From the NCBI GenBank assembly GCA_037131245.1, contig JBAXRK010000010.1, positions 3,397 through 67,396 of the forward strand: a stretch of 64,000 nt of DNA. The letters run 5' to 3'. This DNA is from Candidatus Omnitrophota bacterium. Its GTDB lineage: Bacteria; Omnitrophota; Gorgyraeia; Zapsychrales; Fredricksoniimonadaceae. A program made the translations under genes and the position numbers. The notes under the pieces were generated by a model that searched no databases, was not told the origin of the DNA, and worked only from the letters and a program-made list of their open reading frames with translations. Every line of letters starts with the position of its first letter. Position 1 is the stretch's first letter. Below, in pieces: positions 1 to 64,000 of the stretch.

Positions 1-1
1 G

Positions 2-478
2 GCGGGCGGCGCGGATATCATTGTTATCCCTGAGGTCAAAACCGATATCGGCAAGATCTGCGAGGCCATCAAGAATCGCCATCGTCGCGGGAAGTCGTTT
101 AGTATTGTGGTTGTCTCTGAAGGCGCTCAGGTCGAGATGCCGGTCATTTATCAGGAGACCAGCGAGAAGCGGCGTTTTGGCAGCATTGGCGAGCGCATGG
201 CCAAAGCTATTGAAGATATGACTGGCTACGAGACCCGCGTGAGTTTGCTGGGTTATATTCAGCGCGGTGGGGCTCCGACGGCATTTGACCGTATCCTGGC
301 GACGCGCTTTGGCGTGAAGGCGGTTGAGCTGGTGGCCGAGGGAAAATTCGGCAAGATGGTCAGCTACCAGAATAACCACATTAAATATTGTGACATTGAT
401 GAAGCGGTCAAACAGCGCAAGAAAGTGGACGCGAATTTGATCCAGATCTCCAAGGTGTTCACGGCCGATCAGCTTTAA
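2..478 (+). CDS. pfkA: 6-phosphofructokinase, C-terminal part (5' end lies outside the window)
   Basis: The frame is open from the window edge. The translation (AGGADIIVIPEVKTD...SFSIVVVSEGA...VSLLGYIQRGGAPTAFDRILATRFG) matches the conserved PFK core, including the GYxQRGG motif. Confidence 0.85.
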   Translation, partial: AGGADIIVIPEVKTDIGKICEAIKNRHRRGKSFSIVVVSEGAQVEMPVIYQETSEKRRFGSIGERMAKAIEDMTGYETRVSLLGYIQRGGAPTAFDRILATRFGVKAVELVAEGKFGKMVSYQNNHIKYCDIDEAVKQRKKVDANLIQISKVFTADQL

Positions 479-488
479 GGGGGATGAG

Positions 489-1055
489 ATGCTGCAGCGT
501 ATTGAGGCGATCCTTAACGATTCCATTGAAGTCAAGAGGGCGGCTATTAAGCATTGCCTTCCTTCCGCCGAGCAGGCCGCGCAGGCGATCACTAAAGCTT
601 TTCAATCTGACAATCGGGTCTTTTTTTGCGGTAACGGCGGATCAGCCGCTGACAGCCAGCATATCGCGGCCGAGTTCATCGGACGTTTTCAGAAAGAGCG
701 CCGGGCCCTTCCGGGGATCGCGCTCACCACAGATTCATCCATTCTTACCTGCCTTACCAATGATTACAGTTACGATATCATCTTTTCCCGTCAGTTGGAG
801 GCGCTTGGCCGCAAGGGCGACGTAATCGTGGGCTTCTCCACCAGCGGCAAGTCGGCGAATGTCATCAAGGCTTTTGAGCGCGCCAAACAGATGGGCATTA
901 CGTCTGTCGCGTTTGTGGGCCATGATGGCGGGCCGATGGGAAAGATGGCTGATATCGCGATCATTGTCCCTTCCAAAATCACCGCGCGCATCCAGGAGTC
1001 CCATATCACGATCGCTCACGCGATCTGTGAAGTTGTTGAGAATGCCTTTGTTTAA
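489..1055 (+). CDS. gmhA: Phosphoheptose isomerase (SIS domain)
   Basis: 188 aa. FFCGNGGSAADSQHIAAEF, GFSTSGKSANV and ESHITIAHAICE are typical GmhA/SIS motifs. The heptose-1-P adenylyltransferase gene follows. Confidence 0.85.
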   Translation: MLQRIEAILNDSIEVKRAAIKHCLPSAEQAAQAITKAFQSDNRVFFCGNGGSAADSQHIAAEFIGRFQKERRALPGIALTTDSSILTCLTNDYSYDIIFSRQLEALGRKGDVIVGFSTSGKSANVIKAFERAKQMGITSVAFVGHDGGPMGKMADIAIIVPSKITARIQESHITIAHAICEVVENAFV

Positions 1056-1165
1056 AATGTGTTGGGGTGTGGTAGCCCGAGCATTCAATCGCTTTACCCT
1101 AAACACTTTTGCCTGCTTAACGTTGATCTTGAGAAGTTGAAGCAGATACTCGATGAGATGGCCTG

Positions 1166-1651
1166 ATGATGACAATGAAAAAAGTTATTTCAATTTCGGC
1201 ATTAAAAAACAAGATCGCCCGTTTGCGTAAAGAAGGCAAGGTGATCGCCTTTACCAACGGGTGCTTTGATATTCTGCATTACGGCCATGTCAGTTACCTT
1301 GAAGCCGCCAAGAAGAATGATTCCCGTATTTTGATCGTCGGGCTTAACAGTGACGCGTCGGTTCGGTCGCTGGAAAAGGGTGAAGGTCGGCCGATCGTGC
1401 CTCAAAAAGAGCGGGCGGCGGTGTTGGCAGGCCTGGCGGCGGTCGATTTTCTTGTTATCTTCAATGAATCAACACCTTACGAGCTTATTAAAAAAATTCG
1501 GCCGGATATTCTCCTTAAAGGCGCTGACTGGAAGGGCAAGGTGGTAGCCGGTTCTGACCTAGTTAAGCGCGTGGAATTCGTTAAGTACCTGCCTGGACTC
1601 TCAACGACCAATGTCATCGAGAAGATCAGTAAACTATGTCAAAAAAAGTAA
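1166..1651 (+). CDS. hldC: D-glycero-beta-D-manno-heptose 1-phosphate adenylyltransferase (stand-alone RfaE domain II type)
   Basis: 161 aa. FTNGCFDILHYGHVSYLEAAKK carries the cytidylyltransferase HxGH motif, and LLKGADW is near the C-terminus. Adjacent to gmhA. Confidence 0.8.
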   Translation: MMTMKKVISISALKNKIARLRKEGKVIAFTNGCFDILHYGHVSYLEAAKKNDSRILIVGLNSDASVRSLEKGEGRPIVPQKERAAVLAGLAAVDFLVIFNESTPYELIKKIRPDILLKGADWKGKVVAGSDLVKRVEFVKYLPGLSTTNVIEKISKLCQKK

Positions 1652-2064
1652 AAGCGCCTTCACTCCGGGGAATCGATCGAGTTGTGGACGCCAATTTTAA
1701 CCGGGCCAAGGAAGGTTTACGGGTCTGCGAAGATACGGCACGGTTCATCATCGACGACAAGGTGCTGACGGCCGGTTATAAGACCGTCCGGCATGATTTG
1801 ACCGTGGCTGTTGAAGTTTTTGGCCTTAAGGGGATCGTGAAGTCCAGGGATGTGGCAGGCGATGTCGGCCGGCCGACTACCTCATCCGAGTCCAAGCGCG
1901 GGAATATCAGCGATATTTTCTACGCGAACACCCAGCGCGTTAAGGAATCATTAAGAGTTCTTGAAGAGTTTGCCAAGCTCAATTCTCCCGCTTTCGCGGA
2001 GAGATTTAAACTGTTGCGGTATAAGGTTTATGGTCTCGAAAAGAAAGCTCTTGAGCGGTTGTAA
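1636..2064 (+). CDS. ThiD2-like domain protein (the domain normally fused N-terminally to ThiE)
   Basis: 142 aa. IDRVVDANFNRAKEGLRVCEDTARFIIDD resembles, from memory, the N-terminal extension of long ThiE proteins. The ORF overlaps the thiE start in a different frame. Confidence 0.55.
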   Translation: MSKKVKAPSLRGIDRVVDANFNRAKEGLRVCEDTARFIIDDKVLTAGYKTVRHDLTVAVEVFGLKGIVKSRDVAGDVGRPTTSSESKRGNISDIFYANTQRVKESLRVLEEFAKLNSPAFAERFKLLRYKVYGLEKKALERL

Positions 2065-2680
2065 ATTGTATCTGATCCTCGACGCTGGCGTGTGTTCTTA
2101 TGACCGCCTGTTCGAGGTGTTAAAAGCCGCCTCCCAAAGTGGAGTTGACATTGTTCAACTCCGTGATAAAGTAGGGTTCGTTAAAGACATATTAAGATTA
2201 AGTAAGCAGTCAGTTTCGTGGTTAAAAGGTCGAGTTCCGTTCATTGTAAACGACAGGGTTGATATCGCGAAGGCTTCAGGGGCCAGCGGTGTCCATCTGG
2301 GGCAGGACGATTTTCCGGTGGATGAGGCGCGTAGAATTTTAGGTCCGCGGGCGATCATCGGGGTGTCCTGTCAGAATGCGGCTCATATTCGCCGCGCTCT
2401 GCGTGAGCGCGCTGATTATATAGGTTTTGGTTCGGTTTTTAAAACACTGACCAAGCCGGAACGCTTACCGATGGATCACACAAAATTGAGAGAAGCGGTC
2501 AGGATCGCCGAGGGAAACGGCCTGCCGCTTTTTGCCATTGGGGGTATTTCCAGCAGCAATGTGGGCCAGGTGAGAGATCAGGATGTCCGTCGGGTGGCAG
2601 TATGCCGGGACATTATGTTGGCAGAAGATACGCGTCGCTCCGTCGGAGAATTACGCGCGGCGCTTAACATTAAACAGTAA
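2030..2680 (+). CDS. thiE: Thiamine-phosphate synthase
   Basis: Motifs LYLILD, VDIVQLRDK, FIVNDRVDIA, GVHLGQDD, IGVSC, YIGFGSVFKT.TK and LFAIGGI. The start is taken at the internal Met (MVSKRK) rather than the track start at 1961. Confidence 0.8.
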   Translation: MVSKRKLLSGCKLYLILDAGVCSYDRLFEVLKAASQSGVDIVQLRDKVGFVKDILRLSKQSVSWLKGRVPFIVNDRVDIAKASGASGVHLGQDDFPVDEARRILGPRAIIGVSCQNAAHIRRALRERADYIGFGSVFKTLTKPERLPMDHTKLREAVRIAEGNGLPLFAIGGISSSNVGQVRDQDVRRVAVCRDIMLAEDTRRSVGELRAALNIKQ

Positions 2681-2691
2681 ACGGTACTGAT

Positions 2692-2765
2692 GCGAGAGTA
2701 ATTCAGTGGTAGAATGCTAGCTTCCCAAGCTAGCTACGCGGGTTCGATTCCCGTCTCTCGCTCCA
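2692..2765 (+). tRNA. tRNA-Gly (anticodon CCC), CCA encoded
   Basis: Hand-folded cloverleaf. Acceptor stem GCGAGAG/CTCTCGC. D arm with AGTGGTA. Anticodon stem CTAGC/GCTAG with loop TTCCCAA. T arm GGGTTCGATTCCC. Discriminator T followed by CCA. Confidence 0.9.
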
Positions 2766-2774
2766 TATATTTAC

Positions 2775-3476
2775 ATGATCTCAAGGGAAAAAAGATTCCT
2801 TCAGCGGATCGTCGTTGTTTTGCTTTGCGCGTGGCTTTCCGGCTGCGCCACGGCCCGTAAACCTTCCGAAACGCTTCAGCCTCCGCCGGTCAAACAGGTT
2901 CAGAGCAAGGGTGTCTACCATAAGGTCAATAAAGGCGAGACGCTTTGGCGTATCAGCAAGACCTACAAGGTTTCCGTCGAGGATATCATCGCGGCCAATC
3001 ATATTCCCAGCGCGGCTTCTATCGAAGAGAACCAATTGCTTCTTATCCCCGGCGCTGACAGGGTGAAAGATATTATCCCCCCGCAGGCTCCCGGCGGAAA
3101 AGACACCGATTATTGGTGGCCGCTTAAGGGCCGGATCGTTTCTTATTTCGAGGAGCGCAAGGGCGCGCATGTGAATTACGGCGTTGATATCAAGGGCGGC
3201 GAGAACGATGTGGTGAAGGCCGCGCGTGAGGGGCGGGTGGTATTCGCTGACCATCTCGCGGGTTACGGTTCGACGGTCATGCTCGATCACGGCGATGGTT
3301 TTTTCACCGTTTACGGCCATGAGGAACGGGTTTTGGTGAAGCTCGGCGATTACGTTTTCAGGGGAGAGAAGATCGCGCAGCTGGGCACCGATGCCCGGGG
3401 AGCGTTCGTTCATTTTGAACTTCGCAAAGGGGATCAACCCAAGAATCCTTTGCATTATTTACCTCGGGAGATGTGA
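2775..3476 (+). CDS. LysM domain / M23 peptidase lipoprotein (NlpD-like)
   Basis: Lipobox LSGC. LysM segment YHKVNKGETLWRISKTYKVSVEDIIAANHI. M23 core GVDIKG...VVFADHLAGYGSTVMLDHGDGFFTVYGH...FVHFELR. Confidence 0.85.
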   Translation: MISREKRFLQRIVVVLLCAWLSGCATARKPSETLQPPPVKQVQSKGVYHKVNKGETLWRISKTYKVSVEDIIAANHIPSAASIEENQLLLIPGADRVKDIIPPQAPGGKDTDYWWPLKGRIVSYFEERKGAHVNYGVDIKGGENDVVKAAREGRVVFADHLAGYGSTVMLDHGDGFFTVYGHEERVLVKLGDYVFRGEKIAQLGTDARGAFVHFELRKGDQPKNPLHYLPREM

Positions 3477-5101
3477 TGGAGGCGGGTTTTTACGGTAGAA
3501 AAGATATCCTGACGCTCATTAAGCGCCGCGTGACGGACCTCAAGGAGGGGTACCGGCAGAATATGGCGTTGTTGGGCAGTCAGCACGTTGGGAAAAGCGC
3601 CCTGCTGCGCCAGTTCCTGACGGATCTTGATGATAGTGGTGTGATCCCGGTCTATCTGGATCTGGAAGGCCGCGATATCCATTATTTTGCTTCAAAGTTC
3701 ATCCGCAGCTTGTTGTATCACTTTGCCCGCAGCCGGGGGTTGCGTCCGGCAGAGGATCTAGCCGATCTGTTAGCGGCCGTGGAAAGCACGGTGCCCCGGT
3801 CGGTGGCCAGCATCCGCGAGATCATGGCGCAGATGGAGAAAAGCCATCTGGCTGAGGCTTACGACCGTATCCTTTCTTTGCCGGAGATCTTCAGTTTTGA
3901 AACGGGCCTCAATTGCCTGATCATTCTTGATGAGTTCCAGGTGCTCGAAGAGTTTGGTGTGCCGGATGTTTTTCGACGCCTGGCGGACCGCATCACGACG
4001 CAGAAGAGATCCCTCTTTGTGGTGGCCAGTTCTTATGAAGATCTTGCCCGCCGCATCCTGTCCGAGAAAATGACGCTCCTGTTCGGCAATTTTGAACTTC
4101 TTCCCGTTGAACCTTTTGACCTGCGCCAGAGCCAGGAGTTCATTACGGCGCGGATGAGTGGTGTGAATATCGGGTCGCAGCTGAAGAATTTTCTGGCCGA
4201 CTTTACCGGCGGGCGGCCGCTATACCTTGATATTATTCTTCATGAATTGCTTAACCTGGCATCGATCTACAAGCAGCAGGAGGTTTATGCGCCGCTGGTG
4301 ACTCAGGCGGTCGAGAACATGGTTTTCAGTCGGTGGGGCGCGCTCAGCCGGCATTTTGAACTGGTCATCGGACGGGTCACGGCCGGAAAGTCCAACCGGT
4401 TGGTCAGCGATCTCCTGATGGCGATGGCCGAGGGCCGCCATCGCGTTAAGGACCTGGTGGAAGCGGTCGGGGTCGTTAAAGCCGCCTCAGTGACCCAGAA
4501 AATCAGTTATCTGGTCGAAGAAGACGTGGTCGAGAAGAACGGCAGCCATTATCACATTAAGGACAAGCTTTTCCGCTATTGGATCAAGTATGTTTTTCTA
4601 AAGCGTGTCCGTGGGATCGAGCTGGAGGCCGGCCGCCTCAGAAAAGATTTTAAGGAAGAGGTGACGCGCGCTATCAATGATTTCCACGCGACGTGCGGTA
4701 AAGATCTTTCATGCCGCGTGACTGAATTGCTGCGCTGCTTTGATAACGATCAGGTGAGTTTAAAGGGCCGTAAGTACCGGATGCCGGCGTTCAGGGATGT
4801 CCGGCCCCTTAAGTTTGCCCAACGCGGTGGCGGAATGTGCGATGTTCTTCAAGCTGATACCGATGAGGGCGTTTGGCTGCTGGTCCTGCGGAAGGACCCG
4901 TTGGCTGAAACAGACATCAATGTGGTCACGCAGGAGCTTCGCGCCAGGGGGCTTAAACCCCGGCGGTGTGTTATTGTTTCTTTAGCTGACCTTGATGAAG
5001 GCGCGAAGCTGCGCGCCCTCGAAGAGCGGATGTGGATCTGGAATGAGCCGGAGCTTAATTTCTTAATGAACCTTTTTGACAAGCCTTATATTGTTTCATG
5101 A
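3473..5101 (+). CDS. Arch_ATPase/STAND-like P-loop ATPase with C-terminal winged-helix-like and nuclease-like region
   Basis: 542 aa. FYGRKDIL...LLGSQHVGKSALLRQF is a Walker A variant and CLIILDEFQ is Walker B. YLVEEDVVEKNGSHYHIKDKLFRYWIKYVF resembles the wHTH of DUF234-type ATPases. ATGA overlaps on both sides. Confidence 0.55.
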   Translation: MMEAGFYGRKDILTLIKRRVTDLKEGYRQNMALLGSQHVGKSALLRQFLTDLDDSGVIPVYLDLEGRDIHYFASKFIRSLLYHFARSRGLRPAEDLADLLAAVESTVPRSVASIREIMAQMEKSHLAEAYDRILSLPEIFSFETGLNCLIILDEFQVLEEFGVPDVFRRLADRITTQKRSLFVVASSYEDLARRILSEKMTLLFGNFELLPVEPFDLRQSQEFITARMSGVNIGSQLKNFLADFTGGRPLYLDIILHELLNLASIYKQQEVYAPLVTQAVENMVFSRWGALSRHFELVIGRVTAGKSNRLVSDLLMAMAEGRHRVKDLVEAVGVVKAASVTQKISYLVEEDVVEKNGSHYHIKDKLFRYWIKYVFLKRVRGIELEAGRLRKDFKEEVTRAINDFHATCGKDLSCRVTELLRCFDNDQVSLKGRKYRMPAFRDVRPLKFAQRGGGMCDVLQADTDEGVWLLVLRKDPLAETDINVVTQELRARGLKPRRCVIVSLADLDEGAKLRALEERMWIWNEPELNFLMNLFDKPYIVS

Positions 5102-5577
5102 GAGTGATCGTCGTTTCAGACACCCATTCGGAAGACCTTCCTCCAGTCTTGCTTGAGGATGTCAAGAAGTCCGATCTGGTTATTCACGTCGGCGATTTCT
5201 GTGACATTGAGGTGTATAAACGCCTTAAGGCGTTAAAGGAGATCCGGGCTGTTTACGGGAATATGGATGGGCTCGATCTGCGCGGGATCCTGCCGCGCAA
5301 GGCGGTGTTCACGTGCGAAGGCGTGACCATCGGCCTTTTTCACGGCGAAGGCGGCCCGGACCAGCTGTTTGAAAAGGTCAAGGCGGCTTTTAGTAAAGAA
5401 AAAGTTGACGTGGTCATTTTTGGCCATTCGCATGAAGTCCTAAATCGGGTTGTCGATGGCATCCTTTATTTCAATCCCGGTAGCCCCACGGACACCTTTC
5501 GGGCTCCGTTCCGGTCTTACGGGGTTCTGGAGGTCCGCGGCGACAAGGTGAAAGGGACCATTATCAAGGTCAAGTGA
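5098..5577 (+). CDS. YfcE/MJ0936-family metallophosphoesterase
   Basis: 159 aa. Motifs VVSDTHSE, HVGDF, GNMDG, FGHSH and FNPGSPT. Confidence 0.8.
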   Translation: MRVIVVSDTHSEDLPPVLLEDVKKSDLVIHVGDFCDIEVYKRLKALKEIRAVYGNMDGLDLRGILPRKAVFTCEGVTIGLFHGEGGPDQLFEKVKAAFSKEKVDVVIFGHSHEVLNRVVDGILYFNPGSPTDTFRAPFRSYGVLEVRGDKVKGTIIKVK

Positions 5578-5581
5578 GAGC

Positions 5582-6091
5582 GTGATGGATATTCTTTGGG
5601 CGCCCTGGCGCGAGAAATATATTGAACAATGCGGGTTGAAAAAAGGCGGATGTGTTTTCTGCCAGATCCTGGCTGAACGGAAGGATAAAAAGCATTTTAT
5701 TTTTTTACGTTCGGCCACCTCGTTCGCGGTGCTGAATATTTATCCGTTCAGCGGAGCGCATTCGCTGGTGATCCCCAACCGGCATGTCGGGGACCTTGCC
5801 GAGCTGACGGCTGATGAGCGCTGTGATATGATGGATCTTCTGGTTGAAACCAAGGCATTGCTGGCCCGGGTGTATGCCCCTGAAGCGTTCAATGTGGGGA
5901 TGAACCTTGGCAGTGCGGCGGGTGCCGGCATCCCGGAGCATTTGCATATTCATATCGTGCCGCGCTGGAAAGGTGACGTCAATTTCATGCCGGCGCTTTT
6001 CGGGACGAAAGTTATCCCTGTTTCGCTCGACAACGTATATAAGAGGTTAACGGATGCGCTCAAGAGCGGACATCGAAAAGTACGAAAATGA
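5582..6091 (+). CDS. HIT-family nucleotide hydrolase/transferase
   Basis: 169 aa. Histidine triad HLHIHIVPRW. N-terminal CVFC zinc-like motif. LNIYPFSGAHSLVIP. Confidence 0.8.
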   Translation: MMDILWAPWREKYIEQCGLKKGGCVFCQILAERKDKKHFIFLRSATSFAVLNIYPFSGAHSLVIPNRHVGDLAELTADERCDMMDLLVETKALLARVYAPEAFNVGMNLGSAAGAGIPEHLHIHIVPRWKGDVNFMPALFGTKVIPVSLDNVYKRLTDALKSGHRKVRK

Positions 6092-7250
6092 GATCCTGGC
6101 GCCTTACGCCATGCGCTCGGGTGATTCCTGGGGCAGGCAGTATAAGGAGCCGGAGCATACCAACCGGACCTGTTTTCAACGAGACCGGGACAGGGTGGTG
6201 CATTCTGAAGCTTTCCGGAAACTTGAGTATAAAACTCAAGTTTTTGTTATTTTTGAGGGTGATTATTACCGAACCCGTTTGACCCATACCATTGAAGTCG
6301 CTCAGCTGGCGCGCACGATCGGGCGCAATCTTGCCTTGAATGAAGATCTTATCGAAGCCGTTGCGCTGGCGCATGACCTCGGCCATTCTCCGTTCGGCCA
6401 TGCCGGGGAGCATGTTCTTGACGAGCGTTTGAAGGCTGTCGGCCTTGAAGGGTTTAACCACAATCAGCGCAGCTTCGAGATCGTCTCGAAGTTTGAGAAG
6501 CGGTATCCGGATTTCGAAGGGCTTAATCTGACCGTAGAAGTGCTGGTAGGCATCCTCAAACATGAAACGCTTTTTGACCGCAAGGGCGAGATGAAAGTGG
6601 TCGAGGACACGGCTTTTCGCGACAAGTTGCGCAAGCGTGCCTGCTCATTGGAAGCCCAGGTGGTCGATAAGTCGGACTCGCTGGCGTATCTTAACCATGA
6701 TGTGGATGATGGGTTAACATCAGGCTGCATCACGGCGGATGATCTTAACGAGAGCAAGTTGTGGCGCCGCGCGATGGAGCGGGTGCGGCGCCCGGGTGTT
6801 GATATCGGATCCGACATGTTCAAGTATCAGGTTGTTAAAGAGCTTATTGATATGCAGGTGCGTGACCTGCTGACGGCCACTAATGAGCGGGTGGAGAAAT
6901 TCAAGTTTGCCTCTTTTGACGATGTGGCGCGCTGCGATGAGAAGCGGATTGTAGCGTTCTCCGACGGGATGGCTGCCGAGCGGGAGCATTTGCAGGGCAT
7001 TCTTAATGAAAAATTGTATCAGCATTGGCGTGTGGAGCGGATGACGTCCAAGGCCAAGCGCATCCTGACCGAACTGTTCAACGTCTACATGGAAAATCCG
7101 AAACAGCTTCCGTACGACGTGTTCGACCGGGCGAAGAAATATTCCGACAAACAGTTGCATGTGATCGTTTGCAACTACATCGCAGCAATGACCGACAGGG
7201 CGGCCCTTGATGAATATAAACGACTTTTCGAGCCTTACAAAAAAGTATAA
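6054..7250 (+). CDS. dgt: dGTP triphosphohydrolase-like HD-domain protein
   Basis: 398 aa. FQRDRDRVVHSEAFRKLEYKTQVF, RLTHTIEVAQLAR and LAHDLGHSPFGHAGE are the Dgt-family signature. Confidence 0.8.
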   Translation: MRSRADIEKYENEILAPYAMRSGDSWGRQYKEPEHTNRTCFQRDRDRVVHSEAFRKLEYKTQVFVIFEGDYYRTRLTHTIEVAQLARTIGRNLALNEDLIEAVALAHDLGHSPFGHAGEHVLDERLKAVGLEGFNHNQRSFEIVSKFEKRYPDFEGLNLTVEVLVGILKHETLFDRKGEMKVVEDTAFRDKLRKRACSLEAQVVDKSDSLAYLNHDVDDGLTSGCITADDLNESKLWRRAMERVRRPGVDIGSDMFKYQVVKELIDMQVRDLLTATNERVEKFKFASFDDVARCDEKRIVAFSDGMAAEREHLQGILNEKLYQHWRVERMTSKAKRILTELFNVYMENPKQLPYDVFDRAKKYSDKQLHVIVCNYIAAMTDRAALDEYKRLFEPYKKV

Positions 7251-8280
7251 GCAGATCATCTCCGCGGTGCATATTGTGTACCGCCTGGTGAATTCGACGC
7301 CGAACCTTAAGGAGCTTTCGCTGCGCCTCACGCGACTGCTTTGTCAGTTCGTGCATGCTTCGTCGGCGAGTATTTATTTGCTCGCGCCGGACCATAAGAA
7401 ATTGGCGATGATCGCGGTTTTTAATAACGAGATCAATATTCTTATCTCCCACCCGAGAGACCTCAAGAAAGTTCCGGCGAAAGATCTCAGCGTCGCCCAG
7501 GGGAGTTCGGTTTTCGAGGAACGCATGATGGGCATGCCGCTGGTGACCGATGAGTGCATCGGCGCGATCGTGATCCGCCGCAAATCTTCCGAACCGGTCT
7601 TCGATGACTACGACCGGGAGATGTTCACGATCTTCGCCGAGCAGTCGGTGACGGCGATCCGTAACTTACAATACGCTGAGCAACAGCAAAAGATCCTGCT
7701 GGAGACCATGAAGCTGGTCCGCTGCTTGTTCGAGAAACACGGTGACCGTTATCGCGGGCACAGTTCTGTTTATTTCAAGATCGTGCGCGCTGTCGCCCAG
7801 AAATTCCGGATGGGCAATGAGAACATCAACAACCTGTACTATGCCAGCGTTTTGCATAATGCGGGCGCGGTCGATATCCCTTATCAGGTGCTAGCCAAGA
7901 AAAGCCAGCTGACCCCGAAGGAATTCGAAGCGATCCGAGATCTTCCCAAGAAAAGCGCGGAACTCATTAAGCCTATTGAATTCCTCAAGCCGATCCTGCC
8001 GGTGGTCCTGTATTTGCACGAAAAATATGATGGTACGGGTTATCCGTCGGGGCTCAAACGCGATCAGATCCCCCTTGGCGCGCGGATCATGGCCGTAGTC
8101 GACGCGTTCGAGTCCATGGTCCAGGGCCGCCCGTACCGCAAACGCCTGAACGTCGACGGGGCGCTCAATGAACTCAAGCAGCATTCCGGGACACAGTTCG
8201 ATCCGGCCGTCGTGGATGTTTTTTTGAAGCTGGCCCAGCAAAAAAACTTCAGAAATCTCTTGTGTGCTGTTCGGGAATAA
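7207..8280 (+). CDS. GAF domain / degenerate HD-GYP domain protein
   Basis: 357 aa. The N-terminus is GAF-like. The C-terminus has LHEKYDGTGYPSGLKRDQIPLGARIMAVVDAFESM (GYP motif present), but the HD signature reads LHNAGA and HHE reads LHE. Confidence 0.75.
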   Translation: MMNINDFSSLTKKYKQIISAVHIVYRLVNSTPNLKELSLRLTRLLCQFVHASSASIYLLAPDHKKLAMIAVFNNEINILISHPRDLKKVPAKDLSVAQGSSVFEERMMGMPLVTDECIGAIVIRRKSSEPVFDDYDREMFTIFAEQSVTAIRNLQYAEQQQKILLETMKLVRCLFEKHGDRYRGHSSVYFKIVRAVAQKFRMGNENINNLYYASVLHNAGAVDIPYQVLAKKSQLTPKEFEAIRDLPKKSAELIKPIEFLKPILPVVLYLHEKYDGTGYPSGLKRDQIPLGARIMAVVDAFESMVQGRPYRKRLNVDGALNELKQHSGTQFDPAVVDVFLKLAQQKNFRNLLCAVRE

Positions 8281-8343
8281 AGCTAAAATAACGGCACATA
8301 GGGTTCAATTTTATCCACACCTCCAGGCCGGGGCACGTTCCGT

Positions 8344-8970
8344 ATGAATATTAATTACAAGGAAGCACAGTTCGAGTTCTTTCCCAACGAGGTCAGCAAG
8401 CCCGACGAAACCAAGCGCCCGCATTTTATGGCCGCCCGTTTCAATGTCAGCATTGAAAACCTTGTTATTTTTTCGATCGTGAGTATAATGGTCGTCATCT
8501 TTACGTTTTCTCTCGGTGTTGAACGGGGAAAACGGGTTGCGTTGCGTGACGGCGCGGCGCAGGTTATCGATGATAAGGTACAAGCAGTTCCGGCTGTTCT
8601 TTCGTCTGATCCTTCGGTGGCCAAAGGCCAGGGTTTTACGACGAAGACCATGACGAAGGTGACCGGCGAGATCGCTCAGGTAAAGGGATCCGATGCATCG
8701 CTTAAGGTTCCGGCAACAGCGCTTCCGCCTCAGGAGGCTGTTGGGAAACCCGCCAGCGGTTATACGGTTCAGGTGGCTTCGTACAAGAGCGAAAAAAGCG
8801 CCCAGAAGGAAGTGCTGGCGCTGCAGAAAAAAGGGTTTCAGGCTTTTACTCTGCCCAAGGGGCAACACATCGTCCTGTGCGTGGGAAATTTTCAGAAAAG
8901 GGAAGAAGCCAGTCTTTACGGGAAAAAGTTAAAGGGTCATTATCAGGATTACGTAGTCAGGAGATTATAA
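8344..8970 (+). CDS. SPOR-domain membrane protein
   Basis: One TM helix (LVIFSIVSIMVVIFTF). C-terminal SPOR fold sequence YTVQVASYKSEKSAQKEVLALQKKGFQAFT...VLCVGNFQKREEA. Confidence 0.75.
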   Translation: MNINYKEAQFEFFPNEVSKPDETKRPHFMAARFNVSIENLVIFSIVSIMVVIFTFSLGVERGKRVALRDGAAQVIDDKVQAVPAVLSSDPSVAKGQGFTTKTMTKVTGEIAQVKGSDASLKVPATALPPQEAVGKPASGYTVQVASYKSEKSAQKEVLALQKKGFQAFTLPKGQHIVLCVGNFQKREEASLYGKKLKGHYQDYVVRRL

Positions 8971-8971
8971 G

Positions 8972-9241
8972 ATGTCGTTACATTCATCACTCAGAGTTGA
9001 TAGAGCCGGTGCCGCAGCGCGCACGGTGTTAACACGTGTTGAGCGCATCAAGGAGCTCATGAAGAAGGGCGATTTCAAGGCCGATAGCGCCGTGACCAAT
9101 CTGCCCAAGACCAAGGTTGTCCGGGTCAAAGCCGGCAAAAAGAAGGTTAAGGAAGAAGGCGCGGCTGGTGCGGCTCCCGCGGCCGGTGCGGCTCCCGCGG
9201 CCGGTGCGGCTCCTGCGGCCAAAACGCCCGCCAAGAAGTAG
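8972..9241 (+). CDS. Small lysine-rich basic protein with an AAPAAG tandem repeat
   Basis: 89 aa. MSLHSSLRV...VLTRVERIKELMKKG, followed by a K-rich tail containing (GAAPAA)x3. Function unknown. Confidence 0.5.
   Translation: MSLHSSLRVDRAGAAARTVLTRVERIKELMKKGDFKADSAVTNLPKTKVVRVKAGKKKVKEEGAAGAAPAAGAAPAAGAAPAAKTPAKK
9161..9220 (+). repeat. 18-bp tandem repeat (GCGGCTCCCGCGGCCGGT), about 3.3 copies, in frame
   Basis: Units at 9170-9187 and 9188-9205 are identical. The unit at 9206-9220 has one substitution, and a partial copy lies at 9161-9169. Confidence 0.9.
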
Positions 9242-9250
9242 GCGGCACGT

Positions 9251-10048
9251 ATGCGTGGGATCGTTTTACTTGTATCCTTATTATTTGTTCTTACCGAGCC
9301 TGCCTTCGCGCAGGCTCGTTTTCCTTTTACGGCCGAGACGGTGTCGGATCGGGTCCATGTCAGAGCGGGCCAGAATAATAATTTCGAATCAGTGGCGCAG
9401 CTTGCCAAGGGCGCGCCGCTAACGGTGCTGGACAAGAAATTCAAGTGGTTCAAGGTGGCTTTACCAGCCGGTGCTAAAGCTTTTGTTAAAAGTTCTTATA
9501 TCAACCTTCTTTCCGCAGATCTTGGCGAAGTGAAGGTGGATCGTTTGAATGTCCGCGCGGCACCGAATACCGAGGCGACCACGGTCGGGCAGCTTAAGCA
9601 GGGGCAGCGTTTCTTTATTGCCCAGAATGCCGGCGAATGGATCTGGATCAGGCCGGTGGATGGTGTTTATGGTTGGGTCAATGAGTCTCTTCTGGTCTTT
9701 AAGAGTAATGGCGCCCGGAGCGGTGATCCTGATCCTAACGCGGCTGGCGCGGTAAAAGCGGCGGAGACCCGCGTTGAACAGGCCCGTCAGGCGGCAAGAA
9801 CATCGTTGCTGAGAAAGAATGCTGACGGAAGCGTTGAATGTTCCGGAAAGTTGCTCAAAGCCGAGCAGGGGCCTGCGGCCTACAAAGTGCAGAGTGGTTC
9901 TGCTGTGGCGTGTTATGTTGATGGTGCCGCCGCAGTAATGGATGGATTTATCGGTAGCGATATCCGTTTACAGGGGAAGGTAAAATCCATTCCTGCTGAC
10001 GCGGATGCTGCCGTCCTTTCCTTGATGAAGATCAGCCTGGCCCTCTAA
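9251..10048 (+). CDS. Secreted protein with two bacterial SH3 (SH3b) domains
   Basis: Signal peptide LLVSLLFVLTEPAFA. Two SH3b-like segments (VSDRVHVRAGQNNNFESVAQLAKGAPLTVLDKKFKWFKV and VDRLNVRAAPNTEATTVGQLKQGQRFFIAQNAGEWIWI). Confidence 0.65.
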   Translation: MRGIVLLVSLLFVLTEPAFAQARFPFTAETVSDRVHVRAGQNNNFESVAQLAKGAPLTVLDKKFKWFKVALPAGAKAFVKSSYINLLSADLGEVKVDRLNVRAAPNTEATTVGQLKQGQRFFIAQNAGEWIWIRPVDGVYGWVNESLLVFKSNGARSGDPDPNAAGAVKAAETRVEQARQAARTSLLRKNADGSVECSGKLLKAEQGPAAYKVQSGSAVACYVDGAAAVMDGFIGSDIRLQGKVKSIPADADAAVLSLMKISLAL

Positions 10049-10680
10049 TGCCTGAATTTGTTGAACCGATCCTTGTTATCCTGCTTATTGTTATCCCGGC
10101 GATCGTTTTGCATGAGTTCGCGCATGGCTGGGTCGCCAACCGGCTGGGGGACCCGACGGCTGAGCGGATGGGTCGTCTTACGCTTAACCCGATCAAGCAT
10201 GTTGATCCTGTGGGAACGATCCTGGTACCGGGCTTATTGTACCTGGCGCATTTTCTGGGATGGACCCATTCACTGTTGGTCTTCGGATGGGCTAAACCTG
10301 TGCCGGTTGATTTTAGCCGTTTGAACTGTCCTAAGCGCGATATTATCTGGGTAGGCCTGGCCGGCCCGGCGGTCAATCTTCTGTTGGCGTTCCTTTTTGC
10401 CCAGCTGGTGATGCATGGCCATTTTTCAGCTTTGGGTGGGAAGCTTCTGGTTTGGGCGGTCATGCTTAATTTGGGGTTGGCGTTCTTTAATCTTCTCCCC
10501 ATCCCGCCGCTTGATGGTTCAAGGGTGGTGGCAGGGCTGATCCCGGCGAGCTGGGAACGGCAGTATTTCGCGCTGGAACCTTTTGGTTTCGTGGCGGTGA
10601 TCCTTCTTCTTAACACAGGAATGCTCGATTTTCTTGATCCGCTGATCTATGGCGCGGCAACCTTGATGGGCCTCAAATGA
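10048..10680 (+). CDS. Site-2 protease family (M50) membrane metalloprotease
   Basis: HEFAHG zinc motif within a TM helix. Polytopic hydrophobic profile. NLLPIPPLDGS motif. Confidence 0.8.
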   Translation: MPEFVEPILVILLIVIPAIVLHEFAHGWVANRLGDPTAERMGRLTLNPIKHVDPVGTILVPGLLYLAHFLGWTHSLLVFGWAKPVPVDFSRLNCPKRDIIWVGLAGPAVNLLLAFLFAQLVMHGHFSALGGKLLVWAVMLNLGLAFFNLLPIPPLDGSRVVAGLIPASWERQYFALEPFGFVAVILLLNTGMLDFLDPLIYGAATLMGLK

Positions 10681-11774
10681 AACAGATATCTGTAAAACTT
10701 AAAGAGAACTCTTATCCGATCGTTGTCGGGGACGGCTTACTGCCGCTTTTGCCGGAGTTCCTCAAGAAGCTGCGCCTTGGTCCCGACGTGGTGGTCATTA
10801 CAAATCCGCTGGTGAACCGTTTGCACGGGAAAGCATTGTCGGCTTCTTTGCTGCATAAGGGATATTCACTTAAATTTTTTGAGGTAGAGGATTCCGAAAG
10901 AGCCAAGTCGGCTGATGTGGCCTTCGATCTGGTGGGCCGGATCGCGGCGTACGCGGCCGATAAGAAGCTGGTCATTATCGCTTTCGGTGGCGGTGTGGTG
11001 GGCGACCTGGCGGGTTTTGTGGCCGCCGTCTATAAGCGCGGTGTGCCGTTCGTTCAGGTGCCGACGACCCTTTTGGCGCAAGTTGACTCGTCGATCGGGG
11101 GGAAGGTGGCGGTAGACCTGCCTCAGGGCAAGAATCTGGCGGGAGCTTTTTATCAGCCGAAACTCGTGCTGGCGGATACGGCCCTTTTGGGGACTCTTTC
11201 CGAGCGGCAATTGCGTAACGGCTTGGCCGAGATCATCAAGTACGGGGTGATCAAGGATGCGGCCTTATTTTCTTATTTGGAAAAGAATTACGCCGGCATT
11301 CTGCGCGCGGAACCGGGCGCTTTATCGCATGTGGTCCTGGCGAGCGCGGCCATTAAGGCGCGGGTGGTTGAGCTTGATGAGAAAGAAACAAAAGGCTTGC
11401 GTACTATTTTGAATTTTGGCCATACGCTCGGCCACGCTGTTGAGACAGCCGGCGGGTATGAAAAATATCATCATGGTGAGGCCGTGGCGCTGGGTATGCG
11501 CGCGGCGTGCGCCCTTTCTTGCCTGTTGAAGTTGATGAAGCCCCTTGAAGCGGCCAGGGTCGAGACATTGTTGACCGCGGTCGGGCTGCCGGAACGGGTC
11601 GAAGGTGTGCCGGAGGCGCGGATCCTGAAAGCCATGACATTTGACAAGAAGTTCTCCGGTAGCCGGAACCGGTTTGTTTTGTGTGAAGCGATCGGGCGGG
11701 TCATCGTCAAGGAGGCTGTTCCTGCGGCGATGATCGTTAAGGCTTTGCGTTCGCTGCTTGGTCCCGGTGTTTGA
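10677..11774 (+). CDS. aroB: 3-dehydroquinate synthase
   Basis: 365 aa. Motifs GGGVVGDLAGFVAA, VPTTLLAQVDSSIGGK, KNLAGAFYQP, NFGHTLGHA and HGEAVALGM. Confidence 0.9.
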   Translation: MKQISVKLKENSYPIVVGDGLLPLLPEFLKKLRLGPDVVVITNPLVNRLHGKALSASLLHKGYSLKFFEVEDSERAKSADVAFDLVGRIAAYAADKKLVIIAFGGGVVGDLAGFVAAVYKRGVPFVQVPTTLLAQVDSSIGGKVAVDLPQGKNLAGAFYQPKLVLADTALLGTLSERQLRNGLAEIIKYGVIKDAALFSYLEKNYAGILRAEPGALSHVVLASAAIKARVVELDEKETKGLRTILNFGHTLGHAVETAGGYEKYHHGEAVALGMRAACALSCLLKLMKPLEAARVETLLTAVGLPERVEGVPEARILKAMTFDKKFSGSRNRFVLCEAIGRVIVKEAVPAAMIVKALRSLLGPGV

Positions 11775-12198
11775 TCGGCAGGATCAGCTTGCTGTTGTTG
11801 CCCATCACGGTCACATTGGCGAAGGTGATCGCTGTGATGACCTTTCCTTCCACTGTTTGGCCTTCTTCGTAAACATCCCCGTTAATTAGAGCAACCATTT
11901 TTCCGTCCCGGTCCATGACCCCTTCCACTTTGATGCCGCCGGCAGAAGCGGGTTGGGCGGTGGCTTTGGGATGCTGCGTTGTATCCATGGCCAGTTTGAA
12001 GATCACCGCGAAGATCACGACCACGGTGACCGTCAGGACCACGGCCATCAGGATCATGAGGGAGCGATTGGTTGTTTCCGGGGTGAGGTCGACGGTCGAC
12101 GGGCTGGAGGACGCGGGCGCCGGGGGTGGCTCAGGAAAAGGCGAAGCCTGAGGGTTCTTGCTTTGAACTTTTTTAAGCGCGTCGTGGATGATGCTCAT
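11737..12198 (-). CDS. GspB/ExeB-like single-pass membrane protein
   Basis: Begins MSIIHDALKKV, the typical GspB-family start. P-rich linker, one TM helix, and a C-terminal beta-rich domain. Overlaps the stop of the ExeA-like gene. Confidence 0.5.
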   Translation of the reverse strand: MSIIHDALKKVQSKNPQASPFPEPPPAPASSSPSTVDLTPETTNRSLMILMAVVLTVTVVVIFAVIFKLAMDTTQHPKATAQPASAGGIKVEGVMDRDGKMVALINGDVYEEGQTVEGKVITAITFANVTVMGNNSKLILPIKHRDQAANAKP

Positions 12199-12995
12199 AT
12201 CAGGGCTTCTTTGGCCGCGGCCTTGATGATGTTTTCGTCGATAGTCCAGGTTTCGTTGACAAAGCCCGCCAGCAGGGCGTGCTCGCAGAGGATATTGATG
12301 ACCCGTGGCGTTCCTTTTGAGAAATGATGAACGGCCGCCGCCGCCGCGTCGGTAAAGGATAATTTCTTTGAGGCTCCGGCGATCTTAAGCCGGTGATGGA
12401 TATAGTGGTGAATATCTTCCTTTTCCAGAGGCTGGATATGGTAACGCACCCCGATGCGCGAGTTGAGTTGGCGCAGGGAGGGTTTTTGCAGTTTTTCCAA
12501 TAGCTCCGGCTGGCCCACCAGAATGATCTGCAACAGTTTTTCTTTTTCGGTCTCTAAATTCGACAACAGGCGGATCTGCTCGAGTTGATGCGTATTGAGG
12601 TTCTGGGCTTCATCGATGATCACAGCGACATTGTGGCCCTGCGCGGTCTGGTCGATCAAGAATTGATTGAGCGCGTTGATCAGGTCGAGCTTATTGTTCT
12701 TGGCTTTGATCCCGAGGTCTTTGGTGATCAGCTGCAGCAACTGGAGCTGCGAGAAATTGGGATTGAGGATGAAAGCCGTTTTGATGGATACATCGATCTT
12801 GTTGAGCAGGATGCGGCAGAGCGTGGTTTTTCCGGTGCCAACCTCGCCAGTCAGCGAGATGATCCCCTTGCGGGTTTTAATGCCATAAAGCAAGTGGGAA
12901 TAGGCCTCTTTATGCCGGGAGCTTTCGAAATAAAAAGCCGGGTCGGAGGTGATATTGAAGGCGTTCTCTGTGAAGCCGTAGAATTCTTTGTACAT
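12195..12995 (-). CDS. ExeA/GspA/MshM-type AAA ATPase
   Basis: 266 aa. YKEFYGFTENAFNITSDPAFYF, Walker A GEVGTGKTT and Walker B VIIDEAQNL, as in ExeA/MshM. Confidence 0.8.
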   Translation of the reverse strand: MYKEFYGFTENAFNITSDPAFYFESSRHKEAYSHLLYGIKTRKGIISLTGEVGTGKTTLCRILLNKIDVSIKTAFILNPNFSQLQLLQLITKDLGIKAKNNKLDLINALNQFLIDQTAQGHNVAVIIDEAQNLNTHQLEQIRLLSNLETEKEKLLQIILVGQPELLEKLQKPSLRQLNSRIGVRYHIQPLEKEDIHHYIHHRLKIAGASKKLSFTDAAAAAVHHFSKGTPRVINILCEHALLAGFVNETWTIDENIIKAAAKEALI

Positions 12996-13030
12996 TGTTT
13001 TCTATTATACCATGAATCCTTTCGCCCCGA

Positions 13031-13048
13031 GAGCTTGAAAGCTCTCAG
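13031..13048. promoter_or_regulatory. 18-bp palindrome GAGAGCTT-GA-AAGCTCTC in the divergent intergenic region
   Basis: Read directly. The 8-nt arms are perfect reverse complements. Confidence 0.4.
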
Positions 13049-13060
13049 GTGGCTCAAGGA

Positions 13061-13088
13061 CGATTTCTAAAGAATCCTTTAGAAATCG
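13061..13088. promoter_or_regulatory. Perfect 12-bp-stem hairpin/palindrome CGATTTCTAAAG-AATC-CTTTAGAAATCG
   Basis: Read directly. It abuts the GAAAACGTTTTC palindrome. Confidence 0.45.
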
Positions 13089-13100
13089 GAAAACGTTTTC
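13089..13100. promoter_or_regulatory. Candidate operator GAAAACGTTTTC (copy 1)
   Basis: Perfect 12-bp palindrome with a central CG, located 20 nt upstream of a -35-like TTGTTT. The identical core is at 27221-27232 with identical spacing. Confidence 0.55.
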
Positions 13101-13120
13101 TTGATTCTATTGGCTGGCTC

Positions 13121-13149
13121 TTGTTTTACCGGCTTTAATAACAAATACT
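13121..13149 (+). promoter_or_regulatory. Putative sigma-70-type promoter of paralog 1 (TTGTTT-17 nt-AATACT)
   Basis: -35 at 13121-13126 and -10 at 13144-13149. The 10-mer AATACTTATA is identical to 27276-27285. An SD (GGGGAGG) precedes the ATG at 13181. Confidence 0.45.
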
Positions 13150-13180
13150 TATACAGGTGGAAGTCTGATGGGGGAGGTGT

Positions 13181-16100
13181 ATGACGTTCATTTTGCCTGA
13201 CAGGATCAAGAGGTTCATCGGTTGCGCGACGTTGGCCTCATTTATCGTTACCTCGTCGCTGGGTTATGCCCAGACGGCAGTGATCTTGCCTGCTCCCGGC
13301 AGCATGGTCGCCCTAAGCGAGCCATTTCATCCGGCCACCCTTGAGGGGATGAAAGTTTACGCCGATGCGCCCCTTCGGTTCGATTTTATTCTTGACCCGG
13401 CTGACGTGGGGGAAAATACAGGGCTTGTTTCAGAAAAACTGGTCCGGTATTTTCTGGCTTCGTTGACCGTCCCTGAAAAAGACCTCTGGGTTAATCTTTC
13501 TCCTTACGAAAAAGACCGCATTATCCCTGATGTTTTCGGCCTTACCGAGCTGGGCCGTGATCTCTTGGCCCAAGACTATATCCTTAAGCAGTTGACCGCT
13601 TCTTTGCTCTATCCTGAGGGGGAGACGGGTAAGAAGTTTTGGGCCGAGCTTTATGCCCGGGCTTATCAAAAGTATGGATCGACAGATATTCCGGTTGATG
13701 CTTTTAACAAGGTATGGATCATGCCGGCAAAAGCCGTGGTTTACGAGAAAGCGGACGCCCAGCGGCGGACGGCTTCCGTTTATGTTGTTGAGTCGCGGCT
13801 TAAGGTGTTGCTGGAAAGTGATTATTTGGCGCAGGCCAATAACAGCGGCGCCAAGGAAGCCTCCGCATCGGCCTCGATAGGACTGGCCAAAGACGTGCTG
13901 CGTTCGGTTGTCATTCCCGTACTTGAGAAAGAAGTGAATGAAGGCACTAATTTTGCGCCGTTACGTCAGGCCTATCATTCCCTGATCCTGGCGGCCTGGT
14001 ATAAAAAGAAAGTCCAGGGCAGTTTGTTAAGCCGGGCTTATGTGGACCGTAACCGGGTGGCGGGCGTTAATATTGATGATCCGCGTGAAAGTGAAAAGAT
14101 CTGGGGGCGTTATGTGCAGGCGTTCAAGAAGGGCGCGGTAAGCCTGATCCGGGAGGAGAAGGACACTTTCTCGGGAGAGGTTATTCCCCGTAAATATTTT
14201 TCGGGCGGTGTTAACGCGTCGCAGATCAGCACGGTGCTTGATACGTCCGGGCAGATGGATCTTTTTGCGGCCGCTTCCAGGAAGAAAGTGAAAGTTTCGG
14301 TCGACTTGGCACTGGCTGAATCATCGTTGGCATCCGGCGTATCAGGGCTGGGAACGGCCTGGGTTGATCAAATGCGTGCGGCGCTGTTACGGGTGCCTGT
14401 TGTCTCTGGGGGGAAACGGCGGGTGGCCCTGCTCGCTGTTAACCTGGACGCGAATAATAATCTTGTTTCGCAAGAGGTTAAAGCTGCTGCGGATAGTTTT
14501 ACTTCTTCGGTTGTTAATGACATTCGTACCCCCGACCCGCTGACGTTGTGGGGGGCGTATGCCGGAGGCCGGCTGGCAGGTATTATCGGCTATCAGACAT
14601 TGGCCGGACATCGGCAGTTGACCATCCTGAAGGAAAACGGGGAGGCGGGTGTCCGTGAGTTGTTGATGCTTCGTTTGATTAACCATGTTTATACGGCATG
14701 GGAAAGAACGAATTCCAAATCTTTGGCCTTATTCAAGGTAAATCCCGCAGATCGAGAATATTTCAAAGGCCTAGGTCTTGATGAAAGTGAAATAAGGTCA
14801 AACGATGCTGCTAATGACCAGACAGCATTGATGTCCGGGACTTTGTATGTGGCGGATTTGCCGAGAGTGGTTGGTATATTGCTTGAACGACTAAGAGGTG
14901 CCGGGTTGATCGACAGCGCCGAGTCGGTTGACAGGGCACAGGCATTTCGCATCCCGGTTGATTTTCAAGTAGCCCTCCCTAAGGTTGCCAGTCGCTCGGT
15001 CAGAGACAGGGTTTATAAGGAGTTGAGCCTTCAAGAAGGGGCGGTGGCGGATTATTTTGATACGTGGACAAAGATCATGCCTGGCGCGGTTGACAGGGAT
15101 CATTTTCTATCTGTTTACGGATTTAAGAGCAATGTTCGTAAGCGTAAAGCCAGGGTCTTGCAGAAGGGCGTTATTGAATACGCCGGCAAGGAATACATTT
15201 TTAAGCAGGGGGATGGCAAAGATCATAATATTGGGTGGCGGGAGAAACTTGGCAGCGAGCTTTTCGCCGGGTCAGTCAATGTTGTCGGGATCAAGGTTTT
15301 GCCGGATGGCGCGCATTACTTGACGCAGATCGCAACCGATGAAAACATGAGGAAGTTCAACGCCGCCGCCGGTGAGGTGGCGCCGAAGATCTTTGAAGAC
15401 CCGCTGGAAGCGACCAGCAGGATGTTCGTGGGGGCGGTTGGGATCGGCTGGATCTATGATTATCGCTTGAACAATAAAGTTTTTATGCCCCAATCGGATG
15501 GCGGATATGTGCCGGTCCTCATTGACATGGATCAGTTCCGGTTGACGGATGTTTTTCCGGCCACGGATAAAGGGTTAGGTTCGTTCATTTATCATTTTCT
15601 CAAGAACGCTTTGCTTTCACCCGCGAGATCAATGTTGGCACTTGATCAGAAAGAACGGGAGAAGTTGACCCGTTATCCAGACCTTCTGGAGCCTTCGCCG
15701 GCCGATGTTAAGGGGTTAATTGAAGAGATCAAAAAGTACCGCCTTGGGCCGGCTTACATCGCGGCGGAAGGATTGACCGCTGATGGCGTCAGGAAAGCCA
15801 TACGGGATCTTAAAAGAGAGTTGACCGACGCCCGCATTCGTTATGCCGTGGCGGTCTGCGGGTCGGGTAAGGGCCAGGCTGACCGGGAAGGCATGGTGCG
15901 GGCTTTACAGCAGCGGCGTGAAACGTTGGGGCGCACTATCGGCAAGGTTTGGGAAGTGTTAACGGGTGAAGATCCGGGCTTTGACGCGCTCGATGATCAT
16001 GCTCAGACGACGGTCGACCTCAACGTTCTTAAGGCAGAGGCACGGCGTCAGGTCCAGATGGCGTATGGCCAGCTGAGCGATCTCCTTACGTATTCGCGTC

Positions 16101-17038
16101 AGAAAGATGGCCTTAGGGATATCCTGAGTGGCTTTGTTAAGGATATTTCACGCTATGAAGATGAGGTCCAGAGCGTATCCGAAGGGCCGTTCTCTGATGA
16201 TCTGATGGAAGATATCATGATGCGGACGTTGCTGTTGCCGATCTTTAACGGGACTGATCGTTTTGAGCTGAGGGGCGAGAAAATATTCTGGTTCGTTGAC
16301 CAGGTGGTCAACGGTGAGAAGGGGTACTGTATCGCTGAGAAAAGGAATGGTACCTGGGAAGTAATGGTTCCAGAGCAGCCTGATTTCCAAAGTAAGGTGG
16401 AAGAGTATTTTTCGCGGTACAGACCGGAATCGATGCAAAAGATGATCGGCCGTTTGCAGAAGACAGTAGAAGTCCTGGAGGCGACGCACGTTGAGATCAT
16501 GGCCATGTTCAAAGAGGTGCAATCGGAGAAAGTAAAAGGGGTTTATCCTTTTGCCTGGGAGGGCCAGCTGACTGGACGTGAATCGCTGGCCGCATTGTTA
16601 AAGCGTATTTTTGATCGGCGTGTTTTTGACAGTCAAACGGCAGAGACTCAGGTATTACCCCGCCTTCTGGACCTGCGGGCGCCGAATAGTTTATTGATGA
16701 GCGGTTATCAGGGCAAGCCGGGTTTGATGATAGTACTTGCCGAGGAGAAGGATGGCCGGGAGGTGTTTGCCGATGATATGCCCTTACGATTAATGGATAA
16801 TATTGTCGCGTATTTGCGAGTTCTTATCGATGAGCTTCAGCCGGCCCTTAATAAACAAAGTGGCGGTATAGACCTTGCTTTATCACGGGTAAATTTGGAG
16901 ACCGGTACTTCGGGTGAGGGTCTGCTTTTTAACATCGATCCCGCATTGCTTGATCGGATTGAACAGGCGACGGGGCTTAAGCCGGTGATCGTTGATATTC
17001 AGCCGGCGGTTGACTTGCGTTCGTTCCTTGCCCCCTAA
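13181..17038 (+). CDS. Large exported multidomain protein, family paralog 1: shared N-cassette, unassigned (possibly GNAT-like) region, kinase-like core, helical region, shared GGIDL C-cassette
   Basis: 1285 aa. Signal-like N-terminus IGCATLASFIVTSSLGYAQT. N-cassette at 13285-14208, aligned to the other two paralogs. Kinase-like motifs: GKEYIFKQ (Lys), YDYRLNNKVF (DxxxxN loop) and LIDMDQF. C-cassette from GGIDL at 16862. Confidence 0.85.
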   Translation: MTFILPDRIKRFIGCATLASFIVTSSLGYAQTAVILPAPGSMVALSEPFHPATLEGMKVYADAPLRFDFILDPADVGENTGLVSEKLVRYFLASLTVPEKDLWVNLSPYEKDRIIPDVFGLTELGRDLLAQDYILKQLTASLLYPEGETGKKFWAELYARAYQKYGSTDIPVDAFNKVWIMPAKAVVYEKADAQRRTASVYVVESRLKVLLESDYLAQANNSGAKEASASASIGLAKDVLRSVVIPVLEKEVNEGTNFAPLRQAYHSLILAAWYKKKVQGSLLSRAYVDRNRVAGVNIDDPRESEKIWGRYVQAFKKGAVSLIREEKDTFSGEVIPRKYFSGGVNASQISTVLDTSGQMDLFAAASRKKVKVSVDLALAESSLASGVSGLGTAWVDQMRAALLRVPVVSGGKRRVALLAVNLDANNNLVSQEVKAAADSFTSSVVNDIRTPDPLTLWGAYAGGRLAGIIGYQTLAGHRQLTILKENGEAGVRELLMLRLINHVYTAWERTNSKSLALFKVNPADREYFKGLGLDESEIRSNDAANDQTALMSGTLYVADLPRVVGILLERLRGAGLIDSAESVDRAQAFRIPVDFQVALPKVASRSVRDRVYKELSLQEGAVADYFDTWTKIMPGAVDRDHFLSVYGFKSNVRKRKARVLQKGVIEYAGKEYIFKQGDGKDHNIGWREKLGSELFAGSVNVVGIKVLPDGAHYLTQIATDENMRKFNAAAGEVAPKIFEDPLEATSRMFVGAVGIGWIYDYRLNNKVFMPQSDGGYVPVLIDMDQFRLTDVFPATDKGLGSFIYHFLKNALLSPARSMLALDQKEREKLTRYPDLLEPSPADVKGLIEEIKKYRLGPAYIAAEGLTADGVRKAIRDLKRELTDARIRYAVAVCGSGKGQADREGMVRALQQRRETLGRTIGKVWEVLTGEDPGFDALDDHAQTTVDLNVLKAEARRQVQMAYGQLSDLLTYSRQKDGLRDILSGFVKDISRYEDEVQSVSEGPFSDDLMEDIMMRTLLLPIFNGTDRFELRGEKIFWFVDQVVNGEKGYCIAEKRNGTWEVMVPEQPDFQSKVEEYFSRYRPESMQKMIGRLQKTVEVLEATHVEIMAMFKEVQSEKVKGVYPFAWEGQLTGRESLAALLKRIFDRRVFDSQTAETQVLPRLLDLRAPNSLLMSGYQGKPGLMIVLAEEKDGREVFADDMPLRLMDNIVAYLRVLIDELQPALNKQSGGIDLALSRVNLETGTSGEGLLFNIDPALLDRIEQATGLKPVIVDIQPAVDLRSFLAP

Positions 17039-17041
17039 AGT

Positions 17042-17470
17042 GTGAAATTTACTAAAAACGTCTTTGGCATCGACTGGCTATGGTATACTACGCCTATTAA
17101 AGGGATACTTATGGCGGCTCAATCCGGCTTTGATAACAGGAAATTCCAGCGGGCAGTGTTCAGGCACCCGGTGAAGTATAAGACCTCCAGTGTTGAGATC
17201 TATGCCGGCCATCTGGCGCAGGATATCAGCATGGGCGGGATGCGTATTAACTCTAATGAGTTTGTTCCTATCGGGACGCGCGTGATCCTTCAGGTGCAGT
17301 TGAAAGTGCAGGAGAAGTTGCTGGATCTGGAAGCCAAGGTCGTATGGGTCAAACAATCGCCTTTTTCGGAAGGGTACCAGCTCGGCCTCGAGTTTGTCGG
17401 CGGGTCTGCTTTTGAGAGGCTGAAGATCGCCGAGGTTGTCGTTAAGCCTAAACAGGGGGTGCCGCATTGA
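17042..17470 (+). CDS. PilZ-domain protein (c-di-GMP receptor type); the real start is probably the internal ATG near 17111
   Basis: RKFQR (RxxxR) and DISMGG (DxSxxG) motifs. Begins 4 nt after the stop of paralog 1. Confidence 0.75.
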   Translation: MKFTKNVFGIDWLWYTTPIKGILMAAQSGFDNRKFQRAVFRHPVKYKTSSVEIYAGHLAQDISMGGMRINSNEFVPIGTRVILQVQLKVQEKLLDLEAKVVWVKQSPFSEGYQLGLEFVGGSAFERLKIAEVVVKPKQGVPH

Positions 17471-17841
17471 GTCATAAAGATCCGGTTGAAAAGCGTCGTT
17501 ATCCTCGTATTGAGCACAGCGTTCCGGTCAAGATCGGCGCTGTTGATGCCGATCTGGTCACGGCGACCCGCAATATCAGCCGTTCCGGTGTTTATTGCCG
17601 GGTTGATAAGTATCTGGAGCCAATGACCAAGCTGAAGATCACCCTGATGCTTCCGGTTAAGAAAGAGGGGAAGGTCGCGACCAGGAAGATCGTCTGTTCC
17701 GGCGTGATCGTTCGTGTTGAGAATATACCTTTTGAAGACGCTTTTAACATCGCGATCTTTTTCAATGAGATCAAACCCTCTGACAGTCGCGCGTTGGCTG
17801 ATCACGTGCAGGGAGTCCTCGCCGAGAAGGTCGTTGTTTAA
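17467..17841 (+). CDS. PilZ-domain protein
   Basis: RRYPR and NISRSG motifs. TTG start overlaps the previous stop by 4 nt. Confidence 0.7.
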   Translation: MSHKDPVEKRRYPRIEHSVPVKIGAVDADLVTATRNISRSGVYCRVDKYLEPMTKLKITLMLPVKKEGKVATRKIVCSGVIVRVENIPFEDAFNIAIFFNEIKPSDSRALADHVQGVLAEKVVV

Positions 17842-17864
17842 TTTCCCATTATTGGAGCCTTAAT

Positions 17865-18047
17865 ATGGACAGTTCCGCGATCAATCTTTCGGTGACCCCT
17901 TTACAGGCGCTGCTGGCCCTGGCGTTCCAGGCATGGCTGGTCATTTTCCCCATTATCCTGATGCGCAAGATCACCCGTCTTGAGGCTTTGGTCGAGGCTC
18001 ATTTTACCGCTGGAGATGAGACAGCCGAGGAGACGGAGAATGTCTAA
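17865..18047 (+). CDS. Small hypothetical membrane protein
   Basis: 60 aa with one hydrophobic helix (ALLALAFQAWLVIFPIILM). Its stop overlaps the rluA-family start. No recognisable motif. Confidence 0.35.
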   Translation: MDSSAINLSVTPLQALLALAFQAWLVIFPIILMRKITRLEALVEAHFTAGDETAEETENV

Positions 18048-18729
18048 AAGGTTTATTTCCCGACGCGCCAGCATTATTCTTTATGAAGATGATCAGTATA
18101 TCGCTTTTTTTAAGCCGGCGGGCCTGCTGGCGGTGCCGGCTGACAAAGGCAATGAAGCGTCGCTGACCGAGATCGTCAACGCCGAGTATGCCGCGCGTCC
18201 GGATGTTCCGGAAGGGCTAAAGCTTCACCCCTGCCATCGCATTGATCGTGATACTTCCGGGGTGATCCTTTTTGCTAAAGGCCAGGTTGCCCGCGATCAT
18301 ATGATGAACCTGTTCCGCGCTCGCGAGGTGCAGAAGAAATATATCGCTTTTGTCCACGGCAAGCTGTTGCATTCGCGCGGGGAGATGAAAAGTCGCTTGA
18401 AGGAAGATATCGCGTCGGGTGACCGCAACAGCATGTCGGTCACCCGCTACGCTCTTAAACAACAGTTCCGCAAGTTCGCGGTGGTCGAAGTGACCCCGCT
18501 GACCGGACGTACCAATCAGATCCGCCTGCATTTCAAGGAGGTCGGCAATCCGCTGGTCGGCGAGAACAAGTTCGTTTATCGTAAAGATTTTGAGCTTAAG
18601 TTCAAGCGCACGGCGCTGCACGCTTTTGCTTTATCTTTTGTGCAGCCATATACGAAGGATAAAGTCAGGATCGAGGCGGAATTATCGCAGGACATGCAGA
18701 ATTTTCTCGTCAAAGAAAGGTCAAAATGA
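18040..18729 (+). CDS. RluA-family pseudouridine synthase
   Basis: Motifs YIAFFKPAGL, HRIDRDTSGVILFAK (catalytic Asp), YIAFVHG and GRTNQIRLHF. The start is taken at MSKRF rather than the track start at 17980. Confidence 0.85.
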   Translation: MSKRFISRRASIILYEDDQYIAFFKPAGLLAVPADKGNEASLTEIVNAEYAARPDVPEGLKLHPCHRIDRDTSGVILFAKGQVARDHMMNLFRAREVQKKYIAFVHGKLLHSRGEMKSRLKEDIASGDRNSMSVTRYALKQQFRKFAVVEVTPLTGRTNQIRLHFKEVGNPLVGENKFVYRKDFELKFKRTALHAFALSFVQPYTKDKVRIEAELSQDMQNFLVKERSK

Positions 18730-19028
18730 GCCAGAAATTAAGCGTTCAGGAAATGTGTGATCTGTGCCATTCGATCGCCAAATCAAAGGGCTTTTGGGAT
18801 AAAGAGCGTAATATCGGTGAGGCCCTGATGCTGATCGTCACCGAGCTGGCCGAGGCGATGGAAGCGCACCGTAAGCAGGACAAGGCGAATTTTGACGAGG
18901 AGTTGGCGGATACCTTTATCCGCTTGTTCGACCTTTGCGGTGGCTTGGGGATCGATATCGAGGCCGAGATCACGAAAAAGTGCGAGAAGAACAAAGCCCG
19001 CCCGTACAAGCATGGCAAGATATGTTGA
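18726..19028 (+). CDS. MazG-like nucleotide pyrophosphohydrolase (small all-alpha NTP-PPase)
   Basis: 100 aa. LMLIVTELAEAMEAHRK...EELADTFIRLFDL carries the EExxE/D motifs of the MazG family. Confidence 0.65.
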   Translation: MSQKLSVQEMCDLCHSIAKSKGFWDKERNIGEALMLIVTELAEAMEAHRKQDKANFDEELADTFIRLFDLCGGLGIDIEAEITKKCEKNKARPYKHGKIC

Positions 19029-19034
19029 TGCGCC

Positions 19035-21011
19035 ATGGGATCTTTTAAACTCGAATCCTCATTTAAACTGATCCCTGACCAGAAACGTGCAGCCGAGGCC
19101 TTGACCGCGGGTATTTTGCGCGGGGACAAAGCCCAGGTCCTGCTTGGTGTTACCGGCAGCGGCAAGACCTTCACGCTCGCCAACTGTATCGCCCGCCTTA
19201 ACCGTCCGACGCTTGTTATCTCTCACAATAAAACCCTGGCGGCTCAGCTTTACGGCGAATTCAAGGAATTTTTCCCTTCGAACGCGGTGGAATATTTTGT
19301 GAGTTATTACGATTATTATCAGCCGGAGGCGTATATCCCTTCGACGGATGTTTATATTGAGAAGGATTCGTCCATCAATGACCGGCTGGACCGCCTGCGC
19401 CTGGCGGCAACAACATCGCTGATGTCTCGTCGGGATGTGGTCGTGGTGGCGAGTGTTTCTTGCATTTATAACCTGGGCTCACCGGAAGATTACCAGAATA
19501 GCCTAGTGTTCTTTAAGCGCGGGGAAGCGGCCGGCCGCGACGATGTCCTGCGGCGACTTCTGGACATCCAGTACGAGCGTAATGATTTCGAATTTTCTCG
19601 CGGCAAAATCCGTGTGCGGGGGGATGTGGTCGAGATCTTTCCCGCTTACCGGCAGGACGCGCTCCGGGTGGAGTTCTTCGGTGATGAGATCGAACGCATC
19701 AAGATGATCGATCCTTTGACCGGTGAGACATTGACCGAACTTGAGCAGGCAGCAGTTTATCCCGCCAAGCATTTCGTGGTTTCCGAGCCGCGCATGGAAG
19801 AGGCGCTTCAGGAGATCGAGCGTGAGCTTCAGGAGAGGCTCAAAGAGCTCGAAGGCCGGGGGAAACTTTTGGAAGCCCAGCGCTTGCGTTCGCGCACGCG
19901 CTACGATATGGAAATGATGCGCGAGGCCGGTTATTGTAACGGCATCGAGAATTATTCGCGGGTCCTGTCTGGCCGTCCACCGGGAGCCAGGCCGCATTGC
20001 CTCATCGATTATTTTCCTAAAGATCTTCTGGTCATTATTGATGAATCGCACGTAACGATCCCGCAGATCCACGGGATGTACGCTGGCGACCGGTCTCGCA
20101 AGGAGATGCTTGTTGAACACGGGTTTAGGTTGCCGTCTTGTCTGGATAACCGTCCTCTTAAGTACAGTGAATTCGAGCCGATGGCCAGTCAGGTTATTTA
20201 TGTTTCAGCGACCCCTGATGAGTTCGAGGTTAAGCGGGCCGGTGGCAAGCTGGTGGAGCAGGTTATCCGGCCTACCGGGATCCCGGATCCGATGATCGAG
20301 GTGCGCAAGACAGCGGGGCAGGTGGAGGACTTACTAAAAGAAGTCCGCATCCGGGCGGCAAAGTCGGAGCGGGTGCTGGTGACAACTCTCACCAAGCAGA
20401 TGTCGGAGGACCTGGCCGAATATTTGGGTGACCGCGGGGTGAAGGTTAAATACCTCCATTCTGATATTGAGACGATCGAGCGCACGAAGATATTGCAGGA
20501 TCTACGGCTTAAGAAATATGATTGCCTGGTCGGTGTGAACCTGTTGCGTGAGGGGCTCGACCTTCCGGAAGTGTCCCTCGTCGCGATCTTTGATGCCGAT
20601 AAGCAGGGCTTCCTGCGCTCCCATACTTCGTTGATTCAAACGGCCGGACGCGCGGCGCGTAATAAGGACGGCATGGTCATTATGTACGCTGACACGATCA
20701 GCCAGGCAATGCGTTTTACCATGGCCGAGTGTGACCGGCGCCGCAAGATCCAGCTGAAATTTAATTCGGATAATGGTATTACTCCCTCGACGATCCTGAA
20801 GGCGGTCAACGCCGGTATTGAGGTTTGGTCGGATGCCGAGGAACTGGTGCGTGAAGTGGCTGGCCAGGATAAGGAACAATATGAATTCTCGAGAATGGTC
20901 GACGAATTGGAACGCCAGATGGAACTTTCCGCGCGTAACCTTGAGTTTGAAAAAGCCGCGAAATTCCGGGATCGGATCGCGCAGTTAAAGAAATTGGGGA
21001 TGACACAATGA
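19035..21011 (+). CDS. uvrB: Excinuclease ABC subunit B
   Basis: 658 aa. Motifs [30 protein letters not shown] and a helicase C domain. C-terminal UVR motif [11 protein letters not shown]. Confidence 0.95.
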
Positions 21012-21631
21012 GAAAGCGGCTGTTGCTAGTATTTCTTCTTATGTCAACGGCCGGTTGCGCGGTCCTTGAAGCTACCGGAGAAGCTGTCGGCGTGGTGGGT
21101 AAGGTGGGTTGGGAGGCAACCAAAGCGGTCGGCCGGGTGGTGTATACCGGCACCCAGATGGCCGGGCAAACGGCGAATCAGACCAATAAGTCCCTGTCAC
21201 GCCAATCAACCTCTCGGCGGGATGAAGGGATCGTCGTTAGCGGCGACAAGACAGTTGTGCCGCTCGAGCAGGAAGGGAAAAGTTATTATGTGCGCCTTAA
21301 GATCAATCATAACGTTTCCGGACGGTTTTTGCTGGACACCGGAGCTAGCGCGGTGCAGATATCCAAAGCGATGGCAAAGCGGCTCAATGTGTTAAAAAGT
21401 AAAAGCCAGGCGATCCCGGTGACCCTGGCTGGGGGGGCGGTCGTGGCTGGCCGCTTGATCACCCTTGACCAAGTTAAGCTGGGAGGAATGACCGCACATC
21501 ATGTGAAGGCGATCATTTTGGATTATGAGCATAATCAGTCCTCCGATGGCTTACTTGGGATGTCATTCCTGGAGAATTTTATTTTTCAGATCGATACCAA
21601 AAAGAATGAACTGACGCTCAAGCGTCGTTGA
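21008..21631 (+). CDS. Retropepsin-like (clan AA) aspartic protease lipoprotein
   Basis: Lipobox STAGC. Active-site-type motif [16 protein letters not shown] flap-like segment. Confidence 0.65.
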
Positions 21632-21632
21632 G

Positions 21633-22640
21633 GTGAAGAAGATGGGAAAATATAAAGCGGTAGGGTTGCTGTCAGGCGGGTTGGATAGTGCTTTGGCAGC
21701 CAAGCTTTTGCTGGATCAGGGAATTGAGGTTCACGCGGTCAATATCAGCATGCCCTGGGGTTGCGGCCGCCCGTCGCGGGTGATCAAGCTTGCCGAGCAG
21801 CTCGGGATGCCGTTTAAGAGTATTCCGTTAGGCAATGATTACCTGGCTGTTCTAAAGGATCCTCAATATGGTTTTGGCGTGGCGCATAATCCGTGTGTGG
21901 ATTGTCATATTTATATGCTCCGGAAAGCCGCTGAGTATATGAAGGAGATTGGCGCGTCATTTGTTTTTACCGGGGAGGTTATTGGCCAGCGTCCGATGTC
22001 GCAGCGGCGCAAATGCCTGGATTGGGTAGAAGAAGGGTCGGGCATCCCCGGGCGCGTGCTGCGCCCTTTATCGGCCAAGTTGCTTCCGCTGACCATTCCT
22101 GAGACGGAAGGGATCGTTGACCGTGAGAAGCTCATGGACCTGGTGGGCCGTAACCGGCGGCGGCAATTGGACCTCGCGAAAGAGTTGGGGTTGGCGGGCT
22201 TCTCCACGCCTGGCGGCGGTTGCCTGCTGACCGAGAAAGTTTTCGGCAACCGTGTTAAAGATGTATTGGCGCGCGGGTGTGACGCGATCCATGAGATGGC
22301 GATCCTGGGAATGGGCCGTTATTTCAGCCTAGGCGATGATGCTTTTATTTTGCTGGGCCGTGACGCTCAGGAAAATGAGTTTCTGCTTGAGTACGCGCTG
22401 GAGTCGGATATTATTTTTCGTACTTATGAGTTTCCCAGCCCCACGGTGGTTTTACGCAGCAAGTTGGTGACCGAGCGGCAGCTGACACTCGCGGCCGGCT
22501 TAATGCAGTATTTTTCAAAGTGCGCTAAAAGTGCTCCAAAGCTGATCCCCAGCTGGCAGAAGTCGTCACCCGAAACAGTCCGTCAGATCCTCGCGGTCCT
22601 GCCGTCAGAGGAAGAGTTGAAAGTTATCTGGAAGATGTAA
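21633..22640 (+). CDS. PP-loop ATP pyrophosphatase family protein (tRNA thiolase-like)
   Basis: N-terminal GLLSGGLDSALAA (SGGxDS PP-loop). CVDCH cysteine pair. Exact subfamily not assignable by eye. Confidence 0.55.
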   Translation: MKKMGKYKAVGLLSGGLDSALAAKLLLDQGIEVHAVNISMPWGCGRPSRVIKLAEQLGMPFKSIPLGNDYLAVLKDPQYGFGVAHNPCVDCHIYMLRKAAEYMKEIGASFVFTGEVIGQRPMSQRRKCLDWVEEGSGIPGRVLRPLSAKLLPLTIPETEGIVDREKLMDLVGRNRRRQLDLAKELGLAGFSTPGGGCLLTEKVFGNRVKDVLARGCDAIHEMAILGMGRYFSLGDDAFILLGRDAQENEFLLEYALESDIIFRTYEFPSPTVVLRSKLVTERQLTLAAGLMQYFSKCAKSAPKLIPSWQKSSPETVRQILAVLPSEEELKVIWKM

Positions 22641-22691
22641 GGCGTTATTATACTTGCCTTTTTGGCTTGCCGGCTTTAACCTACCTTTTAT

Positions 22692-23444
22692 ATGACCTGC
22701 GCTATCGATATCGGGAATTCTACCATCGGTTTTGCCTTCTTTAATAAGGATAAGCCGCAGCGCGTTTATTCGATCGAGAATGAACCGCAGAGCGAACTTG
22801 TGCGTGTTAAGCTGGCGAATTTTCTTGAGTCAGTGGCCAGTAAGCATCCGGTGAAAACTGTCGTGATCTGCAGTGTTGTGCCGGATGTTTTAAAGTCATT
22901 ATCAGCCCGGATCCGCAAAGCCTGGGGCATCAACCCTCTCGTGATCGGTAGGCATCTTAAGATCCCTATCAAGAACCGCTATAAAAGCCCGCGTCAGGTT
23001 GGAAAGGACCGCTTGTTGTGCGCTTATGCCGCTCGGGAGCTTTACGGCGCCCCGGCCGTCGTGATCGATCTGGGGACGGCGATCACCTTTGACGGGATCT
23101 CGCCGAAAGGGGATTATCTGGGCGGCGCTATTATCCCCGGCCTGCGCTTATCAGCAGAGGCTTTATTTGAGAAAACGGCGCTTTTGCCACGGGTCAATAT
23201 CACCGAGCCGAAGAAAGTCATTGGCGCCACAACCGAGGAGAGCATTCAAAGCGGTTTATTCCACGGGTATGGCGCATTATGTGACGGGATGGTCCTACGG
23301 TTGGGTGAAGAAATGAAATGCCATCCCAAAGTTGTTATGACCGGAGGCCACGCCCCGGTCATGAGGCGTTTCATGAAGCATCCGGTTGAGGCGGTTGATG
23401 ATCATTTGATCTTTAAGGGCATGGCCATGCTGGCTGGTCAATGA
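22692..23444 (+). CDS. coaX: Type III pantothenate kinase
   Basis: 250 aa. Motifs IDIGNST, VGKDRL, VIDLGTAITFD, GGAIIPG and TGG. Confidence 0.85.
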   Translation: MTCAIDIGNSTIGFAFFNKDKPQRVYSIENEPQSELVRVKLANFLESVASKHPVKTVVICSVVPDVLKSLSARIRKAWGINPLVIGRHLKIPIKNRYKSPRQVGKDRLLCAYAARELYGAPAVVIDLGTAITFDGISPKGDYLGGAIIPGLRLSAEALFEKTALLPRVNITEPKKVIGATTEESIQSGLFHGYGALCDGMVLRLGEEMKCHPKVVMTGGHAPVMRRFMKHPVEAVDDHLIFKGMAMLAGQ

Positions 23445-24772
23445 GCAATCCTGACGCGCAAACTCTTTTCTGGATAATTCCTTCCTTTGGCGGTTTCCTG
23501 GCGATGGTTTGTCTTATTTTCGGATGGCGGGCGGGAAAACGCCAGTGGTTGCTTAATAGCCTGCCCACCAGCAAGACGACCGGCGTGTTCATCGGAGAGG
23601 TTGAACTTAAGGGAACGGCCGAGATAGAGGCCCCGCTGACCAGCTATTTGGCAGGAACTTCTTGCGTCTACTTCCATTGGACGGTTGAGGAGCATTGGTC
23701 CCGGACGGTGATCGAGACATACCAGGACAGCAAGGGGATGACGCAAACCAGGACCAGGACGGAAAGTGGCCGCACCAAGGTGGCGGAGGGCGGGGAGTCC
23801 CCGGCATTTTATTTAAAGGATGACAGTGGCATTATTCGTATTGTTCCCACCGGAGCCAAGCTTGAGCCAAAGAATGTGTTCAACAAGACCTGCGGCATGG
23901 CGGAACTTCTTTATTATGGTAAAGGCCCTCAGGGGGCAGTGCCGAATTCAGATCATCGCCGGACGTTTACGGAATATGTTATCCCTCTTCATGCTCCGCT
24001 CTATGTGATCGGCCAGGCGCGGGAGCGCCAGGACGTGGTTGCGCCCGAGATCGCGGCCGATAAACGCTCCCCTCTTTTTTTGATCTCGATTCGAACCGAA
24101 GAGCAAATAGCGGGAAGTTTTCGCAACACTTTTTGGTGGCTGACCGTTATTGGTCTTATTCTTGCCGTAGCTTCTTTTTTGTTGCGCGACGGCATGCTGC
24201 ACACAACATTATCCTCGGACGTTGTTGTTTTTGTCCTGGCTGGGTTTTCTTACCTATTGGTGTGGTTCCTCGGCTGTGCCTGGATCTTGTACAATAATCT
24301 TGTAGAGATCCGTGTCCGTGTCAGGCAAGGCTGGGCGAATGTGGATGTTCAGCTTAAAAGACGGCATGAACTGATCCCTTCTTTAGTGAATACGGTGACG
24401 GGTTTGAAAGGTTATGAGCAACGGGTGCAGGGTGAATTGGCCGCTTTGCGTGCTCAGATTGAGGCAACGGCGCCGGGTCAGCCCGGCCCGGATTATGCCG
24501 GTTGCCTGCCGAAGATCAAGGCGGTAGCAGAAGCTTATCCGGAGCTTAAAGCGAATGGTGCGTTTGTTAATTTAATGAAACAGTTGTCCGATACTGAAGA
24601 CAGGATCGCCATGGCGCGTTCGTATTTTAATGAGCTCGCCAGTTTCTATAATGCCCGGATCGAGAGCATTCCTGATGTATATGTTGCCGTTATCTCCGGG
24701 ATGGAAGCGGAGCCGCTCATGCTCGCGGATGGTTTTGAAAGAACACCTGTTGGGGTTCACTTGGCTGTCTGA
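23441..24772 (+). CDS. Membrane protein fusing a GIDE-like domain to a C-terminal LemA domain
   Basis: 443 aa. TM helix, then a GIDE-type segment (TTGVFIGEVELKGTAE...SCVYFHW). Two TM helices follow, then the LemA signature YNNLVEIRVRVRQGWANVDVQLKRRHELIP...AYPELKAN...ARSYFN. Confidence 0.65.
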   Translation: MSNPDAQTLFWIIPSFGGFLAMVCLIFGWRAGKRQWLLNSLPTSKTTGVFIGEVELKGTAEIEAPLTSYLAGTSCVYFHWTVEEHWSRTVIETYQDSKGMTQTRTRTESGRTKVAEGGESPAFYLKDDSGIIRIVPTGAKLEPKNVFNKTCGMAELLYYGKGPQGAVPNSDHRRTFTEYVIPLHAPLYVIGQARERQDVVAPEIAADKRSPLFLISIRTEEQIAGSFRNTFWWLTVIGLILAVASFLLRDGMLHTTLSSDVVVFVLAGFSYLLVWFLGCAWILYNNLVEIRVRVRQGWANVDVQLKRRHELIPSLVNTVTGLKGYEQRVQGELAALRAQIEATAPGQPGPDYAGCLPKIKAVAEAYPELKANGAFVNLMKQLSDTEDRIAMARSYFNELASFYNARIESIPDVYVAVISGMEAEPLMLADGFERTPVGVHLAV

Positions 24773-24823
24773 AAGGGCTTGTTTTCTAAAATGGCTTTTT
24801 CAGGCTTTTTTTGTAATGTCTCA

Positions 24824-24850
24824 TTAGCACTCTCGACATAGCTTTGCCAA
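24824..24850. promoter_or_regulatory. CIRCE-like inverted repeat 1 (TTAGCACTC-N9-CTTTGCCAA)
   Basis: The left half is identical to the CIRCE consensus TTAGCACTC. The right half is degenerate (the outer TGCCAA still pairs with TTAGCA apart from one position). Confidence 0.5.
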
Positions 24851-24875
24851 ATATCGGTTAAACAAAAAAATTTTC

Positions 24876-24903
24876 TTGACATGAATGGCAGAATCTTGAT
24901 AAT
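24876..24903 (+). promoter_or_regulatory. Putative sigma-70 promoter of groES-groEL (TTGACA-16 nt-GATAAT)
   Basis: -35 at 24876-24881 and -10 at 24898-24903. The SD AAGGAGGG lies about 7 nt before the ATG at 24957. Confidence 0.6.
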
Positions 24904-24929
24904 TAGCAGTCTTAGGAATTCATTGCCAA
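24903..24929. promoter_or_regulatory. CIRCE-like inverted repeat 2 (TTAGCAGTC-N9-CATTGCCAA), starting at the last base of the -10 box and extending downstream over the expected start site
   Basis: Same half-site pattern as repeat 1. This is the classical HrcA-operator position upstream of groES. Confidence 0.55.
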
Positions 24930-24956
24930 GTTAAAGTCAAACAAGGAGGGTAATTC

Positions 24957-25247
24957 ATGAAGCTTCAACCACTCGCAGACAGGATCATTATTCAGCCTCT
25001 TTCTGCCGAAGAAGTCACCAAGGGCGGTATCGTCCTTCCTGACACGGCGAAAGAAAAGCCCCAGGAAGGCAAAGTTGTTGCCGCTGGAAAAGGCAAAGTG
25101 CTCGATAACGGGCAGGTTCAGGCCCTTGAGGTCAAGGTGGGCGATATTGTGCTTTACGGCAAATATAGCGGCACCGAGATCAAGGACAAGGATGGCACCG
25201 CGCTTTTGATCATCCGTGAAGAAGAAGTTCTGGCTATCGTTAAATAA
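24957..25247 (+). CDS. groES: Co-chaperonin GroES
   Basis: 96 aa. [14 protein letters not shown]...[20 protein letters not shown]. Confidence 0.95.
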
Positions 25248-25263
25248 GTAATCGTTTATTTGG

Positions 25264-25309
25264 GCTCCCTTCCGCCGTCAGGCTAAGGCCTGTCGAGGCG
25301 TTTGGGAGC
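25264..25309 (+). promoter_or_regulatory. Intercistronic stem-loop between groES and groEL
   Basis: GCTCCC (25264-25269) pairs with GGGAGC (25304-25309). Inner pairs are CGCC/GGCG and CAGGC/GCCTG. An A7T4...A4T7 inverted repeat follows. Confidence 0.4.
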
Positions 25310-25348
25310 AAAAAAATTTTAACATAGAAAATTTTTTTGGAGGTTTTT

Positions 25349-27013
25349 ATGGCTGCAAAGATCTTACAGTATGATGACGAAGCCCGTCGTTCCGTGCTTC
25401 GCGGTGTTGAACAGCTCGCGAGAGCGGTCAAAGTGACGCTCGGTCCCAAGGGGCGCAATGTCATTATCGACAAGAAGTTCGGTTCCCCCACGGTCACCAA
25501 GGACGGCGTTTCCGTTGCCAAGGAGATCGAGCTGGAGAATGCGTTCGAGAACATCGGCGCGTCGATGGTCAAGGAAGTGGCCGAGAAGACGTCTGACAAT
25601 GCCGGTGACGGTACCACGACCGCGACGGTGCTGGCTGAAGCTATTTATCGTGAAGGCCTCAAGAATGTGACGGCCGGCGCGAACCCGATGGCGCTTAAGC
25701 GCGGTATCGACAAGGCTGTCACAGCCGTTGTTGAGAAGATCGCCAAGCTGTCGAAGAAGGTTGATATGAAAGAGAACCGTGAAGTGGAGCAGGTGGCCAC
25801 CATCGCGGCGAATTCAGACAGCGTTATCGGCAAGAAGATCGCCGAAGCGTTTGAAAAAGTTGGTAAAGATGGTGTTATCACGGTTGAAGAGTCCAAGACC
25901 ATCAACACGGAGCTGAAGTTCGTTGAGGGGATGCAGTTCGACCAGGGTTACCTGTCGCCTTATTTCTCCACGGACATGGAGAAGATGGAATGTGAGCTCG
26001 ATAATCCTTTTATTCTCATTTATGAGAAGAAGGTTTCGAACATCAAGGATATGCTGCCTGTTCTCGAGAAGGTGGCCAAGGCTGGCGCCCCGCTTCTGAT
26101 CATTGCGGAAGATGTTGAAGGCGAAGCACTTGCGACGCTGGTAGTGAACAATCTGCGCAAGACCCTTTCTTGCTCAGCTGTTAAGGCTCCGGGTTATGGC
26201 GATCGTCGCAAGGCGATGCTTGAAGACATTGCTGCCCTCACGGGTGGCATGGCCATCACGGAAGACCGCGGGATGAAGCTGGAAAATATTCAGCTTTCTG
26301 ACCTGGGTCGTGCTAAAAAGGTCAAGATCGATAAGGACAATACGACCATCGTTGAAGGCGCCGGTAAGACCGCCGACATCAAGGGCCGTATCGCTCAGAT
26401 CAAGGCTCAGATCGACAAGACTGATTCTTCCTACGATAAAGAGAAGCTCCAGGAGCGCCTGGCGAAGCTGTCCGGTGGTGTTGCCATCATCAATGTTGGC
26501 GCGGCGACCGAGAGCGAAATGAAGGAAAAGAAGGCTCGTGTTGAGGACGCGCTTCACGCGACCCGCGCGGCGATCGAAGAAGGTATCGTTCCCGGCGGTG
26601 GTGTGGCTCTTCTTCGTTGTTTGGAAGATGTGGCGGCGCTGCAGCTTACTGGCGACGAGAAGACCGGCGCGGATATTATCCTGCGTGCGATCGAATCTCC
26701 CGTTCGTCAGTTATGCTTGAATGCCGGCCTTGAGGGTTCGGTCATTGTTGACCGCCTCAAGAAGGAAAAGAAGAACATTGGTTATGATATCAATAAGGAC
26801 GCTTATGTCGATATGCTCGAGAGCGGCGTTATTGATCCGGCCAAGGTTACTCGTACGGCGCTGCAGAACGCGGCGTCCATTGCGGGCCTCCTTCTCACCA
26901 CAGAGTGCGTGATCACCGATGCTCCTGAAAAGGACAAGGGTGGCATGCCTCCGATGGGTGGTATGGGCGGTGGTATGGGTGGTATGGGTGGTGGCATGGG
27001 TGGTATGATGTAA
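25349..27013 (+). CDS. groEL: Chaperonin GroEL
   Basis: [13 protein letters not shown]...[12 protein letters not shown]..., with a C-terminal GGM repeat tail. The start is taken at the ATG preceded by GGAGG, rather than the track start at 25337. Confidence 0.97.
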
Positions 27014-27039
27014 TAACTTTCGCCTTCGGCGAAAGTTAT
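27013..27039 (+). terminator. Hairpin directly after the groEL stop
   Basis: ATAACTTTCGC-CTTCG-GCGAAAGTTAT, a perfect 11-bp stem. A weak T-rich tail follows. Confidence 0.5.
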
Positions 27040-27058
27040 TTATCTAATAGTAACTCAG

Positions 27059-27096
27059 CCCCGGGACTTCGAAAAGAGGTCCCGGGGTTTCTTTTT
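27059..27096 (+). terminator. Rho-independent terminator of groESL
   Basis: CCCCGGGAC-11 nt loop-GTCCCGGGG, followed by TTTCTTTTT. Confidence 0.8.
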
Positions 27097-27216
27097 GTCA
27101 TTCCATTGGCGCCGGGATACCATCATCTGCTCAGATAGCACGTCCAGCTCTTTCTAGTAGGGATTGAAAGCTGGCCGTGAACTCGCATCTGATGGTATTC
27201 CGACGCCTGGAATGAC
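27097..27216. repeat. About 120-nt long imperfect inverted repeat / extended hairpin
   Basis: Arm 27097-27130 (GTCATTCCATTGGCGCCGGGATACCATCATCTGC) pairs with 27185-27216 at 28 Watson-Crick positions plus one G-U. An inner stem is formed by ACGTCCAGCT (27140-27149) and AGCTGGCCGT (27169-27178). Confidence 0.6.
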
Positions 27217-27218
27217 CT

Positions 27219-27234
27219 GAGAAAACGTTTTCTC
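27219..27234. promoter_or_regulatory. Candidate operator GAGAAAACGTTTTCTC (copy 2; 16-bp perfect palindrome)
   Basis: The core GAAAACGTTTTC at 27221-27232 is identical to 13089-13100, and also lies exactly 20 nt upstream of a -35-like hexamer. Confidence 0.55.
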
Positions 27235-27252
27235 GAAACAAGCTTCCAGCCA

Positions 27253-27281
27253 TTGATATACATTACTTTATAGTCAATACT
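27253..27281 (+). promoter_or_regulatory. Putative promoter of the paralog 2/3 operon (TTGATA-17 nt-AATACT)
   Basis: -35 at 27253-27258 and -10 at 27276-27281. AATACTTATA is identical to the paralog 1 locus. An SD (GGGAG) lies 8 nt before the ATG at 27307. Confidence 0.45.
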
Positions 27282-27306
27282 TATATACGGCGAGGGAGTC
27301 GTGTAT

Positions 27307-30300
27307 ATGAAAAGAGCGGTTTTTCCCAATTGGCGTAAGGCCATTTCTTTATTTGTCCTGGTTGCTTTCTTGACGACCGGGTTGAATATCCCTTTGGCCC
27401 GTTCTCAGTCCTTATCCCTTCCGCCCACCGGACAGATGCTCTCGCTCAGCGCTCCCTTTGAGCCTGTTTTGTTAAGGGGGATGAAAGTTTATCCGCAAGA
27501 CCCCTTCCGTTTCGATTTTATCCTCGATAAAGGCGGTAATGAAGCCGGCTCACTGAAGCTGATCAAATATTTTCTGGCTTCGCTCACCACCTCTGAAAAA
27601 GACCTTTGGGTTAACCTTTCTCCTTACGAAAAAGACCGGATCATTCCTGATGCCCTTGCCAGGACGGAACTGGGGCGTGACCTTTTGGCTGAAGATTACG
27701 TACTTAAACAGCTTTCTTCCTCACTGATGCATCCTGACGGCGCAGCCGGCCGGGTGTTGTGGCGGAAGATCTACGCTGCCCTTAATGCGTCGCTGGGGAC
27801 CACGGATGTTCCGCTGGATATGTTCAACAAGGTCTGGATCATGCCGGACACGGCTAAGGTTTTTGAGAAAGCTGATCGGGCCTTCGTGATCAAGGCGCGC
27901 CTGAAGGTTATGTTGGACGCGGATCATTTGGCTTTATCCAGTCAGGGTGACGCATCGGCGTCAGCTGCGGCGTCAGCTGCTGCTCCGGAGCAGGCCTTGA
28001 CACAAAAGGCCTTGCGAGAGGTTATCATTCCCATTCTGGAGAAAGAGGTTAATGAGGGCGCGAACTTCGCTCAGCTGCGGCAGATCTATCAGGCGCTGAT
28101 CCTTTCGATCTGGTTTAAGAAACGCATGAAAGCGTCGATCCTAGGCCGGAATTATATCGACCGTGGCCATGTTTCCGGCATTGCTCTGCCGGGAGAAGAA
28201 GGCGCGCAGGATAAGCAACAGATCTATGAGCGTTATCTGGAAGCGTTTAAGAAGGGCGTTTATAACCTGATCCGCGAGGAAGCGGACCCAGCGAACGGGG
28301 ATGTTATCCCGAGGAAGTATTTCTCCGGCGGGTTTGGGGTTGGTGATTTTGCCGCAAAGGTTGAATGGGCCCGGAGCGTGGATCCATCGGAGATATCGGA
28401 CCGGCCGTTAGAGTCATTGACCGTTGATGTTGCCGGTGGTCGTGTTGTGAACGTAGCGGACCAGATCGAGGCACGTCGCGAATTTCTGGTTGCTGCCCGC
28501 TCTGTGAGGGGAACGGAGAACACGGTTGAGGATTTGGCTGTTTTGGAGCAGATCATTTTACGCCGAAGCGAAGCTCCGGTTGTCCTTGAGATAGGCTTTG
28601 GGAATGCTGCCTGGGCTTTAGCGATGGCTGATAAAGAGCAAAAAGAGGCGCAGGCTGCCGGGAGGACGGCGCGACAGTTCATTCTCATCGATGCGGATAA
28701 GTCCCCTCATAGTGAAGCTGGTGAGTCTTCTTCCATGGTCCCTTTTTCTGAAGTGAGGGAAAATATCCGGAGCCGGGGTCTTGCGAACATTGTTGCTTTG
28801 CGGGCGGATATGGACTTCCTGGATCTTCTTCCTGATGGGGCGGCTGATGATATTGTGCTGATCAATCCTTATGGTCCGATGCTCGATGAGATCTTTTTAC
28901 CTGGCGGCAGAATGCCGCAATTTGCCAATGTTCTTAAACCGGGCGGGCAGATCATTGTACGTCCCAATGGCATGACCAGGCCCTTTCTTCCGGGGGATAA
29001 TGCGTATTTCGGAAAAGCCCAACTCAAGCTTCTTAAAGAAGTGAAGAAGGGATCACTATTGGATTTCCTGTCGACAACTCCGGTGGGCGCGAATTATTTC
29101 ATGGCGCTTAAAAGGCGGGATTTCGCCGAGAAAACAGCCCCGTCAACGGCTAAGCTTAGGATGATGGCGTCCTATTTGAAGATATACCGGGAAGCGATAC
29201 AGCGAGGCTTGCTGGATCCGAAGAAAGTTGAACACGCGCTTAACTTGGGAGCGGGGAGTGGTTGGGATGCGCGGATGTTTCTTAAGGCCTTTCCGTCAGC
29301 CCGATTTATCGGGGTTGAGTCGTATCCGGATGCTCTGGAGGCGTTTAATGCCACCCCGGTCGATCGCGACAGGTTCACCATTGTTCCGGCTAATGCTCTC
29401 GATCTTCAGGACTCTTTCGATTTTCAATCTGCCGCGGATAAGGTTTCATTCGACCTGGTGGTCCTGCAGAATCCGGAAATTTATACAACGGCTGAGGACT
29501 ATAAAAAGGCGCTGGGTTATATCGCGAGCCGGATGAAAGATGATGGAAAATTTGTTATTGTGATGGATAAGCACCGTCGGGAGAGCCTTGAAGATGGAAA
29601 CCCTCAGTTAATGGAGGCACTCTCTGGGGTTGTTGCTAAACCGACATTTTCCAGTAGGCGTGTTTTCCCTTATGAGTATTTACCATCCACAGATCCGCGC
29701 CGGCAGTCTTCAGGTTTTATGACCATACCGGTCAGAGTTTACGTGATCACGGGCGCGGAACTTAAGGCAGCTGTTGCGGATGCGTCCATGTCTCCGGAGA
29801 AAGCGCTGGTTGGGAAGCAGAAGGTTGGCCGGCGGGACGCTGCGCAGAATTATGTTTTGAAAGAGGTCAGGAAGATCAATCCAGAGGCAGGGATAGCTGT
29901 ATTCAGGCTAGCCGATATGCTTGATGACAACGGCGCAGTTCGGGGTGCATTCAGGTTCGCTCTTCATTCCGCGCTGGCCAGAGGTGACGGGATACAAATC
30001 GACCTTGCGGGCATGGAAGGGGAAACTTTTTACTATAGCAAGTTGCAGGCGCGGTTTGCATTATTTGCCCGTCAACTGGCGGAGCATTACGGGCTCAATT
30101 CGAAAGAGATCCCTTCAGGTGAAACATCAAATACCGGACGTATCGGGTATGTCCTCACGGAGTTGCTCAAGAATGCTTTTACGCATGGTAATGGGCTAAA
30201 GGCTTCGCTGCCGATCCTTTTTTATTTCAATCCGTGGGACAGGCAATTCTTTGTGATGGACCAGCATGTTCCGCAAGAGGAGCGGGACCCTGTTGAGTGG

Positions 30301-31884
30301 GAGAAAGCGAACTTCTCTATTTTCGGTTTCGGGAAAGGATTGAAGCGCTCTCGTGATCCGACAGAGTTCGGCGCGATCATTCATATGGCGGAGGTTGAGG
30401 GCGGGTATATCGTGTCCGCGATCTTTCCCCGAAAGCTATTTAAGCGATCTGTTGTTGATCACGCGATGAAACCTTCAACGATCCTGAATGTGGGTTTGAT
30501 CGCGGCGGTACTCTATTTTATGCCGGAGATTAAGACGCAGCTGGTGAAGTGGCAAAAGCAGATCGGGATGACGCCGCGTGATCTGGTCGTCAATACGGTT
30601 AACGCGGTCGCTACATCTTATGAGAATGCGGCTTCGTTCGATATCATTACCCTGTCGCAGGTGCCTGCCGATCCGAAAAGCAGGGAAGACGGTTTGCGAA
30701 CCCTTGCGAATGATCTGGAGAGATTGAAAGCGGTCAATGGTAACCCTCAGATCCAGGATGAGCTTCGGGCTTTGATCAAGAAATATGATCCCTCCATGAT
30801 AACGGAGCCGGATATCGCTGGTCCTCAGGCTTTGCTTGTGGCGGCGGGGAATGATCCGTATTGGAAAGCCTTGTTCAAGAAATACCGTCCAGTCTATAAG
30901 TATGAAGTTCAAAGCGCGGATGCCCAGAGCGTGTCGCTGGTCAAGATGGGGCGGAAGACTTTTTACTTGAAAGCCATGACGGATAAGGGCGATATGCAAA
31001 GAGAGCTTTTTGCGTATAGGGTCGCTCGGTCCATGGGGGTTAATGTTCCGCATGTGGTCGCACTGTCGGAGGATGACCTTTTGGAGATCAAGGATCTAAG
31101 CTGGAGTGACGCGCACCATTATCCTTTTGCATTGCTGATCCAGGCCGCTGAAGAAATGGAGCCGGCGGACCTTAGTTCCGGTAGCGGCAGCGGCATCGAA
31201 GAATTGGTCGCGTTCGCCCATTTGACGCGCCATAACGACTGGAGTCTGGGGCATAATTTCAAGGCGGTCTTTATCGGCGGGAAATATCGGGAGGTTGTTT
31301 ACGATCTTCCGATCGATCTTAGAAATGAGGGACTTACACGCGACGTGCTCAAGAGGGCCAGATTGTACAAAGCCGTCAATGGAAGTATCGCTTATTTATG
31401 GCGGTCGTATCTTGACAAGATCAACAATGTTAAATTGCTGGCTGTTATCGATAGGGTTTCGAAGGCCGGTTTCTTCCAGCAGGCCCTTGAGGGGATCCCG
31501 GGAGAGGTGGTCGGCGCGCAGTATCTTCCTGCCCGTCAGCAACAGTTGAAGATGGATATTATCCGCGGGATCGAAGATTGCCAGGATAAACTCAGGTATT
31601 TTCCGTCACAGATAGCTTCGGCCAGAGACCTTAAGGCGGCTTTGCGGGCGGCGCCGCTTACTGATGTCGGTGGTATCGATCTTGATCCCACGAAGGTTGA
31701 TCTGCAGATAACTGGCGAAGTGCCAGGTCTGCCGGTGTATCAAAACGGAGATCCTGTCAACGTGAACATTGATTACGAGAACATTCGGCCAGTGATCATC
31801 GGTGTTCAGCCTTTGATCAGCGCGGCCATGTTCCTGGGGTTAAGTGAAAGCCCCGTAGCAGGAGGGGAGGCCCCTCATGTTTAA
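27307..31884 (+). CDS. Large exported multidomain protein, family paralog 2: N-cassette, TrmB-like methyltransferase, second class I methyltransferase, GHKL ATPase/kinase-like domain, internal hydrophobic helix, kinase-like domain, GGIDL C-cassette
   Basis: About 1525 aa. Signal-like ISLFVLVAFLTTGLNIPLARS. N-cassette at 27421-28332. VVLEIGFGNA (~28579). LNLGAGSG (~29241). ELLKNAFTHGNG plus GFGKGL (30160-30342). STILNVGLIAAVLYFMPEI (30475-30531). KTFYLKA, LTRHNDWSLGHNF and VYDLPIDL (30955-31320). GGIDL at 31669. Confidence 0.85.
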   Translation: MKRAVFPNWRKAISLFVLVAFLTTGLNIPLARSQSLSLPPTGQMLSLSAPFEPVLLRGMKVYPQDPFRFDFILDKGGNEAGSLKLIKYFLASLTTSEKDLWVNLSPYEKDRIIPDALARTELGRDLLAEDYVLKQLSSSLMHPDGAAGRVLWRKIYAALNASLGTTDVPLDMFNKVWIMPDTAKVFEKADRAFVIKARLKVMLDADHLALSSQGDASASAAASAAAPEQALTQKALREVIIPILEKEVNEGANFAQLRQIYQALILSIWFKKRMKASILGRNYIDRGHVSGIALPGEEGAQDKQQIYERYLEAFKKGVYNLIREEADPANGDVIPRKYFSGGFGVGDFAAKVEWARSVDPSEISDRPLESLTVDVAGGRVVNVADQIEARREFLVAARSVRGTENTVEDLAVLEQIILRRSEAPVVLEIGFGNAAWALAMADKEQKEAQAAGRTARQFILIDADKSPHSEAGESSSMVPFSEVRENIRSRGLANIVALRADMDFLDLLPDGAADDIVLINPYGPMLDEIFLPGGRMPQFANVLKPGGQIIVRPNGMTRPFLPGDNAYFGKAQLKLLKEVKKGSLLDFLSTTPVGANYFMALKRRDFAEKTAPSTAKLRMMASYLKIYREAIQRGLLDPKKVEHALNLGAGSGWDARMFLKAFPSARFIGVESYPDALEAFNATPVDRDRFTIVPANALDLQDSFDFQSAADKVSFDLVVLQNPEIYTTAEDYKKALGYIASRMKDDGKFVIVMDKHRRESLEDGNPQLMEALSGVVAKPTFSSRRVFPYEYLPSTDPRRQSSGFMTIPVRVYVITGAELKAAVADASMSPEKALVGKQKVGRRDAAQNYVLKEVRKINPEAGIAVFRLADMLDDNGAVRGAFRFALHSALARGDGIQIDLAGMEGETFYYSKLQARFALFARQLAEHYGLNSKEIPSGETSNTGRIGYVLTELLKNAFTHGNGLKASLPILFYFNPWDRQFFVMDQHVPQEERDPVEWEKANFSIFGFGKGLKRSRDPTEFGAIIHMAEVEGGYIVSAIFPRKLFKRSVVDHAMKPSTILNVGLIAAVLYFMPEIKTQLVKWQKQIGMTPRDLVVNTVNAVATSYENAASFDIITLSQVPADPKSREDGLRTLANDLERLKAVNGNPQIQDELRALIKKYDPSMITEPDIAGPQALLVAAGNDPYWKALFKKYRPVYKYEVQSADAQSVSLVKMGRKTFYLKAMTDKGDMQRELFAYRVARSMGVNVPHVVALSEDDLLEIKDLSWSDAHHYPFALLIQAAEEMEPADLSSGSGSGIEELVAFAHLTRHNDWSLGHNFKAVFIGGKYREVVYDLPIDLRNEGLTRDVLKRARLYKAVNGSIAYLWRSYLDKINNVKLLAVIDRVSKAGFFQQALEGIPGEVVGAQYLPARQQQLKMDIIRGIEDCQDKLRYFPSQIASARDLKAALRAAPLTDVGGIDLDPTKVDLQITGEVPGLPVYQNGDPVNVNIDYENIRPVIIGVQPLISAAMFLGLSESPVAGGEAPHV

Positions 31885-34800
31885 AAAGTTTATTTCAGCC
31901 ATTCTTTCGTTTCTTTTATTGCTGCCGCAGACCTTGCCGGCAGCGGCGGCGGAGCTTTCCTGGCTTCCGGCGCCCGGCGTGATGGTGGCGCCCGGAGCCG
32001 CGCTGCGCCCGCCGGTATTGCGGGGCATCAGGGTGAATATGAAAGACCCGTTTCGTTTTCAGTTCCTTGTTGAGGAAGGCCAGCAGGCGTTCACTGATGA
32101 AGAGGCCGATCGTAATCTAAAGTACTTTTTTACGGCTTTGACCGTTCCGGAGAAAGAGGTTTGGGTGAACCTCTCGCCATTGGAAAGCGGCCGTATTGTA
32201 CCCGATGTGCTGGCTGATACCGCGATGGGGCGCGATCTTTTGGGCCAGGATTATCTCTTGAAACAGTTATCGTCGTCGATGTTGTTCCCTGAGCAGGGGA
32301 TTGGAAAAGAATTCTGGCAGCGCGTGTACGCGCGCGCGGCTAAAGAGTTCGGGACCACGGATATTCCGCTCGATGTGGTCAGCCGCGTCTGGATCACACC
32401 TGGTGATATCGATGTGCAGGAGCGTGGCGGCACCGCGGTGATCGCCCGCGCGACGCTCCAGGTGATGACGGAAGATGATTACTTGTCGCGTGAGGGCAAG
32501 GGGAGCGTGGTGGCACCAGAGAAACAGTTGATGACCCGCGTGTTCCGCGAAGTGGTCGTCCCTGAACTGGAACGTGAAGTGAACTCCTCGGAGCATTTTA
32601 CCGCGGTGCGGCAGGTTTACAATGCGCTGATCCTGGCGGCCTGGTATAAGCGCCGTTTCTCTGATGGCACGCTCTCAAAGGAATATGTGGACCGGGGAAA
32701 AACAGCGGGGATCTCGACGGGCGATAAGACCATGCGTGCCGCGATCTATGAGCGGTATTTGGAGGCATACAAAAAGGGCGTGTTCAATTTTATCCGCGAA
32801 GAGGCCGATGTTTCCGGTGATGTTTTGCCGCGTAAATATTTTTCAGGCGGAGTGGACATCGGTGAACAGATGGCTAGTCATTTGCGTATTGGCCCCATGG
32901 GTGCGCTGCCAGTGTCAGAGGGCCCGCTGCGTGTGCTTGATGTCGGGGCGAATTCAGCGCAGAAACCGGACGCGTCTGAGAAACCGGAAAGTTATATCAC
33001 CAAGGATCCCAGGGAATCCGGCAACAAAGGGTTGAACCTTTTTAAGATGGAAGCGATCTTGCCGGGTTATGTTCCGCCTTTTGAAATGTTGTCTGCGCGT
33101 TTATACGCTGCGCATAAAAGCAGCCGAAGCAAAAAGTCATTCTTGGCGAAGGTCGTTAAAGAGGTAGCATTGCTCGAGCATGGTGGGACATTTGCTATCC
33201 GTCCGGCAGGAATGATCAATATGCCTGGCGTTATCCCGACGGTTAAAGGGATCAGCAGCGTTGAAGATATTGTGGGGGCGATCATCAAGATCTATGAAGC
33301 CTGGGAATCTCCTGAGGCGGTTGGTTATTTGAAGACATCTGCTGCCCGTCAGGATATTGGCGGCCGCAAGGTTACAGGTCCGGCGGTGGTCATTCAGCAG
33401 GAGGTGTTCGGGGATGGTGACGCGCAAAAGAGTGCCAGTGGCGTTTTCATGTCGCGCGATCAGGATACCGGAGATTTTGTTTTATCAGGTTCTCTTGGGC
33501 TTAACACGAAACCTGAGGATATCCGTAATGGTTCTAACCGTGTCCTTCATCCGCTTAACGCGGGGGTTGACCAGGACTTCCCTTTGCTGGGCGGGGATGT
33601 CCATACGCAATTGGTGAAGATCTCGCACATTCTTGAGAAACACTATCAGTATCCGGTCGAGGTAGAGTTCATTATTGACCGTGGCAGGATCTATATCGTT
33701 CAGGTCAACCGGCAGGATATCCCGCAAAGCCTTGAAATGGCGGTTTTCACCAAAATGGCTGATGAGCAGGTTATCCCCCGTCCCAGAGTCGCTTTACCGA
33801 AGAGGACTCTCGTGCGGCAGATCGGCCGGATCAAGCCGGAGGCTGTTTTCAGTGAAGTGGCCAAGTCTAATGCCGGCCTCGCTCCCGGAGCGGTCGATGG
33901 CCGCTTGGCGTTCAGTGTTAAGGAAGCAAAAAAGATGCGTGTTCAAGGTAACGGGCCGGTGATCATTGTTTCAGATGACCCTAATCAAGAAGGGTTGTTG
34001 CAACTTTTAGTTAGTGGTGACATCGATGGGCTTATGACCACTTATGGTGATTATCATATGCACTTGGCCCGGATCGCCCGGGAGGGCTTGATCCCGGGGA
34101 TCTCTTTGGTTGGTCAAGACGTTCAAGTGAGCGGAAAGGGTGATGGCCGGGCGCTAACGATCGGCGGAAGACGGTTTACTTCCGGAGATCGTTTGGCGAT
34201 CGCGATCGAGAATCATATTGAATTACAGCCTGATGGCCAGAAGGAGATGGTGCATACCGGTGTGGTTGTCGAACCAAATCCGGAGCATGCAGACCCTGTG
34301 GTGGAAACAAGGGATGTACCGATGGCGGACTTGTATTTCGACGTGGCTAAGCTTCAGGATGAGGTCCGTCAGAAGTACGGGAAAAGGGATCCCGTGGTGC
34401 TCGCGGCGGCGCATGCGCTTTTGAAGGCATATCTGCATAAGAATGTTGTAAAGGGGATCGAGGCTAATAAGTTGGAGGCGGCGACCAATGCCATCCACTT
34501 GATCATTGGCGATCAGACCGGTGATACTTCTCCTGAGCGCAGCCGTGAGGAAGAGTTTACGCCGATCATCAATGGTTTTGGGTCGAAATATCCCTTTCCC
34601 GATATCCGGACGGTTGACGACCTTGAAAAAGTGTTGGAACAAATGACATATTTTGTTAATCGGTACAAGGCGCTTAAACCGGCGGCGATACGGTATGTAA
34701 ATTATGAGAACGGAAAAAGAACAGTAAGCTCCTTTGGCCAGCAGCTGCCGATCGAGTTCTCTATCGATTTTGAGAGAGAGGACGTCAATTGGGAGTATGA

Positions 34801-35923
34801 GAACCCGGCCTTATGGGCGTTTGTACGCCAGGCTAGGCCGCGGATCGATTATCAGGACGAGACTGGGATGACGCGGTTTCTGGAAGGGCCATGGGTTGAA
34901 GGTGTTTCTTTTATGGTGGATGTGGGTGACCCATCCGTTGAGAAAAGGAAGATCAGGGTTTCCGGTCACGCTGATGTGTTAGGCGGCCATGCGGGCAGGG
35001 TGTTTGCTATTTCGCTGTTGAGCGGTGGCAGGGCTGTTAGGACTTTTAACGAAAGCTATGTTGTTGAGGCCAGGGATTTTGACGGCGTTGTAAGGCATCG
35101 GGCCGAGCAGGCAGTTCATTCCTATCGCCCGGGACGCAGTGGGGATATGACCTCCACCAAGATGAAGGAGGTTTTGTCCAGTGCCCTGGCGCCGTTCATG
35201 TCAGCGGGCTTATCGGTCGTTCTTAATGGCCGGGCGAATTTTATTTCTGATACAGGTGATGATGGCCGGTCTTCACAGCCCGGGGCGCATTATCGCGAGG
35301 GAGGGTTCTTCTGGCGTTGGTTCGATCAGTCGCTGGGAAGTTACGAATCGGATAAAGCAGATAAAAAGTTAAAAGATCCTGATCTTGGATGGAAGCGTGA
35401 ATCCGCATTTTTTACGCGTTTGCTCAGGGATCTTTTTCCTGATCAAAAGAACGGGGTCTTCTATCATGGTGGCCTTCTTGAACAGCAGGGTCTGGAGTTG
35501 CACAATCAGAACGCTATGGTTGGAGTAAGCAATGTTTCCTGGGTCGTGCTCTCGGAAGGTATCGTTTCAAGTTTGGCCGATGAGGTCGCGCGCCTGGGAA
35601 AGAAGTATGACCTCAGAGACGTGATCCAGGATGACGACCGCGGTAACAAGCGCGTTGATCTCGAAGGGGCTTTGATCCTGATGTATCTGGAGCGCGGCGG
35701 AACAGTCGATGGTTTGGTTAAGTTGGCCGGGGACGCCTCCCAGCAGGTTGGTGGTATCGATCTTAACATCTCTGATCGTGTGATCGGCAATGCTGAGCAA
35801 AGAACGCTTCTTCAAGGCAGGGCAGCGGATATTGGAGCGCGGGACATTGCTGGCCTTGTCCCGGTTATTTTAAGCCAGTCAGCGGTGCCTACCATGGCTG
35901 ATTTTGTTGATTTTTCACGGTAG
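31877..35923 (+). CDS. Large exported multidomain protein, family paralog 3: N-cassette, PPDK/PEP-synthase-type ATP-grasp domain, swivel phosphohistidine domain, ~550-aa unassigned domain, GGIDL C-cassette
   Basis: 1348 aa. Signal-like ILSFLLLLPQTLPAAAA. N-cassette at 31963-32851. GNKGLNLFKME, FAIRPAGMINMPGVIPTV, VVIQQEVFGDG and VEVEFIIDRGRIYIVQVNRQ (33020-33715). GLAPGAVDGRLAF...TTYGDYHMHLARIAREGLIPGISLVG (33880-34113). GGIDL at 35750. 8-nt overlap with paralog 2. Confidence 0.85.
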   Translation: MFKKFISAILSFLLLLPQTLPAAAAELSWLPAPGVMVAPGAALRPPVLRGIRVNMKDPFRFQFLVEEGQQAFTDEEADRNLKYFFTALTVPEKEVWVNLSPLESGRIVPDVLADTAMGRDLLGQDYLLKQLSSSMLFPEQGIGKEFWQRVYARAAKEFGTTDIPLDVVSRVWITPGDIDVQERGGTAVIARATLQVMTEDDYLSREGKGSVVAPEKQLMTRVFREVVVPELEREVNSSEHFTAVRQVYNALILAAWYKRRFSDGTLSKEYVDRGKTAGISTGDKTMRAAIYERYLEAYKKGVFNFIREEADVSGDVLPRKYFSGGVDIGEQMASHLRIGPMGALPVSEGPLRVLDVGANSAQKPDASEKPESYITKDPRESGNKGLNLFKMEAILPGYVPPFEMLSARLYAAHKSSRSKKSFLAKVVKEVALLEHGGTFAIRPAGMINMPGVIPTVKGISSVEDIVGAIIKIYEAWESPEAVGYLKTSAARQDIGGRKVTGPAVVIQQEVFGDGDAQKSASGVFMSRDQDTGDFVLSGSLGLNTKPEDIRNGSNRVLHPLNAGVDQDFPLLGGDVHTQLVKISHILEKHYQYPVEVEFIIDRGRIYIVQVNRQDIPQSLEMAVFTKMADEQVIPRPRVALPKRTLVRQIGRIKPEAVFSEVAKSNAGLAPGAVDGRLAFSVKEAKKMRVQGNGPVIIVSDDPNQEGLLQLLVSGDIDGLMTTYGDYHMHLARIAREGLIPGISLVGQDVQVSGKGDGRALTIGGRRFTSGDRLAIAIENHIELQPDGQKEMVHTGVVVEPNPEHADPVVETRDVPMADLYFDVAKLQDEVRQKYGKRDPVVLAAAHALLKAYLHKNVVKGIEANKLEAATNAIHLIIGDQTGDTSPERSREEEFTPIINGFGSKYPFPDIRTVDDLEKVLEQMTYFVNRYKALKPAAIRYVNYENGKRTVSSFGQQLPIEFSIDFEREDVNWEYENPALWAFVRQARPRIDYQDETGMTRFLEGPWVEGVSFMVDVGDPSVEKRKIRVSGHADVLGGHAGRVFAISLLSGGRAVRTFNESYVVEARDFDGVVRHRAEQAVHSYRPGRSGDMTSTKMKEVLSSALAPFMSAGLSVVLNGRANFISDTGDDGRSSQPGAHYREGGFFWRWFDQSLGSYESDKADKKLKDPDLGWKRESAFFTRLLRDLFPDQKNGVFYHGGLLEQQGLELHNQNAMVGVSNVSWVVLSEGIVSSLADEVARLGKKYDLRDVIQDDDRGNKRVDLEGALILMYLERGGTVDGLVKLAGDASQQVGGIDLNISDRVIGNAEQRTLLQGRAADIGARDIAGLVPVILSQSAVPTMADFVDFSR

Positions 35924-36018
35924 TTGTTTTTTGAGCGTGGCACCTAACTTCTTTTACGGCAAAGACTTAAAATATACCCTTTCCGCGTCCGTCGTTCATC
36001 CCGTCGATGGTTTTTGTA

Positions 36019-36046
36019 TTGACTTTTCCCCTTATTAATATATGAT
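36019..36046 (+). promoter_or_regulatory. Putative promoter of the guaB-like/guaA pair (TTGACT-16 nt-TATGAT)
   Basis: Hexamers read directly at 36019-36024 and 36041-36046. Confidence 0.4.
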
Positions 36047-36071
36047 AGACGGCTATAACCACAAGCCCAAA

Positions 36072-36085
36072 ACAGTTAAAACTGT
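36072..36085. promoter_or_regulatory. 14-bp palindrome ACAGTT-AA-AACTGT in the guaB-like leader
   Basis: Read directly. It lies between the putative promoter and the SD (GGAGG) of the 36127 gene. Confidence 0.3.
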
Positions 36086-36126
36086 CAAAATTATGTAACT
36101 AATTGTAATTACGGAGGTTACACGGT

Positions 36127-37287
36127 ATGGCTGATTGGATAGGTATTAACAGAAGGGCGCGCCGCTGTTATGGTTTTGACGATGTCGCTCTCGTTCCCGG
36201 TGACAAAACCATTAATCCCAATGAAGTCGATGTTTCCTGGTCTATAGGGAAAATTAAGTTTGATATCCCGATCCTGGCCGCGTCCATGGATGGTGTGGTG
36301 AACGTCAAGTTCGCTATCGAAATGGGTAAAATGGGCGGGGTGGCGTCGATCAATCTTGACGGTGTTCAGACCCGTTACGATAATCCCGATGAGATCCTCG
36401 AGCAGATCGCCGAATCTTCTCCGGAAGAGGCCACCAAGATCATCCAGAGCCTGTATTTGAAGCCGGTCAAGGAATCCCTGATCGCCAAGCGCATCGAGGA
36501 GATCAAGAAGCATAAGGTCCCCGCGGTCGTTAGCTGTATCCCGCAGAATGCTAAACGGTTCCATCAGATCGCCGAGGAAGCTGGTTGCGATATTTTCATC
36601 GTCCAGTCGACGGTTGCGACCGTGAAGCACGTTTCCAGCGAATACAAGGTGCTCGATATTGAAAAGTTTTGTAAAGAGTCCAAGATCCCGATCATGATCG
36701 GGAACACGGTGACTTATGATGTGACGCTTGAGCTCATGGAGATCGGTGCTTCCGCTATTCTCGTTGGTGTCGGCCCCGGCGCGGCGTGCACCAGCCGCGG
36801 GGTGCTTGGGATCGGCGTTCCGCAGATCACGGCGACCGTCGATTGCGCGGCCGCTCGCGATCATTTCTTCAAGCGTAAGGGCAAGTATATTCCGATCATT
36901 ACCGATGGCGGCATGCGTATCGGCGGCGAGATCTGCAAAGCGATCGCGGCTGGCGGCGATGCATGTATGGTCGGGTCCGCTTTTGCCAAGGCTTTTGAAG
37001 CGCCTGGTCGCGGGTATCACTGGGGTATGGCTACGTCGAACGCCAATTTGCCGCGCGGCACGCGCGTTAAGGTCGGGCAGGCGGGAACACTCAAAGAGAT
37101 CCTGCTCGGGCCGGCGAAAGTCGATGACGGTTCGCAGAACCTGGTTGGGGCGCTCAAGACCTCTATGGGGTCGCTTGGCGCGTCGAGGATCAAGGAAATG
37201 CATGATGTGGAGATCATTATCGCCCACTCCTTCCAGAGCGAAGGTAAGGTTTTTCAGATGAGCCAAAAAGTGGGTATGGGGAAATAA
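36127..37287 (+). CDS. IMP dehydrogenase family protein lacking the CBS pair (GuaB3-like)
   Basis: 386 aa. Motifs LAASMDGV, GVGPGAACTSR (Cys loop), ITDGGMRIGGEICKAIAAGGDACMVGS and YHWGMA. No ~120-aa CBS insert. Confidence 0.75.
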   Translation: MADWIGINRRARRCYGFDDVALVPGDKTINPNEVDVSWSIGKIKFDIPILAASMDGVVNVKFAIEMGKMGGVASINLDGVQTRYDNPDEILEQIAESSPEEATKIIQSLYLKPVKESLIAKRIEEIKKHKVPAVVSCIPQNAKRFHQIAEEAGCDIFIVQSTVATVKHVSSEYKVLDIEKFCKESKIPIMIGNTVTYDVTLELMEIGASAILVGVGPGAACTSRGVLGIGVPQITATVDCAAARDHFFKRKGKYIPIITDGGMRIGGEICKAIAAGGDACMVGSAFAKAFEAPGRGYHWGMATSNANLPRGTRVKVGQAGTLKEILLGPAKVDDGSQNLVGALKTSMGSLGASRIKEMHDVEIIIAHSFQSEGKVFQMSQKVGMGK

Positions 37288-37299
37288 AGAGAGGTATCA

Positions 37300-39036
37300 A
37301 TGCCGAAAGTCAATAAGCCGGTCAAAGCTGTCGCGATGAAGATCGCTAAACCGAAGTTCAAGGCCAAGCCCAAGTATCAGCTCAAGCTCAGGAAGCTCGC
37401 GCCGTCGTATAACAGCGCTTTCCGGGGTGAGAACAAGAAGGTCAGCCTTCTTAAGGGTAGTACGCGGACGCTTAACATTAAGGTGAAGAAGCCCCGTAGC
37501 CGCGATATCATTCTGGTCCTCGATTTCGGGTCGCAGTATACCCAGCTTATTGCCCGCCGCATCCGCGAGAGCAAGGTATTTAGTCAGATCGTTCCTTTTA
37601 ATATCACGCCCGAGAAGATCCGGGAAATGGGCGCCAAGGGCCTGGTTTTTTCGGGTGGGCCCATGAGCGTTTACGATAAGGACGCTCCGCAGCCTAACAA
37701 GGAAGTTCTTAAGATGGGCCTGCCGATCCTCGGCGTTTGCTACGGGATGCAGGTCATAACGCATATGATGGGTGGCAAGGTCAATAAGTGCAAAGACCGT
37801 GAGTATGGTCGCGCCGAGCTTTTTGTTGACAGCAATAAGGATCTCTTTTCCAATCTGCCGACTAACCTGACGTGCTGGATGAGTCATGGCGATGAGATCA
37901 TGCAGGTCCCGCCGGGTTTTGAAAAGATCGCGCATACCCTCAATAACAATTGCGCGGCGATCGCCAATCGTTCGAAAAAGATCTATGGCGTGCAGTTCCA
38001 TCCCGAGGTGGTCCATACGCAGCGGGGCTTAAATATCGTGCAGAATTTCGTGTTGGGCGTTTGCAGTTGCCTGCCGCGCTGGACCATGGACCGCTTTATT
38101 GACTCTGCGGTCAAGAAGATCCAGGAAACTGTCGGTAAGAAGAAAGTGGTGCTTGGACTTTCCGGTGGCGTTGATTCTTCCGTGGCCGCGATGTTGCTGC
38201 ATCGGGCGATCGGGAATAATTTGTACTGTATCTTTGTTGATAACGGCCTGCTGCGCAAGAATGAGGGCCAGTCGGTTTATAAGAATTATAAGGTCAATTT
38301 TAAGATGAACGTGATGATGGTCGATGCTTCCAAGCGCTTTATCACCGAGCTCAAAGGGGTGACGGATCCCGAGGAGAAGCGCAAGATCATCGGTCGCGTG
38401 TTCGTTGAGGTCTTTCAAGAGAACGCCAAGAAGATCAAGGGCGCGGAATTCCTGGCCCAGGGCACATTGTATCCTGATGTCATCGAATCTGTTTCTCCGA
38501 TCGGCGGGCCTTCCGCGGTCATCAAGAGCCATCATAACGTTGGCGGTTTGCCGAAGTCGCTTCATTTGGAATTGATCGAGCCGCTGCGTGATCTTTTTAA
38601 AGACGAAGTTCGCGCGATCGGCAAGGTCATGCAGATGCCGGAAGTCCTGCTCAAGCGCCAGCCTTTCCCGGGTCCGGGCCTCGCGATCCGTATTTTGGGC
38701 GATATTACTGAAGATCGTTTGAACGTATTGCGTGAAGCCGATGAGCGGGTTATGGAAGAAGTCAAGCGCTCCAACCTGTACAATGAGATCTGGCAGTCGT
38801 TCGCGATCTTGTTGCCGATCAAGACAGTGGGGGTCATGGGCGACCAGCGCACCTACGAGAATGTGATCGCCATCCGCTGCGTTTCCAGCGTCGACGGGAT
38901 GACCGCCGATTGGGTTCAGCTGCCGTATGAGCTGATGGGCAAGATGTCGAACCGTATTATTAATGAGGTTCGTGGCGTGAACCGTGTGGTTTACGATATA
39001 AGTTCCAAGCCGCCGGCTACCATTGAGTGGGAATAA
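37300..39036 (+). CDS. guaA: GMP synthase (glutamine-hydrolysing) with a ~60-aa lysine-rich N-terminal extension
   Basis: [36 protein letters not shown] and a C-terminal ATIEWE. Strong SD (AAGAGAGG) 5 nt before the ATG at 37300. Confidence 0.9.
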
Positions 39037-39050
39037 AGATTGAACTTATG

Positions 39051-39099
39051 GGCCCCGGAGGTTATGCTTGCGGCATGACCTTCGGGGTCTTTTTATTTT
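39051..39099 (+). terminator. Rho-independent terminator after guaA
   Basis: GGCCCCGGAGG...CCTTCGGGGTC stem (one mismatch, one G-U) with inner ATGC/GCAT pairing, followed by TCTTTTTATTTT. Confidence 0.75.
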
Positions 39100-39128
39100 A
39101 GTGTTGCTATTCTTCCGGGTCTTTTATC

Positions 39129-42100
39129 ATGTCTTTTGTCCATCTCCATCTTCATACCCAATTTAGCTTGCTCGACGGTGCTTGCCGTGTTAAAGACCTG
39201 ATGAAGCGGGTCGGCGAACTGCAGATGCCGGCGGTCGCCATGACCGATCACGGCAACATGTTCGGCGCGCTCGATTTTTATGAGGAAGCGAAAGCCAAAG
39301 GGATAAAGCCGATCATCGGCTGCGAGGCTTATGTCGCGGCGGGCGGCCGTTTCGAGAAAACCTCCGGGGAGCAGCGCGGAACCCATCATCTGATCCTGCT
39401 GGCGAAAGATGCCGACGGGTATGCCAATCTGATGAAGCTCGTGTCCATCGGTTTTCTGGAAGGGTTCTATTATAAACCCCGGATCGACAAGGATGTCCTG
39501 GCCCTTCACGCGAAAGGCCTCATCGGTCTTTCGGCCTGCCTGAAAGGGGAAGTAGCTTCCCGTCTTTCCGCCGGTAAATATGACGAGGCGCTGCGCGCCG
39601 CCGATGATTACCGCACGATCTTCGCCCCCGGCGATTTCTATCTAGAAACGATGGATCACGGCATTGCTGACCAGAAGATGGTCAATGAAGGCCTGATCAA
39701 ATTATCGCGCGACCTGAGCCTTCCGCTCGTCGCTACTAATGACGTTCATTACCTTTTGCCCGAACACGCTGAAGCCCATGATACGTTGTTGTGTATCCAG
39801 ACCCAGACGACGCTTAATGACCCCCGGCGCATGAAGATGAACTCTGACCAGTTTTATCTTAAAAGCGCGGAGGAAATGGCGGCGCGTTTTGCCTGGGCGC
39901 CTCAGGCGATCACCAATACGCTTGAGATCGCTGACAAGTGTAATTTGAAGCTTAAGTTCGGTGAGTATCATCTGCCGGCCTATGACACACCACCGGGCGA
40001 GACCAATAAAACGTATTTGCGCTCGTTGTGCCTTAAGGGTGCCGGGGAGCGTTACGGGGAAGACCTTCCAGCGGTAGTGACCGAGAAGCTTGATTTTGAA
40101 TTAAAGACCATCGAGGAATTGGGGTTTGTCGGTTATTTTCTTATTGTCTGGGATTTTGTTAATTATGCCAAAAGCCAGGGGATACCCGTCGGGCCAGGGC
40201 GAGGTTCGGCTGCCGGCAGCCTGGTGAGCTATTTACTGGGCATTACGGACCTTGATCCGATCAAGTATTCCCTGTTCTTCGAGCGGTTCCTTAACCCGAA
40301 CCGTAAAAGCATGCCGGATATCGATATTGATTTTTGTTTCGAACGGCGCGGGGAAGTGGTGGATTATGTGACGCGCAAGTACGGGCGCGATAGCGTGGCC
40401 CAGATCATTACGTTCGGTACCATGCAGGCCAAGGCCGTTATTCGTGACGTCGGCCGGGCATTCGCGATCCCTTACACCGATGTTGACCGTATCGCCAAAC
40501 TGATCCCCGACCGGTTGATCGACGATGAAGGGAACCCCAAACATATTACGATCGACCTGGCCCTAGAGAATGAACCGCAGCTGCGTGAATTGATCCAGCA
40601 GGATGCCACGGCCAGGAAGTTGATGGATGTAGCGCGCGTCCTGGAGGGCCTCAGCCGTCACGCGTCGGTCCACGCGGCCGGCGTGGTCATATCCGACAAA
40701 CCTCTGGTTGAGTATTGTCCGCTGTATAAAGCTGATGAGCAGATCACGACCGCGTTCACGATGAAAGGGGTGGAGAAGATCGGTCTCTTGAAGATGGATT
40801 TTCTCGGTCTTAAAACGCTTACCTTGATCGCTGACGCGCTACGGATCATCAAAGAGACCGTCGGTGTGGATATCGATATTCGCAAGATCCCGCTGGATGA
40901 CAAAAAGGCTTACGAGCTCTTAAGCCGCGGGGAGAGCGCCGGCGTGTTCCAGGTGGAGAGTGACGGCATGCGAAGCCTTCTCATCCGCAGCAAGCCGACG
41001 GAATTCGAGGATATTATTTCACTTTTGGCGCTGTATCGCCCCGGCCCCATGGGTAGCGGCATGCTTGATGATTTTGTTAAGCGCAAGCGTGGCGAGGATG
41101 AAGTTAAATATCTTCATCCTAAGCTTGAGCCGGTCCTCAAGAATAGTTACGGTGTTGCTATTTATCAGGAACAGGTTATGCAGATGGCCTGTATCCTCGC
41201 GGGTTTTTCCATGGCGCAAGCCGATGACCTCCGCCGGGCGATGTCGAAGAAAAAAGTCGAGGAAATGGCCAAGATGCGCGACTTATTCGTGCAAGGCGCC
41301 AAGTTGACCAATGACATCAATCCTGACGAAGCGAATCGGCTGTTCGACTTGATCGATAAATTTGCCGGTTATGGGTTCAACCGTTCCCATTCGGCAGCGT
41401 ATGCCGTGGTCACCTATCAGACGGCTTATTTGAAAGCGAATTATCCCACACAGTTCATGTGCGCGCTGTTGACCAATGAAAAAGATAATACCGACAAGAT
41501 CGTGGAGTATGTTGATGCCGCCGAGGCGATGGGTATCGATGTCATGCCGCCGGATATCAATGAAAGCGGTACCGTGTTCAACGTGGCCGGCCTAAAGAAG
41601 ATCCGCTATGGCCTGCTCGGCGTGAAGAATGTGGGCGGCGCGGCGATCGAAACGATGACCCGCGAGCGCACCCAGAACGGGCCGTTCAAGTCGATCTTTG
41701 ATTTCTGCAAACGGGTTGACCTCAGGACCAATAACCGTAAAGTGATCGAGTCTTTGATCAAGTCAGGGGCTTTTGACTCAACGGGAGCGCGGCGCTCGCA
41801 GATGCTGGCTGTGATCGAGCAGGCTTTAAATCTGGGGACCAGCCGGCAAAAAGAGCAGTCGGCCGGACAGTTTTCCTTTTTCTCCATGGGGGAGGATTCC
41901 GGCGGCTTCACCCGCGAGAGCGAGTATTTTCCGGAGATCCCGGAACTTGCGCCGCCTCTTCTGCTGGCGTTTGAAAAAGAATTGCTCGGGTTTTATTTAA
42001 GTGGGCATCCGCTCGACCGGTACAAGGTTGAAATGCGTACGTTCACGAACACGAATTCGCAGAAACTTTCCGGCATGAAACAGGACAGCGGTGCGGTTTT

Positions 42101-42581
42101 GATCGGGATGATCACGGATGTGCGCGCGACGGTGACGAAGAAAGACGGCCGGCGGATGGCGATCCTGCGGTTGGAGGATATGCATGGGAAGATCGAGGCA
42201 GTGGTCTTTCCGGATGCTTTTGAACGGGTAGTAGGCAATATTCGCGACGGAGCGGTGGTCCTTATTAAAGGCAAGGTCAGCCTGCGCGATTCCGGCCCCA
42301 ATGTTATGGTCGATGATTTGCAGGATATCGGCTCCATCTACAATGCGGTCCGCACCATCAGGATCGATATGACCAAGACCGATCCGGCCCGGCTTAAGCT
42401 TATCAAGCAGAAACTGGAACGTTTTCCCGGCAAGGTGCCGGTGCATCTGCAGATCGACACGAAGAATTTCCGCAGTGTCGAGATCAAGGTGGGCAATCAG
42501 CTGCATGTTTCTCCCAGTGAAGTCCTGATGGAAGAGATCAAAAGGATCGTAGGGGAAGAAGCCTTTAAATTCATCGTTTGA
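39129..42581 (+). CDS. dnaE: DNA polymerase III alpha subunit
   Basis: 1150 aa. PHP start FVHLHLHTQFSLLDG. Also GRGSAAGSLVSY, PDIDIDF, LKMDFLGLKTL, FNRSHSAAY and an OB-fold C-terminus. Confidence 0.97.
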   Translation: MSFVHLHLHTQFSLLDGACRVKDLMKRVGELQMPAVAMTDHGNMFGALDFYEEAKAKGIKPIIGCEAYVAAGGRFEKTSGEQRGTHHLILLAKDADGYANLMKLVSIGFLEGFYYKPRIDKDVLALHAKGLIGLSACLKGEVASRLSAGKYDEALRAADDYRTIFAPGDFYLETMDHGIADQKMVNEGLIKLSRDLSLPLVATNDVHYLLPEHAEAHDTLLCIQTQTTLNDPRRMKMNSDQFYLKSAEEMAARFAWAPQAITNTLEIADKCNLKLKFGEYHLPAYDTPPGETNKTYLRSLCLKGAGERYGEDLPAVVTEKLDFELKTIEELGFVGYFLIVWDFVNYAKSQGIPVGPGRGSAAGSLVSYLLGITDLDPIKYSLFFERFLNPNRKSMPDIDIDFCFERRGEVVDYVTRKYGRDSVAQIITFGTMQAKAVIRDVGRAFAIPYTDVDRIAKLIPDRLIDDEGNPKHITIDLALENEPQLRELIQQDATARKLMDVARVLEGLSRHASVHAAGVVISDKPLVEYCPLYKADEQITTAFTMKGVEKIGLLKMDFLGLKTLTLIADALRIIKETVGVDIDIRKIPLDDKKAYELLSRGESAGVFQVESDGMRSLLIRSKPTEFEDIISLLALYRPGPMGSGMLDDFVKRKRGEDEVKYLHPKLEPVLKNSYGVAIYQEQVMQMACILAGFSMAQADDLRRAMSKKKVEEMAKMRDLFVQGAKLTNDINPDEANRLFDLIDKFAGYGFNRSHSAAYAVVTYQTAYLKANYPTQFMCALLTNEKDNTDKIVEYVDAAEAMGIDVMPPDINESGTVFNVAGLKKIRYGLLGVKNVGGAAIETMTRERTQNGPFKSIFDFCKRVDLRTNNRKVIESLIKSGAFDSTGARRSQMLAVIEQALNLGTSRQKEQSAGQFSFFSMGEDSGGFTRESEYFPEIPELAPPLLLAFEKELLGFYLSGHPLDRYKVEMRTFTNTNSQKLSGMKQDSGAVLIGMITDVRATVTKKDGRRMAILRLEDMHGKIEAVVFPDAFERVVGNIRDGAVVLIKGKVSLRDSGPNVMVDDLQDIGSIYNAVRTIRIDMTKTDPARLKLIKQKLERFPGKVPVHLQIDTKNFRSVEIKVGNQLHVSPSEVLMEEIKRIVGEEAFKFIV

Positions 42582-42685
42582 CCCGCCCTTTAAATATTTC
42601 AATAAATCAGCCTTTAAATACGCCTATTTGTTAAGATTTATTCAAGGGTTCTTTTGAATTCAAATAACAAATAGTATTCTTTTAA

Positions 42686-45600
42686 ATGCCTCAGAGGTCA
42701 TTCATTAAAAACTTCTGGCGAGCCGCGGCGTATTATGTCTCCTTTGCCGGGCTTTTCTTCCTGGTAGCTATGACGGCCTGGGGGGCGGGTATCTCTGTCC
42801 CTCCGAATTCCCAACTGAAAGTCAATGGCGGCATTCTTCATGTTGAGCTGGCCAATAATTCCGGCGACGTGGTCAATGCCGGTATTATCGAGCTCGACAC
42901 CGGCCGGATCATGCTTAACGGCAGCTGGACCACGGATGGCCCTTCGGCTTATTTGCTGGGAGGAGCCGGGACGGTTGAGTTTACCGCAGCGACCGGGACG
43001 CAGTTCATTACGCCTGGTTCTAACATCAATGACGGATTTTTTGACCTTATTCATAGCGGCGCGGCAGATCTGGAGCTTATCAGCCATGCGGTCAGTATCG
43101 ACGGCAGTTTCAGCAATCTGGTGGGGACGTTCAAGACCAATGGCTTGAATATGGCGGTCGGAGGGAATTGGCATAATGTTTCCTTCTCGTCGTTCATTTC
43201 AGGCTCGGCCACCGTTGCTTTTGACGGCGGAGACCAGGTGATATCCGGTGAAACGTCATTTTATAATTTTACCAAAGTTTTGACGGCCGCCGGCCCCCGG
43301 ACACTGACCTTCCCGGCCGGGTTGCAGCAAAAAGTGGGGCGGTTGTTGATGCTTAGGGGCTTTAATGATGTTGATAACCTTAGCCTACGCAGCAGCACAG
43401 ATACGGTGCAGGCGCAGCTATCCCTGCTGACCAACGGTATTCAGGATATTAATGCGGTCAACGTGAAAGATAACAATGCCAGTGGCGGGGTCACCTTGAT
43501 CGCGCGCGGCTTATCGTCAGTTAACGCGGGGAATAATGCGAACTGGCAATTCGGAGCGGTCGCCGTCAAATGGGATGGGTCGGAAGACACGGATTGGAAT
43601 AATCCGTTCAACTGGAATATCGGCTTGGTTCCGGGCCCGCAGGATACGGCGATTGTCCGCGCCGTGGATGAGGACAATGGTTCTCTGCCGATCACGCATC
43701 AGCCGGTGTTGACCGTGGTTTCTCCGGTCACTGGCCTCGCTGTTGTCAATCATGTGGGAGCTCTCAAGATATCCTCGGGGGCGACCCTGACGCTTGATCA
43801 GCACGATATGATCGTTACGGGGACTTTTACAAATGACGGCACGCTTGTTATCAGCGGTGATGAAACCCTGGGTGCTGCCAGCATCAGCGATGACGGGACG
43901 TTCATGTATTACGGCGTGCCTGGGAGCAAATCGACCATTACGCTGACCAAGACCTTTAAGATCGCCGGGAATTACCTTACCACGTTCAACAATCTGACCA
44001 TCCACGAGCAGGCTTCCGGTCCTTTTGAATCTGATAGTTTCACGACGGATGCTCCCTTGACCGTGAGCCAGGGGTTCTCGCTGGAGGTGGGTGGATTTAC
44101 TATTGGGCAGGACCTGACATTGTTCGCGCATAATGCATTAACCGCTACGGGAGGAACGTTCACCATCGCCGGTGATGTCAGTGTGACAGGTGTTATGCGC
44201 GTTGCCGGTAGCGCGCTTTCCATGGTCAGCAGCGCGTCAACGCTTAGCAGTCTGCTGGATATGGACCTAGTGTCGGGGACGGTGGATGCCGAGCTTGGGA
44301 ATATACGGGCGAAGAATATCAATATTGCCGGAGGCACGCTGCTGGCACCCGGCACGGGACGTTCTTTCGCGATCTCCGGAGATTTTACTCATTCCGCCGG
44401 GACATTTACCCATAAGAACGGCACGGTAGTCTTGGATGGTGCGTCGGATAGCGCGGCAACCGACCAGGTGATTTCCGGTGACACGTCATTTTACGACGTG
44501 GTCAAGCAGGTTCCCGCATCAGCTTTCCCGGGTCAGCGCTTGACCTTCGCTGCGGGCACCACCGTGACCGTTGGTGATTATTTGACCCTGTCCGGAGGGG
44601 TGGATGCGGCGCATTTGCTGCTTATCCGCAGCACGACCGGGGTGGCAGGTAACTTGAAACTGGTGGTCAATGCCGGGCAGAGCATTTCAAACGTGGATGT
44701 GGCGAATAATGCGGCGACCGGGTTGACGTTAATAGGGCGGAATTTTTCCAAGAGCAGCGGCAATACGCCTAACTGGAAGTTCGTCAATGGGTCGCTTACC
44801 TGGGATGGTTCACAATCCGCGGATTGGAATGATCAGCGTAACTGGGACTTGGGTGTGGTTCCGATCCCCAATGACAGTGTGGTCATTACCAATGGTGTCA
44901 CGGTTGACTTCCAGCCGGCCCTTTCCAGTGATGTGACGGTCGGTGACCTGGCCCTCTTCGTGCCTTCCGCGAATTTGATCCTCGCCGGCCATAATATCAC
45001 GGTCCATAACACGATCACGTCTTCGGGAACGCTGTCCAATGAAGGGACGATCTATCTGCGTGGAACGGAGAGCGTCGCGATCGATGCGCCCGATGTGGAT
45101 TCCGGGCTGTTCGTGTATCAGGGGGATAATGTCAGCAGCGTTAAATCGATCACCTCGCTCGGGCCGAATACGTTCTATAATCTCAAGATCAGCGATCATA
45201 ACGGGAATCTTTCGAACTTTACGTTGACGACCGATATGACCCTCCACGGATCTTTGACCGTCGACGGCGGCACGTTGACAGCCAGCGGGTACAGCATGGA
45301 TATTACGGGCGATGTCTCCTTGACAGGGGGGACGTTTATCGCGCCGGGTACCGGCAAAACTTTGTTTGTCGGTGGGAATTTCAGCCATTCTTCGGGTTTA
45401 TTTACGAATAGTTCCGGCTCGGTCTCCTTCAACGGATCCTCGGCTTCGGTGGCGAAAGATCAGGCGATATCTGGGGATACGACCTTTTATGAGTTTATCA
45501 AGCAGGTCCCCATCGGCGCTTTCCCGGGCCAGAAATTAACCCTGGCTCACGGGTCGACGCAAACGGTGCAGAGCCACCTGGTCCTTGAGGGCTTAACACA

Positions 45601-48600
45601 GGTCGATCCGCTCTTTATCCGTTCAGATGCCGGAGGGTCAGCTGCCAACCTTCAGTTGTCCGTTGGTGGATTGCAGACGATCCGATCGGTCGATGTCAGG
45701 GATAATACGGCTTTGGCTGTGACTCTGGTGGCCCGTGCATCGCCGGATAACGCGGCACTCAATAACACGAACTGGATATTCGGCGCGCCGGAATTGAAAT
45801 GGGATGGGTCAGCTTCGACGGATTGGGGTGATCCGCTTAATTGGGACCTCGGCCTTGTCCCGGTGTCGGGCGATGGCGCCGTCATTCGCTTGGTCGATCC
45901 CTTGACCGTGCCGCCGAACCTCACGATCATTAATCAGCCGGTCCTGACCTCGCATTCAGGCGCGGTGTCGCTGCAGAACCTGACACTTTCTTCCGGCACC
46001 ACGTTGACGCTTGACGGGTATGGCTTGACGGTCTCGGGCGCGTTGACCAACGACGGCAATATTATCGCCAAAGGCAGTGAGGCGATGACTATTGCGAATG
46101 CCGATACCCTTCATGGCACGTTCACCTATGCCGGTGACGATACGGTAGCGGGGGTGCTCACTCTGAGTCCTTTTGGTGCCTTGCCGGCAGTAAATTTTTA
46201 TCATGACCTGGTGATCACGGATGCCGGCCTACCGAATATTTTGCGCAGCCCGGCGCAGACGGGGCTGCATGTGTTTGGCAACTTGACGGTGTCTTCCGGC
46301 GAGCTGGATGTATCAACCGGCAGTGATTCCTTGATCGTTGACGGTAATATGCTGATCTCTTCCGGGGCATCCCTGGAAGCTCAAGGGGGCGCCATTGACC
46401 TGCAGGGATCGGCGACGGTGCTTGGCAAGCTTTCTGCTCCCGGCGCGGGACGGTTATTTACCATTGGTGGAAGCTGGTCGTTTGACCCCGCGGCGACGCT
46501 TACCGTGAACAATGGCCGGGTGACTTTTGATACCTCCAATGCCACGACCTTGAGCGGGAATACATCATTTTATGATCTGGCCATGTTGTCGAATAGCGCG
46601 AAAGCGGTCTTTTTTCAGGCGGGCAGCGTCCAAACCGTTGCGCATGGGCTTAACCTCCAAGGTGGAGAGAATGGGCTCATGGCCCTGCGTTCTACAGTTG
46701 ATGGAAATCCCTGGAGGTTGCAGCTCAGTTATATGACCGGGGATGCGATCGCTGTGCCGAATACCGTGGCCGGGTGGGTGGATGTTAAGGATTCTGTCGC
46801 GGCCGGGCCTTTTGTCAGGCCTTTTTATATCACGGCGATCAACTCGGTCGATCAGCAGGTGGGAGGGCACTCGAGTAATTCCGGCTGGATCATTATCAAA
46901 TTGTTCCTGATCGCTCCCGAGGACAATCGTGTGGTCGGTATCAGGCCGGTCGTTATCGGCCAGACCGGCGCGAGCACGGCGTATACCATCAGGGACCTTT
47001 TTGGCAATATCGTGGCTTCAGGCACGTCAGATAGCCGTGGCTATTTCCGCAGCGCGCTTTCGGCTGACCTGGCGCTGGGCACGAACCAGGTAACGCCCTA
47101 TTACGAAAATGTGCCTGGCCTTTCCAGTGATGTGACGGTAGATGCCGCGCCGACCACGGCCCAGGTCCCGGTGATCACGTTGCCATCGCCGGGGAAGAAC
47201 CTGGCGACCGATTTCCCGGTCATGGTTGGTTCGGCCAAGCCCAATACCGCGGTCTACGCGGTGGCAAATAACAATACGATCGATCTGCCGTTGACCTTGC
47301 CGCTGACAAGTGCCGCGGGCAGTTCTACGGCGGATGCCGCCGGCCATTATTCTTTTGCGCTGACGACTCAGCTCAAGCGCGGATTGAATCATATCTCTAT
47401 CGTGTCGGACGGCGTGTCGAGCGCGATCAATACGTACGCGCTTAGCGATCTTTCCGGGTATCTGTTTGACGCCACGACAAATAATCCTATCCGCAAGGCT
47501 AAGGTCAAGCTTTACAAACTGAATGCCAGCGGTCAGAGGGTCGCGGTCGATCTGACGGATATACCGCCCACCCAGCCTAATCCTGTTTTAACGGTCGATG
47601 ATGGCATTTACGACGGGTTTTATGATTTTCGCGTCATCAATCTTGATCCGACGGTCAAGTATGTCCTTGATGTGGAGGAGCCCGGTTATACGTTCCCGAC
47701 CGCGATGGCCGATAACGCCCAATTGCCGGCCGGGCACTCGATCGTGGTCGGTTCCCGAGGTGAAGCGATAACCCTGGCGGACTTTATCAAGCAGATCGAC
47801 CTGCCGGTGGATGCCAATCAATTCCTGTTTAAGGTCACCAAGGACGTGAACAAGGCGGAAGCCAGGATCGGCGATGTGGTGACCTATACGGTCACGGTGG
47901 AGAGCCTCTCAAACCAGAATACTGTCTTGTCAACGAAGTTGAATGATATCATCCCGCCCGGGTTCAAGTTCATGGAAGGACGGGTCCATTACGGCGACGG
48001 ATCGCCTGTTGAAGTGTCCGGTAACCGGCCGCTGTTGTTTAAGACCGGCACGTTTACCGCTCGACAGATCAAGGTCCTGAAGTATCAACTGGTCATTGGC
48101 GCGGGAGTTGCTCCCGGCGATTATGTTAATACGGCGTTCATGAAGTATGACAATGGGTCTGTTATCTCTAACCGGGCGAATGAGACGGTGAAAGTGGTCA
48201 TGGACCCGCTGTTCGATGCCGGCACGGTTTTCGGTAAGGTTTTCTGGGATCTTAACGAGAACGGCCGCCAGGACCCCCCTGAATATGATCTTGAGAACCG
48301 TCAGGAGATCATCGAAGGCCCCGTGCCGAATGTTCATCTGGTCATGGAGGACGGGACCAGCATTACCGCCGACAAGAATGGGCAGTTCCATATTCCGGGG
48401 CTGCTGGCCGGGCGGCATGTGGTCATGCTCGATCAGCGCAGCCTGCCGAAAGGGGCTTTCCTGACGACAGAGAAAGCCCCGGTCATTGATGTGACCCCCG
48501 GCATGCCGATCAAGCTGAACTTCGGCGTTAACATGGGCAATGATCAGGTTGTGGGTGAAGATGTTCAGTTCTTTGACCGGAACTTGAAGATCGAGCAGTC

Positions 48601-51600
48601 GGGGGACAAAATAGCGCCCGTGCTCAATGTCGATATATTTGAGAAAGAGCTGCGGATGCGCCTTGATACGGTCGTCAAACCGGTGGAATTCCGGATATTC
48701 ATGAATTACGCGCCGTTCATCTCTTCCTGGAAACTGGATATTATTGATAAAGATACCAAGAAGCTGGTCAGGGAGTTCAACGGGTCGCGCTACAACATTA
48801 ACGATCCCGTCGTTTGGGATGGCCGCGATGCGACGGGCCGTTGTGTGCTGGCCGATCGTAAGTACGCGTATCTGGTAAAGGTTCAAGATGAAAAGGGCGT
48901 TTGGGATGAGACCCAGGAAAAAGATATCAATGTCCGTTCGCTGACCGACCTTGAATTTGAAGCCCTTTCCAAATTGACTGAAGAAGACAAAAAGAAAGAA
49001 GCCGAGGCCCGCCGTAAAGAATACCGCGCCTGGCAGATCGCTTCAACGGGAAGGGATATAACGGCGCATCGCAATATTTTTGTTAAAGGCGAGACCTTGA
49101 CTGTTGATCCGCAGGAAACCGATATCAGGCAGGTCAGGGTTCTCAAGAGCGGGGAGCTTTTTATCGAGTTGCCGGTGCTTGAGCGTCAGGCGCTTACGGC
49201 CCGGGGCTTGTTGAGCAGCGAGGCTCAGCCGGCGCCTCCGATGCAGATCATCCTGCCGGATGGTGATTATGAGCTGGAAGTGGTCAGTGCTGATGCTCCG
49301 GTCAAAGGGGCTTCCGCGCCTGATACGTCGGCACTAGCTTCGGCCTCGGGAGTGCCAGCCTTGGATGAACATGCCCCCGCGCCGGCATTGAAAGTGGCCC
49401 AATACCGTCGACCGGTCAAGGTCGGTGAGGACTATATGACCTTCGTCGCCCTGGGCGATAGCCAGGCCGGGTGGAATTTTAACCGGGGCAATATTGAGCC
49501 GGTCGCTTCCGTTGATCATTTCCAGCCTGGTTTTTATCAGGAAGGGAAGATGGCCTATTATTTGAAGGGCAAGATAAAAGGCCGCTACCTTTTGACGTCC
49601 AGTTTTGATAGCCAGCGCCAGCAAAAAGAGATGTTCCGCTCGATCAAGGACGATCAGTATTATCCGGTTTATGGGGATGCTTCGACCATCAATTATGACG
49701 CGACCAATACCCAGGGCAACCTTTATCTGATGCTGGAATGGGATAAGTCGCAGGCGATCTGGGGGAATTACGCTGTTGATTTCAAGGATACGGAGTTCGC
49801 CCGTTACAGTCGCACCCTGTATGGCGGCAAGCTTGATTACACCAGCGTGGCAACCAATGTTTATGGCGACCCAAGGACCCGCGTGGCAACGTTTCACGCC
49901 GAGGTGCGCCAGCGTTCGGCCCATAATGAATTTCTTGGGACCGGTGGTTCATTGTATTATTTGAAGCATCAAGGGGTTGTGGTCGGAACAGCCAAGATCC
50001 ACCTGGAGGTTCGTGATGCTGTTACCGGCCAGGTGCGCTCCACGACGGAAATGAAGGACGGCGTTGATTATGATATTGATAATAGCCAGGGCCGCATCCT
50101 GTTCTGGCAGCCGGTCGCGATGTCGGCGGATTCCGGCCGCATTATTTCAAACCAGTTGCTTAGCGGGGACCCGGTTTATGTGGTCGCGGACTACGAGTTT
50201 GAAGTGAAGGATAAAATGCTGGAAGCGACCGAAGGCGTCCGGGTGGCCCAAGCCGTGGGCCGGAACGTTGTCCTCGGTGGGACGTATGTCAGCGAAACGC
50301 AGCAGGGGGGGGATTATCAGTTGAAAGGCCAGGACGTGACGGTGCATGTGGGGCGTGACACGACGGTCAAGGCGGAATACGCCACGACGCAGTCGCAGGA
50401 CAGCGCCAGTTTTGTTTCCACCGATGGCGGCATCACGTTCAGTGAGCTTGGTGTCGGCAATCTTGCTTCTGGTAAAGCCTATGGCATTTCGCAGGATTCC
50501 CGGCTTTTTGACCGGCTGGGGCTCAAAAGTTATTATAAATGGATCGAGAATAATTTTGCGTCCGCTTCAACCTCTGCGCAGCAGGGCAAGGCGATGTCCG
50601 GCCTGGGGTTGACCTTTGATCTGACGCCGGTGACGCGCTTGACCGCCAGTCATGATGTGCAACGGTTGATCGAGCAGGGTAATTTGCAGACGGCGATGCA
50701 GGTAGGCGCCCAGGAAACCTCAACGACGGTCCTGCAATTGGTGCATGATGCCCGTCGCCTGCGGATAACGGGGGAATACCGGCATCAGCAGGTCACTTCG
50801 AAAGACGGGCGTTATATTTCGGAGAGCAATCAGGCACAGGATACGCTGGCCCTGCAGGCGGAATATGATCTCAATGAAAAAACAAAACTGACGTCGAAAT
50901 ATGAGGTTGACCCAACGGGAAAAGCTGCTGGTGCCGGACAGGTAACGACCGGCATTACCCGGCAGCTGACGGACCGGCTTTCCGCGACGGTGGCTGAATC
51001 GCTCGGGACGACAGGCCATGCCACCAAGGTCGGGGCGACGATGAACGTGACCCCCAAGATGGCGCTTTCCGCCGCTTATCAGCTCGCGCAGGTTTCCGGC
51101 GGCCCGTTGACCCGGACGAAGAGTGTTTCGTTGACGGGTAAGGAGCAGATCGGCGACAAGACGTCTATCCAGACCAACTACACGATCTCTCAGGATGATA
51201 CCGGTTCTACCCGGATGATCGTCGGCGTGAATGCCGGGTCGGAGGTCAAGCTTGACGATGCGGTCCTCAAAGCCGGGGTCAGGGTCCAGGCTGATGACAG
51301 GAATGTGTCATTGCTGAGTCAGGGGGCCGGCCTGGACGCGTCCAAAACGGATAAGCAGGGGCATACGACGAGCAGTTCGGTCAAGGTCGATGAGGTGCCT
51401 GCCGCCGGAAAAGTGACGACGGTCACGCTTGGAGATAAAGGGCCTCTCGCGCCTGGGAGGGACCTGGTCGCTGAGAAGACGTTCGCTTTTGGCCAGTCGG
51501 GGGAGGAACGGGGTAATACTTATAAAGTGGTCCAGGAGCGGGACGGGAAGAAACTGGAAACGGCCTACACGCGTAAGCTTTCGGATACACAGGCACAACG

Positions 51601-52834
51601 TTCGGCGTCGAATATTTTCGGCTTGACGGGGGATGTTAATGACCGGGTAGCCGCCAATGCGTCCCTTGAACAGGGGGTGGTCCAGAATATCGACGGGTCT
51701 TTATACCACCGCACCGCGATCTCCGGTGGCTTCGGTTATCTTGAGAAGGATGAGGAAGGCAAGGAGAAGCTCAGGAGCTCTTCCAAGGCTGAACTGCGCC
51801 TGGACCGCGGCGATCACGCTAAGCAGCAGTTTGTTTTGTATCAGGATGCTCAGGGTAAGGTTAATGACCAGACGACCCTTTCAGCCAAGCTTCAGTTCTC
51901 GCAGACCAAGGACAAGGATCTTAACAAGGTCGAGGCGCAGTATAAGGAGATCATTCTCGGGGCCGCGTATCGCCCGATCATGGATGACCGGCTGAACCTT
52001 TTCGCGAAATATACTTATAAGGAGAATCAGGGGCCGGCCGGCCAGTTGAACATCAGCGATGTTGAACAAACCAAGATGCAGGTTTTTTCCGCGGAAGGCG
52101 CTTACGACTTGAACGCTGACTGGCAGTTGGTGGAAAAAATGGCTTACCGGATGATGGAAGAGAAAGTGGCGGGGTTCGATTTTGCTAAAACACATACGTG
52201 GTTGCTGGTCAATCGTGCTAATTATCGTTTAGGGCAGGACTGGAAGGTGGGGGCGGAGTACCGAATATTGACTCAGCAGGAAGCACGCGATCGCAAGAGC
52301 GGATTCCTGGTGGAGGCCGTGCGCAGCATCAATGACAACGTTGAACTGGGAGTTGGGTATAATTTTACGGATTTCGTGGATGACCTGACGAATTTAAGTT
52401 ACACGGTGCAGGGGCCGTTCATCAGGATGAGCGGTAAGCTCTATGACCGCACTCCGGAGGAGCGTGCCCGTGCCCGGGAGAAGTGGCTGGATCGTCGCAT
52501 TGAGATCTATGCCTGGAAGATGGTCAATACCGAGTTCACCCGTAAGGACAGCCCGGTCGTTCTAGAAATGAATGCCTTGTACCGGATGGCGCAGGCCGCC
52601 AGCCAGCGCGGGCAGCTTGAAGAATCGCGGCGGCTTTACAAAGACGTGATCCTGGCGACCCAGTTGATGTACGAGGAAGCGGCTAATTTCGTGCGTCAGC
52701 ACATCAGTTTTGAAGAAAAGCTTTATAACGCCTCACTGCGTGCCAGGGAATATTATGACAAAGGCGAGCTTTGGGCGGCCAAGAAACTTTGGGAGAAAAT
52801 TGTGGAAGAAGCCGAACGCTCTATGTTACAATGA
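42686..52834 (+). CDS. Giant (3382-aa) surface/outer-membrane protein: four beta-helix-type modules, Ig-like, DUF11-like, SdrD-B-like and FlgD-Ig-like domains, a ~1000-aa beta-rich putative barrel, and a helical tail
   Basis: N-terminal signal anchor. Modules are marked by ISG(E/D)TSFY (near 43246, 44470, 45470 and 46555) and NW.F....L.WDGS...DW..P.NW.(I/L)G.VP (43541, 44771, 45769). DUF11-like VTKDVNKAEARIGDVVTYTVTV (~47825). GKVFWDLNENGRQD (~48235). WKLDIIDKDTKKLVREFNG...VVWDGRD (~48720). Alternating beta-strand pattern from 49400 to 52440, ending VELGVGYNFTDF. Confidence 0.85.
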   Translation: MPQRSFIKNFWRAAAYYVSFAGLFFLVAMTAWGAGISVPPNSQLKVNGGILHVELANNSGDVVNAGIIELDTGRIMLNGSWTTDGPSAYLLGGAGTVEFTAATGTQFITPGSNINDGFFDLIHSGAADLELISHAVSIDGSFSNLVGTFKTNGLNMAVGGNWHNVSFSSFISGSATVAFDGGDQVISGETSFYNFTKVLTAAGPRTLTFPAGLQQKVGRLLMLRGFNDVDNLSLRSSTDTVQAQLSLLTNGIQDINAVNVKDNNASGGVTLIARGLSSVNAGNNANWQFGAVAVKWDGSEDTDWNNPFNWNIGLVPGPQDTAIVRAVDEDNGSLPITHQPVLTVVSPVTGLAVVNHVGALKISSGATLTLDQHDMIVTGTFTNDGTLVISGDETLGAASISDDGTFMYYGVPGSKSTITLTKTFKIAGNYLTTFNNLTIHEQASGPFESDSFTTDAPLTVSQGFSLEVGGFTIGQDLTLFAHNALTATGGTFTIAGDVSVTGVMRVAGSALSMVSSASTLSSLLDMDLVSGTVDAELGNIRAKNINIAGGTLLAPGTGRSFAISGDFTHSAGTFTHKNGTVVLDGASDSAATDQVISGDTSFYDVVKQVPASAFPGQRLTFAAGTTVTVGDYLTLSGGVDAAHLLLIRSTTGVAGNLKLVVNAGQSISNVDVANNAATGLTLIGRNFSKSSGNTPNWKFVNGSLTWDGSQSADWNDQRNWDLGVVPIPNDSVVITNGVTVDFQPALSSDVTVGDLALFVPSANLILAGHNITVHNTITSSGTLSNEGTIYLRGTESVAIDAPDVDSGLFVYQGDNVSSVKSITSLGPNTFYNLKISDHNGNLSNFTLTTDMTLHGSLTVDGGTLTASGYSMDITGDVSLTGGTFIAPGTGKTLFVGGNFSHSSGLFTNSSGSVSFNGSSASVAKDQAISGDTTFYEFIKQVPIGAFPGQKLTLAHGSTQTVQSHLVLEGLTQVDPLFIRSDAGGSAANLQLSVGGLQTIRSVDVRDNTALAVTLVARASPDNAALNNTNWIFGAPELKWDGSASTDWGDPLNWDLGLVPVSGDGAVIRLVDPLTVPPNLTIINQPVLTSHSGAVSLQNLTLSSGTTLTLDGYGLTVSGALTNDGNIIAKGSEAMTIANADTLHGTFTYAGDDTVAGVLTLSPFGALPAVNFYHDLVITDAGLPNILRSPAQTGLHVFGNLTVSSGELDVSTGSDSLIVDGNMLISSGASLEAQGGAIDLQGSATVLGKLSAPGAGRLFTIGGSWSFDPAATLTVNNGRVTFDTSNATTLSGNTSFYDLAMLSNSAKAVFFQAGSVQTVAHGLNLQGGENGLMALRSTVDGNPWRLQLSYMTGDAIAVPNTVAGWVDVKDSVAAGPFVRPFYITAINSVDQQVGGHSSNSGWIIIKLFLIAPEDNRVVGIRPVVIGQTGASTAYTIRDLFGNIVASGTSDSRGYFRSALSADLALGTNQVTPYYENVPGLSSDVTVDAAPTTAQVPVITLPSPGKNLATDFPVMVGSAKPNTAVYAVANNNTIDLPLTLPLTSAAGSSTADAAGHYSFALTTQLKRGLNHISIVSDGVSSAINTYALSDLSGYLFDATTNNPIRKAKVKLYKLNASGQRVAVDLTDIPPTQPNPVLTVDDGIYDGFYDFRVINLDPTVKYVLDVEEPGYTFPTAMADNAQLPAGHSIVVGSRGEAITLADFIKQIDLPVDANQFLFKVTKDVNKAEARIGDVVTYTVTVESLSNQNTVLSTKLNDIIPPGFKFMEGRVHYGDGSPVEVSGNRPLLFKTGTFTARQIKVLKYQLVIGAGVAPGDYVNTAFMKYDNGSVISNRANETVKVVMDPLFDAGTVFGKVFWDLNENGRQDPPEYDLENRQEIIEGPVPNVHLVMEDGTSITADKNGQFHIPGLLAGRHVVMLDQRSLPKGAFLTTEKAPVIDVTPGMPIKLNFGVNMGNDQVVGEDVQFFDRNLKIEQSGDKIAPVLNVDIFEKELRMRLDTVVKPVEFRIFMNYAPFISSWKLDIIDKDTKKLVREFNGSRYNINDPVVWDGRDATGRCVLADRKYAYLVKVQDEKGVWDETQEKDINVRSLTDLEFEALSKLTEEDKKKEAEARRKEYRAWQIASTGRDITAHRNIFVKGETLTVDPQETDIRQVRVLKSGELFIELPVLERQALTARGLLSSEAQPAPPMQIILPDGDYELEVVSADAPVKGASAPDTSALASASGVPALDEHAPAPALKVAQYRRPVKVGEDYMTFVALGDSQAGWNFNRGNIEPVASVDHFQPGFYQEGKMAYYLKGKIKGRYLLTSSFDSQRQQKEMFRSIKDDQYYPVYGDASTINYDATNTQGNLYLMLEWDKSQAIWGNYAVDFKDTEFARYSRTLYGGKLDYTSVATNVYGDPRTRVATFHAEVRQRSAHNEFLGTGGSLYYLKHQGVVVGTAKIHLEVRDAVTGQVRSTTEMKDGVDYDIDNSQGRILFWQPVAMSADSGRIISNQLLSGDPVYVVADYEFEVKDKMLEATEGVRVAQAVGRNVVLGGTYVSETQQGGDYQLKGQDVTVHVGRDTTVKAEYATTQSQDSASFVSTDGGITFSELGVGNLASGKAYGISQDSRLFDRLGLKSYYKWIENNFASASTSAQQGKAMSGLGLTFDLTPVTRLTASHDVQRLIEQGNLQTAMQVGAQETSTTVLQLVHDARRLRITGEYRHQQVTSKDGRYISESNQAQDTLALQAEYDLNEKTKLTSKYEVDPTGKAAGAGQVTTGITRQLTDRLSATVAESLGTTGHATKVGATMNVTPKMALSAAYQLAQVSGGPLTRTKSVSLTGKEQIGDKTSIQTNYTISQDDTGSTRMIVGVNAGSEVKLDDAVLKAGVRVQADDRNVSLLSQGAGLDASKTDKQGHTTSSSVKVDEVPAAGKVTTVTLGDKGPLAPGRDLVAEKTFAFGQSGEERGNTYKVVQERDGKKLETAYTRKLSDTQAQRSASNIFGLTGDVNDRVAANASLEQGVVQNIDGSLYHRTAISGGFGYLEKDEEGKEKLRSSSKAELRLDRGDHAKQQFVLYQDAQGKVNDQTTLSAKLQFSQTKDKDLNKVEAQYKEIILGAAYRPIMDDRLNLFAKYTYKENQGPAGQLNISDVEQTKMQVFSAEGAYDLNADWQLVEKMAYRMMEEKVAGFDFAKTHTWLLVNRANYRLGQDWKVGAEYRILTQQEARDRKSGFLVEAVRSINDNVELGVGYNFTDFVDDLTNLSYTVQGPFIRMSGKLYDRTPEERARAREKWLDRRIEIYAWKMVNTEFTRKDSPVVLEMNALYRMAQAASQRGQLEESRRLYKDVILATQLMYEEAANFVRQHISFEEKLYNASLRAREYYDKGELWAAKKLWEKIVEEAERSMLQ

Positions 52835-52892
52835 CGTTAATTACCGGTATAAATTAATTAATATAACATTTCCGACGACAATCGACCCCTTG

Positions 52893-55800
52893 ATGAAGAA
52901 GATGCCTTTCCTTCTGCTGGTTTTGGCCCTGTTTTTCACGCTGCCTGCCAAGAGCCTTTTCGCCGACCCTGCCGCGCAGCAGGAGCCATCGGTTTTGGCT
53001 GAAGGGCAACCTTCTGTGCTCAAAGAGGATAAAGCCCAGGCGAATTACGTGTACGACCTCAAGATGCTGGTCGCCAAGTCGCGCGAGAATATCAAAAACG
53101 TTAATGAAAAGATCAAGAACCAGGCCGTTCTCAAGCGCAATCAGCAGCGCGAAGAGCGGGCCAGGGAGTATTTTCTTCAAGCGCAGAAATTGGCTGATGA
53201 GGGCCGTTTGGAAGAATCCCGTCAGATGTATGAGAAGGCCATTGCTATCACCGAACACCCGGAGATGAAATACTATATTAAGGAAAGCGAGCATCGCGCC
53301 AAGGCGCAGAAAGCTGCTCTTTCCCGGCAGGAAGGTGAACAGCAGCGCCGGTCCGAAGAGGAAGAGAAGACAGCTTTTGAACGTGTCGAGAGTATTTATC
53401 AGGGTGCCGTATCGCTCTATAAGCAACAGCGTTTTAAGGAAGCCCGCGCCGAGTTCCAGACGGTGGAAGAGGTATTCCCCGATTATAAAGCCGTCCGCAG
53501 TTATCTTCAGATCATTGAGCAGGACATTGTCCAATCAGAACGTCAGGCGATCAAGGCCCAGCAGAAAGAGATCGAGTCTCAGCAGAAAGAGAGCGAGATC
53601 GCCCGTTTGCGTGAGAAAGAGCTGTGGCGTAAAGAGGTTGACCGTAAGGAAGAAGATCGCCAGAAGCAGGTGCAGAAACAGGCCCAGGATGTTTACGACA
53701 CGGCCATCAGGCTATATCAGGACCGCAAGTACAAGGCGGCTAAAGAGAAATTTCAGGAAGTAGAGTGGGTCGTTCCTGATTTTAAGGCGACGCGTTCTTA
53801 TCTACAGCGGATCGATCGCGACCTTGAAGTCGACCAGGCCCGTGTTACCGAGGAGCGGGAGAAGGTTATTGAGAAGCAGCGTTGGGATGAGACCCTTGCC
53901 CAGAAAAGGGCCGAAGAGGACCGCAAGAAGGCCGAGGCAATGCGGGACCATCAGCAACTGGAGGGGAAGAAGGACCAGGCAGAGTTCATCTATCAGTCCG
54001 GCATCGCTTTGTTCGATAAGGGACAGCTGGATACCGCCCGCGAACGTTTTGATGAGGTGGAAGCCCTTTATCCGGATTACCGCTCGACCAGGGATTATCT
54101 CAAGCGTATCCATGAGAGCGTCAAGTCACAGATAAGCCGGGATGAGGAGCTTCGTCAATCCGCAGCTGAGAAAAAGATCCTTGAGGAAGAAAACGCCCAT
54201 CGCAAAGCGGATAAGGAGAAGTTCAAGCAACAGGCCGATGAGGCGGATGCTCTTTACACGCAGGCTTTTGACCTTTATAAAATTGGCCGTCTGGTCGAAG
54301 CGAAGGCGAAATTCCTCGAGGTCGATCAGCGCGTTCCCGATTATAAATCAGCGCGTTCCTATCTTAAACGTATTGATGATGATATCGCCGCGATGGTGTC
54401 CGCTAATCGTAAGGACGGCGATCTGGCGTCCCAGAAAGAACAGCTGGAGCGTTTGAAAGATTTGCGTGACCGGGCGGACCTGGTCTATAACGACGCTATC
54501 CTGGCGTACGACAACAAGGATTTTACGTCGGCCAGGGCGAAGTTCCAGGAAGTTGAAGGGATATATCCCAATTATAAAAAGGCGGTTTCCTACCTGTCTC
54601 GTATTGAGGACGATATCACGCAGCAGCAGAAGGACGAACAGCGTCGAGAGGTCGAAAAGAAAGTCGACGCTCTTTACGCGCAGGCGTTGGCATTGTATGA
54701 AAAAGAAGCATTTGAAGAAGCCAAGGCTAAATTCATTGATGTCGCTTCACTGATCCCGGATTATAAGCAGACCGCGTTTTATCTGGAGCGTATTGATGAT
54801 GATGTGATCCGTTCCAAGCAACGATCGATCGATACGCTGCAGCAGAGCCAGGCCGAGGCTCTTTATAATCAGGCCGTTTCATTGTATCAATCGGGGCAGT
54901 TCACGGAAGCCAAGGATAAGTATCTTCAGTTAGAGACGGTCATTTCGGGTTATAAAGATACGGCCAAGGTCTTTGCCAATATTGACGCCGACATTGACCG
55001 CAAGAAACAGCAGGACGAAGAGAGATCCAAGGCGGCCCGAGCGGAGGTTTTTTACCAGCAGGCCCTTGCTTTATATCAGGGGAAGGATTTTGCGGCGGCT
55101 AAAGATAAATTCGTTCAGACTGAGGTCGTTTACGCTGATTACAAGGATACGCCCAAGTATCTTTTATCGATCAACAGTGATATTAAAAAGCAGGCGGAAG
55201 ACCTTGATCTCAAGAAGAAGAATGATACCGCGGAACCACTCTACGCTCAGGCCTTGGCGTTGTATCGAGAACAGGATTTTGAAGCGGCCAAAAGAAAATT
55301 CCTTCAGGCCCAGATGGCGTGTCCCGGTTATAAAGAGACCGAGCGTTACCTGGCACGGGTTGATGAGGATATTCGGTTGGTGCAGGCTAGGCTTGCCAGG
55401 GAGGAAAAGCTTAGCAAAGTTGAAGCTATTTATGCTACGGCGATGGACCTGTATTCTTCATCCAAGTTTGTTGAAGCCAAAGCCAAGCTGCAGGAAGCTG
55501 CCGCGCTGGAAAGTAACTATCGCAATGTGAAGTCTTATCTTGCCCGGATCGATGATGATATCCGTCGCGAGCAGGCGAGGCAGGACCGGCTGGTGCAGGA
55601 GCAACAGGTCGAACGCCCCTATTCGGAGGCTGTTGCCTTGTATCACATGGGGAAATTTGAAGAAGCCAAGCCTAAATTCCAGCAGGTTGTCGCGATCCTG
55701 CCCGATTACAAGAAGGCCAAGTATTATTTTTCCAGGATCGACGAGAATATCCTGGCCCAAAAAAGGGAGGAAGACCGTAAGTCCCTGGAACGGGCGGAGA

Positions 55801-58787
55801 GCCTTTATCGAGAGGCCAGTCTTTTGTTCCGTAACGGTTATGCTGGCAAGGCGTATCAGAAGTACATTGAACTCGATCAGGTGTATCCTGACTACAAGGC
55901 CACGCGTCAGGCGCTGGCAGATCTGAAAAAGAAGCTTTCCGAAAAAGTGGCGGCTTTTTCCGAGCCGCCGCATCTGCCGGACGCGGTGCCCGCTGTTAAT
56001 GCTTCGAAGCCCCCTGATCAGGATGATGAAAAGGTCCTAGGAGTTTACAAGGATGCGGTTGCACTTTATAAAGAGAAGAATTACCCCGGAGCCAAGGGTC
56101 GGTTTGAAGAGGTGGAACGTCTTCAGCCCGGTTATCGTTCTGCCCGGAAATACCTTGATATGATCGCGGCGATCGTACCGCCAGCGCGTCCTGCCCCGGT
56201 GATCCCGGCGACTCCTGCGGTTCCCGTTTCTTTACCTAAGCCGGTCGTGCCGACCCTTACGCTTAAGGAGTCACTTGATAAACAGCAGTTGGCAAAAGAT
56301 TCAAAGACCGTCGATGAATTGACGCAGCGGTCTGGTGTTTTATATCATCAGATCCGCGCTTTAGCGGAAGATAAGGATTTTGCCCAGGCGGCCAAGACTT
56401 TTTCCAAGATCGACCAGATTGTGGCCAATCTGGAGCAGGAGAAAAAGCGCCTCGCGCGTACGATCGAACGCGAGGAGAAACTCGAGCGTGAGCGCCAGGA
56501 GCGTCAGAAGAAGCTGGAAAATGAAGCTCATCTCAATGAGAAGGATGCGGCGGTTCGCCGGGAAGGGTTGAAGCAGGCTCAGGCCCAGAAGAAGGAAGAT
56601 GAGGACCGTGCCCGCCAGGCAGCGAGCGATAAAGAACAGCAGGATTTAAAGCGTAAAGAGCAGGCTCGTTTGGCCCAGGTGAAAGAGCTTGAGAAAGAGA
56701 CCCGGCTGAAAACGGAAGTCCTTTATCAGCAGGGACAAAATAGTTTTAACGATAAGAATTATTCTTTGGCCAGGGAGCGTTTTGCCGATGCTTTAAAGCT
56801 GATGCCGGGGTATAAGGATATTGAGATCCTTATGGTCAGGATCGATCAGGCCGAAGGTGAGCAAAAGTTGCTTGAACAGGAAAAGGCCGACCGGGCGAGA
56901 GTGGCGTCGATCGCTGAGAAAGCTAATGCGGTGAACCTTGAAGCTCTGGCTCTCTCTAACGCCAAGAATTTTCCCGGACTGCAGCAGAAATTCGATGAAT
57001 TGAGTTCTCTGCTACAGGATATTCAAGGCATCAAGGGTCATATGCTGGCCAACCGGGAGGATTTTCGCAAGGAGTGGGAGGGCAAGCTGGCGGCTGCCCG
57101 CGCGAAAGCAGATGCTCCTAAACCTATCAAGGATATGAAAGCGATGGTTGAGGGGCGGACCGCGCGTCAGCAGGCGGAAGCTTTTTACAAGCAGGGAGAA
57201 CAATTTTATAATGCCGGGCAATATGCTGAAGCGCGTGTAAAGTTCCGTGATTCTTTTGCCGCGGACCCTACCTTCAAGGCGGCGTATACTTTCTCGCTTC
57301 GAGTTGACCGCATTCTTGAGCATCGTGATTTTGAGGAGCAGCAGGGGCGGGCCAAGAAAGAGAAACGTCATTTCGACGATAAGCAGGAGGGCTTGGCTCC
57401 CTCGCCAGTTGACGACGCAGCATTGGCGCCGGATCCTGCCAGGGCGAAGCAAGTTTATGCCGATGGCATCGAGCTGTACAAGCAGAAGAAATTCAAGGAA
57501 GCTCGGATAAAATTCGAGGAACTTTCTAAAGTCGGCGATACGCTGCAGCGCGCCAAGGCCGTACGGTATTTAAATTTGATCGAAACAGCGTTAGATAAAG
57601 CCAGGCAGGATGCGGAGAAAGAGCGGGCGCAGGAAGAAGCCCGGTATCTTGAGGGTAAACGCCTGGAGACCAGGATGGCTCTTGAGAGGGATAAAGGCCT
57701 TCCGGTGAAGGAACTGGTTGATGACGCTGAAAATAGCCAGCATGCCCAGGATGCGGCGGTTGAACGCCAGGTCCTTTTAAGGTCGATCGAACAGGAGAAT
57801 GATGCCGAGCGAAAGAAAATGTTGTCCGAGCGGTTACGCCAGAAAGATATAGCCGAGCAGAAAGCTGCGGCAGAGTGGGGTCAGGTAAGGAAGTTCGCGG
57901 TGCATCAGGATGTAAAGATGGGGGATAAGGCACCGACAATCCCGGGAAAACCCCCGGAGATCCAGACCCCGGCCGTTCCGGTAAAGAAAGTGCCACCGGC
58001 GGCTTCGAAGCCAAAGAAGGATGGGGTATCGGTTCAGCCTGAAAAGCAGGTGACTGTTCCCGCGGAAGTCAAGACTGAGACGGAATCCAGAAAGAAGCTG
58101 GCTAAGGGTAGTATGAAACAAAGGCCGCTGGTTGTCACCGCGACCGATAGCCGCGAAGATGCTCAATTCCAGCGGCTTATTGCCCGTCAGAAGGTTATTG
58201 AGGCAAAGGAGACCGAACGCAAACGTTTGATCATGGAACGCGAGCATCAGGCCCATGAACTTGAAAAGATGCGGGTTGAGGAAAAGCAGCGGCGCGCGCG
58301 AGAAGCTCAACTGCGCCGGGATAAAAAGGAACTCAAAGACGCTTCGTCGCCTGTCCCGATGCCCGTAAAAAAACCGGCAGTTACAGTGGTGGCGCCTTTA
58401 CCGGCGGTTACCGCGCCGTTACCAGCGGCAGTTCCTTTGGATGTTTATCATGCCGCGGCTAATGAGGAAAAACGTCGCTTGGAAGAGCAGCGTGCCGCTA
58501 TCGCGCGTGATTTCGAGGATGGGGTTGAACGGCTTTATGTTGAGGCGCTGGATCTTTATAAAAAACATGCTTACGAAGAAGCGAAAGAAGACCTGACGCA
58601 GGTCAATGAGCTGATCAAAGGGTATAAGAAATCTGAGCAGTATCTGATATCGATCGATAAAGAATTGTCGAAGCCGTCTCGTCGTTCGAAGGGGCTTTCC
58701 TCGTCTTCATCCGCTATCAGGACTGATCGTCGCGGGGAAGCCGTCGCCTCAATGCTGGATCAGGCCGAGCATGGCGCCGTGAAGTAA
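52893..58787 (+). CDS. 1964-aa secreted repeat protein: about 17 copies of a ~70-aa TPR-like helical unit ending (P/A)(D/G)YK...YL.RID.DI, joined by E/K/R/Q-rich coiled-coil linkers
   Basis: The start is taken at MKKMPFLLLVLALFFTLPAKSLFA (signal peptide), not the track start at 52710, which overlaps the giant gene. Recurrent motifs include FPDYKAVRSYLQIIEQDI, VPDFKATRSYLQRIDRDL, VPDYKSARSYLKRIDDDI, IPDYKQTAFYLERIDDDV and CPGYKETERYLARVDEDI. Confidence 0.85.
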   Translation: MKKMPFLLLVLALFFTLPAKSLFADPAAQQEPSVLAEGQPSVLKEDKAQANYVYDLKMLVAKSRENIKNVNEKIKNQAVLKRNQQREERAREYFLQAQKLADEGRLEESRQMYEKAIAITEHPEMKYYIKESEHRAKAQKAALSRQEGEQQRRSEEEEKTAFERVESIYQGAVSLYKQQRFKEARAEFQTVEEVFPDYKAVRSYLQIIEQDIVQSERQAIKAQQKEIESQQKESEIARLREKELWRKEVDRKEEDRQKQVQKQAQDVYDTAIRLYQDRKYKAAKEKFQEVEWVVPDFKATRSYLQRIDRDLEVDQARVTEEREKVIEKQRWDETLAQKRAEEDRKKAEAMRDHQQLEGKKDQAEFIYQSGIALFDKGQLDTARERFDEVEALYPDYRSTRDYLKRIHESVKSQISRDEELRQSAAEKKILEEENAHRKADKEKFKQQADEADALYTQAFDLYKIGRLVEAKAKFLEVDQRVPDYKSARSYLKRIDDDIAAMVSANRKDGDLASQKEQLERLKDLRDRADLVYNDAILAYDNKDFTSARAKFQEVEGIYPNYKKAVSYLSRIEDDITQQQKDEQRREVEKKVDALYAQALALYEKEAFEEAKAKFIDVASLIPDYKQTAFYLERIDDDVIRSKQRSIDTLQQSQAEALYNQAVSLYQSGQFTEAKDKYLQLETVISGYKDTAKVFANIDADIDRKKQQDEERSKAARAEVFYQQALALYQGKDFAAAKDKFVQTEVVYADYKDTPKYLLSINSDIKKQAEDLDLKKKNDTAEPLYAQALALYREQDFEAAKRKFLQAQMACPGYKETERYLARVDEDIRLVQARLAREEKLSKVEAIYATAMDLYSSSKFVEAKAKLQEAAALESNYRNVKSYLARIDDDIRREQARQDRLVQEQQVERPYSEAVALYHMGKFEEAKPKFQQVVAILPDYKKAKYYFSRIDENILAQKREEDRKSLERAESLYREASLLFRNGYAGKAYQKYIELDQVYPDYKATRQALADLKKKLSEKVAAFSEPPHLPDAVPAVNASKPPDQDDEKVLGVYKDAVALYKEKNYPGAKGRFEEVERLQPGYRSARKYLDMIAAIVPPARPAPVIPATPAVPVSLPKPVVPTLTLKESLDKQQLAKDSKTVDELTQRSGVLYHQIRALAEDKDFAQAAKTFSKIDQIVANLEQEKKRLARTIEREEKLERERQERQKKLENEAHLNEKDAAVRREGLKQAQAQKKEDEDRARQAASDKEQQDLKRKEQARLAQVKELEKETRLKTEVLYQQGQNSFNDKNYSLARERFADALKLMPGYKDIEILMVRIDQAEGEQKLLEQEKADRARVASIAEKANAVNLEALALSNAKNFPGLQQKFDELSSLLQDIQGIKGHMLANREDFRKEWEGKLAAARAKADAPKPIKDMKAMVEGRTARQQAEAFYKQGEQFYNAGQYAEARVKFRDSFAADPTFKAAYTFSLRVDRILEHRDFEEQQGRAKKEKRHFDDKQEGLAPSPVDDAALAPDPARAKQVYADGIELYKQKKFKEARIKFEELSKVGDTLQRAKAVRYLNLIETALDKARQDAEKERAQEEARYLEGKRLETRMALERDKGLPVKELVDDAENSQHAQDAAVERQVLLRSIEQENDAERKKMLSERLRQKDIAEQKAAAEWGQVRKFAVHQDVKMGDKAPTIPGKPPEIQTPAVPVKKVPPAASKPKKDGVSVQPEKQVTVPAEVKTETESRKKLAKGSMKQRPLVVTATDSREDAQFQRLIARQKVIEAKETERKRLIMEREHQAHELEKMRVEEKQRRAREAQLRRDKKELKDASSPVPMPVKKPAVTVVAPLPAVTAPLPAAVPLDVYHAAANEEKRRLEEQRAAIARDFEDGVERLYVEALDLYKKHAYEEAKEDLTQVNELIKGYKKSEQYLISIDKELSKPSRRSKGLSSSSSAIRTDRRGEAVASMLDQAEHGAVK

Positions 58788-58797
58788 AGGAAGCTGT

Positions 58798-59244
58798 ATG
58801 CGGTTGATCTTCGACATTGTGTTCTGGTTTGCCGTCATTTTTGCCGCTGTTTCTGTTGCGCTCAATACACCCCGGGGATCACGTTTCTTCAGCCGATTTT
58901 TTCAATATTCCGGAATAACCAGGACCGAACAAAAGATCGCGGATGACCGCGAAAGAATGCTGGCTGTCCGGGAGAAAGCGTCTGGCTTGCCACAACAGAC
59001 CCCTTCGGATACGGCGCGCATGAACAGGGAGGCGCAGGCGATCTTTCGTGATAAGCAGGAACGCCTGAATGACAAACTAGAATCTCTTCGCGAGAGCCGC
59101 AAGGACGCTTCTGGTGTTGCTCAAGATCCAAGAGCGGTTGTGGATAAAACCGACGCGGTAAGGCAGAAACTTGATGCGGCCCAGGATCGTGCTCAGGCTC
59201 AAAGGGACAGGATAATGGCTCAAAAGGCCCGTTTGGAGGAATAA
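58798..59244 (+). CDS. Membrane-anchored coiled-coil protein (hypothetical)
   Basis: 148 aa. N-terminal TM helix IVFWFAVIFAAVSVAL. The rest is charged and helical (R/D/E/Q/K-rich). Confidence 0.5.
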   Translation: MRLIFDIVFWFAVIFAAVSVALNTPRGSRFFSRFFQYSGITRTEQKIADDRERMLAVREKASGLPQQTPSDTARMNREAQAIFRDKQERLNDKLESLRESRKDASGVAQDPRAVVDKTDAVRQKLDAAQDRAQAQRDRIMAQKARLEE

Positions 59245-59246
59245 CA

Positions 59247-60698
59247 GTGAAATTCTTAAAGATTGGGTTGATCGTTCTATTAATATTTATTGCGTTGCTT
59301 GTTGCCGGAGGCTGGATCTTTTTTAGCACCTTTGATGCTAATCGTTATGTGCCACAGCTCACGCAAGCTGTTCGAGTGGCGACCGGAAGGGATCTTGCCA
59401 TCGGGAACGCCAGGCTTTCTTTTTCCTTCACTGACGGGGTTTTGTTACAACTTGAGAAGGTCGCGCTTTCGGATGACCCCCGTTTTTCCGACGCATATTT
59501 TGCTAAGGCTGCCCGGGTTGTTCTATCGTTGGACTTGGGGGCATTCTTACGGGAAAAGAGCCTTGTTATTTCTAATGCTTCCGTTCTTGATCCTGAGGTC
59601 ATGCTGATCAGGGCCAAAGACGGAAGGGTCAATGCGGCGGCTATTGGGGGGGGGCCTTCATCCGGCCCGTCAACCGTTTCCGTGGAGGCCCGTGGTAGAG
59701 AAGTGGCCGCAAAGGCCGCTTTACCGTTATTTGTTATCAAAAAGTTTCAGGTTCGTGGTGCCCGGATCCGTTATATGGACCGGTCTTTTGAACCGGCGAT
59801 CAATATCAGTCTTGAAAAAGGGTCATTTGATGTAAAGGATTTTTCTCTGGTTGCGCCGTTCACGTTTGATCTTTCGGCGGCGCTACTGGCAGGAGAGCCC
59901 AATCTTCTGATCGCGGGCCGGGCCGCTGTTGATGCCGTTACTTCATCGGTCAATGTGCGGGATGTCACCATATCGCTGGCGCTTGATAATGTATCGGCTG
60001 CACTTCTGGCCGATGCATTACCGATGCTCAAGCCGGTCGCGGTGAAGCAGATGAGGGGTAAAGCAGCGGTAGAGCTTAGAAAGGCACGGTTCGGTGCCCG
60101 TGGCATTGAGGAGCTTGATGCCGGGTTGACAGTGGATATGCGGGATACTGTGCTGACAGGCATTAATCTTTTGGCTGTTGGGCTTAATAGTATTTCTCTT
60201 TTTCCCGATCTGCTCAATATTGTTATGCCGGATCTGCCTGAAGGGACACAGGCCGATATCCGTCGGGGTATCACGGCGGTTGATCATTTGGGGATCGTTG
60301 GTTCTGTCATGGGAGGATCGGTGACAGTGCAAAAGATGGAACTTGATGCCCGTGACCTGTCTGTTTCAGCTCAAGGGGGTTTTGGATTTCAGCTTCAGTC
60401 CATGGCGCCGGGCGATCTTGATCTGAAGGCCGCTTTCTTTATTGCGCCGAAGCTAACGGATGTTCTGGTCGGTAAAGTTCCGGAATTTAGCGGATTGAAA
60501 CAGGAGGACGGGCGTGTTTATATCCCTTTCACACTTAGCGGCCCGATGCTTAAGCCGAAAGTCCTTCCGGATCTTGATTATTTGGCAAAAAGATTATTGA
60601 TCGGTCAGGGTGGACGGGAGATCCAGCGGGTGCTAAAGGATCCCGCGGTCGGTAAAGCGGTTGGAGAGCTGTTTAATAGCATTTTTAAAGGTAAATAG
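59247..60698 (+). CDS. AsmA-family protein
   Basis: 483 aa. N-terminal TM helix followed by FDANRYVPQLTQAVRVATGRDLAIGNARLSF, the typical AsmA N-terminal signature. C-terminal IPFTLSGPMLKPKVLPD. Confidence 0.75.
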   Translation: MKFLKIGLIVLLIFIALLVAGGWIFFSTFDANRYVPQLTQAVRVATGRDLAIGNARLSFSFTDGVLLQLEKVALSDDPRFSDAYFAKAARVVLSLDLGAFLREKSLVISNASVLDPEVMLIRAKDGRVNAAAIGGGPSSGPSTVSVEARGREVAAKAALPLFVIKKFQVRGARIRYMDRSFEPAINISLEKGSFDVKDFSLVAPFTFDLSAALLAGEPNLLIAGRAAVDAVTSSVNVRDVTISLALDNVSAALLADALPMLKPVAVKQMRGKAAVELRKARFGARGIEELDAGLTVDMRDTVLTGINLLAVGLNSISLFPDLLNIVMPDLPEGTQADIRRGITAVDHLGIVGSVMGGSVTVQKMELDARDLSVSAQGGFGFQLQSMAPGDLDLKAAFFIAPKLTDVLVGKVPEFSGLKQEDGRVYIPFTLSGPMLKPKVLPDLDYLAKRLLIGQGGREIQRVLKDPAVGKAVGELFNSIFKGK

Positions 60699-60785
60699 CT
60701 GTTCCTGGCTGTTTATTGTTTTTTTCTTGTCACTGAAGACGGAAATAGATATACTGGTTTTCATTTCTCGCTGAAAGGCCTTTGA

Positions 60786-61190
60786 ATGAATAAAGATGAT
60801 GGTAAGCGCAGGCATATTCGGGTCCGGGATGATATTCCGGTGAACTGGTACATTGACCGGCTGGGCCAAAGCGGTAAAGGCATCTTAAGGAATATCAGCA
60901 TTTCAGGAGCAATGCTGGAAACGAAAACGCAGCTGACGGTGGATAAGGACCTTTTGATCATGTTAAAGGCCGCTGAATTCGCTGAAAGTTCCTTTGTGCC
61001 GCCGATAGCCAGGCTGGTCTGGGGTCGTACGGCCAGAGAGGGGTCAGGGTATTTCTTTTACGGCATGGAATTCAAGGATCCTTCTCTCGCGTACTCAAAA
61101 GCAATTCAAGCGCGCGTAGAGGACAAAGCGAAAAGCACTCAGTTCGGCTTAGGTTCCGGGATATCAGATACATCCTGGAATACACGTTAA
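60786..61190 (+). CDS. PilZ-domain protein
   Basis: RRHIR (RxxxR) and NISISG (NxSxxG) motifs. Confidence 0.7.
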   Translation: MNKDDGKRRHIRVRDDIPVNWYIDRLGQSGKGILRNISISGAMLETKTQLTVDKDLLIMLKAAEFAESSFVPPIARLVWGRTAREGSGYFFYGMEFKDPSLAYSKAIQARVEDKAKSTQFGLGSGISDTSWNTR

Positions 61191-61223
61191 TGGGGTTTAT
61201 TAAAGGAAGATCGAAGAGGCGGT

Positions 61224-61949
61224 ATGGCAGACACTATCATTAAGAATAAGAAGTTCAGGATCGTTTTATGGGGATTGGCGGCTTTGTTATCGGTCATTAG
61301 TTTTATTTTGTTCGTCATCAATTACCGGACACTGGAAGAGACGGCGGTTTCGGCCGAGAAGACGGCTGAAAAGATGACCGAGAACTATCGTTACGTCGCC
61401 AATGAATATAAAGTGACCAAAGTGGCGCTCGATGACGCTAATCAGAAGTTGGAAGACCTGACCAAAGAGCTTGAGCAGGCGAATAATGACCTGACGGTCA
61501 CGCGTAGTGAGCTCTCTTCGGTGCAGTCGGTCAATGACCAGCTTAAGAGCAGTATTTCCACCCTTGAGCGTTATAAGGAAAGAGCGGCGCGCAAAGGGGA
61601 AGGCCTGGAGACAATGATCTCGGCTTTCAAAAAGAAGAATAAAAAGATGGACCTTGAACTTCAGACGGTCCGAAAAGAGCTTTCAGTCTTTCAACCGGAT
61701 ATCACGGATGAGAAAGAGGGCCGGGCCAAGGTTGAGAATTTTAAGATGCATATCCGGCTGGTCAAAAAGAACATCGGGATCCTTCGTCAGGTGGCTTATG
61801 AGGCAAGGGTGGCGGCTCAGAAGGAGCACGATCGCCTGGAAGCGGCCTATGGTAACGGTGGTTATATGATGAAAGATGGGATCAGCAAGTCGATCACGAC
61901 GTATGGCCAGAAACGCCTGGACCTGGACGTCAAGTTCATCAATAAGTAA
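61224..61949 (+). CDS. Membrane-anchored coiled-coil protein (hypothetical)
   Basis: 241 aa. TM helix IVLWGLAALLSVISFILFVI, followed by a long heptad-like region (LEDLTKELEQANNDLTVTRSELSSVQSVNDQLKSSISTLE). Confidence 0.55.
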   Translation: MADTIIKNKKFRIVLWGLAALLSVISFILFVINYRTLEETAVSAEKTAEKMTENYRYVANEYKVTKVALDDANQKLEDLTKELEQANNDLTVTRSELSSVQSVNDQLKSSISTLERYKERAARKGEGLETMISAFKKKNKKMDLELQTVRKELSVFQPDITDEKEGRAKVENFKMHIRLVKKNIGILRQVAYEARVAAQKEHDRLEAAYGNGGYMMKDGISKSITTYGQKRLDLDVKFINK

Positions 61950-62033
61950 TGCGCTCATTCGGCGTTGGTTTTTGTCCCTATTCTGCAGGCCCTACGAAGG
62001 GATTGCCGGGTAGGGACTTCTTTTACCGGTCTT

Positions 62034-62255
62034 ATGACACTTGAAATAAAAGTTTTTCCCGGAGCAAAAAAAGAACTGTACAAGGCGGATGGCGCTTCGG
62101 TGAAGGTTTACCTGACCGTTCCGCCTATCGATGGGCGCGCCAATGCGGCGTTGATCAAGTTCTTATGCCGGCATTTTTCGGTCCGCGCTTCATCGATCGA
62201 GATAATAAAGGGATTGAAATCGAGAAATAAAGTTATTAATATAGTGGGCTTGTAG
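62034..62255 (+). CDS. DUF167 (YggU-like) protein
   Basis: IKVFPGAKKE...VYLTVPPIDGRANAALIKFL...IEIIKGLKSRNK is the YggU family pattern. The start is taken at the internal Met. Confidence 0.7.
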   Translation: MTLEIKVFPGAKKELYKADGASVKVYLTVPPIDGRANAALIKFLCRHFSVRASSIEIIKGLKSRNKVINIVGL

Positions 62256-62281
62256 GTTCGTATTGAATAAGAGGGGGCTCT

Positions 62282-62731
62282 ATGATGGAAGACAGGATCA
62301 ATAAAGATTATATTGAGGCGATGAAAGCGAAAGATCAGCCGCGGTCTTCGGCACTTAGCTATTTGCGCGCGATGATCAAACAGGTCAAAGTGGACAGTCG
62401 CCTGGAAGTCCTGGATGATGCCGGCGTGACGGTAGTCATCAAGAAACAGATCAAGCAGCGTCAGGACTCGATTGAGCAGTTCGAAAAGGGTAACCGGGCT
62501 GACCTCGCCGCGAAAGAGAAGTATGAGATCGAACTGATGAAGGTGTACCTGCCTCAGGAAATGGGCCTGGAGGAGATCAAAGCCATCGTGGCGCAGGCAG
62601 TGAGCGAGTCGGGGGCGTCCTCGGTTAAGGATATGGGGAATGTTATTAAGCTGGTCCGTGAAAAAGTGGCCGGCCGCGCTGACGGAAAACTGGTCAGTGA
62701 CCTCGTCAGGGAGAAGTTGTCAACGTTTTAA
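62282..62731 (+). CDS. GatB/YqeY-domain protein
   Basis: 149 aa. RINKDYIEAMKAKD...LRAMIKQ...VIKKQIKQRQDSIEQFEKGNRADLAAKEKYEIELMKVYLP. Confidence 0.8.
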   Translation: MMEDRINKDYIEAMKAKDQPRSSALSYLRAMIKQVKVDSRLEVLDDAGVTVVIKKQIKQRQDSIEQFEKGNRADLAAKEKYEIELMKVYLPQEMGLEEIKAIVAQAVSESGASSVKDMGNVIKLVREKVAGRADGKLVSDLVREKLSTF

Positions 62732-62738
62732 GGTTTTT

Positions 62739-63533
62739 ATGAAAAAGATCCTTTTAGCTCTATGTTCGGTCCTGGTGGCAGGAGCGATCTTTTTATTCTT
62801 TTGGCTTCCGGGCCTTTATGTGGTTCCGGTCCTTGTTTATCATAGTGTTGATATAGCCAAGACGCCGCGTGAGCGGGCGAATACGGTCAGCCCACAAGCC
62901 TTTGAACGGCAGATGAGTTTTATTAAAAAGAACGGTTACCGGGTTTTAACGGCCGATGCGTACGCGGATTTTATTCGCCAGGGGCGAGGGTTCCCGCCGA
63001 AAAGCGTGCTGATCACATTTGACGACGGGATGTTGAACAATTATACAGCGGCTTATCCTGTTTTGCGTCAAAAGGGGATTCCCGCGGTCATGTTCGTTAT
63101 TGCCGGGGACGTCGGGGTGTCCAGCGGGCCATGGCAGGGTCCGCAAATGAACTGGGATCAGCTCAGGGAAATGAGCGCGCAGGGTATTACGATCGCCAGC
63201 CATACCTTGACCCATGCGTACCTGCCGGAAGTTAGCCTTGACCGCGCGCGCCGGGAGCTTGTGGAGAGTAAAAGCCTTCTTGAAAAGAAGCTTGGCTATC
63301 CGGTCTATTATCTGGCCTACCCCACCGGCGGTTTTAGTGATGAGATCAAGACCATCGCGCGCGAGGCGGGGTACCGGCTGGCGTTTACGACGAACCGGGG
63401 GTATGATCGCCGCAATCGAGACGTGTTTGAATTAAAAAGGATCCGCCCGAAAGATACGGACGGTTCCCTGGTCCTGTGGATGAAGTTGTCCGGATATTAT
63501 AATTTGCTCCGTGATTCCAAGAACTCCCAATAA
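62739..63533 (+). CDS. Polysaccharide deacetylase (NodB homology domain), membrane anchored
   Basis: TM helix, then LVYHSV, ITFDDG, PAVMFVI, IASHTLTH and LAYPTGG. The start is taken at MKKILL. Confidence 0.8.
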   Translation: MKKILLALCSVLVAGAIFLFFWLPGLYVVPVLVYHSVDIAKTPRERANTVSPQAFERQMSFIKKNGYRVLTADAYADFIRQGRGFPPKSVLITFDDGMLNNYTAAYPVLRQKGIPAVMFVIAGDVGVSSGPWQGPQMNWDQLREMSAQGITIASHTLTHAYLPEVSLDRARRELVESKSLLEKKLGYPVYYLAYPTGGFSDEIKTIAREAGYRLAFTTNRGYDRRNRDVFELKRIRPKDTDGSLVLWMKLSGYYNLLRDSKNSQ

Positions 63534-63559
63534 TCGCTGGTCTGGTGAAAGGGTCGAAC

Positions 63560-64000
63560 ATGGCTGTGAATAAACAATATGAGTTGCAGGCTGATGGCAG
63601 TTTTGTTATCCGTGATTATCACCGAGCCAAGCCTTTTTCTAATTTCTTCCCCGGTATAGCGGGCGTCTGGGGCACGCCGATGTGGGTGTTCACGGTCAAT
63701 CGCGGGCAGGGTATTTCTAGCTTTGGCATTGAATCCAAAGATAAGGCGCTGCTTGAATTTCAGCCCGCGAACAAGGCTTATCAGCTGGCAGCCACGCATG
63801 GTTTTCGGACTTTTCTGAAAGTGGTCAGGAATGGCCGGATGTCTTTTTATGAACCGTTCCGCTCTCCAACGGGCCAGACCAGCCGGATCGAGCAGCGAAT
63901 GATCATTTCTTCCCATGACCTGACGGTAGAGGATATTAATTGGACCCTCGGCCTTAAGGTGACGGTGAATTATTTTACGCTTCCCGAGGAGCCTTACGCG
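63560..64000 (+). CDS. Conserved hypothetical protein, N-terminal part (3' end outside the window)
   Basis: The frame is open from the ATG at 63560 to the window edge. It is absent from the ORF track because it has no stop. Translation: MAVNKQYELQADGSFVIRDYHRAKPFSNFFPGIAGVWGTPMWVFTVNRGQGISSFG... Family not assignable from memory. Confidence 0.5.
   Translation, partial: MAVNKQYELQADGSFVIRDYHRAKPFSNFFPGIAGVWGTPMWVFTVNRGQGISSFGIESKDKALLEFQPANKAYQLAATHGFRTFLKVVRNGRMSFYEPFRSPTGQTSRIEQRMIISSHDLTVEDINWTLGLKVTVNYFTLPEEPYA

Follow-up and report, generated by a model that had tools for sequence, protein, structure and literature searches.

Two genes for related secreted proteins, in the stretch of Omnitrophota DNA analysed here (the window, 64 kb in all), are each preceded by a perfect palindrome, a –35 box and a –10 box. 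A first-pass annotation had described the arrangement in front of the second gene as a duplicated operator-promoter module, and had taken the duplication as strong evidence of co-regulation. The locus raises the question of which of these elements sets the two genes apart, how they came to share it, and what a protein bound to the palindrome might do there. The features of the second site are these:

27057–27089, plus strand: intrinsic terminator of the groES-groEL operon (scanner call)
27219–27234, no strand assigned: palindrome copy 2, GAGAAAACGTTTTCTC, 16 bp and perfect, with a 12-bp core at 27221–27232
27253–27258, plus strand: –35 box TTGATA, 20 nt past the palindrome core
27276–27281, plus strand: –10 box AATACT, 17 nt past TTGATA; with the conserved TATA it makes up AATACTTATA at 27276–27285
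about 27288 (27287–27289), plus strand: transcription start, predicted from the –10 box
27294–27298, plus strand: Shine–Dalgarno sequence GGGAG, 8 nt ahead of the ATG at 27307

From the palindrome and TTGATA through the 17-nt spacer and the –10 box to the Shine–Dalgarno sequence and the ATG, every element lies exactly where the first-pass annotation had placed it. A consensus promoter scanner also calls TTGATA-17-AATACT at 27253–27281; a GTG at 27301 is an alternative to the ATG as start codon. Upstream of the site are groES (24957–25247), groEL (25337–27013) and then terminator hairpins, and the intrinsic terminator at 27057–27089 shields the module from upstream transcription. Two successive hairpins are found 3′ of groEL (27013–27039 and 27057–27089), of which only the second has a T-run and a terminator call.

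The first site lies between a divergent gene for an AAA_22 ATPase (12195–12995, minus strand) and the gene that begins with the ATG at 13181:

13089–13100, no strand assigned: palindrome copy 1, GAAAACGTTTTC, 12 bp and perfect
13121–13153, plus strand: promoter, with TTGTTT at 13121–13126, a 17-nt spacer, and AATACT at 13144–13149 followed by TATA (AATACTTATA at 13144–13153)
about 13156, plus strand: predicted transcription start

These coordinates confirm that the distances from core to –35 box and from –35 box to –10 box are the same at the two sites, as had been claimed for the copy at 13089–13149. The exact 12-mer GAAAACGTTTTC occurs at just these two places in the 64-kb window, and allowing one mismatch adds none. 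The pattern GAAAACGTTTTC-N20-TTG-N20-AATACTTATA is matched twice in the window, as against no match in 100 dinucleotide-preserving shuffles, and a weight-matrix scan of the window scores the two sites at 23.0 and 21.7 bits, the next best sequence reaching 13.8. The upstream regions of 13181 and 27307 align at the functional boxes only; their flanks have diverged fully. The 9-mer TTGAAAGCT, found at 13035 and 27164, was considered as a further part of the module and rejected: its distance to the palindrome differs by 3 nt between the two sites, the window contains about as many copies of it as chance predicts, and the sites in other Omnitrophota genomes are without it. At site 1 it forms the centre of an inverted repeat, GAGAGCT-TGAA-AGCTCTC (13029–13046); the site-2 copy occupies 27164–27172.

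The genes behind the two sites are as follows:

13181–17038, plus strand: first gene of the proposed regulated pair, encoding a family paralog of 1285 aa
17042–17470 and 17467–17841, plus strand: two PilZ-domain genes directly 3′ of the first gene
27307–31884, plus strand: second gene of the pair, encoding 1525 aa with a signal peptide, the family N-terminal domain and a methyltransferase domain
31877–35923, plus strand: third family paralog, its N-terminal domain 42% identical, with a PPDK_N fragment

The proteins encoded at 13181 and 27307 share a signal peptide and an N-terminal region of about 370 residues that is 47% identical (E = 2e-99). No Pfam model matches this domain. It defines a very large family, found only in Omnitrophota (812 matches among 8000 candidates scored), whose C-terminal parts vary and include kinase, methyltransferase, HEAT, HAD and PPDK_N domains. 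All named relatives of the downstream protein are proteins from Omnitrophota MAGs, the best about 52% identical. The C-termini of the two proteins (16780–17038 and 31600–31884) have in common a short region with a GGIDL motif, 31% identical over 84 aa, which may be a sorting or anchoring signal. The gene at 31877–35923 overlaps the stop codon of 27307–31884 and has no promoter of its own; we infer that these two genes share one transcript, and that the PilZ genes at 17042–17841 form one operon with the gene at 13181. It has been reported that most large genes of Omnitrophota are followed by pilZ genes (bioRxiv 10.1101/2023.11.21.568195). Elsewhere in the window, 7207–8280 encodes a GAF + HD_5 (HD-GYP-type) protein that is likely to be a c-di-GMP phosphodiesterase. 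This HD-GYP-type protein and three PilZ genes together give the 64 kb a dense content of c-di-GMP signalling.

The two promoter boxes prove to be widespread. For comparison, 80 loci encoding the family domain were drawn from 44 Omnitrophota species genomes (492 kb), 77 of the loci being usable for the promoter count. In about 50 of the 77 the sequence [A/T]TACT[T/C] lies within 135 nt of the start, usually with cTTGtTT 17 nt upstream, and TTGnnn and (A)ATACTTATA boxes precede about 50 family genes that have no palindrome at all. Such boxes also stand before an unrelated PilZ gene in the window (TTGTCA-N17-TATACT, 60727–60755), and the –10-like octamer is enriched about 5-fold upstream of ORFs outside the family. 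Judged by its distribution in these sequences, cTTGtTT-N17-tATACT is the generic promoter of Omnitrophota, predicted to be of the sigma-70 type. Since the boxes are generic, the TTGnnn and AATACTTATA boxes that the two sites have in common are no evidence of a special module, although the first-pass annotation had counted them as part of one. A palindrome was also sought before the third PilZ gene (60786–61190), where there is just a clean generic promoter; not all PilZ genes, therefore, belong to a regulon marked by the palindrome.

In the loci L021, L027, L028, L052 and L064 the ATG stands exactly 11 nt past ATACTT, and the mRNAs of some family paralogs may thus be leaderless. These relatives would fix the –10 hexamer as nATACT and the transcription start 7 nt after it, and the dyad-centre positions given below assume such a start, 7 nt past TATACT. 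Other promoters of the family appear to be of a second flavour. Upstream of the family gene in L005, L018, L027, L034, L037, L042, L056 and L075, (A)nTGGCA(A/G) takes the place of TTGnnn, about 17–19 nt upstream of TATACTT, a spacing unfit for sigma-54; it may reflect another sigma factor or the site of another regulator. Within the window, AATACTTATA (51515–51524) and TATACTTATA (52010–52019) are also found inside the end of a 3382-aa ORF (42686–52834), shortly before an overlapping TPR ORF of 2025 aa (52710–58787). Neither a palindrome nor a clear –35 box lies near these two positions, which may belong to a promoter within the ORF or to the region where the second giant gene really starts.

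The palindrome is the more selective element, borne by about one in five of the sampled family paralogs. In 12 of the 44 other Omnitrophota genomes sampled it stands, as AGAAARCGTTTTCT, in front of family paralogs and 19–20 nt ahead of their –35 box. Nine loci have it when one mismatch at most is allowed, and in eight of these it is located 50–120 nt upstream of the family gene start. When a weight matrix with a threshold of 17 bits was run over the 492 kb of the 80 loci, all matches but one fell 50–135 nt upstream of a family start; the exception is a doubtful site in L051, 9 nt from the start codon. The matrix yields 13 loci and two weaker ones, from 12 genomes, three genomes having two copies each. 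Nineteen independent sites yield nAGAAArCGTTTTCTn as their consensus, with A, C, G, T and C positions that never vary, the central CG (19/19) among them.

The placement of the site is conserved as well. Where a –10 box is recognisable in the window and genome sites, L013 apart, ATACTT follows the core after 44 nt in nine sites and after 43 nt in six. In the module sequences listed from the genomes, the TTG of the –35 box starts 20 nt past the core; TTGnnn-N17-nATACT boxes of good quality are common among the copies, the TTG being absent from about 6 of 15. Measured from the inferred start, the dyad is centred at –61.5 at both window sites and at –60.5 or –61.5 in 15 of the 17 window and genome sites, so that spacing varies by only 1 nt among the regular sites. 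The outliers are L078, without a recognisable promoter, and L013, the single one with a displaced centre, at about –79.5. Assignment of L013 to a helical phase series was tried and rejected: the expected position is –82.5, and –79.5 is out of phase with –61.5.

In a neighbour-joining tree of the family, the palindrome-bearing genes are scattered. The gene at 13181 groups with the bearers L003, L038, L030 and L044, and the nearest neighbours of 27307 are without the site. Together with the alignment of the boxes only and the 47% identity of the proteins, this scatter points to selection and not to recent duplication: the palindrome appears to have been maintained or regained by selection in an old regulon, with no recent copying of a block. 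The picture of a complete module duplicated within the window, as first proposed, is not borne out. Co-regulation of the paralogs, which had been deduced from it, is well supported by the conservation across genomes; the duplication in the window is not the strongest evidence for it.

Which other genes carry the arrangement was asked of metagenome contigs, scanned for GAAARCGTTTTC-N43-45-ATACTT with the downstream gene left unconstrained. There were at least 122 matches. Among the approximately 118 unique matches listed, a TTG occurs at gap index 19 or 20 in 47, as against about 2–3 at each other position, and 45 of the matches listed are module-like. Downstream of the module-like matches listed are family genes in 12 cases, a protein of about 110 aa starting MRDLLFKNLTS in at least 12, PilZ proteins (L101, L105, L135 and L180), one MORN-repeat protein, and large secreted proteins with FN3, Ig or pro-kumamolisin domains. 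Exact-sequence look-ups trace the small protein and the PilZ proteins to Candidatus Omnitrophota. One contig, L138, has three matches of palindrome plus ATACTT within 15 kb (5170–5231, 8199–8259 and 11903–11964), two of them with TTG at the –35 position. The neighbouring ORFs, of 470–560 aa, are without Pfam domains, and only the one from 11879 has its start at most 300 nt from a match; next to them are a PyrR binding site and pyrimidine genes.

Some of the modules lead directly into riboswitches. Rfam c-di-GMP-I aptamers scoring at or above the gathering threshold (37–49 bits) lie on the same strand, directly 3′ of the module, in four loci:

L122, 268–368, strand of the module: c-di-GMP-I aptamer
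L167, 43–131, strand of the module: c-di-GMP-I aptamer
L190, 208–325, strand of the module: c-di-GMP-I aptamer
L193, 1440–1540, strand of the module: c-di-GMP-I aptamer

Matches below the gathering score are found directly downstream of the module, again on its strand, in L103, L129, L124 and L174. What follows the riboswitches is either a gene for a large secreted protein or that for the small protein with a PilZ gene after it. In the window, where the leaders are only about 20–25 nt long, the Rfam search found no riboswitch. A further match below threshold lies at 7805–7905 of L205. The leaders of the small-protein genes are 220–400 nt long, and many score under the Rfam thresholds; they may represent a divergent c-di-GMP-I variant.

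The small protein (MRDLLFKNLTSxDKKRK...), seen in L131, L174, L189, L193 and L201–L206 and encoded at 8001–8330 in L201, also permits a test that is independent of the motif. Three small-protein loci fetched by protein identity all have the complete arrangement of palindrome and both promoter boxes. Their palindromes are AAGTAAACGCTTTCTT, AAGAAAACGCTTTCAA and TTGAAAACGCTTTCTT; cTTGAAA follows 19 nt past the palindrome and TATACTTT comes after a 43- or 44-nt gap, with the centre at –60.5 or –61.5. The gene keeps its synteny after lepA-lepB-pgsA-plsY, the module always being upstream, and the protein, which is highly conserved and specific to Omnitrophota, has 573 relatives at 60–77% identity, all named ones from Omnitrophota, with no Pfam domain. 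Since no gene is commoner behind the module, the small protein was considered as a regulator acting on its own gene; the idea was set aside, its AlphaFold model being all-beta (pLDDT 74) and showing no sign of a DNA-binding fold. Structure comparison of the model gives only weak START/Bet v1-like matches (E 0.015, TM 0.23), and there is no PDB sequence match.

A chance repeat, or a neutral remnant of the duplication of a gene with its upstream region, would suit the fact that the downstream genes are paralogs. Such an origin is refuted by the retention of the site in many other genomes and can be put aside as almost certainly wrong; the empty shuffles and the survival of intact boxes in fully diverged flanks, before proteins only 47% identical, speak against it as well. 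Nor does the sequence behave as an RNA hairpin in a longer transcript, whether a terminator, an attenuator or a processing site. A perfect palindrome can fold, and the local structure amounts to –11.7 kcal/mol (z = –1.9), but the stem is A-U rich with no T-run after it, and it is flanked by a good terminator on its 5′ side and by the predicted start on its 3′ side. Substitutions across the 19 sites are non-compensatory: 71% of cells are paired compared with 72.5% in column shuffles, covariation is below the shuffle mean, and the common variants GAAAGCGTTTTC, GAAAACGCTTTC and GAAACCGTTTTC alter one arm only. A hairpin is thus highly improbable. Non-compensatory variation and a place upstream of the predicted start mark the palindrome as a DNA site, and very probably it is a functional regulatory site to which a protein binds.

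An invariant central CG is a hallmark of the operators of the LacI/GalR family. Because AGAAARCGTTTTCT, with its central CG, resembles the sites that such proteins recognise, a LacI-family protein is the leading candidate for the regulator, although the identification is tentative and has somewhat less than an even chance of being right. The symmetric PurR operator crystallised in PDB 1PNR (acGaAAACGTTTtCgt; PMC4655474) has the 12-mer GAAAACGTTTTC letter for letter at its core; so does the minimal site of the LacI-family protein LipR (PMC10989752), and the 12-mer also lies within a mapped CcpA cre site (AAAGAAAACGTTTTCT; PMC8359418). Among the metagenome matches that are not module-like, Atribacteria contigs have GAAAACGTTTTC 25–40 nt before LacI-family genes, and a Butyrivibrio contig has the near-identical palindrome GGAAAACGCTTTCC before such a gene:

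L164, about 4040–4060: palindrome preceding a LacI-family gene
L115, about 7290–7310: palindrome preceding a LacI-family gene
L107: palindrome preceding a LacI-family gene

These Atribacteria and Butyrivibrio sites have nothing to do with the Omnitrophota module, being operators of the textbook autoregulated type. LacI genes were looked for near the modules and discarded as neighbours, the tblastn matches falling only on these non-module contigs; with PurR and LacI sequences as queries, tblastn gave no LacI-family match in the roughly 0.6 Mb of Omnitrophota loci covered. When essentially all ORFs of the window were scanned with Pfam, no helix-turn-helix regulator turned up.

The position of the site bears on how a bound protein would act. 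It lies wholly upstream of the –35 box, at a rigid distance, and this fits an activator better than a classical operator. The best explanation is probably that of a dimeric transcription-factor site at a fixed distance upstream of an ordinary promoter, where the factor would most likely assist RNA polymerase; that the protein is an activator is somewhat favoured. Cre boxes upstream of the –35 box, as at ackA, pta and ilvB, support activation by CcpA that depends on the face of the helix (PMC3463425). The first-pass annotation had spoken of an operator, with its implication of repression, and the geometry at about –61.5, which is that of a class I activator or an activating cre, tells against the word. 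It is nevertheless conceivable, though unlikely, that the site is a true operator, a repressor at –61.5 blocking alpha-subunit contacts or another activator, or forming loops or oligomers across the promoter. LacI-family proteins mostly repress metabolic genes rather than activating genes for surface proteins; the core promoters are near consensus and look strong, so that dependence on an activator is not required; and the L013 outlier is out of helical phase. An A-rich tract, moreover, is often present just past the palindrome (about –53 to –50), and a bound protein could mask an UP-like element there. The exception among the upstream CcpA sites, that of the lev promoter, represses by blocking LevR (PMC3463425). 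Against these points, the site is clear of the –35 box, the –10 box and the start in more than 60 examples, a rigid 19–20 nt to the –35 box across distant genomes is needless for simple repression, and the weight-matrix scan finds no second site for looping near either window copy.

The same fixed distance to the –35 box might instead point to a promoter element read by RNA polymerase itself with no separate regulator, either UP-like, for the C-terminal domains of alpha, or an extension read by a special sigma factor. The site is rich in A/T, and its place is immediately upstream of where UP elements usually lie. UP elements, however, do not typically have dyad symmetry or an invariant central CG, and the palindrome is absent from most promoters with the same –35/–10 consensus, including that at 60727–60755. 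Among the metagenome matches listed, no rRNA, tRNA or ribosomal-protein genes lie downstream of it. An element of this kind is improbable, and activation by a bound regulator is preferred.

The proposed activation can be put as follows. A dimeric transcription factor, perhaps LacI-like, would bind the palindrome and, centred at about –61.5, would most likely help RNA polymerase in the style of a class I activator, as CcpA does at upstream cre boxes. The secreted family proteins at 13181 and 27307 would be switched on jointly, along with the co-transcribed gene at 31877 and the pair of PilZ genes that follow 13181. Elsewhere in the phylum the site would control more paralogs, large surface proteins, PilZ proteins and the protein of about 110 aa, which is often behind a c-di-GMP-I riboswitch. 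The palindrome may thus mark a phylum-wide regulon tied to c-di-GMP signalling.

Omnitrophota are uncultivated and partly predatory nanobacteria. Full-text literature searches, genome-scale papers included, returned no description of promoters, palindromes or riboswitches in the phylum. The element is of an ordinary kind, a palindromic transcription-factor site with a sigma-70-type promoter, and represents a new example from a phylum so far unstudied; it is of interest for its organism and its regulon and not as a mechanism. The most far-reaching reading, in which a LacI-like palindrome at –61.5 is the activator site of a phylum-wide regulon of large secreted proteins (from a multi-paralog family with Archaeovorin-like domain content), surface giants, PilZ receptors and a riboswitch-led small beta-sheet protein, is a speculative possibility. 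If it is correct, control through the palindrome and control through c-di-GMP, by riboswitch and PilZ, would be layered on the same machinery for attachment or attack, and a LacI-family protein would have been recruited from repression of metabolism to activation of a lifestyle. The direct tie between the regulon and c-di-GMP riboswitches was unexpected. For practical purposes, cTTGtTT-N17-tATACT with a start 7 nt past the –10 box offers a working promoter model for the phylum. The palindrome offers a searchable marker of a co-regulated set of large secreted proteins and PilZ genes that are thought to serve attachment to host or prey. Scans of complete genomes with the motif could reveal which genes act together in the Omnitrophota lifestyle, and the palindrome could serve as bait for finding its regulator.

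Among known systems, the palindrome most resembles the operators of the LacI/GalR family (the PurR box, the CcpA cre and the LipR site), with a dyad of 14–16 bp, an invariant central CG and AA/TT arms. The targets differ: secreted and surface proteins, PilZ genes and riboswitch-led genes in Omnitrophota, sugar and purine metabolism in the other systems. The location differs too, since most LacI-type operators overlap the promoter, whereas this site ends 19–20 nt upstream of the –35 box in all copies of the module, at about –61.5, a position that matches only the minority class of activating LacI-family sites. The lac P1 promoter is a class I promoter with its CRP site at –61.5, and the Omnitrophota arrangement is like those of class I CRP and FNR promoters in placing a dyad site at about –61.5, by the inferred start, upstream of a sigma-70-type promoter. 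Unlike CRP and FNR boxes, it has a different motif, most conserved at its centre, and an outlier at –79.5 that falls off the class I series of –61.5, –71.5, –82.5 and –92.5. The activating CcpA cre boxes of Bacillus subtilis, at ackA, pta and ilvB, likewise put a LacI-type palindrome upstream of the –35 box (PMC3463425). To act, CcpA requires HPr-Ser-P, and at ackA also CodY and additional upstream sequence; the spacing of the Omnitrophota sites is far more uniform across genes and genomes than that of the activating cre boxes. On the side of the genes, the nearest parallel is the work of West-Roberts et al. (bioRxiv 10.1101/2023.11.21.568195), which covers the proteins and their neighbours and says nothing of promoters, palindromes or riboswitches. 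The proteins of the window, at 1.3–1.5 kaa, are unlike the giants described there, but the phylum is the same and the genes are arranged alike, small PilZ genes coming after the gene for a large secreted protein of several domains. The domain content, with methyltransferase, PPDK_N, HEAT and HAD, is similar too.

Follow-up and report, generated by a model that had tools for sequence, protein, structure and literature searches.

A giant Omnitrophota protein joining beta-helix-like modules and an Ig-like stalk to a predicted very large outer-membrane beta-barrel

Described systems and the locus

Type Va autotransporters carry a signal peptide, a beta-helical N-terminal passenger and a C-terminal outer-membrane (OM) barrel of 12 strands, and they combine a variable passenger length with a constant barrel. 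In type Vb systems (TpsA/TpsB), a secreted beta-helix protein with a TPS domain is paired with an Omp85-like OM barrel bearing POTRA domains. SprA, the 36-strand T9SS translocon, and SlpA, a 30-strand protein of Deinococcus, are very large single-chain OM barrels. SprA is the largest barrel solved, and 38-40 strands are known from prediction only; Solan et al. 2021 (PMC8346858) describe a predicted superfamily of 38- and 40-strand OMBBs (families 002/003), single barrels exceeding any solved. CLIPPER/DUF11 fibrillar adhesins (PMC12617251) are long, repeat-built proteins with a signal peptide and, at one end, an anchoring module, which may be a sortase signal, a PEP-CTERM signal, an OmpA domain or a T1SS retention module. 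CLIPPER/DUF11 itself is an isopeptide-type stalk domain resembling CnaA (PMC12617251); its hallmarks are a Lys-Asn isopeptide pair and a catalytic Asp, and a solved example, PDB 9IFR, is cited there. In Omnitrophota, giant ORFs of more than 20 kb of the "archaeovorin" type have been proposed to encode cell-contact proteins (PMC10066038, bioRxiv 10.1101/2023.11.21.568195).

In this study, we analysed a protein encoded in a window of 64,000 nucleotides, the whole stretch of DNA examined. Positions 42686-52834 (+) form one ATG-to-stop ORF of 3382 aa, recorded in GenBank as hypothetical protein MEI6438226.1 of a Candidatus Omnitrophota MAG. The protein resembles type Va autotransporters in its predicted signal peptide, beta-helix-like N-terminal putative passenger and predicted C-terminal OM barrel, with passengers of variable length on a constant barrel. 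However, its barrel domain spans ~1000 aa with at least ~38 strands and has no sequence homology to theirs, and the 12-strand translocator PF03797 was not matched in Pfam scans of the 3382-aa protein. An Ig-like stalk and a small domain also lie between passenger and barrel, and a helical tail follows. The likeness to type Vb lies in three related loci where a secreted beta-helix protein and an OM barrel are encoded side by side, but POTRA domains are missing from the barrel, which is not Omp85-like, a TPS domain is missing from the passenger, and the two are fused here; scans of the query and its homologues with Pfam and NCBIfam gave no POTRA, ShlB or TPS match. For the chaperone-usher pathway, PF00577 was unmatched and no chaperone or pilin gene was found among the neighbours. 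SprA and SlpA were matched by Foldseek, but at TM-scores of only 0.11-0.20 (0.11-0.19 for SprA), without sequence similarity or T9SS/SLH context and with a higher predicted strand count here; the SprA family gave no Pfam or NCBIfam match. Signatures of autotransporters, TPS/POTRA, ushers and SprA were all absent from Pfam/NCBIfam scans of the 3382-aa protein. Membership in the autotransporter, TPS, usher, SprA and LptD families was rejected because no such signatures were found.

Compared by description with the superfamily of PMC8346858, the conserved core of the barrel likewise has ~38-40 strands. The protein resembles the fibrillar adhesins in placing CLIPPER in a long repeat-built chain that also has a signal peptide and an anchoring module at its end, but it has one CLIPPER domain only and its anchor would be a giant beta-barrel. 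It shares with the archaeovorin ORFs the phylum, the large size and a proposed contact with other cells. A relationship to these was nevertheless rejected because the architecture differs: the gene is 10 kb, and the product is OM-barrel-based, with no transmembrane helices and no enzymatic domains. The barrel family is described in neither PMC10066038 nor bioRxiv 10.1101/2023.11.21.568195.

Since the first-pass annotation had raised the possibility of a chimeric or interrupted ORF, the gene was checked against related genomes. In two other, independent MAGs the orthologues (3445 and 3454 aa) are colinear and intact, and a 196-kb JGI contig encodes a 3384-aa relative. An assembly chimera was ruled out because the colinear orthologues are intact in the other MAGs. 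Across three or more assemblies, orthologue identity was 45-76% in the faster-evolving passenger versus 69-96% in the barrel and tail.

Modules, stalk and junction of the N-terminal region

The analysis supports an overall anatomy of four beta-helix modules, an Ig-like stalk, a C-terminal OM barrel domain and a helical tail. The features preceding the barrel are as follows.

42686..42784 (+): predicted Sec signal peptide, aa 1-33, read from the translation (MPQRSFIKNFWRAAAYYVSFAGLFFLVAMTAWG, followed by A after the cleavage point)
42788..43540 (+): module A, aa 35-285, homologous to B and C; motif ISGETSFY (aa 186), without a Trp motif in front
43541..44770 (+): module B, aa 286-695; solenoid preceded by the Trp-rich cap NWQF..WDGSEDTDWNNPFNW..GLVP; motif ISGDTSFY (aa 596)
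44771..45769 (+): module C, aa 696-1028; solenoid preceded by a Trp-rich cap; motif SGDTTFY (aa 929)
45770..46900 (+): module D, aa 1029-1405; diverged solenoid preceded by the third Trp-rich cap; motif SGNTSFY (aa 1290)
46901..47830 (+): Ig-like array, aa 1406-1715; a Big_6-like part followed by a beta-sandwich resembling CarboxypepD_reg
47831..48154 (+): CLIPPER/DUF11 domain, aa 1716-1823; PF01345, TIGR01451 and TIGR04226 matches
48239..48475 (+): SdrD_B/CarboxypepD_reg-like beta-sandwich, aa 1852-1930; sub-threshold in the query
48668..49432 (+): junction region, aa 1995-2249, delimited from sequence

The signal peptide was read by inspection of the translation, which shows a basic n-region, a hydrophobic core of 20 aa and a cleavage-type site, A-W-G. 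The 3382-aa protein is predicted on this basis to have the N-terminal Sec signal peptide of an OM protein.

Four diverged modules of ~330-410 aa had been described, each with an SGxTxFY-type and a Trp-rich motif. The four modules stood, as all are mutually homologous and SGxTxFY occurs in 4 copies (aa 186/187, 596/597, 929 and 1290). In pairwise comparisons, in which the modules are numbered M1 to M4, identity was 41% over 181 aa for M1-M2 (E 1e-31), 42% over 205 aa for M1-M3 (E 5e-39) and 35% over 379 aa for M2-M3 (E 8e-58). M4 was 28-30% identical to M2 and M3 (E 1e-15 to 1e-16) and 29% to M1 (E 4.5e-7). The Trp-rich motif NW.F...WDGS...W...NW, on the other hand, is present three times rather than four (aa 286, 696 and 1029), at sites between modules, and the motif scan found none after the solenoid of module D.

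The AF2 model of module C (aa 690-1030; pLDDT 84, pTM 0.79) was solenoid-like, with 31 short strands that span 3-11 residues, in most cases 3-5. Foldseek returned no significant match for it (best E 0.49); the top 50, none of them significant, were almost all right-handed beta-helices. The repeated modules are accordingly modelled as beta-solenoid or beta-helix-like, in agreement with the earlier description. The module number differs among relatives through tandem duplication, from one in Scalindua-type homologues to the four SGxTxFY modules here, and there are three Trp caps in the 3382-aa protein versus eight in one relative (P0138). A search of a 5.8-billion-sequence set with the N-terminal module gave 2 matches, apparently swamped by low-complexity candidates, and a PDB sequence search with the passenger found nothing.

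The domains earlier named in the stalk fared unevenly. DUF11 exceeded its Pfam threshold, PF01345 scoring 29.9-35.8 bits at aa 1716-1823 (gathering score 24.6); TIGR01451 reached 37.2 bits there against a cutoff of 24 (E 2e-9), and TIGR04226 matched with E 2e-3. The other calls did not reach threshold in the query. Big_6 (aa 1411-1466, E 3e-5) stayed under its Pfam gathering score, and the SdrD_B and CarboxypepD_reg matches (E 9e-3 and 7e-4) were likewise sub-threshold here, while homologues exceed the thresholds at the corresponding position. PF17936, PF13620 and PF13715 were found in homologues at the position equivalent to aa 1406-1715. FlgD_ig had no match in the Pfam scan of the query, and homologues match it weakly. 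The N-terminal domain types of homologues also include Big_1/Invasin_D3, and a choice-of-anchor U domain is present in a Scalindua homologue. The kinds of domain in the passenger match those known from the stalks of fibrillar adhesins (CLIPPER; PMC12617251).

The junction region runs from a FlgD-Ig-like sandwich through a charged helix (~aa 2086-2120) and a small Ig-like domain (~aa 2121-2195) to an Ala/Pro-rich linker (~aa 2196-2249). In relatives with separate genes, the split points between passenger and barrel map to aa ~2113-2170 of the query.

The barrel domain, its tail and the downstream genes

The C-terminal part of the protein and the two genes downstream comprise the following features.

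49433..52447 (+): giant OM beta-barrel domain, aa 2250-3254, from AF2, Foldseek, covariation and family evidence
49937..50203 (+): conserved beta-sandwich insertion in the barrel, aa ~2418-2506 (GTGGSLYYLKH...DYDIDNSQGRILFW); candidate plug
51053..51610 (+): clade-variable, low-confidence barrel stretch, aa ~2790-2975, pLDDT 30-60
52412..52447 (+): terminal barrel strand and beta-signal GPFIRMSGKLY, aa 3243-3254, where the family ends
52448..52831 (+): helical TPR-like tail, aa 3255-3382; clade-specific, probably periplasmic
52893..58787 (+): secreted 1964-aa protein with TPR-like hairpins and charged coiled-coil linkers; TPR_2 E 3e-28
59247..60698 (+): AsmA-family (AsmA/DUF748/YhdP-like) envelope protein, 483 aa; PF05170 E 2e-14

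The AF2 model of aa 2240-3382 (1143 residues; pLDDT 72.9, pTM 0.62) is an all-beta meander followed by four helices. It contains 57 beta-strands between aa 2250 and 3253 and is read as an up-and-down meander of ~49 wall strands, ~38-40 of them conserved across the family. The top Foldseek matches were all OM barrels, at TM-scores of at most ~0.3, and comprised TonB-dependent receptors, LptD, the FimD usher, SlpA and SprA. FimD gave the highest scores, ~0.2-0.3 (TMt ~0.3), and ApoB100, a beta-belt, was also among the matches. In a mean-field DCA of 237 family sequences, 25 adjacent-strand pairs exceeded the 99th percentile of non-adjacent pairs, which supports the meander independently of AF2. 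The closing pair was at background level in an analysis without power at that point, where even the last adjacent pair is weak. Together with the family beta-signal, these results support the earlier proposal of a very large C-terminal barrel in the ~1000-aa beta region, a predicted OM beta-barrel of at least ~38 strands. The model suggests that the wall has ~38-40 conserved strands and possibly ~48-50 in the clade of the query.

Sequence searches gave weaker signals. Pfam scans of the barrel returned weak OMP_b-brl, Phenol_MetA_deg and DUF2490 matches; the cutoff of a curated OMP barrel family was not reached (PF13505 OMP_b-brl, 22.8 bits versus 28.7), NCBIfam gave none, and a PDB sequence search with the barrel profile found nothing. 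BLAST self-comparison of the barrel revealed no internal repeats; this is weak evidence, as only the identity match was returned, which was also the case for the N-terminus.

The sandwich insertion has short strands, high pLDDT and near-invariant columns, and the strands on either side of it (2409-2417 and 2513-2524) covary. No other long linker separates the strand blocks. The lumen of a 40-50-strand barrel would span several nm, and the only candidate plug seen is ~90 aa, an observation that speaks against an autotransporter-like reading. The same holds for the middle ~190 aa of the barrel, which are low in confidence and weakly amphipathic. Strand amphipathicity is moderate over the domain and weak at aa 2800-2965. 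The stretch at aa ~2790-2975 shows HSP breaks and length variation among homologues, and the family alignment is over 40% gaps there; the orthologues carry a 54-aa insertion at aa 2791.

The first-pass annotation had placed the barrel end at GVGYNFTDF (aa 3222). This is the last strand but one; the barrel ends instead with GPFIRMSGKLY. The chains of most family members stop exactly at this strand with ...G(P/F/W)F.R.(T/S)GK(F/Y), a classical aromatic-terminated OMP beta-signal, and in the query this strand is internal, with the tail after it. The helical tail of ~130 aa was found as described, with 128 aa and four helices (aa 3257-3378, pLDDT ~85-93 in AF2), but, contrary to the earlier impression, a C-terminal extension is not in itself anomalous. 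OmpA also has a C-terminal extension after its barrel. The tail is missing from most relatives. It matches TPR_1, TPR_2 and TPR_6 under the Pfam threshold (E ~0.01, 16 bits versus 26-28) and is modelled as helical hairpins. In a pairwise comparison it showed a weak similarity to the N-terminal domain of the downstream TPR-like protein (44% identity over 25 aa, E 0.008).

The 1964-aa TPR-like protein has a signal peptide (MKKMPFLLLVLALFFTLPAKSLFA). The gene that directly follows the barrel gene encodes a homologue in six related loci (L001, L002, L007, L008, L009 and L011). Of the loci examined, 7 of the 8 with a tail had such a gene, whereas all 5 without a tail lacked it. We infer that this protein is the partner of tail-bearing barrels. 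A promoter/terminator scan found no terminator separating the giant gene from the TPR-like gene and was otherwise uninformative. The position of the AsmA-family gene is kept in close relatives only; ORFs of 507 and 498 aa occupy it in L001 and L002, an assignment by position alone.

The barrel family and readings of its function

A profile search placed the barrel in a family of 4326 clusters at 50% identity, for which no Pfam or NCBIfam model exists and no description was found in literature text searches. In all 4326 clusters the barrel is C-terminal, with an N-terminal extension of 0 to ~6700 aa and a total length of up to 7612 aa. Stand-alone barrels without a passenger occur with clear signal peptides of their own. 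A short stand-alone member, P0086, has 930 aa and neighbours a 1216-aa passenger. At three independent loci (L009, L011/L012 and L013), a passenger gene lies directly beside a stand-alone barrel gene. Passenger and barrel each have a signal peptide there, and the gene order differs between loci. The secreted partner is of the beta-helix/CLIPPER/SdrD_B type; the L011 contig holds only its FlgD-Ig-like/helix C-terminal end. Stand-alone barrels have a single recurrent genomic partner, the passenger type that is fused in the query. A pair of 1244- and 1840-aa ORFs at L008 was weighed as a possible further split case and rejected as a probable frameshift, because the first ORF meets the second at 8000/8001, a signal peptide is missing from the latter, and long-read coverage of the contig is 3.5x. 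In a tail-less Omnitrophota clade, the barrel has a conserved housekeeping neighbourhood with adjoining OMP-like and small lipoprotein genes.

The best explanation, which we hold about as likely as not, is that the 3382-aa protein anchors itself at the cell surface in the manner of an oversized autotransporter with a periplasmic tail. In such a protein, Sec would export the chain through its N-terminal signal peptide, and BAM would insert the C-terminal ~1000 aa into the OM by recognising the aromatic-terminated beta-signal, which is shown at the family level. A very large beta-barrel would form, and the conserved beta-sandwich insertion may plug it. The N-terminal ~2200 aa would be the passenger, made of four beta-solenoid modules and the Ig-like stalk including CLIPPER/DUF11. 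It would reach the cell surface through or alongside the barrel, remain tethered by the junction region (charged helix, small Ig domain and Ala/Pro linker) and act as a long adhesive or contact fibre. The 128-aa tail would stay periplasmic and dock onto the co-encoded TPR-like protein, coupling the barrel to a periplasmic scaffold. Relatives with separate, adjacent passenger and barrel genes may be a two-partner version of the same device. A putative adhesin or cell-contact function is the best-supported functional reading from the sequences, favoured because the C-terminal barrel is constant, the passengers are hypervariable and the secreted passenger is separable.

The same barrel could instead anchor a periplasmic strut, with the whole N-terminal region as a rigid spacer that, together with the tail and the TPR-like protein, ties the OM to peptidoglycan or the inner membrane, as in Deinococcus SlpA or OmpM. 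Both ends of an even-stranded barrel generally face the periplasm, and in the P0101 subfamily a peptidoglycan-binding OmpA domain lies directly N-terminal to the barrel. As this domain binds peptidoglycan, at least the OmpA segment must be periplasmic in that one subfamily, which speaks against the autotransporter-like reading. The conserved periplasmic-type partners (the secreted TPR-like protein and the AsmA-family gene), SlpA among the Foldseek matches, and the core envelope role fitting the neighbourhood of the tail-less clade also favour a tether. However, N-terminal regions of up to ~6700 aa with extreme length variation are hard to fit into the periplasm and atypical for tethers. Beta-helix, CLIPPER, SdrD_B, Big_1/Invasin_D3 and choice-of-anchor U are extracellular adhesin domain types, the passenger evolves faster than the barrel, and an SLH domain and a coiled-coil stalk are both absent. 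We consider a tether unlikely.

Passenger-less barrels imply that the barrel may have its own function unrelated to display. It could be a channel or translocon for other cargo (proteins, polymers or lipids), like an usher, SprA or LptD, with accessory N-terminal domains for substrate capture, gating or docking. Stand-alone barrels with a signal peptide only are consistent with this, as are the inserted beta-sandwich and small N-terminal Ig domain, which recall the plug and N-terminal domain of ushers (FimD TMt ~0.3), the AsmA-family neighbour, and the LptD/LptE-like arrangement of the small lipoprotein gene adjoining the barrel in the tail-less clade. Yet no sequence relationship to the usher, SprA, LptD or Omp85 families was found, and the TM-scores are far too low for a homology argument. 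As the only recurrent partner of stand-alone barrels is the passenger type fused here, the passenger itself is indicated as the cargo, and a channel for other substrates appears improbable. That the C-terminal region is instead a chain of several smaller barrels, or an amphipathic beta-sheet left open as a belt, is very improbable in our view. The missing closing signal in covariation, the ApoB100 match, the low-confidence middle segment and the multi-barrel chains known from prediction (PMC8346858) would fit it. Separate barrels of 8-22 strands, however, would be expected to exceed the ~0.32 target-normalised TM that no standard-size barrel match surpassed. The strand blocks also have no long linkers apart from the inserted sandwich, the one beta-signal is at the very end of the domain, and a pTM of 0.62 was reached over 1143 residues.

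More tentatively, and with considerable doubt, the C-terminal domain may be a new OM export-and-anchoring device, a single-chain barrel of ~40-50 strands, larger than SprA, that translocates and holds a fused or neighbour-encoded beta-helix/Ig-like fibre. One clade would be wired by the periplasmic tail to a giant TPR-like scaffold, as a cell-contact organelle of ultra-small, possibly host-dependent Omnitrophota.

If the model holds, these proteins are the largest class of single-chain OM barrels, with thousands of members in a family hitherto without a Pfam or NCBIfam model, and they pose the question of how BAM could assemble so large a substrate. The fused and split genes offer a natural genetic handle on passenger export by a barrel that has no relationship to Omp85 or autotransporters; such export, if true, would be a novel way of displaying proteins across the outer membrane. 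The family also provides a candidate attachment apparatus for Omnitrophota and other uncultured anaerobes (Scalindua, Wallbacteria and environmental Chlamydiae), organisms whose lifestyles are inferred mainly from genomes (PMC10066038).

The giant ORF and its N-terminal half

The giant protein was encoded by one uninterrupted ORF (window 42686-52834, + strand, 3382 aa), and a deposited sequence from a 99-kb contig, MEI6438226.1 ('MAG: hypothetical protein WCO69_05710 [Candidatus Omnitrophota bacterium]'), is identical to it. Orthologues of 3445 and 3454 aa were intact and colinear in two other Omnitrophota MAGs (L001, CAIVRE010000007.1; L002, JADFZK010000004.1). Their neighbours also matched the window, with a long ORF upstream at the dnaE position and ORFs of ~2070 and ~500 aa downstream. 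The giant and these orthologues were 45-76% identical up to aa 1700 and 69-96% identical from aa 1800 to 3382, and all indels were small except one 54-aa insertion at aa 2791. A further relative of 3384 aa was present on a 196-kb JGI contig. The colinear orthologues and this relative therefore indicate that the ORF is neither interrupted nor chimeric, either of which would have counted against the first-pass reading. The 104 nt 5' of the ORF (window 42582-42685) were AT-rich, without a recognisable Shine-Dalgarno sequence ahead of the ATG.

Elsewhere in the window, a 1527-aa ORF (27301-31884, +) had a class I methyltransferase domain at aa 647-749 and was otherwise unannotated. It was overlapped by a 1348-aa ORF (31877-35923, +) with a PPDK_N fragment match only, and a 1285-aa ORF (13181-17038) had zero Pfam matches. 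GC skew was positive in all 2-kb windows across 1-64000, its cumulative value climbed monotonically to 4.0, and essentially all long ORFs lay on the + strand, the pattern expected where a segment is on the leading strand and genes strongly favour one strand.

Inspection of the sequence identified a putative Sec signal peptide at aa 1-33. The first-pass annotation had described four beta-helix modules (here M1-M4), each carrying ISGxTSFY and a Trp-rich motif. Homology of the four was confirmed: M1 matched M2 (E 1e-31, 41% identity across 181 aa) and M3 (E 5e-39, 42% across 205 aa), and M2 matched M3 (E 8e-58, 35% across 379 aa). M4 was more diverged, with 28-30% identity to M2 and M3 (E ~1e-15 to 1e-16) and 29% to M1 (E 4.5e-7). 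SGxTxFY occurred in four copies. The Trp-rich motif NW.F..WDGS..W..NW occurred in three copies rather than four (aa 286, 696 and 1029), all between modules. Since the motif directly follows the signal peptide in relatives with a split passenger (the region N-terminal to the barrel), it is more plausibly a putative cap at a module's N-terminus than a module end.

No Pfam or NCBIfam model covered the modules. An AF2 model of aa 690-1030 (alignment of 17 rows) had a pLDDT of 84, a pTM of 0.79 and 31 strands, all of them short (3-11 residues, in most cases 3-5). Foldseek against the PDB gave no significant match (best E 0.49). Almost all of the non-significant top 50 were right-handed parallel beta-helices, among them the SRRP adhesin, P22 tailspike, PL6 lyases, polygalacturonases, tapirin and the EspP passenger, and the predicted beta-helix character is thus supported qualitatively. 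Module number differed among relatives, from one in Scalindua-type homologues to four SGxTxFY modules with three Trp caps in the giant, and a 4913-aa Wallbacteria protein had eight Trp caps at a spacing of ~345 aa. Passenger length thus varies through tandem duplication.

In the Ig-like stalk, DUF11 (now named CLIPPER; aa 1716-1823) was the sole middle-part domain above curated thresholds. [quoted passage not shown] Big_6 (aa 1411-1466) and CarboxypepD_reg/SdrD_B (aa ~1852-1930) were sub-threshold in the giant and above threshold at equivalent positions in homologues. FlgD_ig, also named in the first pass, gave weak matches in homologues only.

The predicted C-terminal barrel and its family

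The proposed ~1000-aa C-terminal barrel was supported by modelling. An AF2 model of aa 2240-3382 (alignment of 52 rows; pLDDT 72.9, pTM 0.62) contained 57 strands in an up-and-down meander at aa 2250-3253, interrupted by a conserved block of short strands at aa ~2418-2506; confidence was low at aa ~2770-2990. The top Foldseek matches in the PDB were all outer-membrane barrels (TonB-dependent receptors, LptD, the FimD usher, SlpA with 30 strands and SprA with 36) save one outlier, the beta-belt ApoB100, at TM-scores of only 0.1-0.3. No smaller barrel fitted a sub-domain of the model. The model thus predicts an OMP-like local architecture with a global shape unlike any solved structure.

A reduced-alphabet mean-field DCA of 237 family sequences (873 columns, Meff 191) tested the topology apart from AF2. 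Among scorable adjacent strand pairs, 25 were above the 99th percentile of non-adjacent pairs. Strands 2409-2417 and 2513-2524, on either side of the inserted sandwich, covaried, as expected if the sandwich is inserted between neighbouring wall strands. The closing strand pair was not picked up by DCA of these 237 sequences, in which even the last adjacent pair was weak. Strand amphipathicity was moderate across the barrel and poor at aa 2800-2965, which is also the stretch of variable length among relatives. By our count, the predicted wall may comprise ~38-40 strands conserved family-wide and ~11 clade-specific strands of uncertain nature. SprA, with 36 strands, is the largest solved single-chain barrel in the searchable literature, and a superfamily of 38- and 40-strand barrels exists as a prediction (bioRxiv 10.64898/2026.03.07.710327; bioRxiv 10.1101/2022.10.09.511469; PMC8346858).

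Most relatives ended 31-34 residues past the G.GYNF motif with ...G(P/F/W)F.R.(T/S)GK(F/Y)-COOH, the classical aromatic-terminated OMP beta-signal. The equivalent strand of the giant was GPFIRMSGKLY (aa 3243-3254), and GVGYNFTDF, previously taken as the barrel end, is the penultimate strand. The helical tail noted beyond it was recovered as four AF2 helices (aa 3257-3378); this 128-aa extension was restricted to one clade.

A barrel profile searched against 1.84 billion representatives matched 4326 clusters (50% identity) with a cutoff of E<=1e-3, of which 2211 also reached E<=1e-30. The barrel was C-terminal in every case, in proteins from partial fragments to 7612 aa. By name, the sources were mainly Omnitrophota, together with Scalindua and other Planctomycetota, environmental Chlamydiae, Thermodesulfovibrionia, 'Deltaproteobacteria', Sedimenticola and Wallbacteria. 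No Pfam or NCBIfam model covered the conserved core, and no sequence relative was found in the PDB.

Gene neighbourhoods

Genes downstream of the giant and homologues of the TPR-like gene
Window 52893-58787, +: TPR-like gene, 1964 aa, secreted, 59 nt downstream of the giant gene
Window 59247-60698, +: AsmA-family gene (AsmA/DUF748/YhdP N-terminal region), 483 aa, downstream of the TPR-like gene
L001 and L002: TPR-like homologues, 64-66% identity
L008: TPR-like homologue, 1743 aa, E 2e-94
L007: TPR-like homologue, 600 aa, E 8e-29
L011: TPR-like homologue, 273 aa, E 3e-7
L009: TPR-like homologue, 423 aa, same N-terminal ~90-aa signature, by eye

The TPR-like gene was listed with a TTG start at 52710 and most probably starts at 52893, at MKKMPFLLLVLALFFTLPAKSLFA, where the signal peptide begins. 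No terminator-like site was found between it and the giant gene. Its product had roughly 20 TPR-like hairpin units (consensus ...LY..A..LY....F.EAK.KF.EV....PDYK....YL.RID.DI), with highly charged linkers in between, and ranged from 273 to ~2070 aa among relatives. In all Omnitrophota loci examined whose barrel bears the tail, a homologue was the next gene after the barrel gene. The gene was absent from the tail-less loci examined (L003, L010, L005/L006, L013) and from Scalindua locus L004, whose barrel bears a one-unit tail. Within the TPR-like protein, the tail best matched the conserved domain at the N-terminus, with 44% identity across 25 aa and a pairwise E of 0.008, a likeness that is suggestive only. 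ORFs of similar length (507 and 498 aa) occupied the AsmA-gene position in L001 and L002 and were not found there in more distant loci; a DUF748 gene lay at the edge of L011.

The tail-less Omnitrophota clade had its own conserved order (dapF-dapA-dapB, ~530-aa protein, barrel, lipoprotein, uvrA) within conserved surroundings (dapFAB ... uvrA-ftsH-hrcA-grpE). Its barrel and flanking lipoprotein genes resemble the LptD/LptE pairing. In L005 (5919-7882) and L006 (4835-6798), three successive ~200-aa ORFs without a Pfam match lay directly 5' of the barrel protein P0101.

Genes flanking the barrel gene in the tail-less clade
L003 8366-9961; L010 6387-7970: ~530-aa signal-peptide protein with an OMP-like end (...SSNRF/...SSRRY)
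L003 14706-15107; L010 12613-13104: ~130-160-aa lipoprotein (lipobox GGC/IGC)

Passenger, barrel and topology

The most informative result was the occurrence of passenger and barrel in both fused and split arrangements. In sequences starting with Met, the extension ahead of the barrel ranged from ~20 to 6693 aa (median ~840). P0086, P0089, P0109, P0009, P0026, P0241, P0163 and P0073 consisted of a signal peptide and barrel only. In three independent loci, the passenger was a separate gene adjoining the barrel gene.

Split loci
L009: two paralogous secreted proteins upstream of a 1111-aa barrel with its own signal peptide; each paralogue has a signal peptide, Trp cap, beta-helix, CLIPPER, SdrD_B and Ig domain, matching giant aa 1197-2113
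L011/L012: passenger ORF (matching giant aa 2031-2155) overlapping 20 nt into the start of a signal-peptide-bearing barrel gene
L013: 930-aa barrel, then a 1216-aa secreted protein with Beta_helix, CarboxypepD_reg, CLIPPER and SdrD_B

That the two are fused in one lineage and adjacent in others, whichever gene comes first, argues that passenger and barrel function together, the barrel being the putative membrane partner of the passenger. Autotransporters and two-partner systems show the same fused-versus-split relationship, whereas the barrel here is unrelated and far larger. The giant lacked the features that define the autotransporter, TPS, usher and SprA families.

The first L009 paralogue (66-2808) was apparently frameshifted, with an 832-aa ORF whose end looked out of frame and a 107-aa ORF carrying the match on to giant aa 1998-2085. 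In L008, a 1244-aa ORF (4266-8000; homologous to giant aa 6-1621) abutted a 1840-aa barrel ORF without a signal peptide (8001-13523); the pair is probably one ~3080-aa gene split by sequencing error in a 3.5x long-read contig.

From what holds for OMPs in general, the terminal beta-signal strand and the tail after it should face the periplasm. In the P0101 subfamily, an OmpA peptidoglycan-binding domain lies between SdrD_B and the barrel, which places the barrel-adjoining segment in the periplasm. Two arrangements fit: the passenger may be threaded outward via the lumen, as in an autotransporter-like topology to which a periplasmic domain has been added, or the entire N-terminus may be periplasmic. 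Surface display of the passenger is favoured, on indirect grounds, over a wholly periplasmic N-terminus because N-terminal length varies extremely, reaching 6700 aa, the domains belong to the adhesin repertoire, with a choice-of-anchor domain in one homologue, the passenger evolves faster than the barrel, and the fused and split forms share the logic of type V secretion. The first-pass observations thus largely stood, with corrections to the Trp count, domain calls and barrel end, and their interpretation was partly supported. The description that fits the giant best is that of a putative barrel-anchored surface protein, a new and very large form of this theme, from a big uncurated family.
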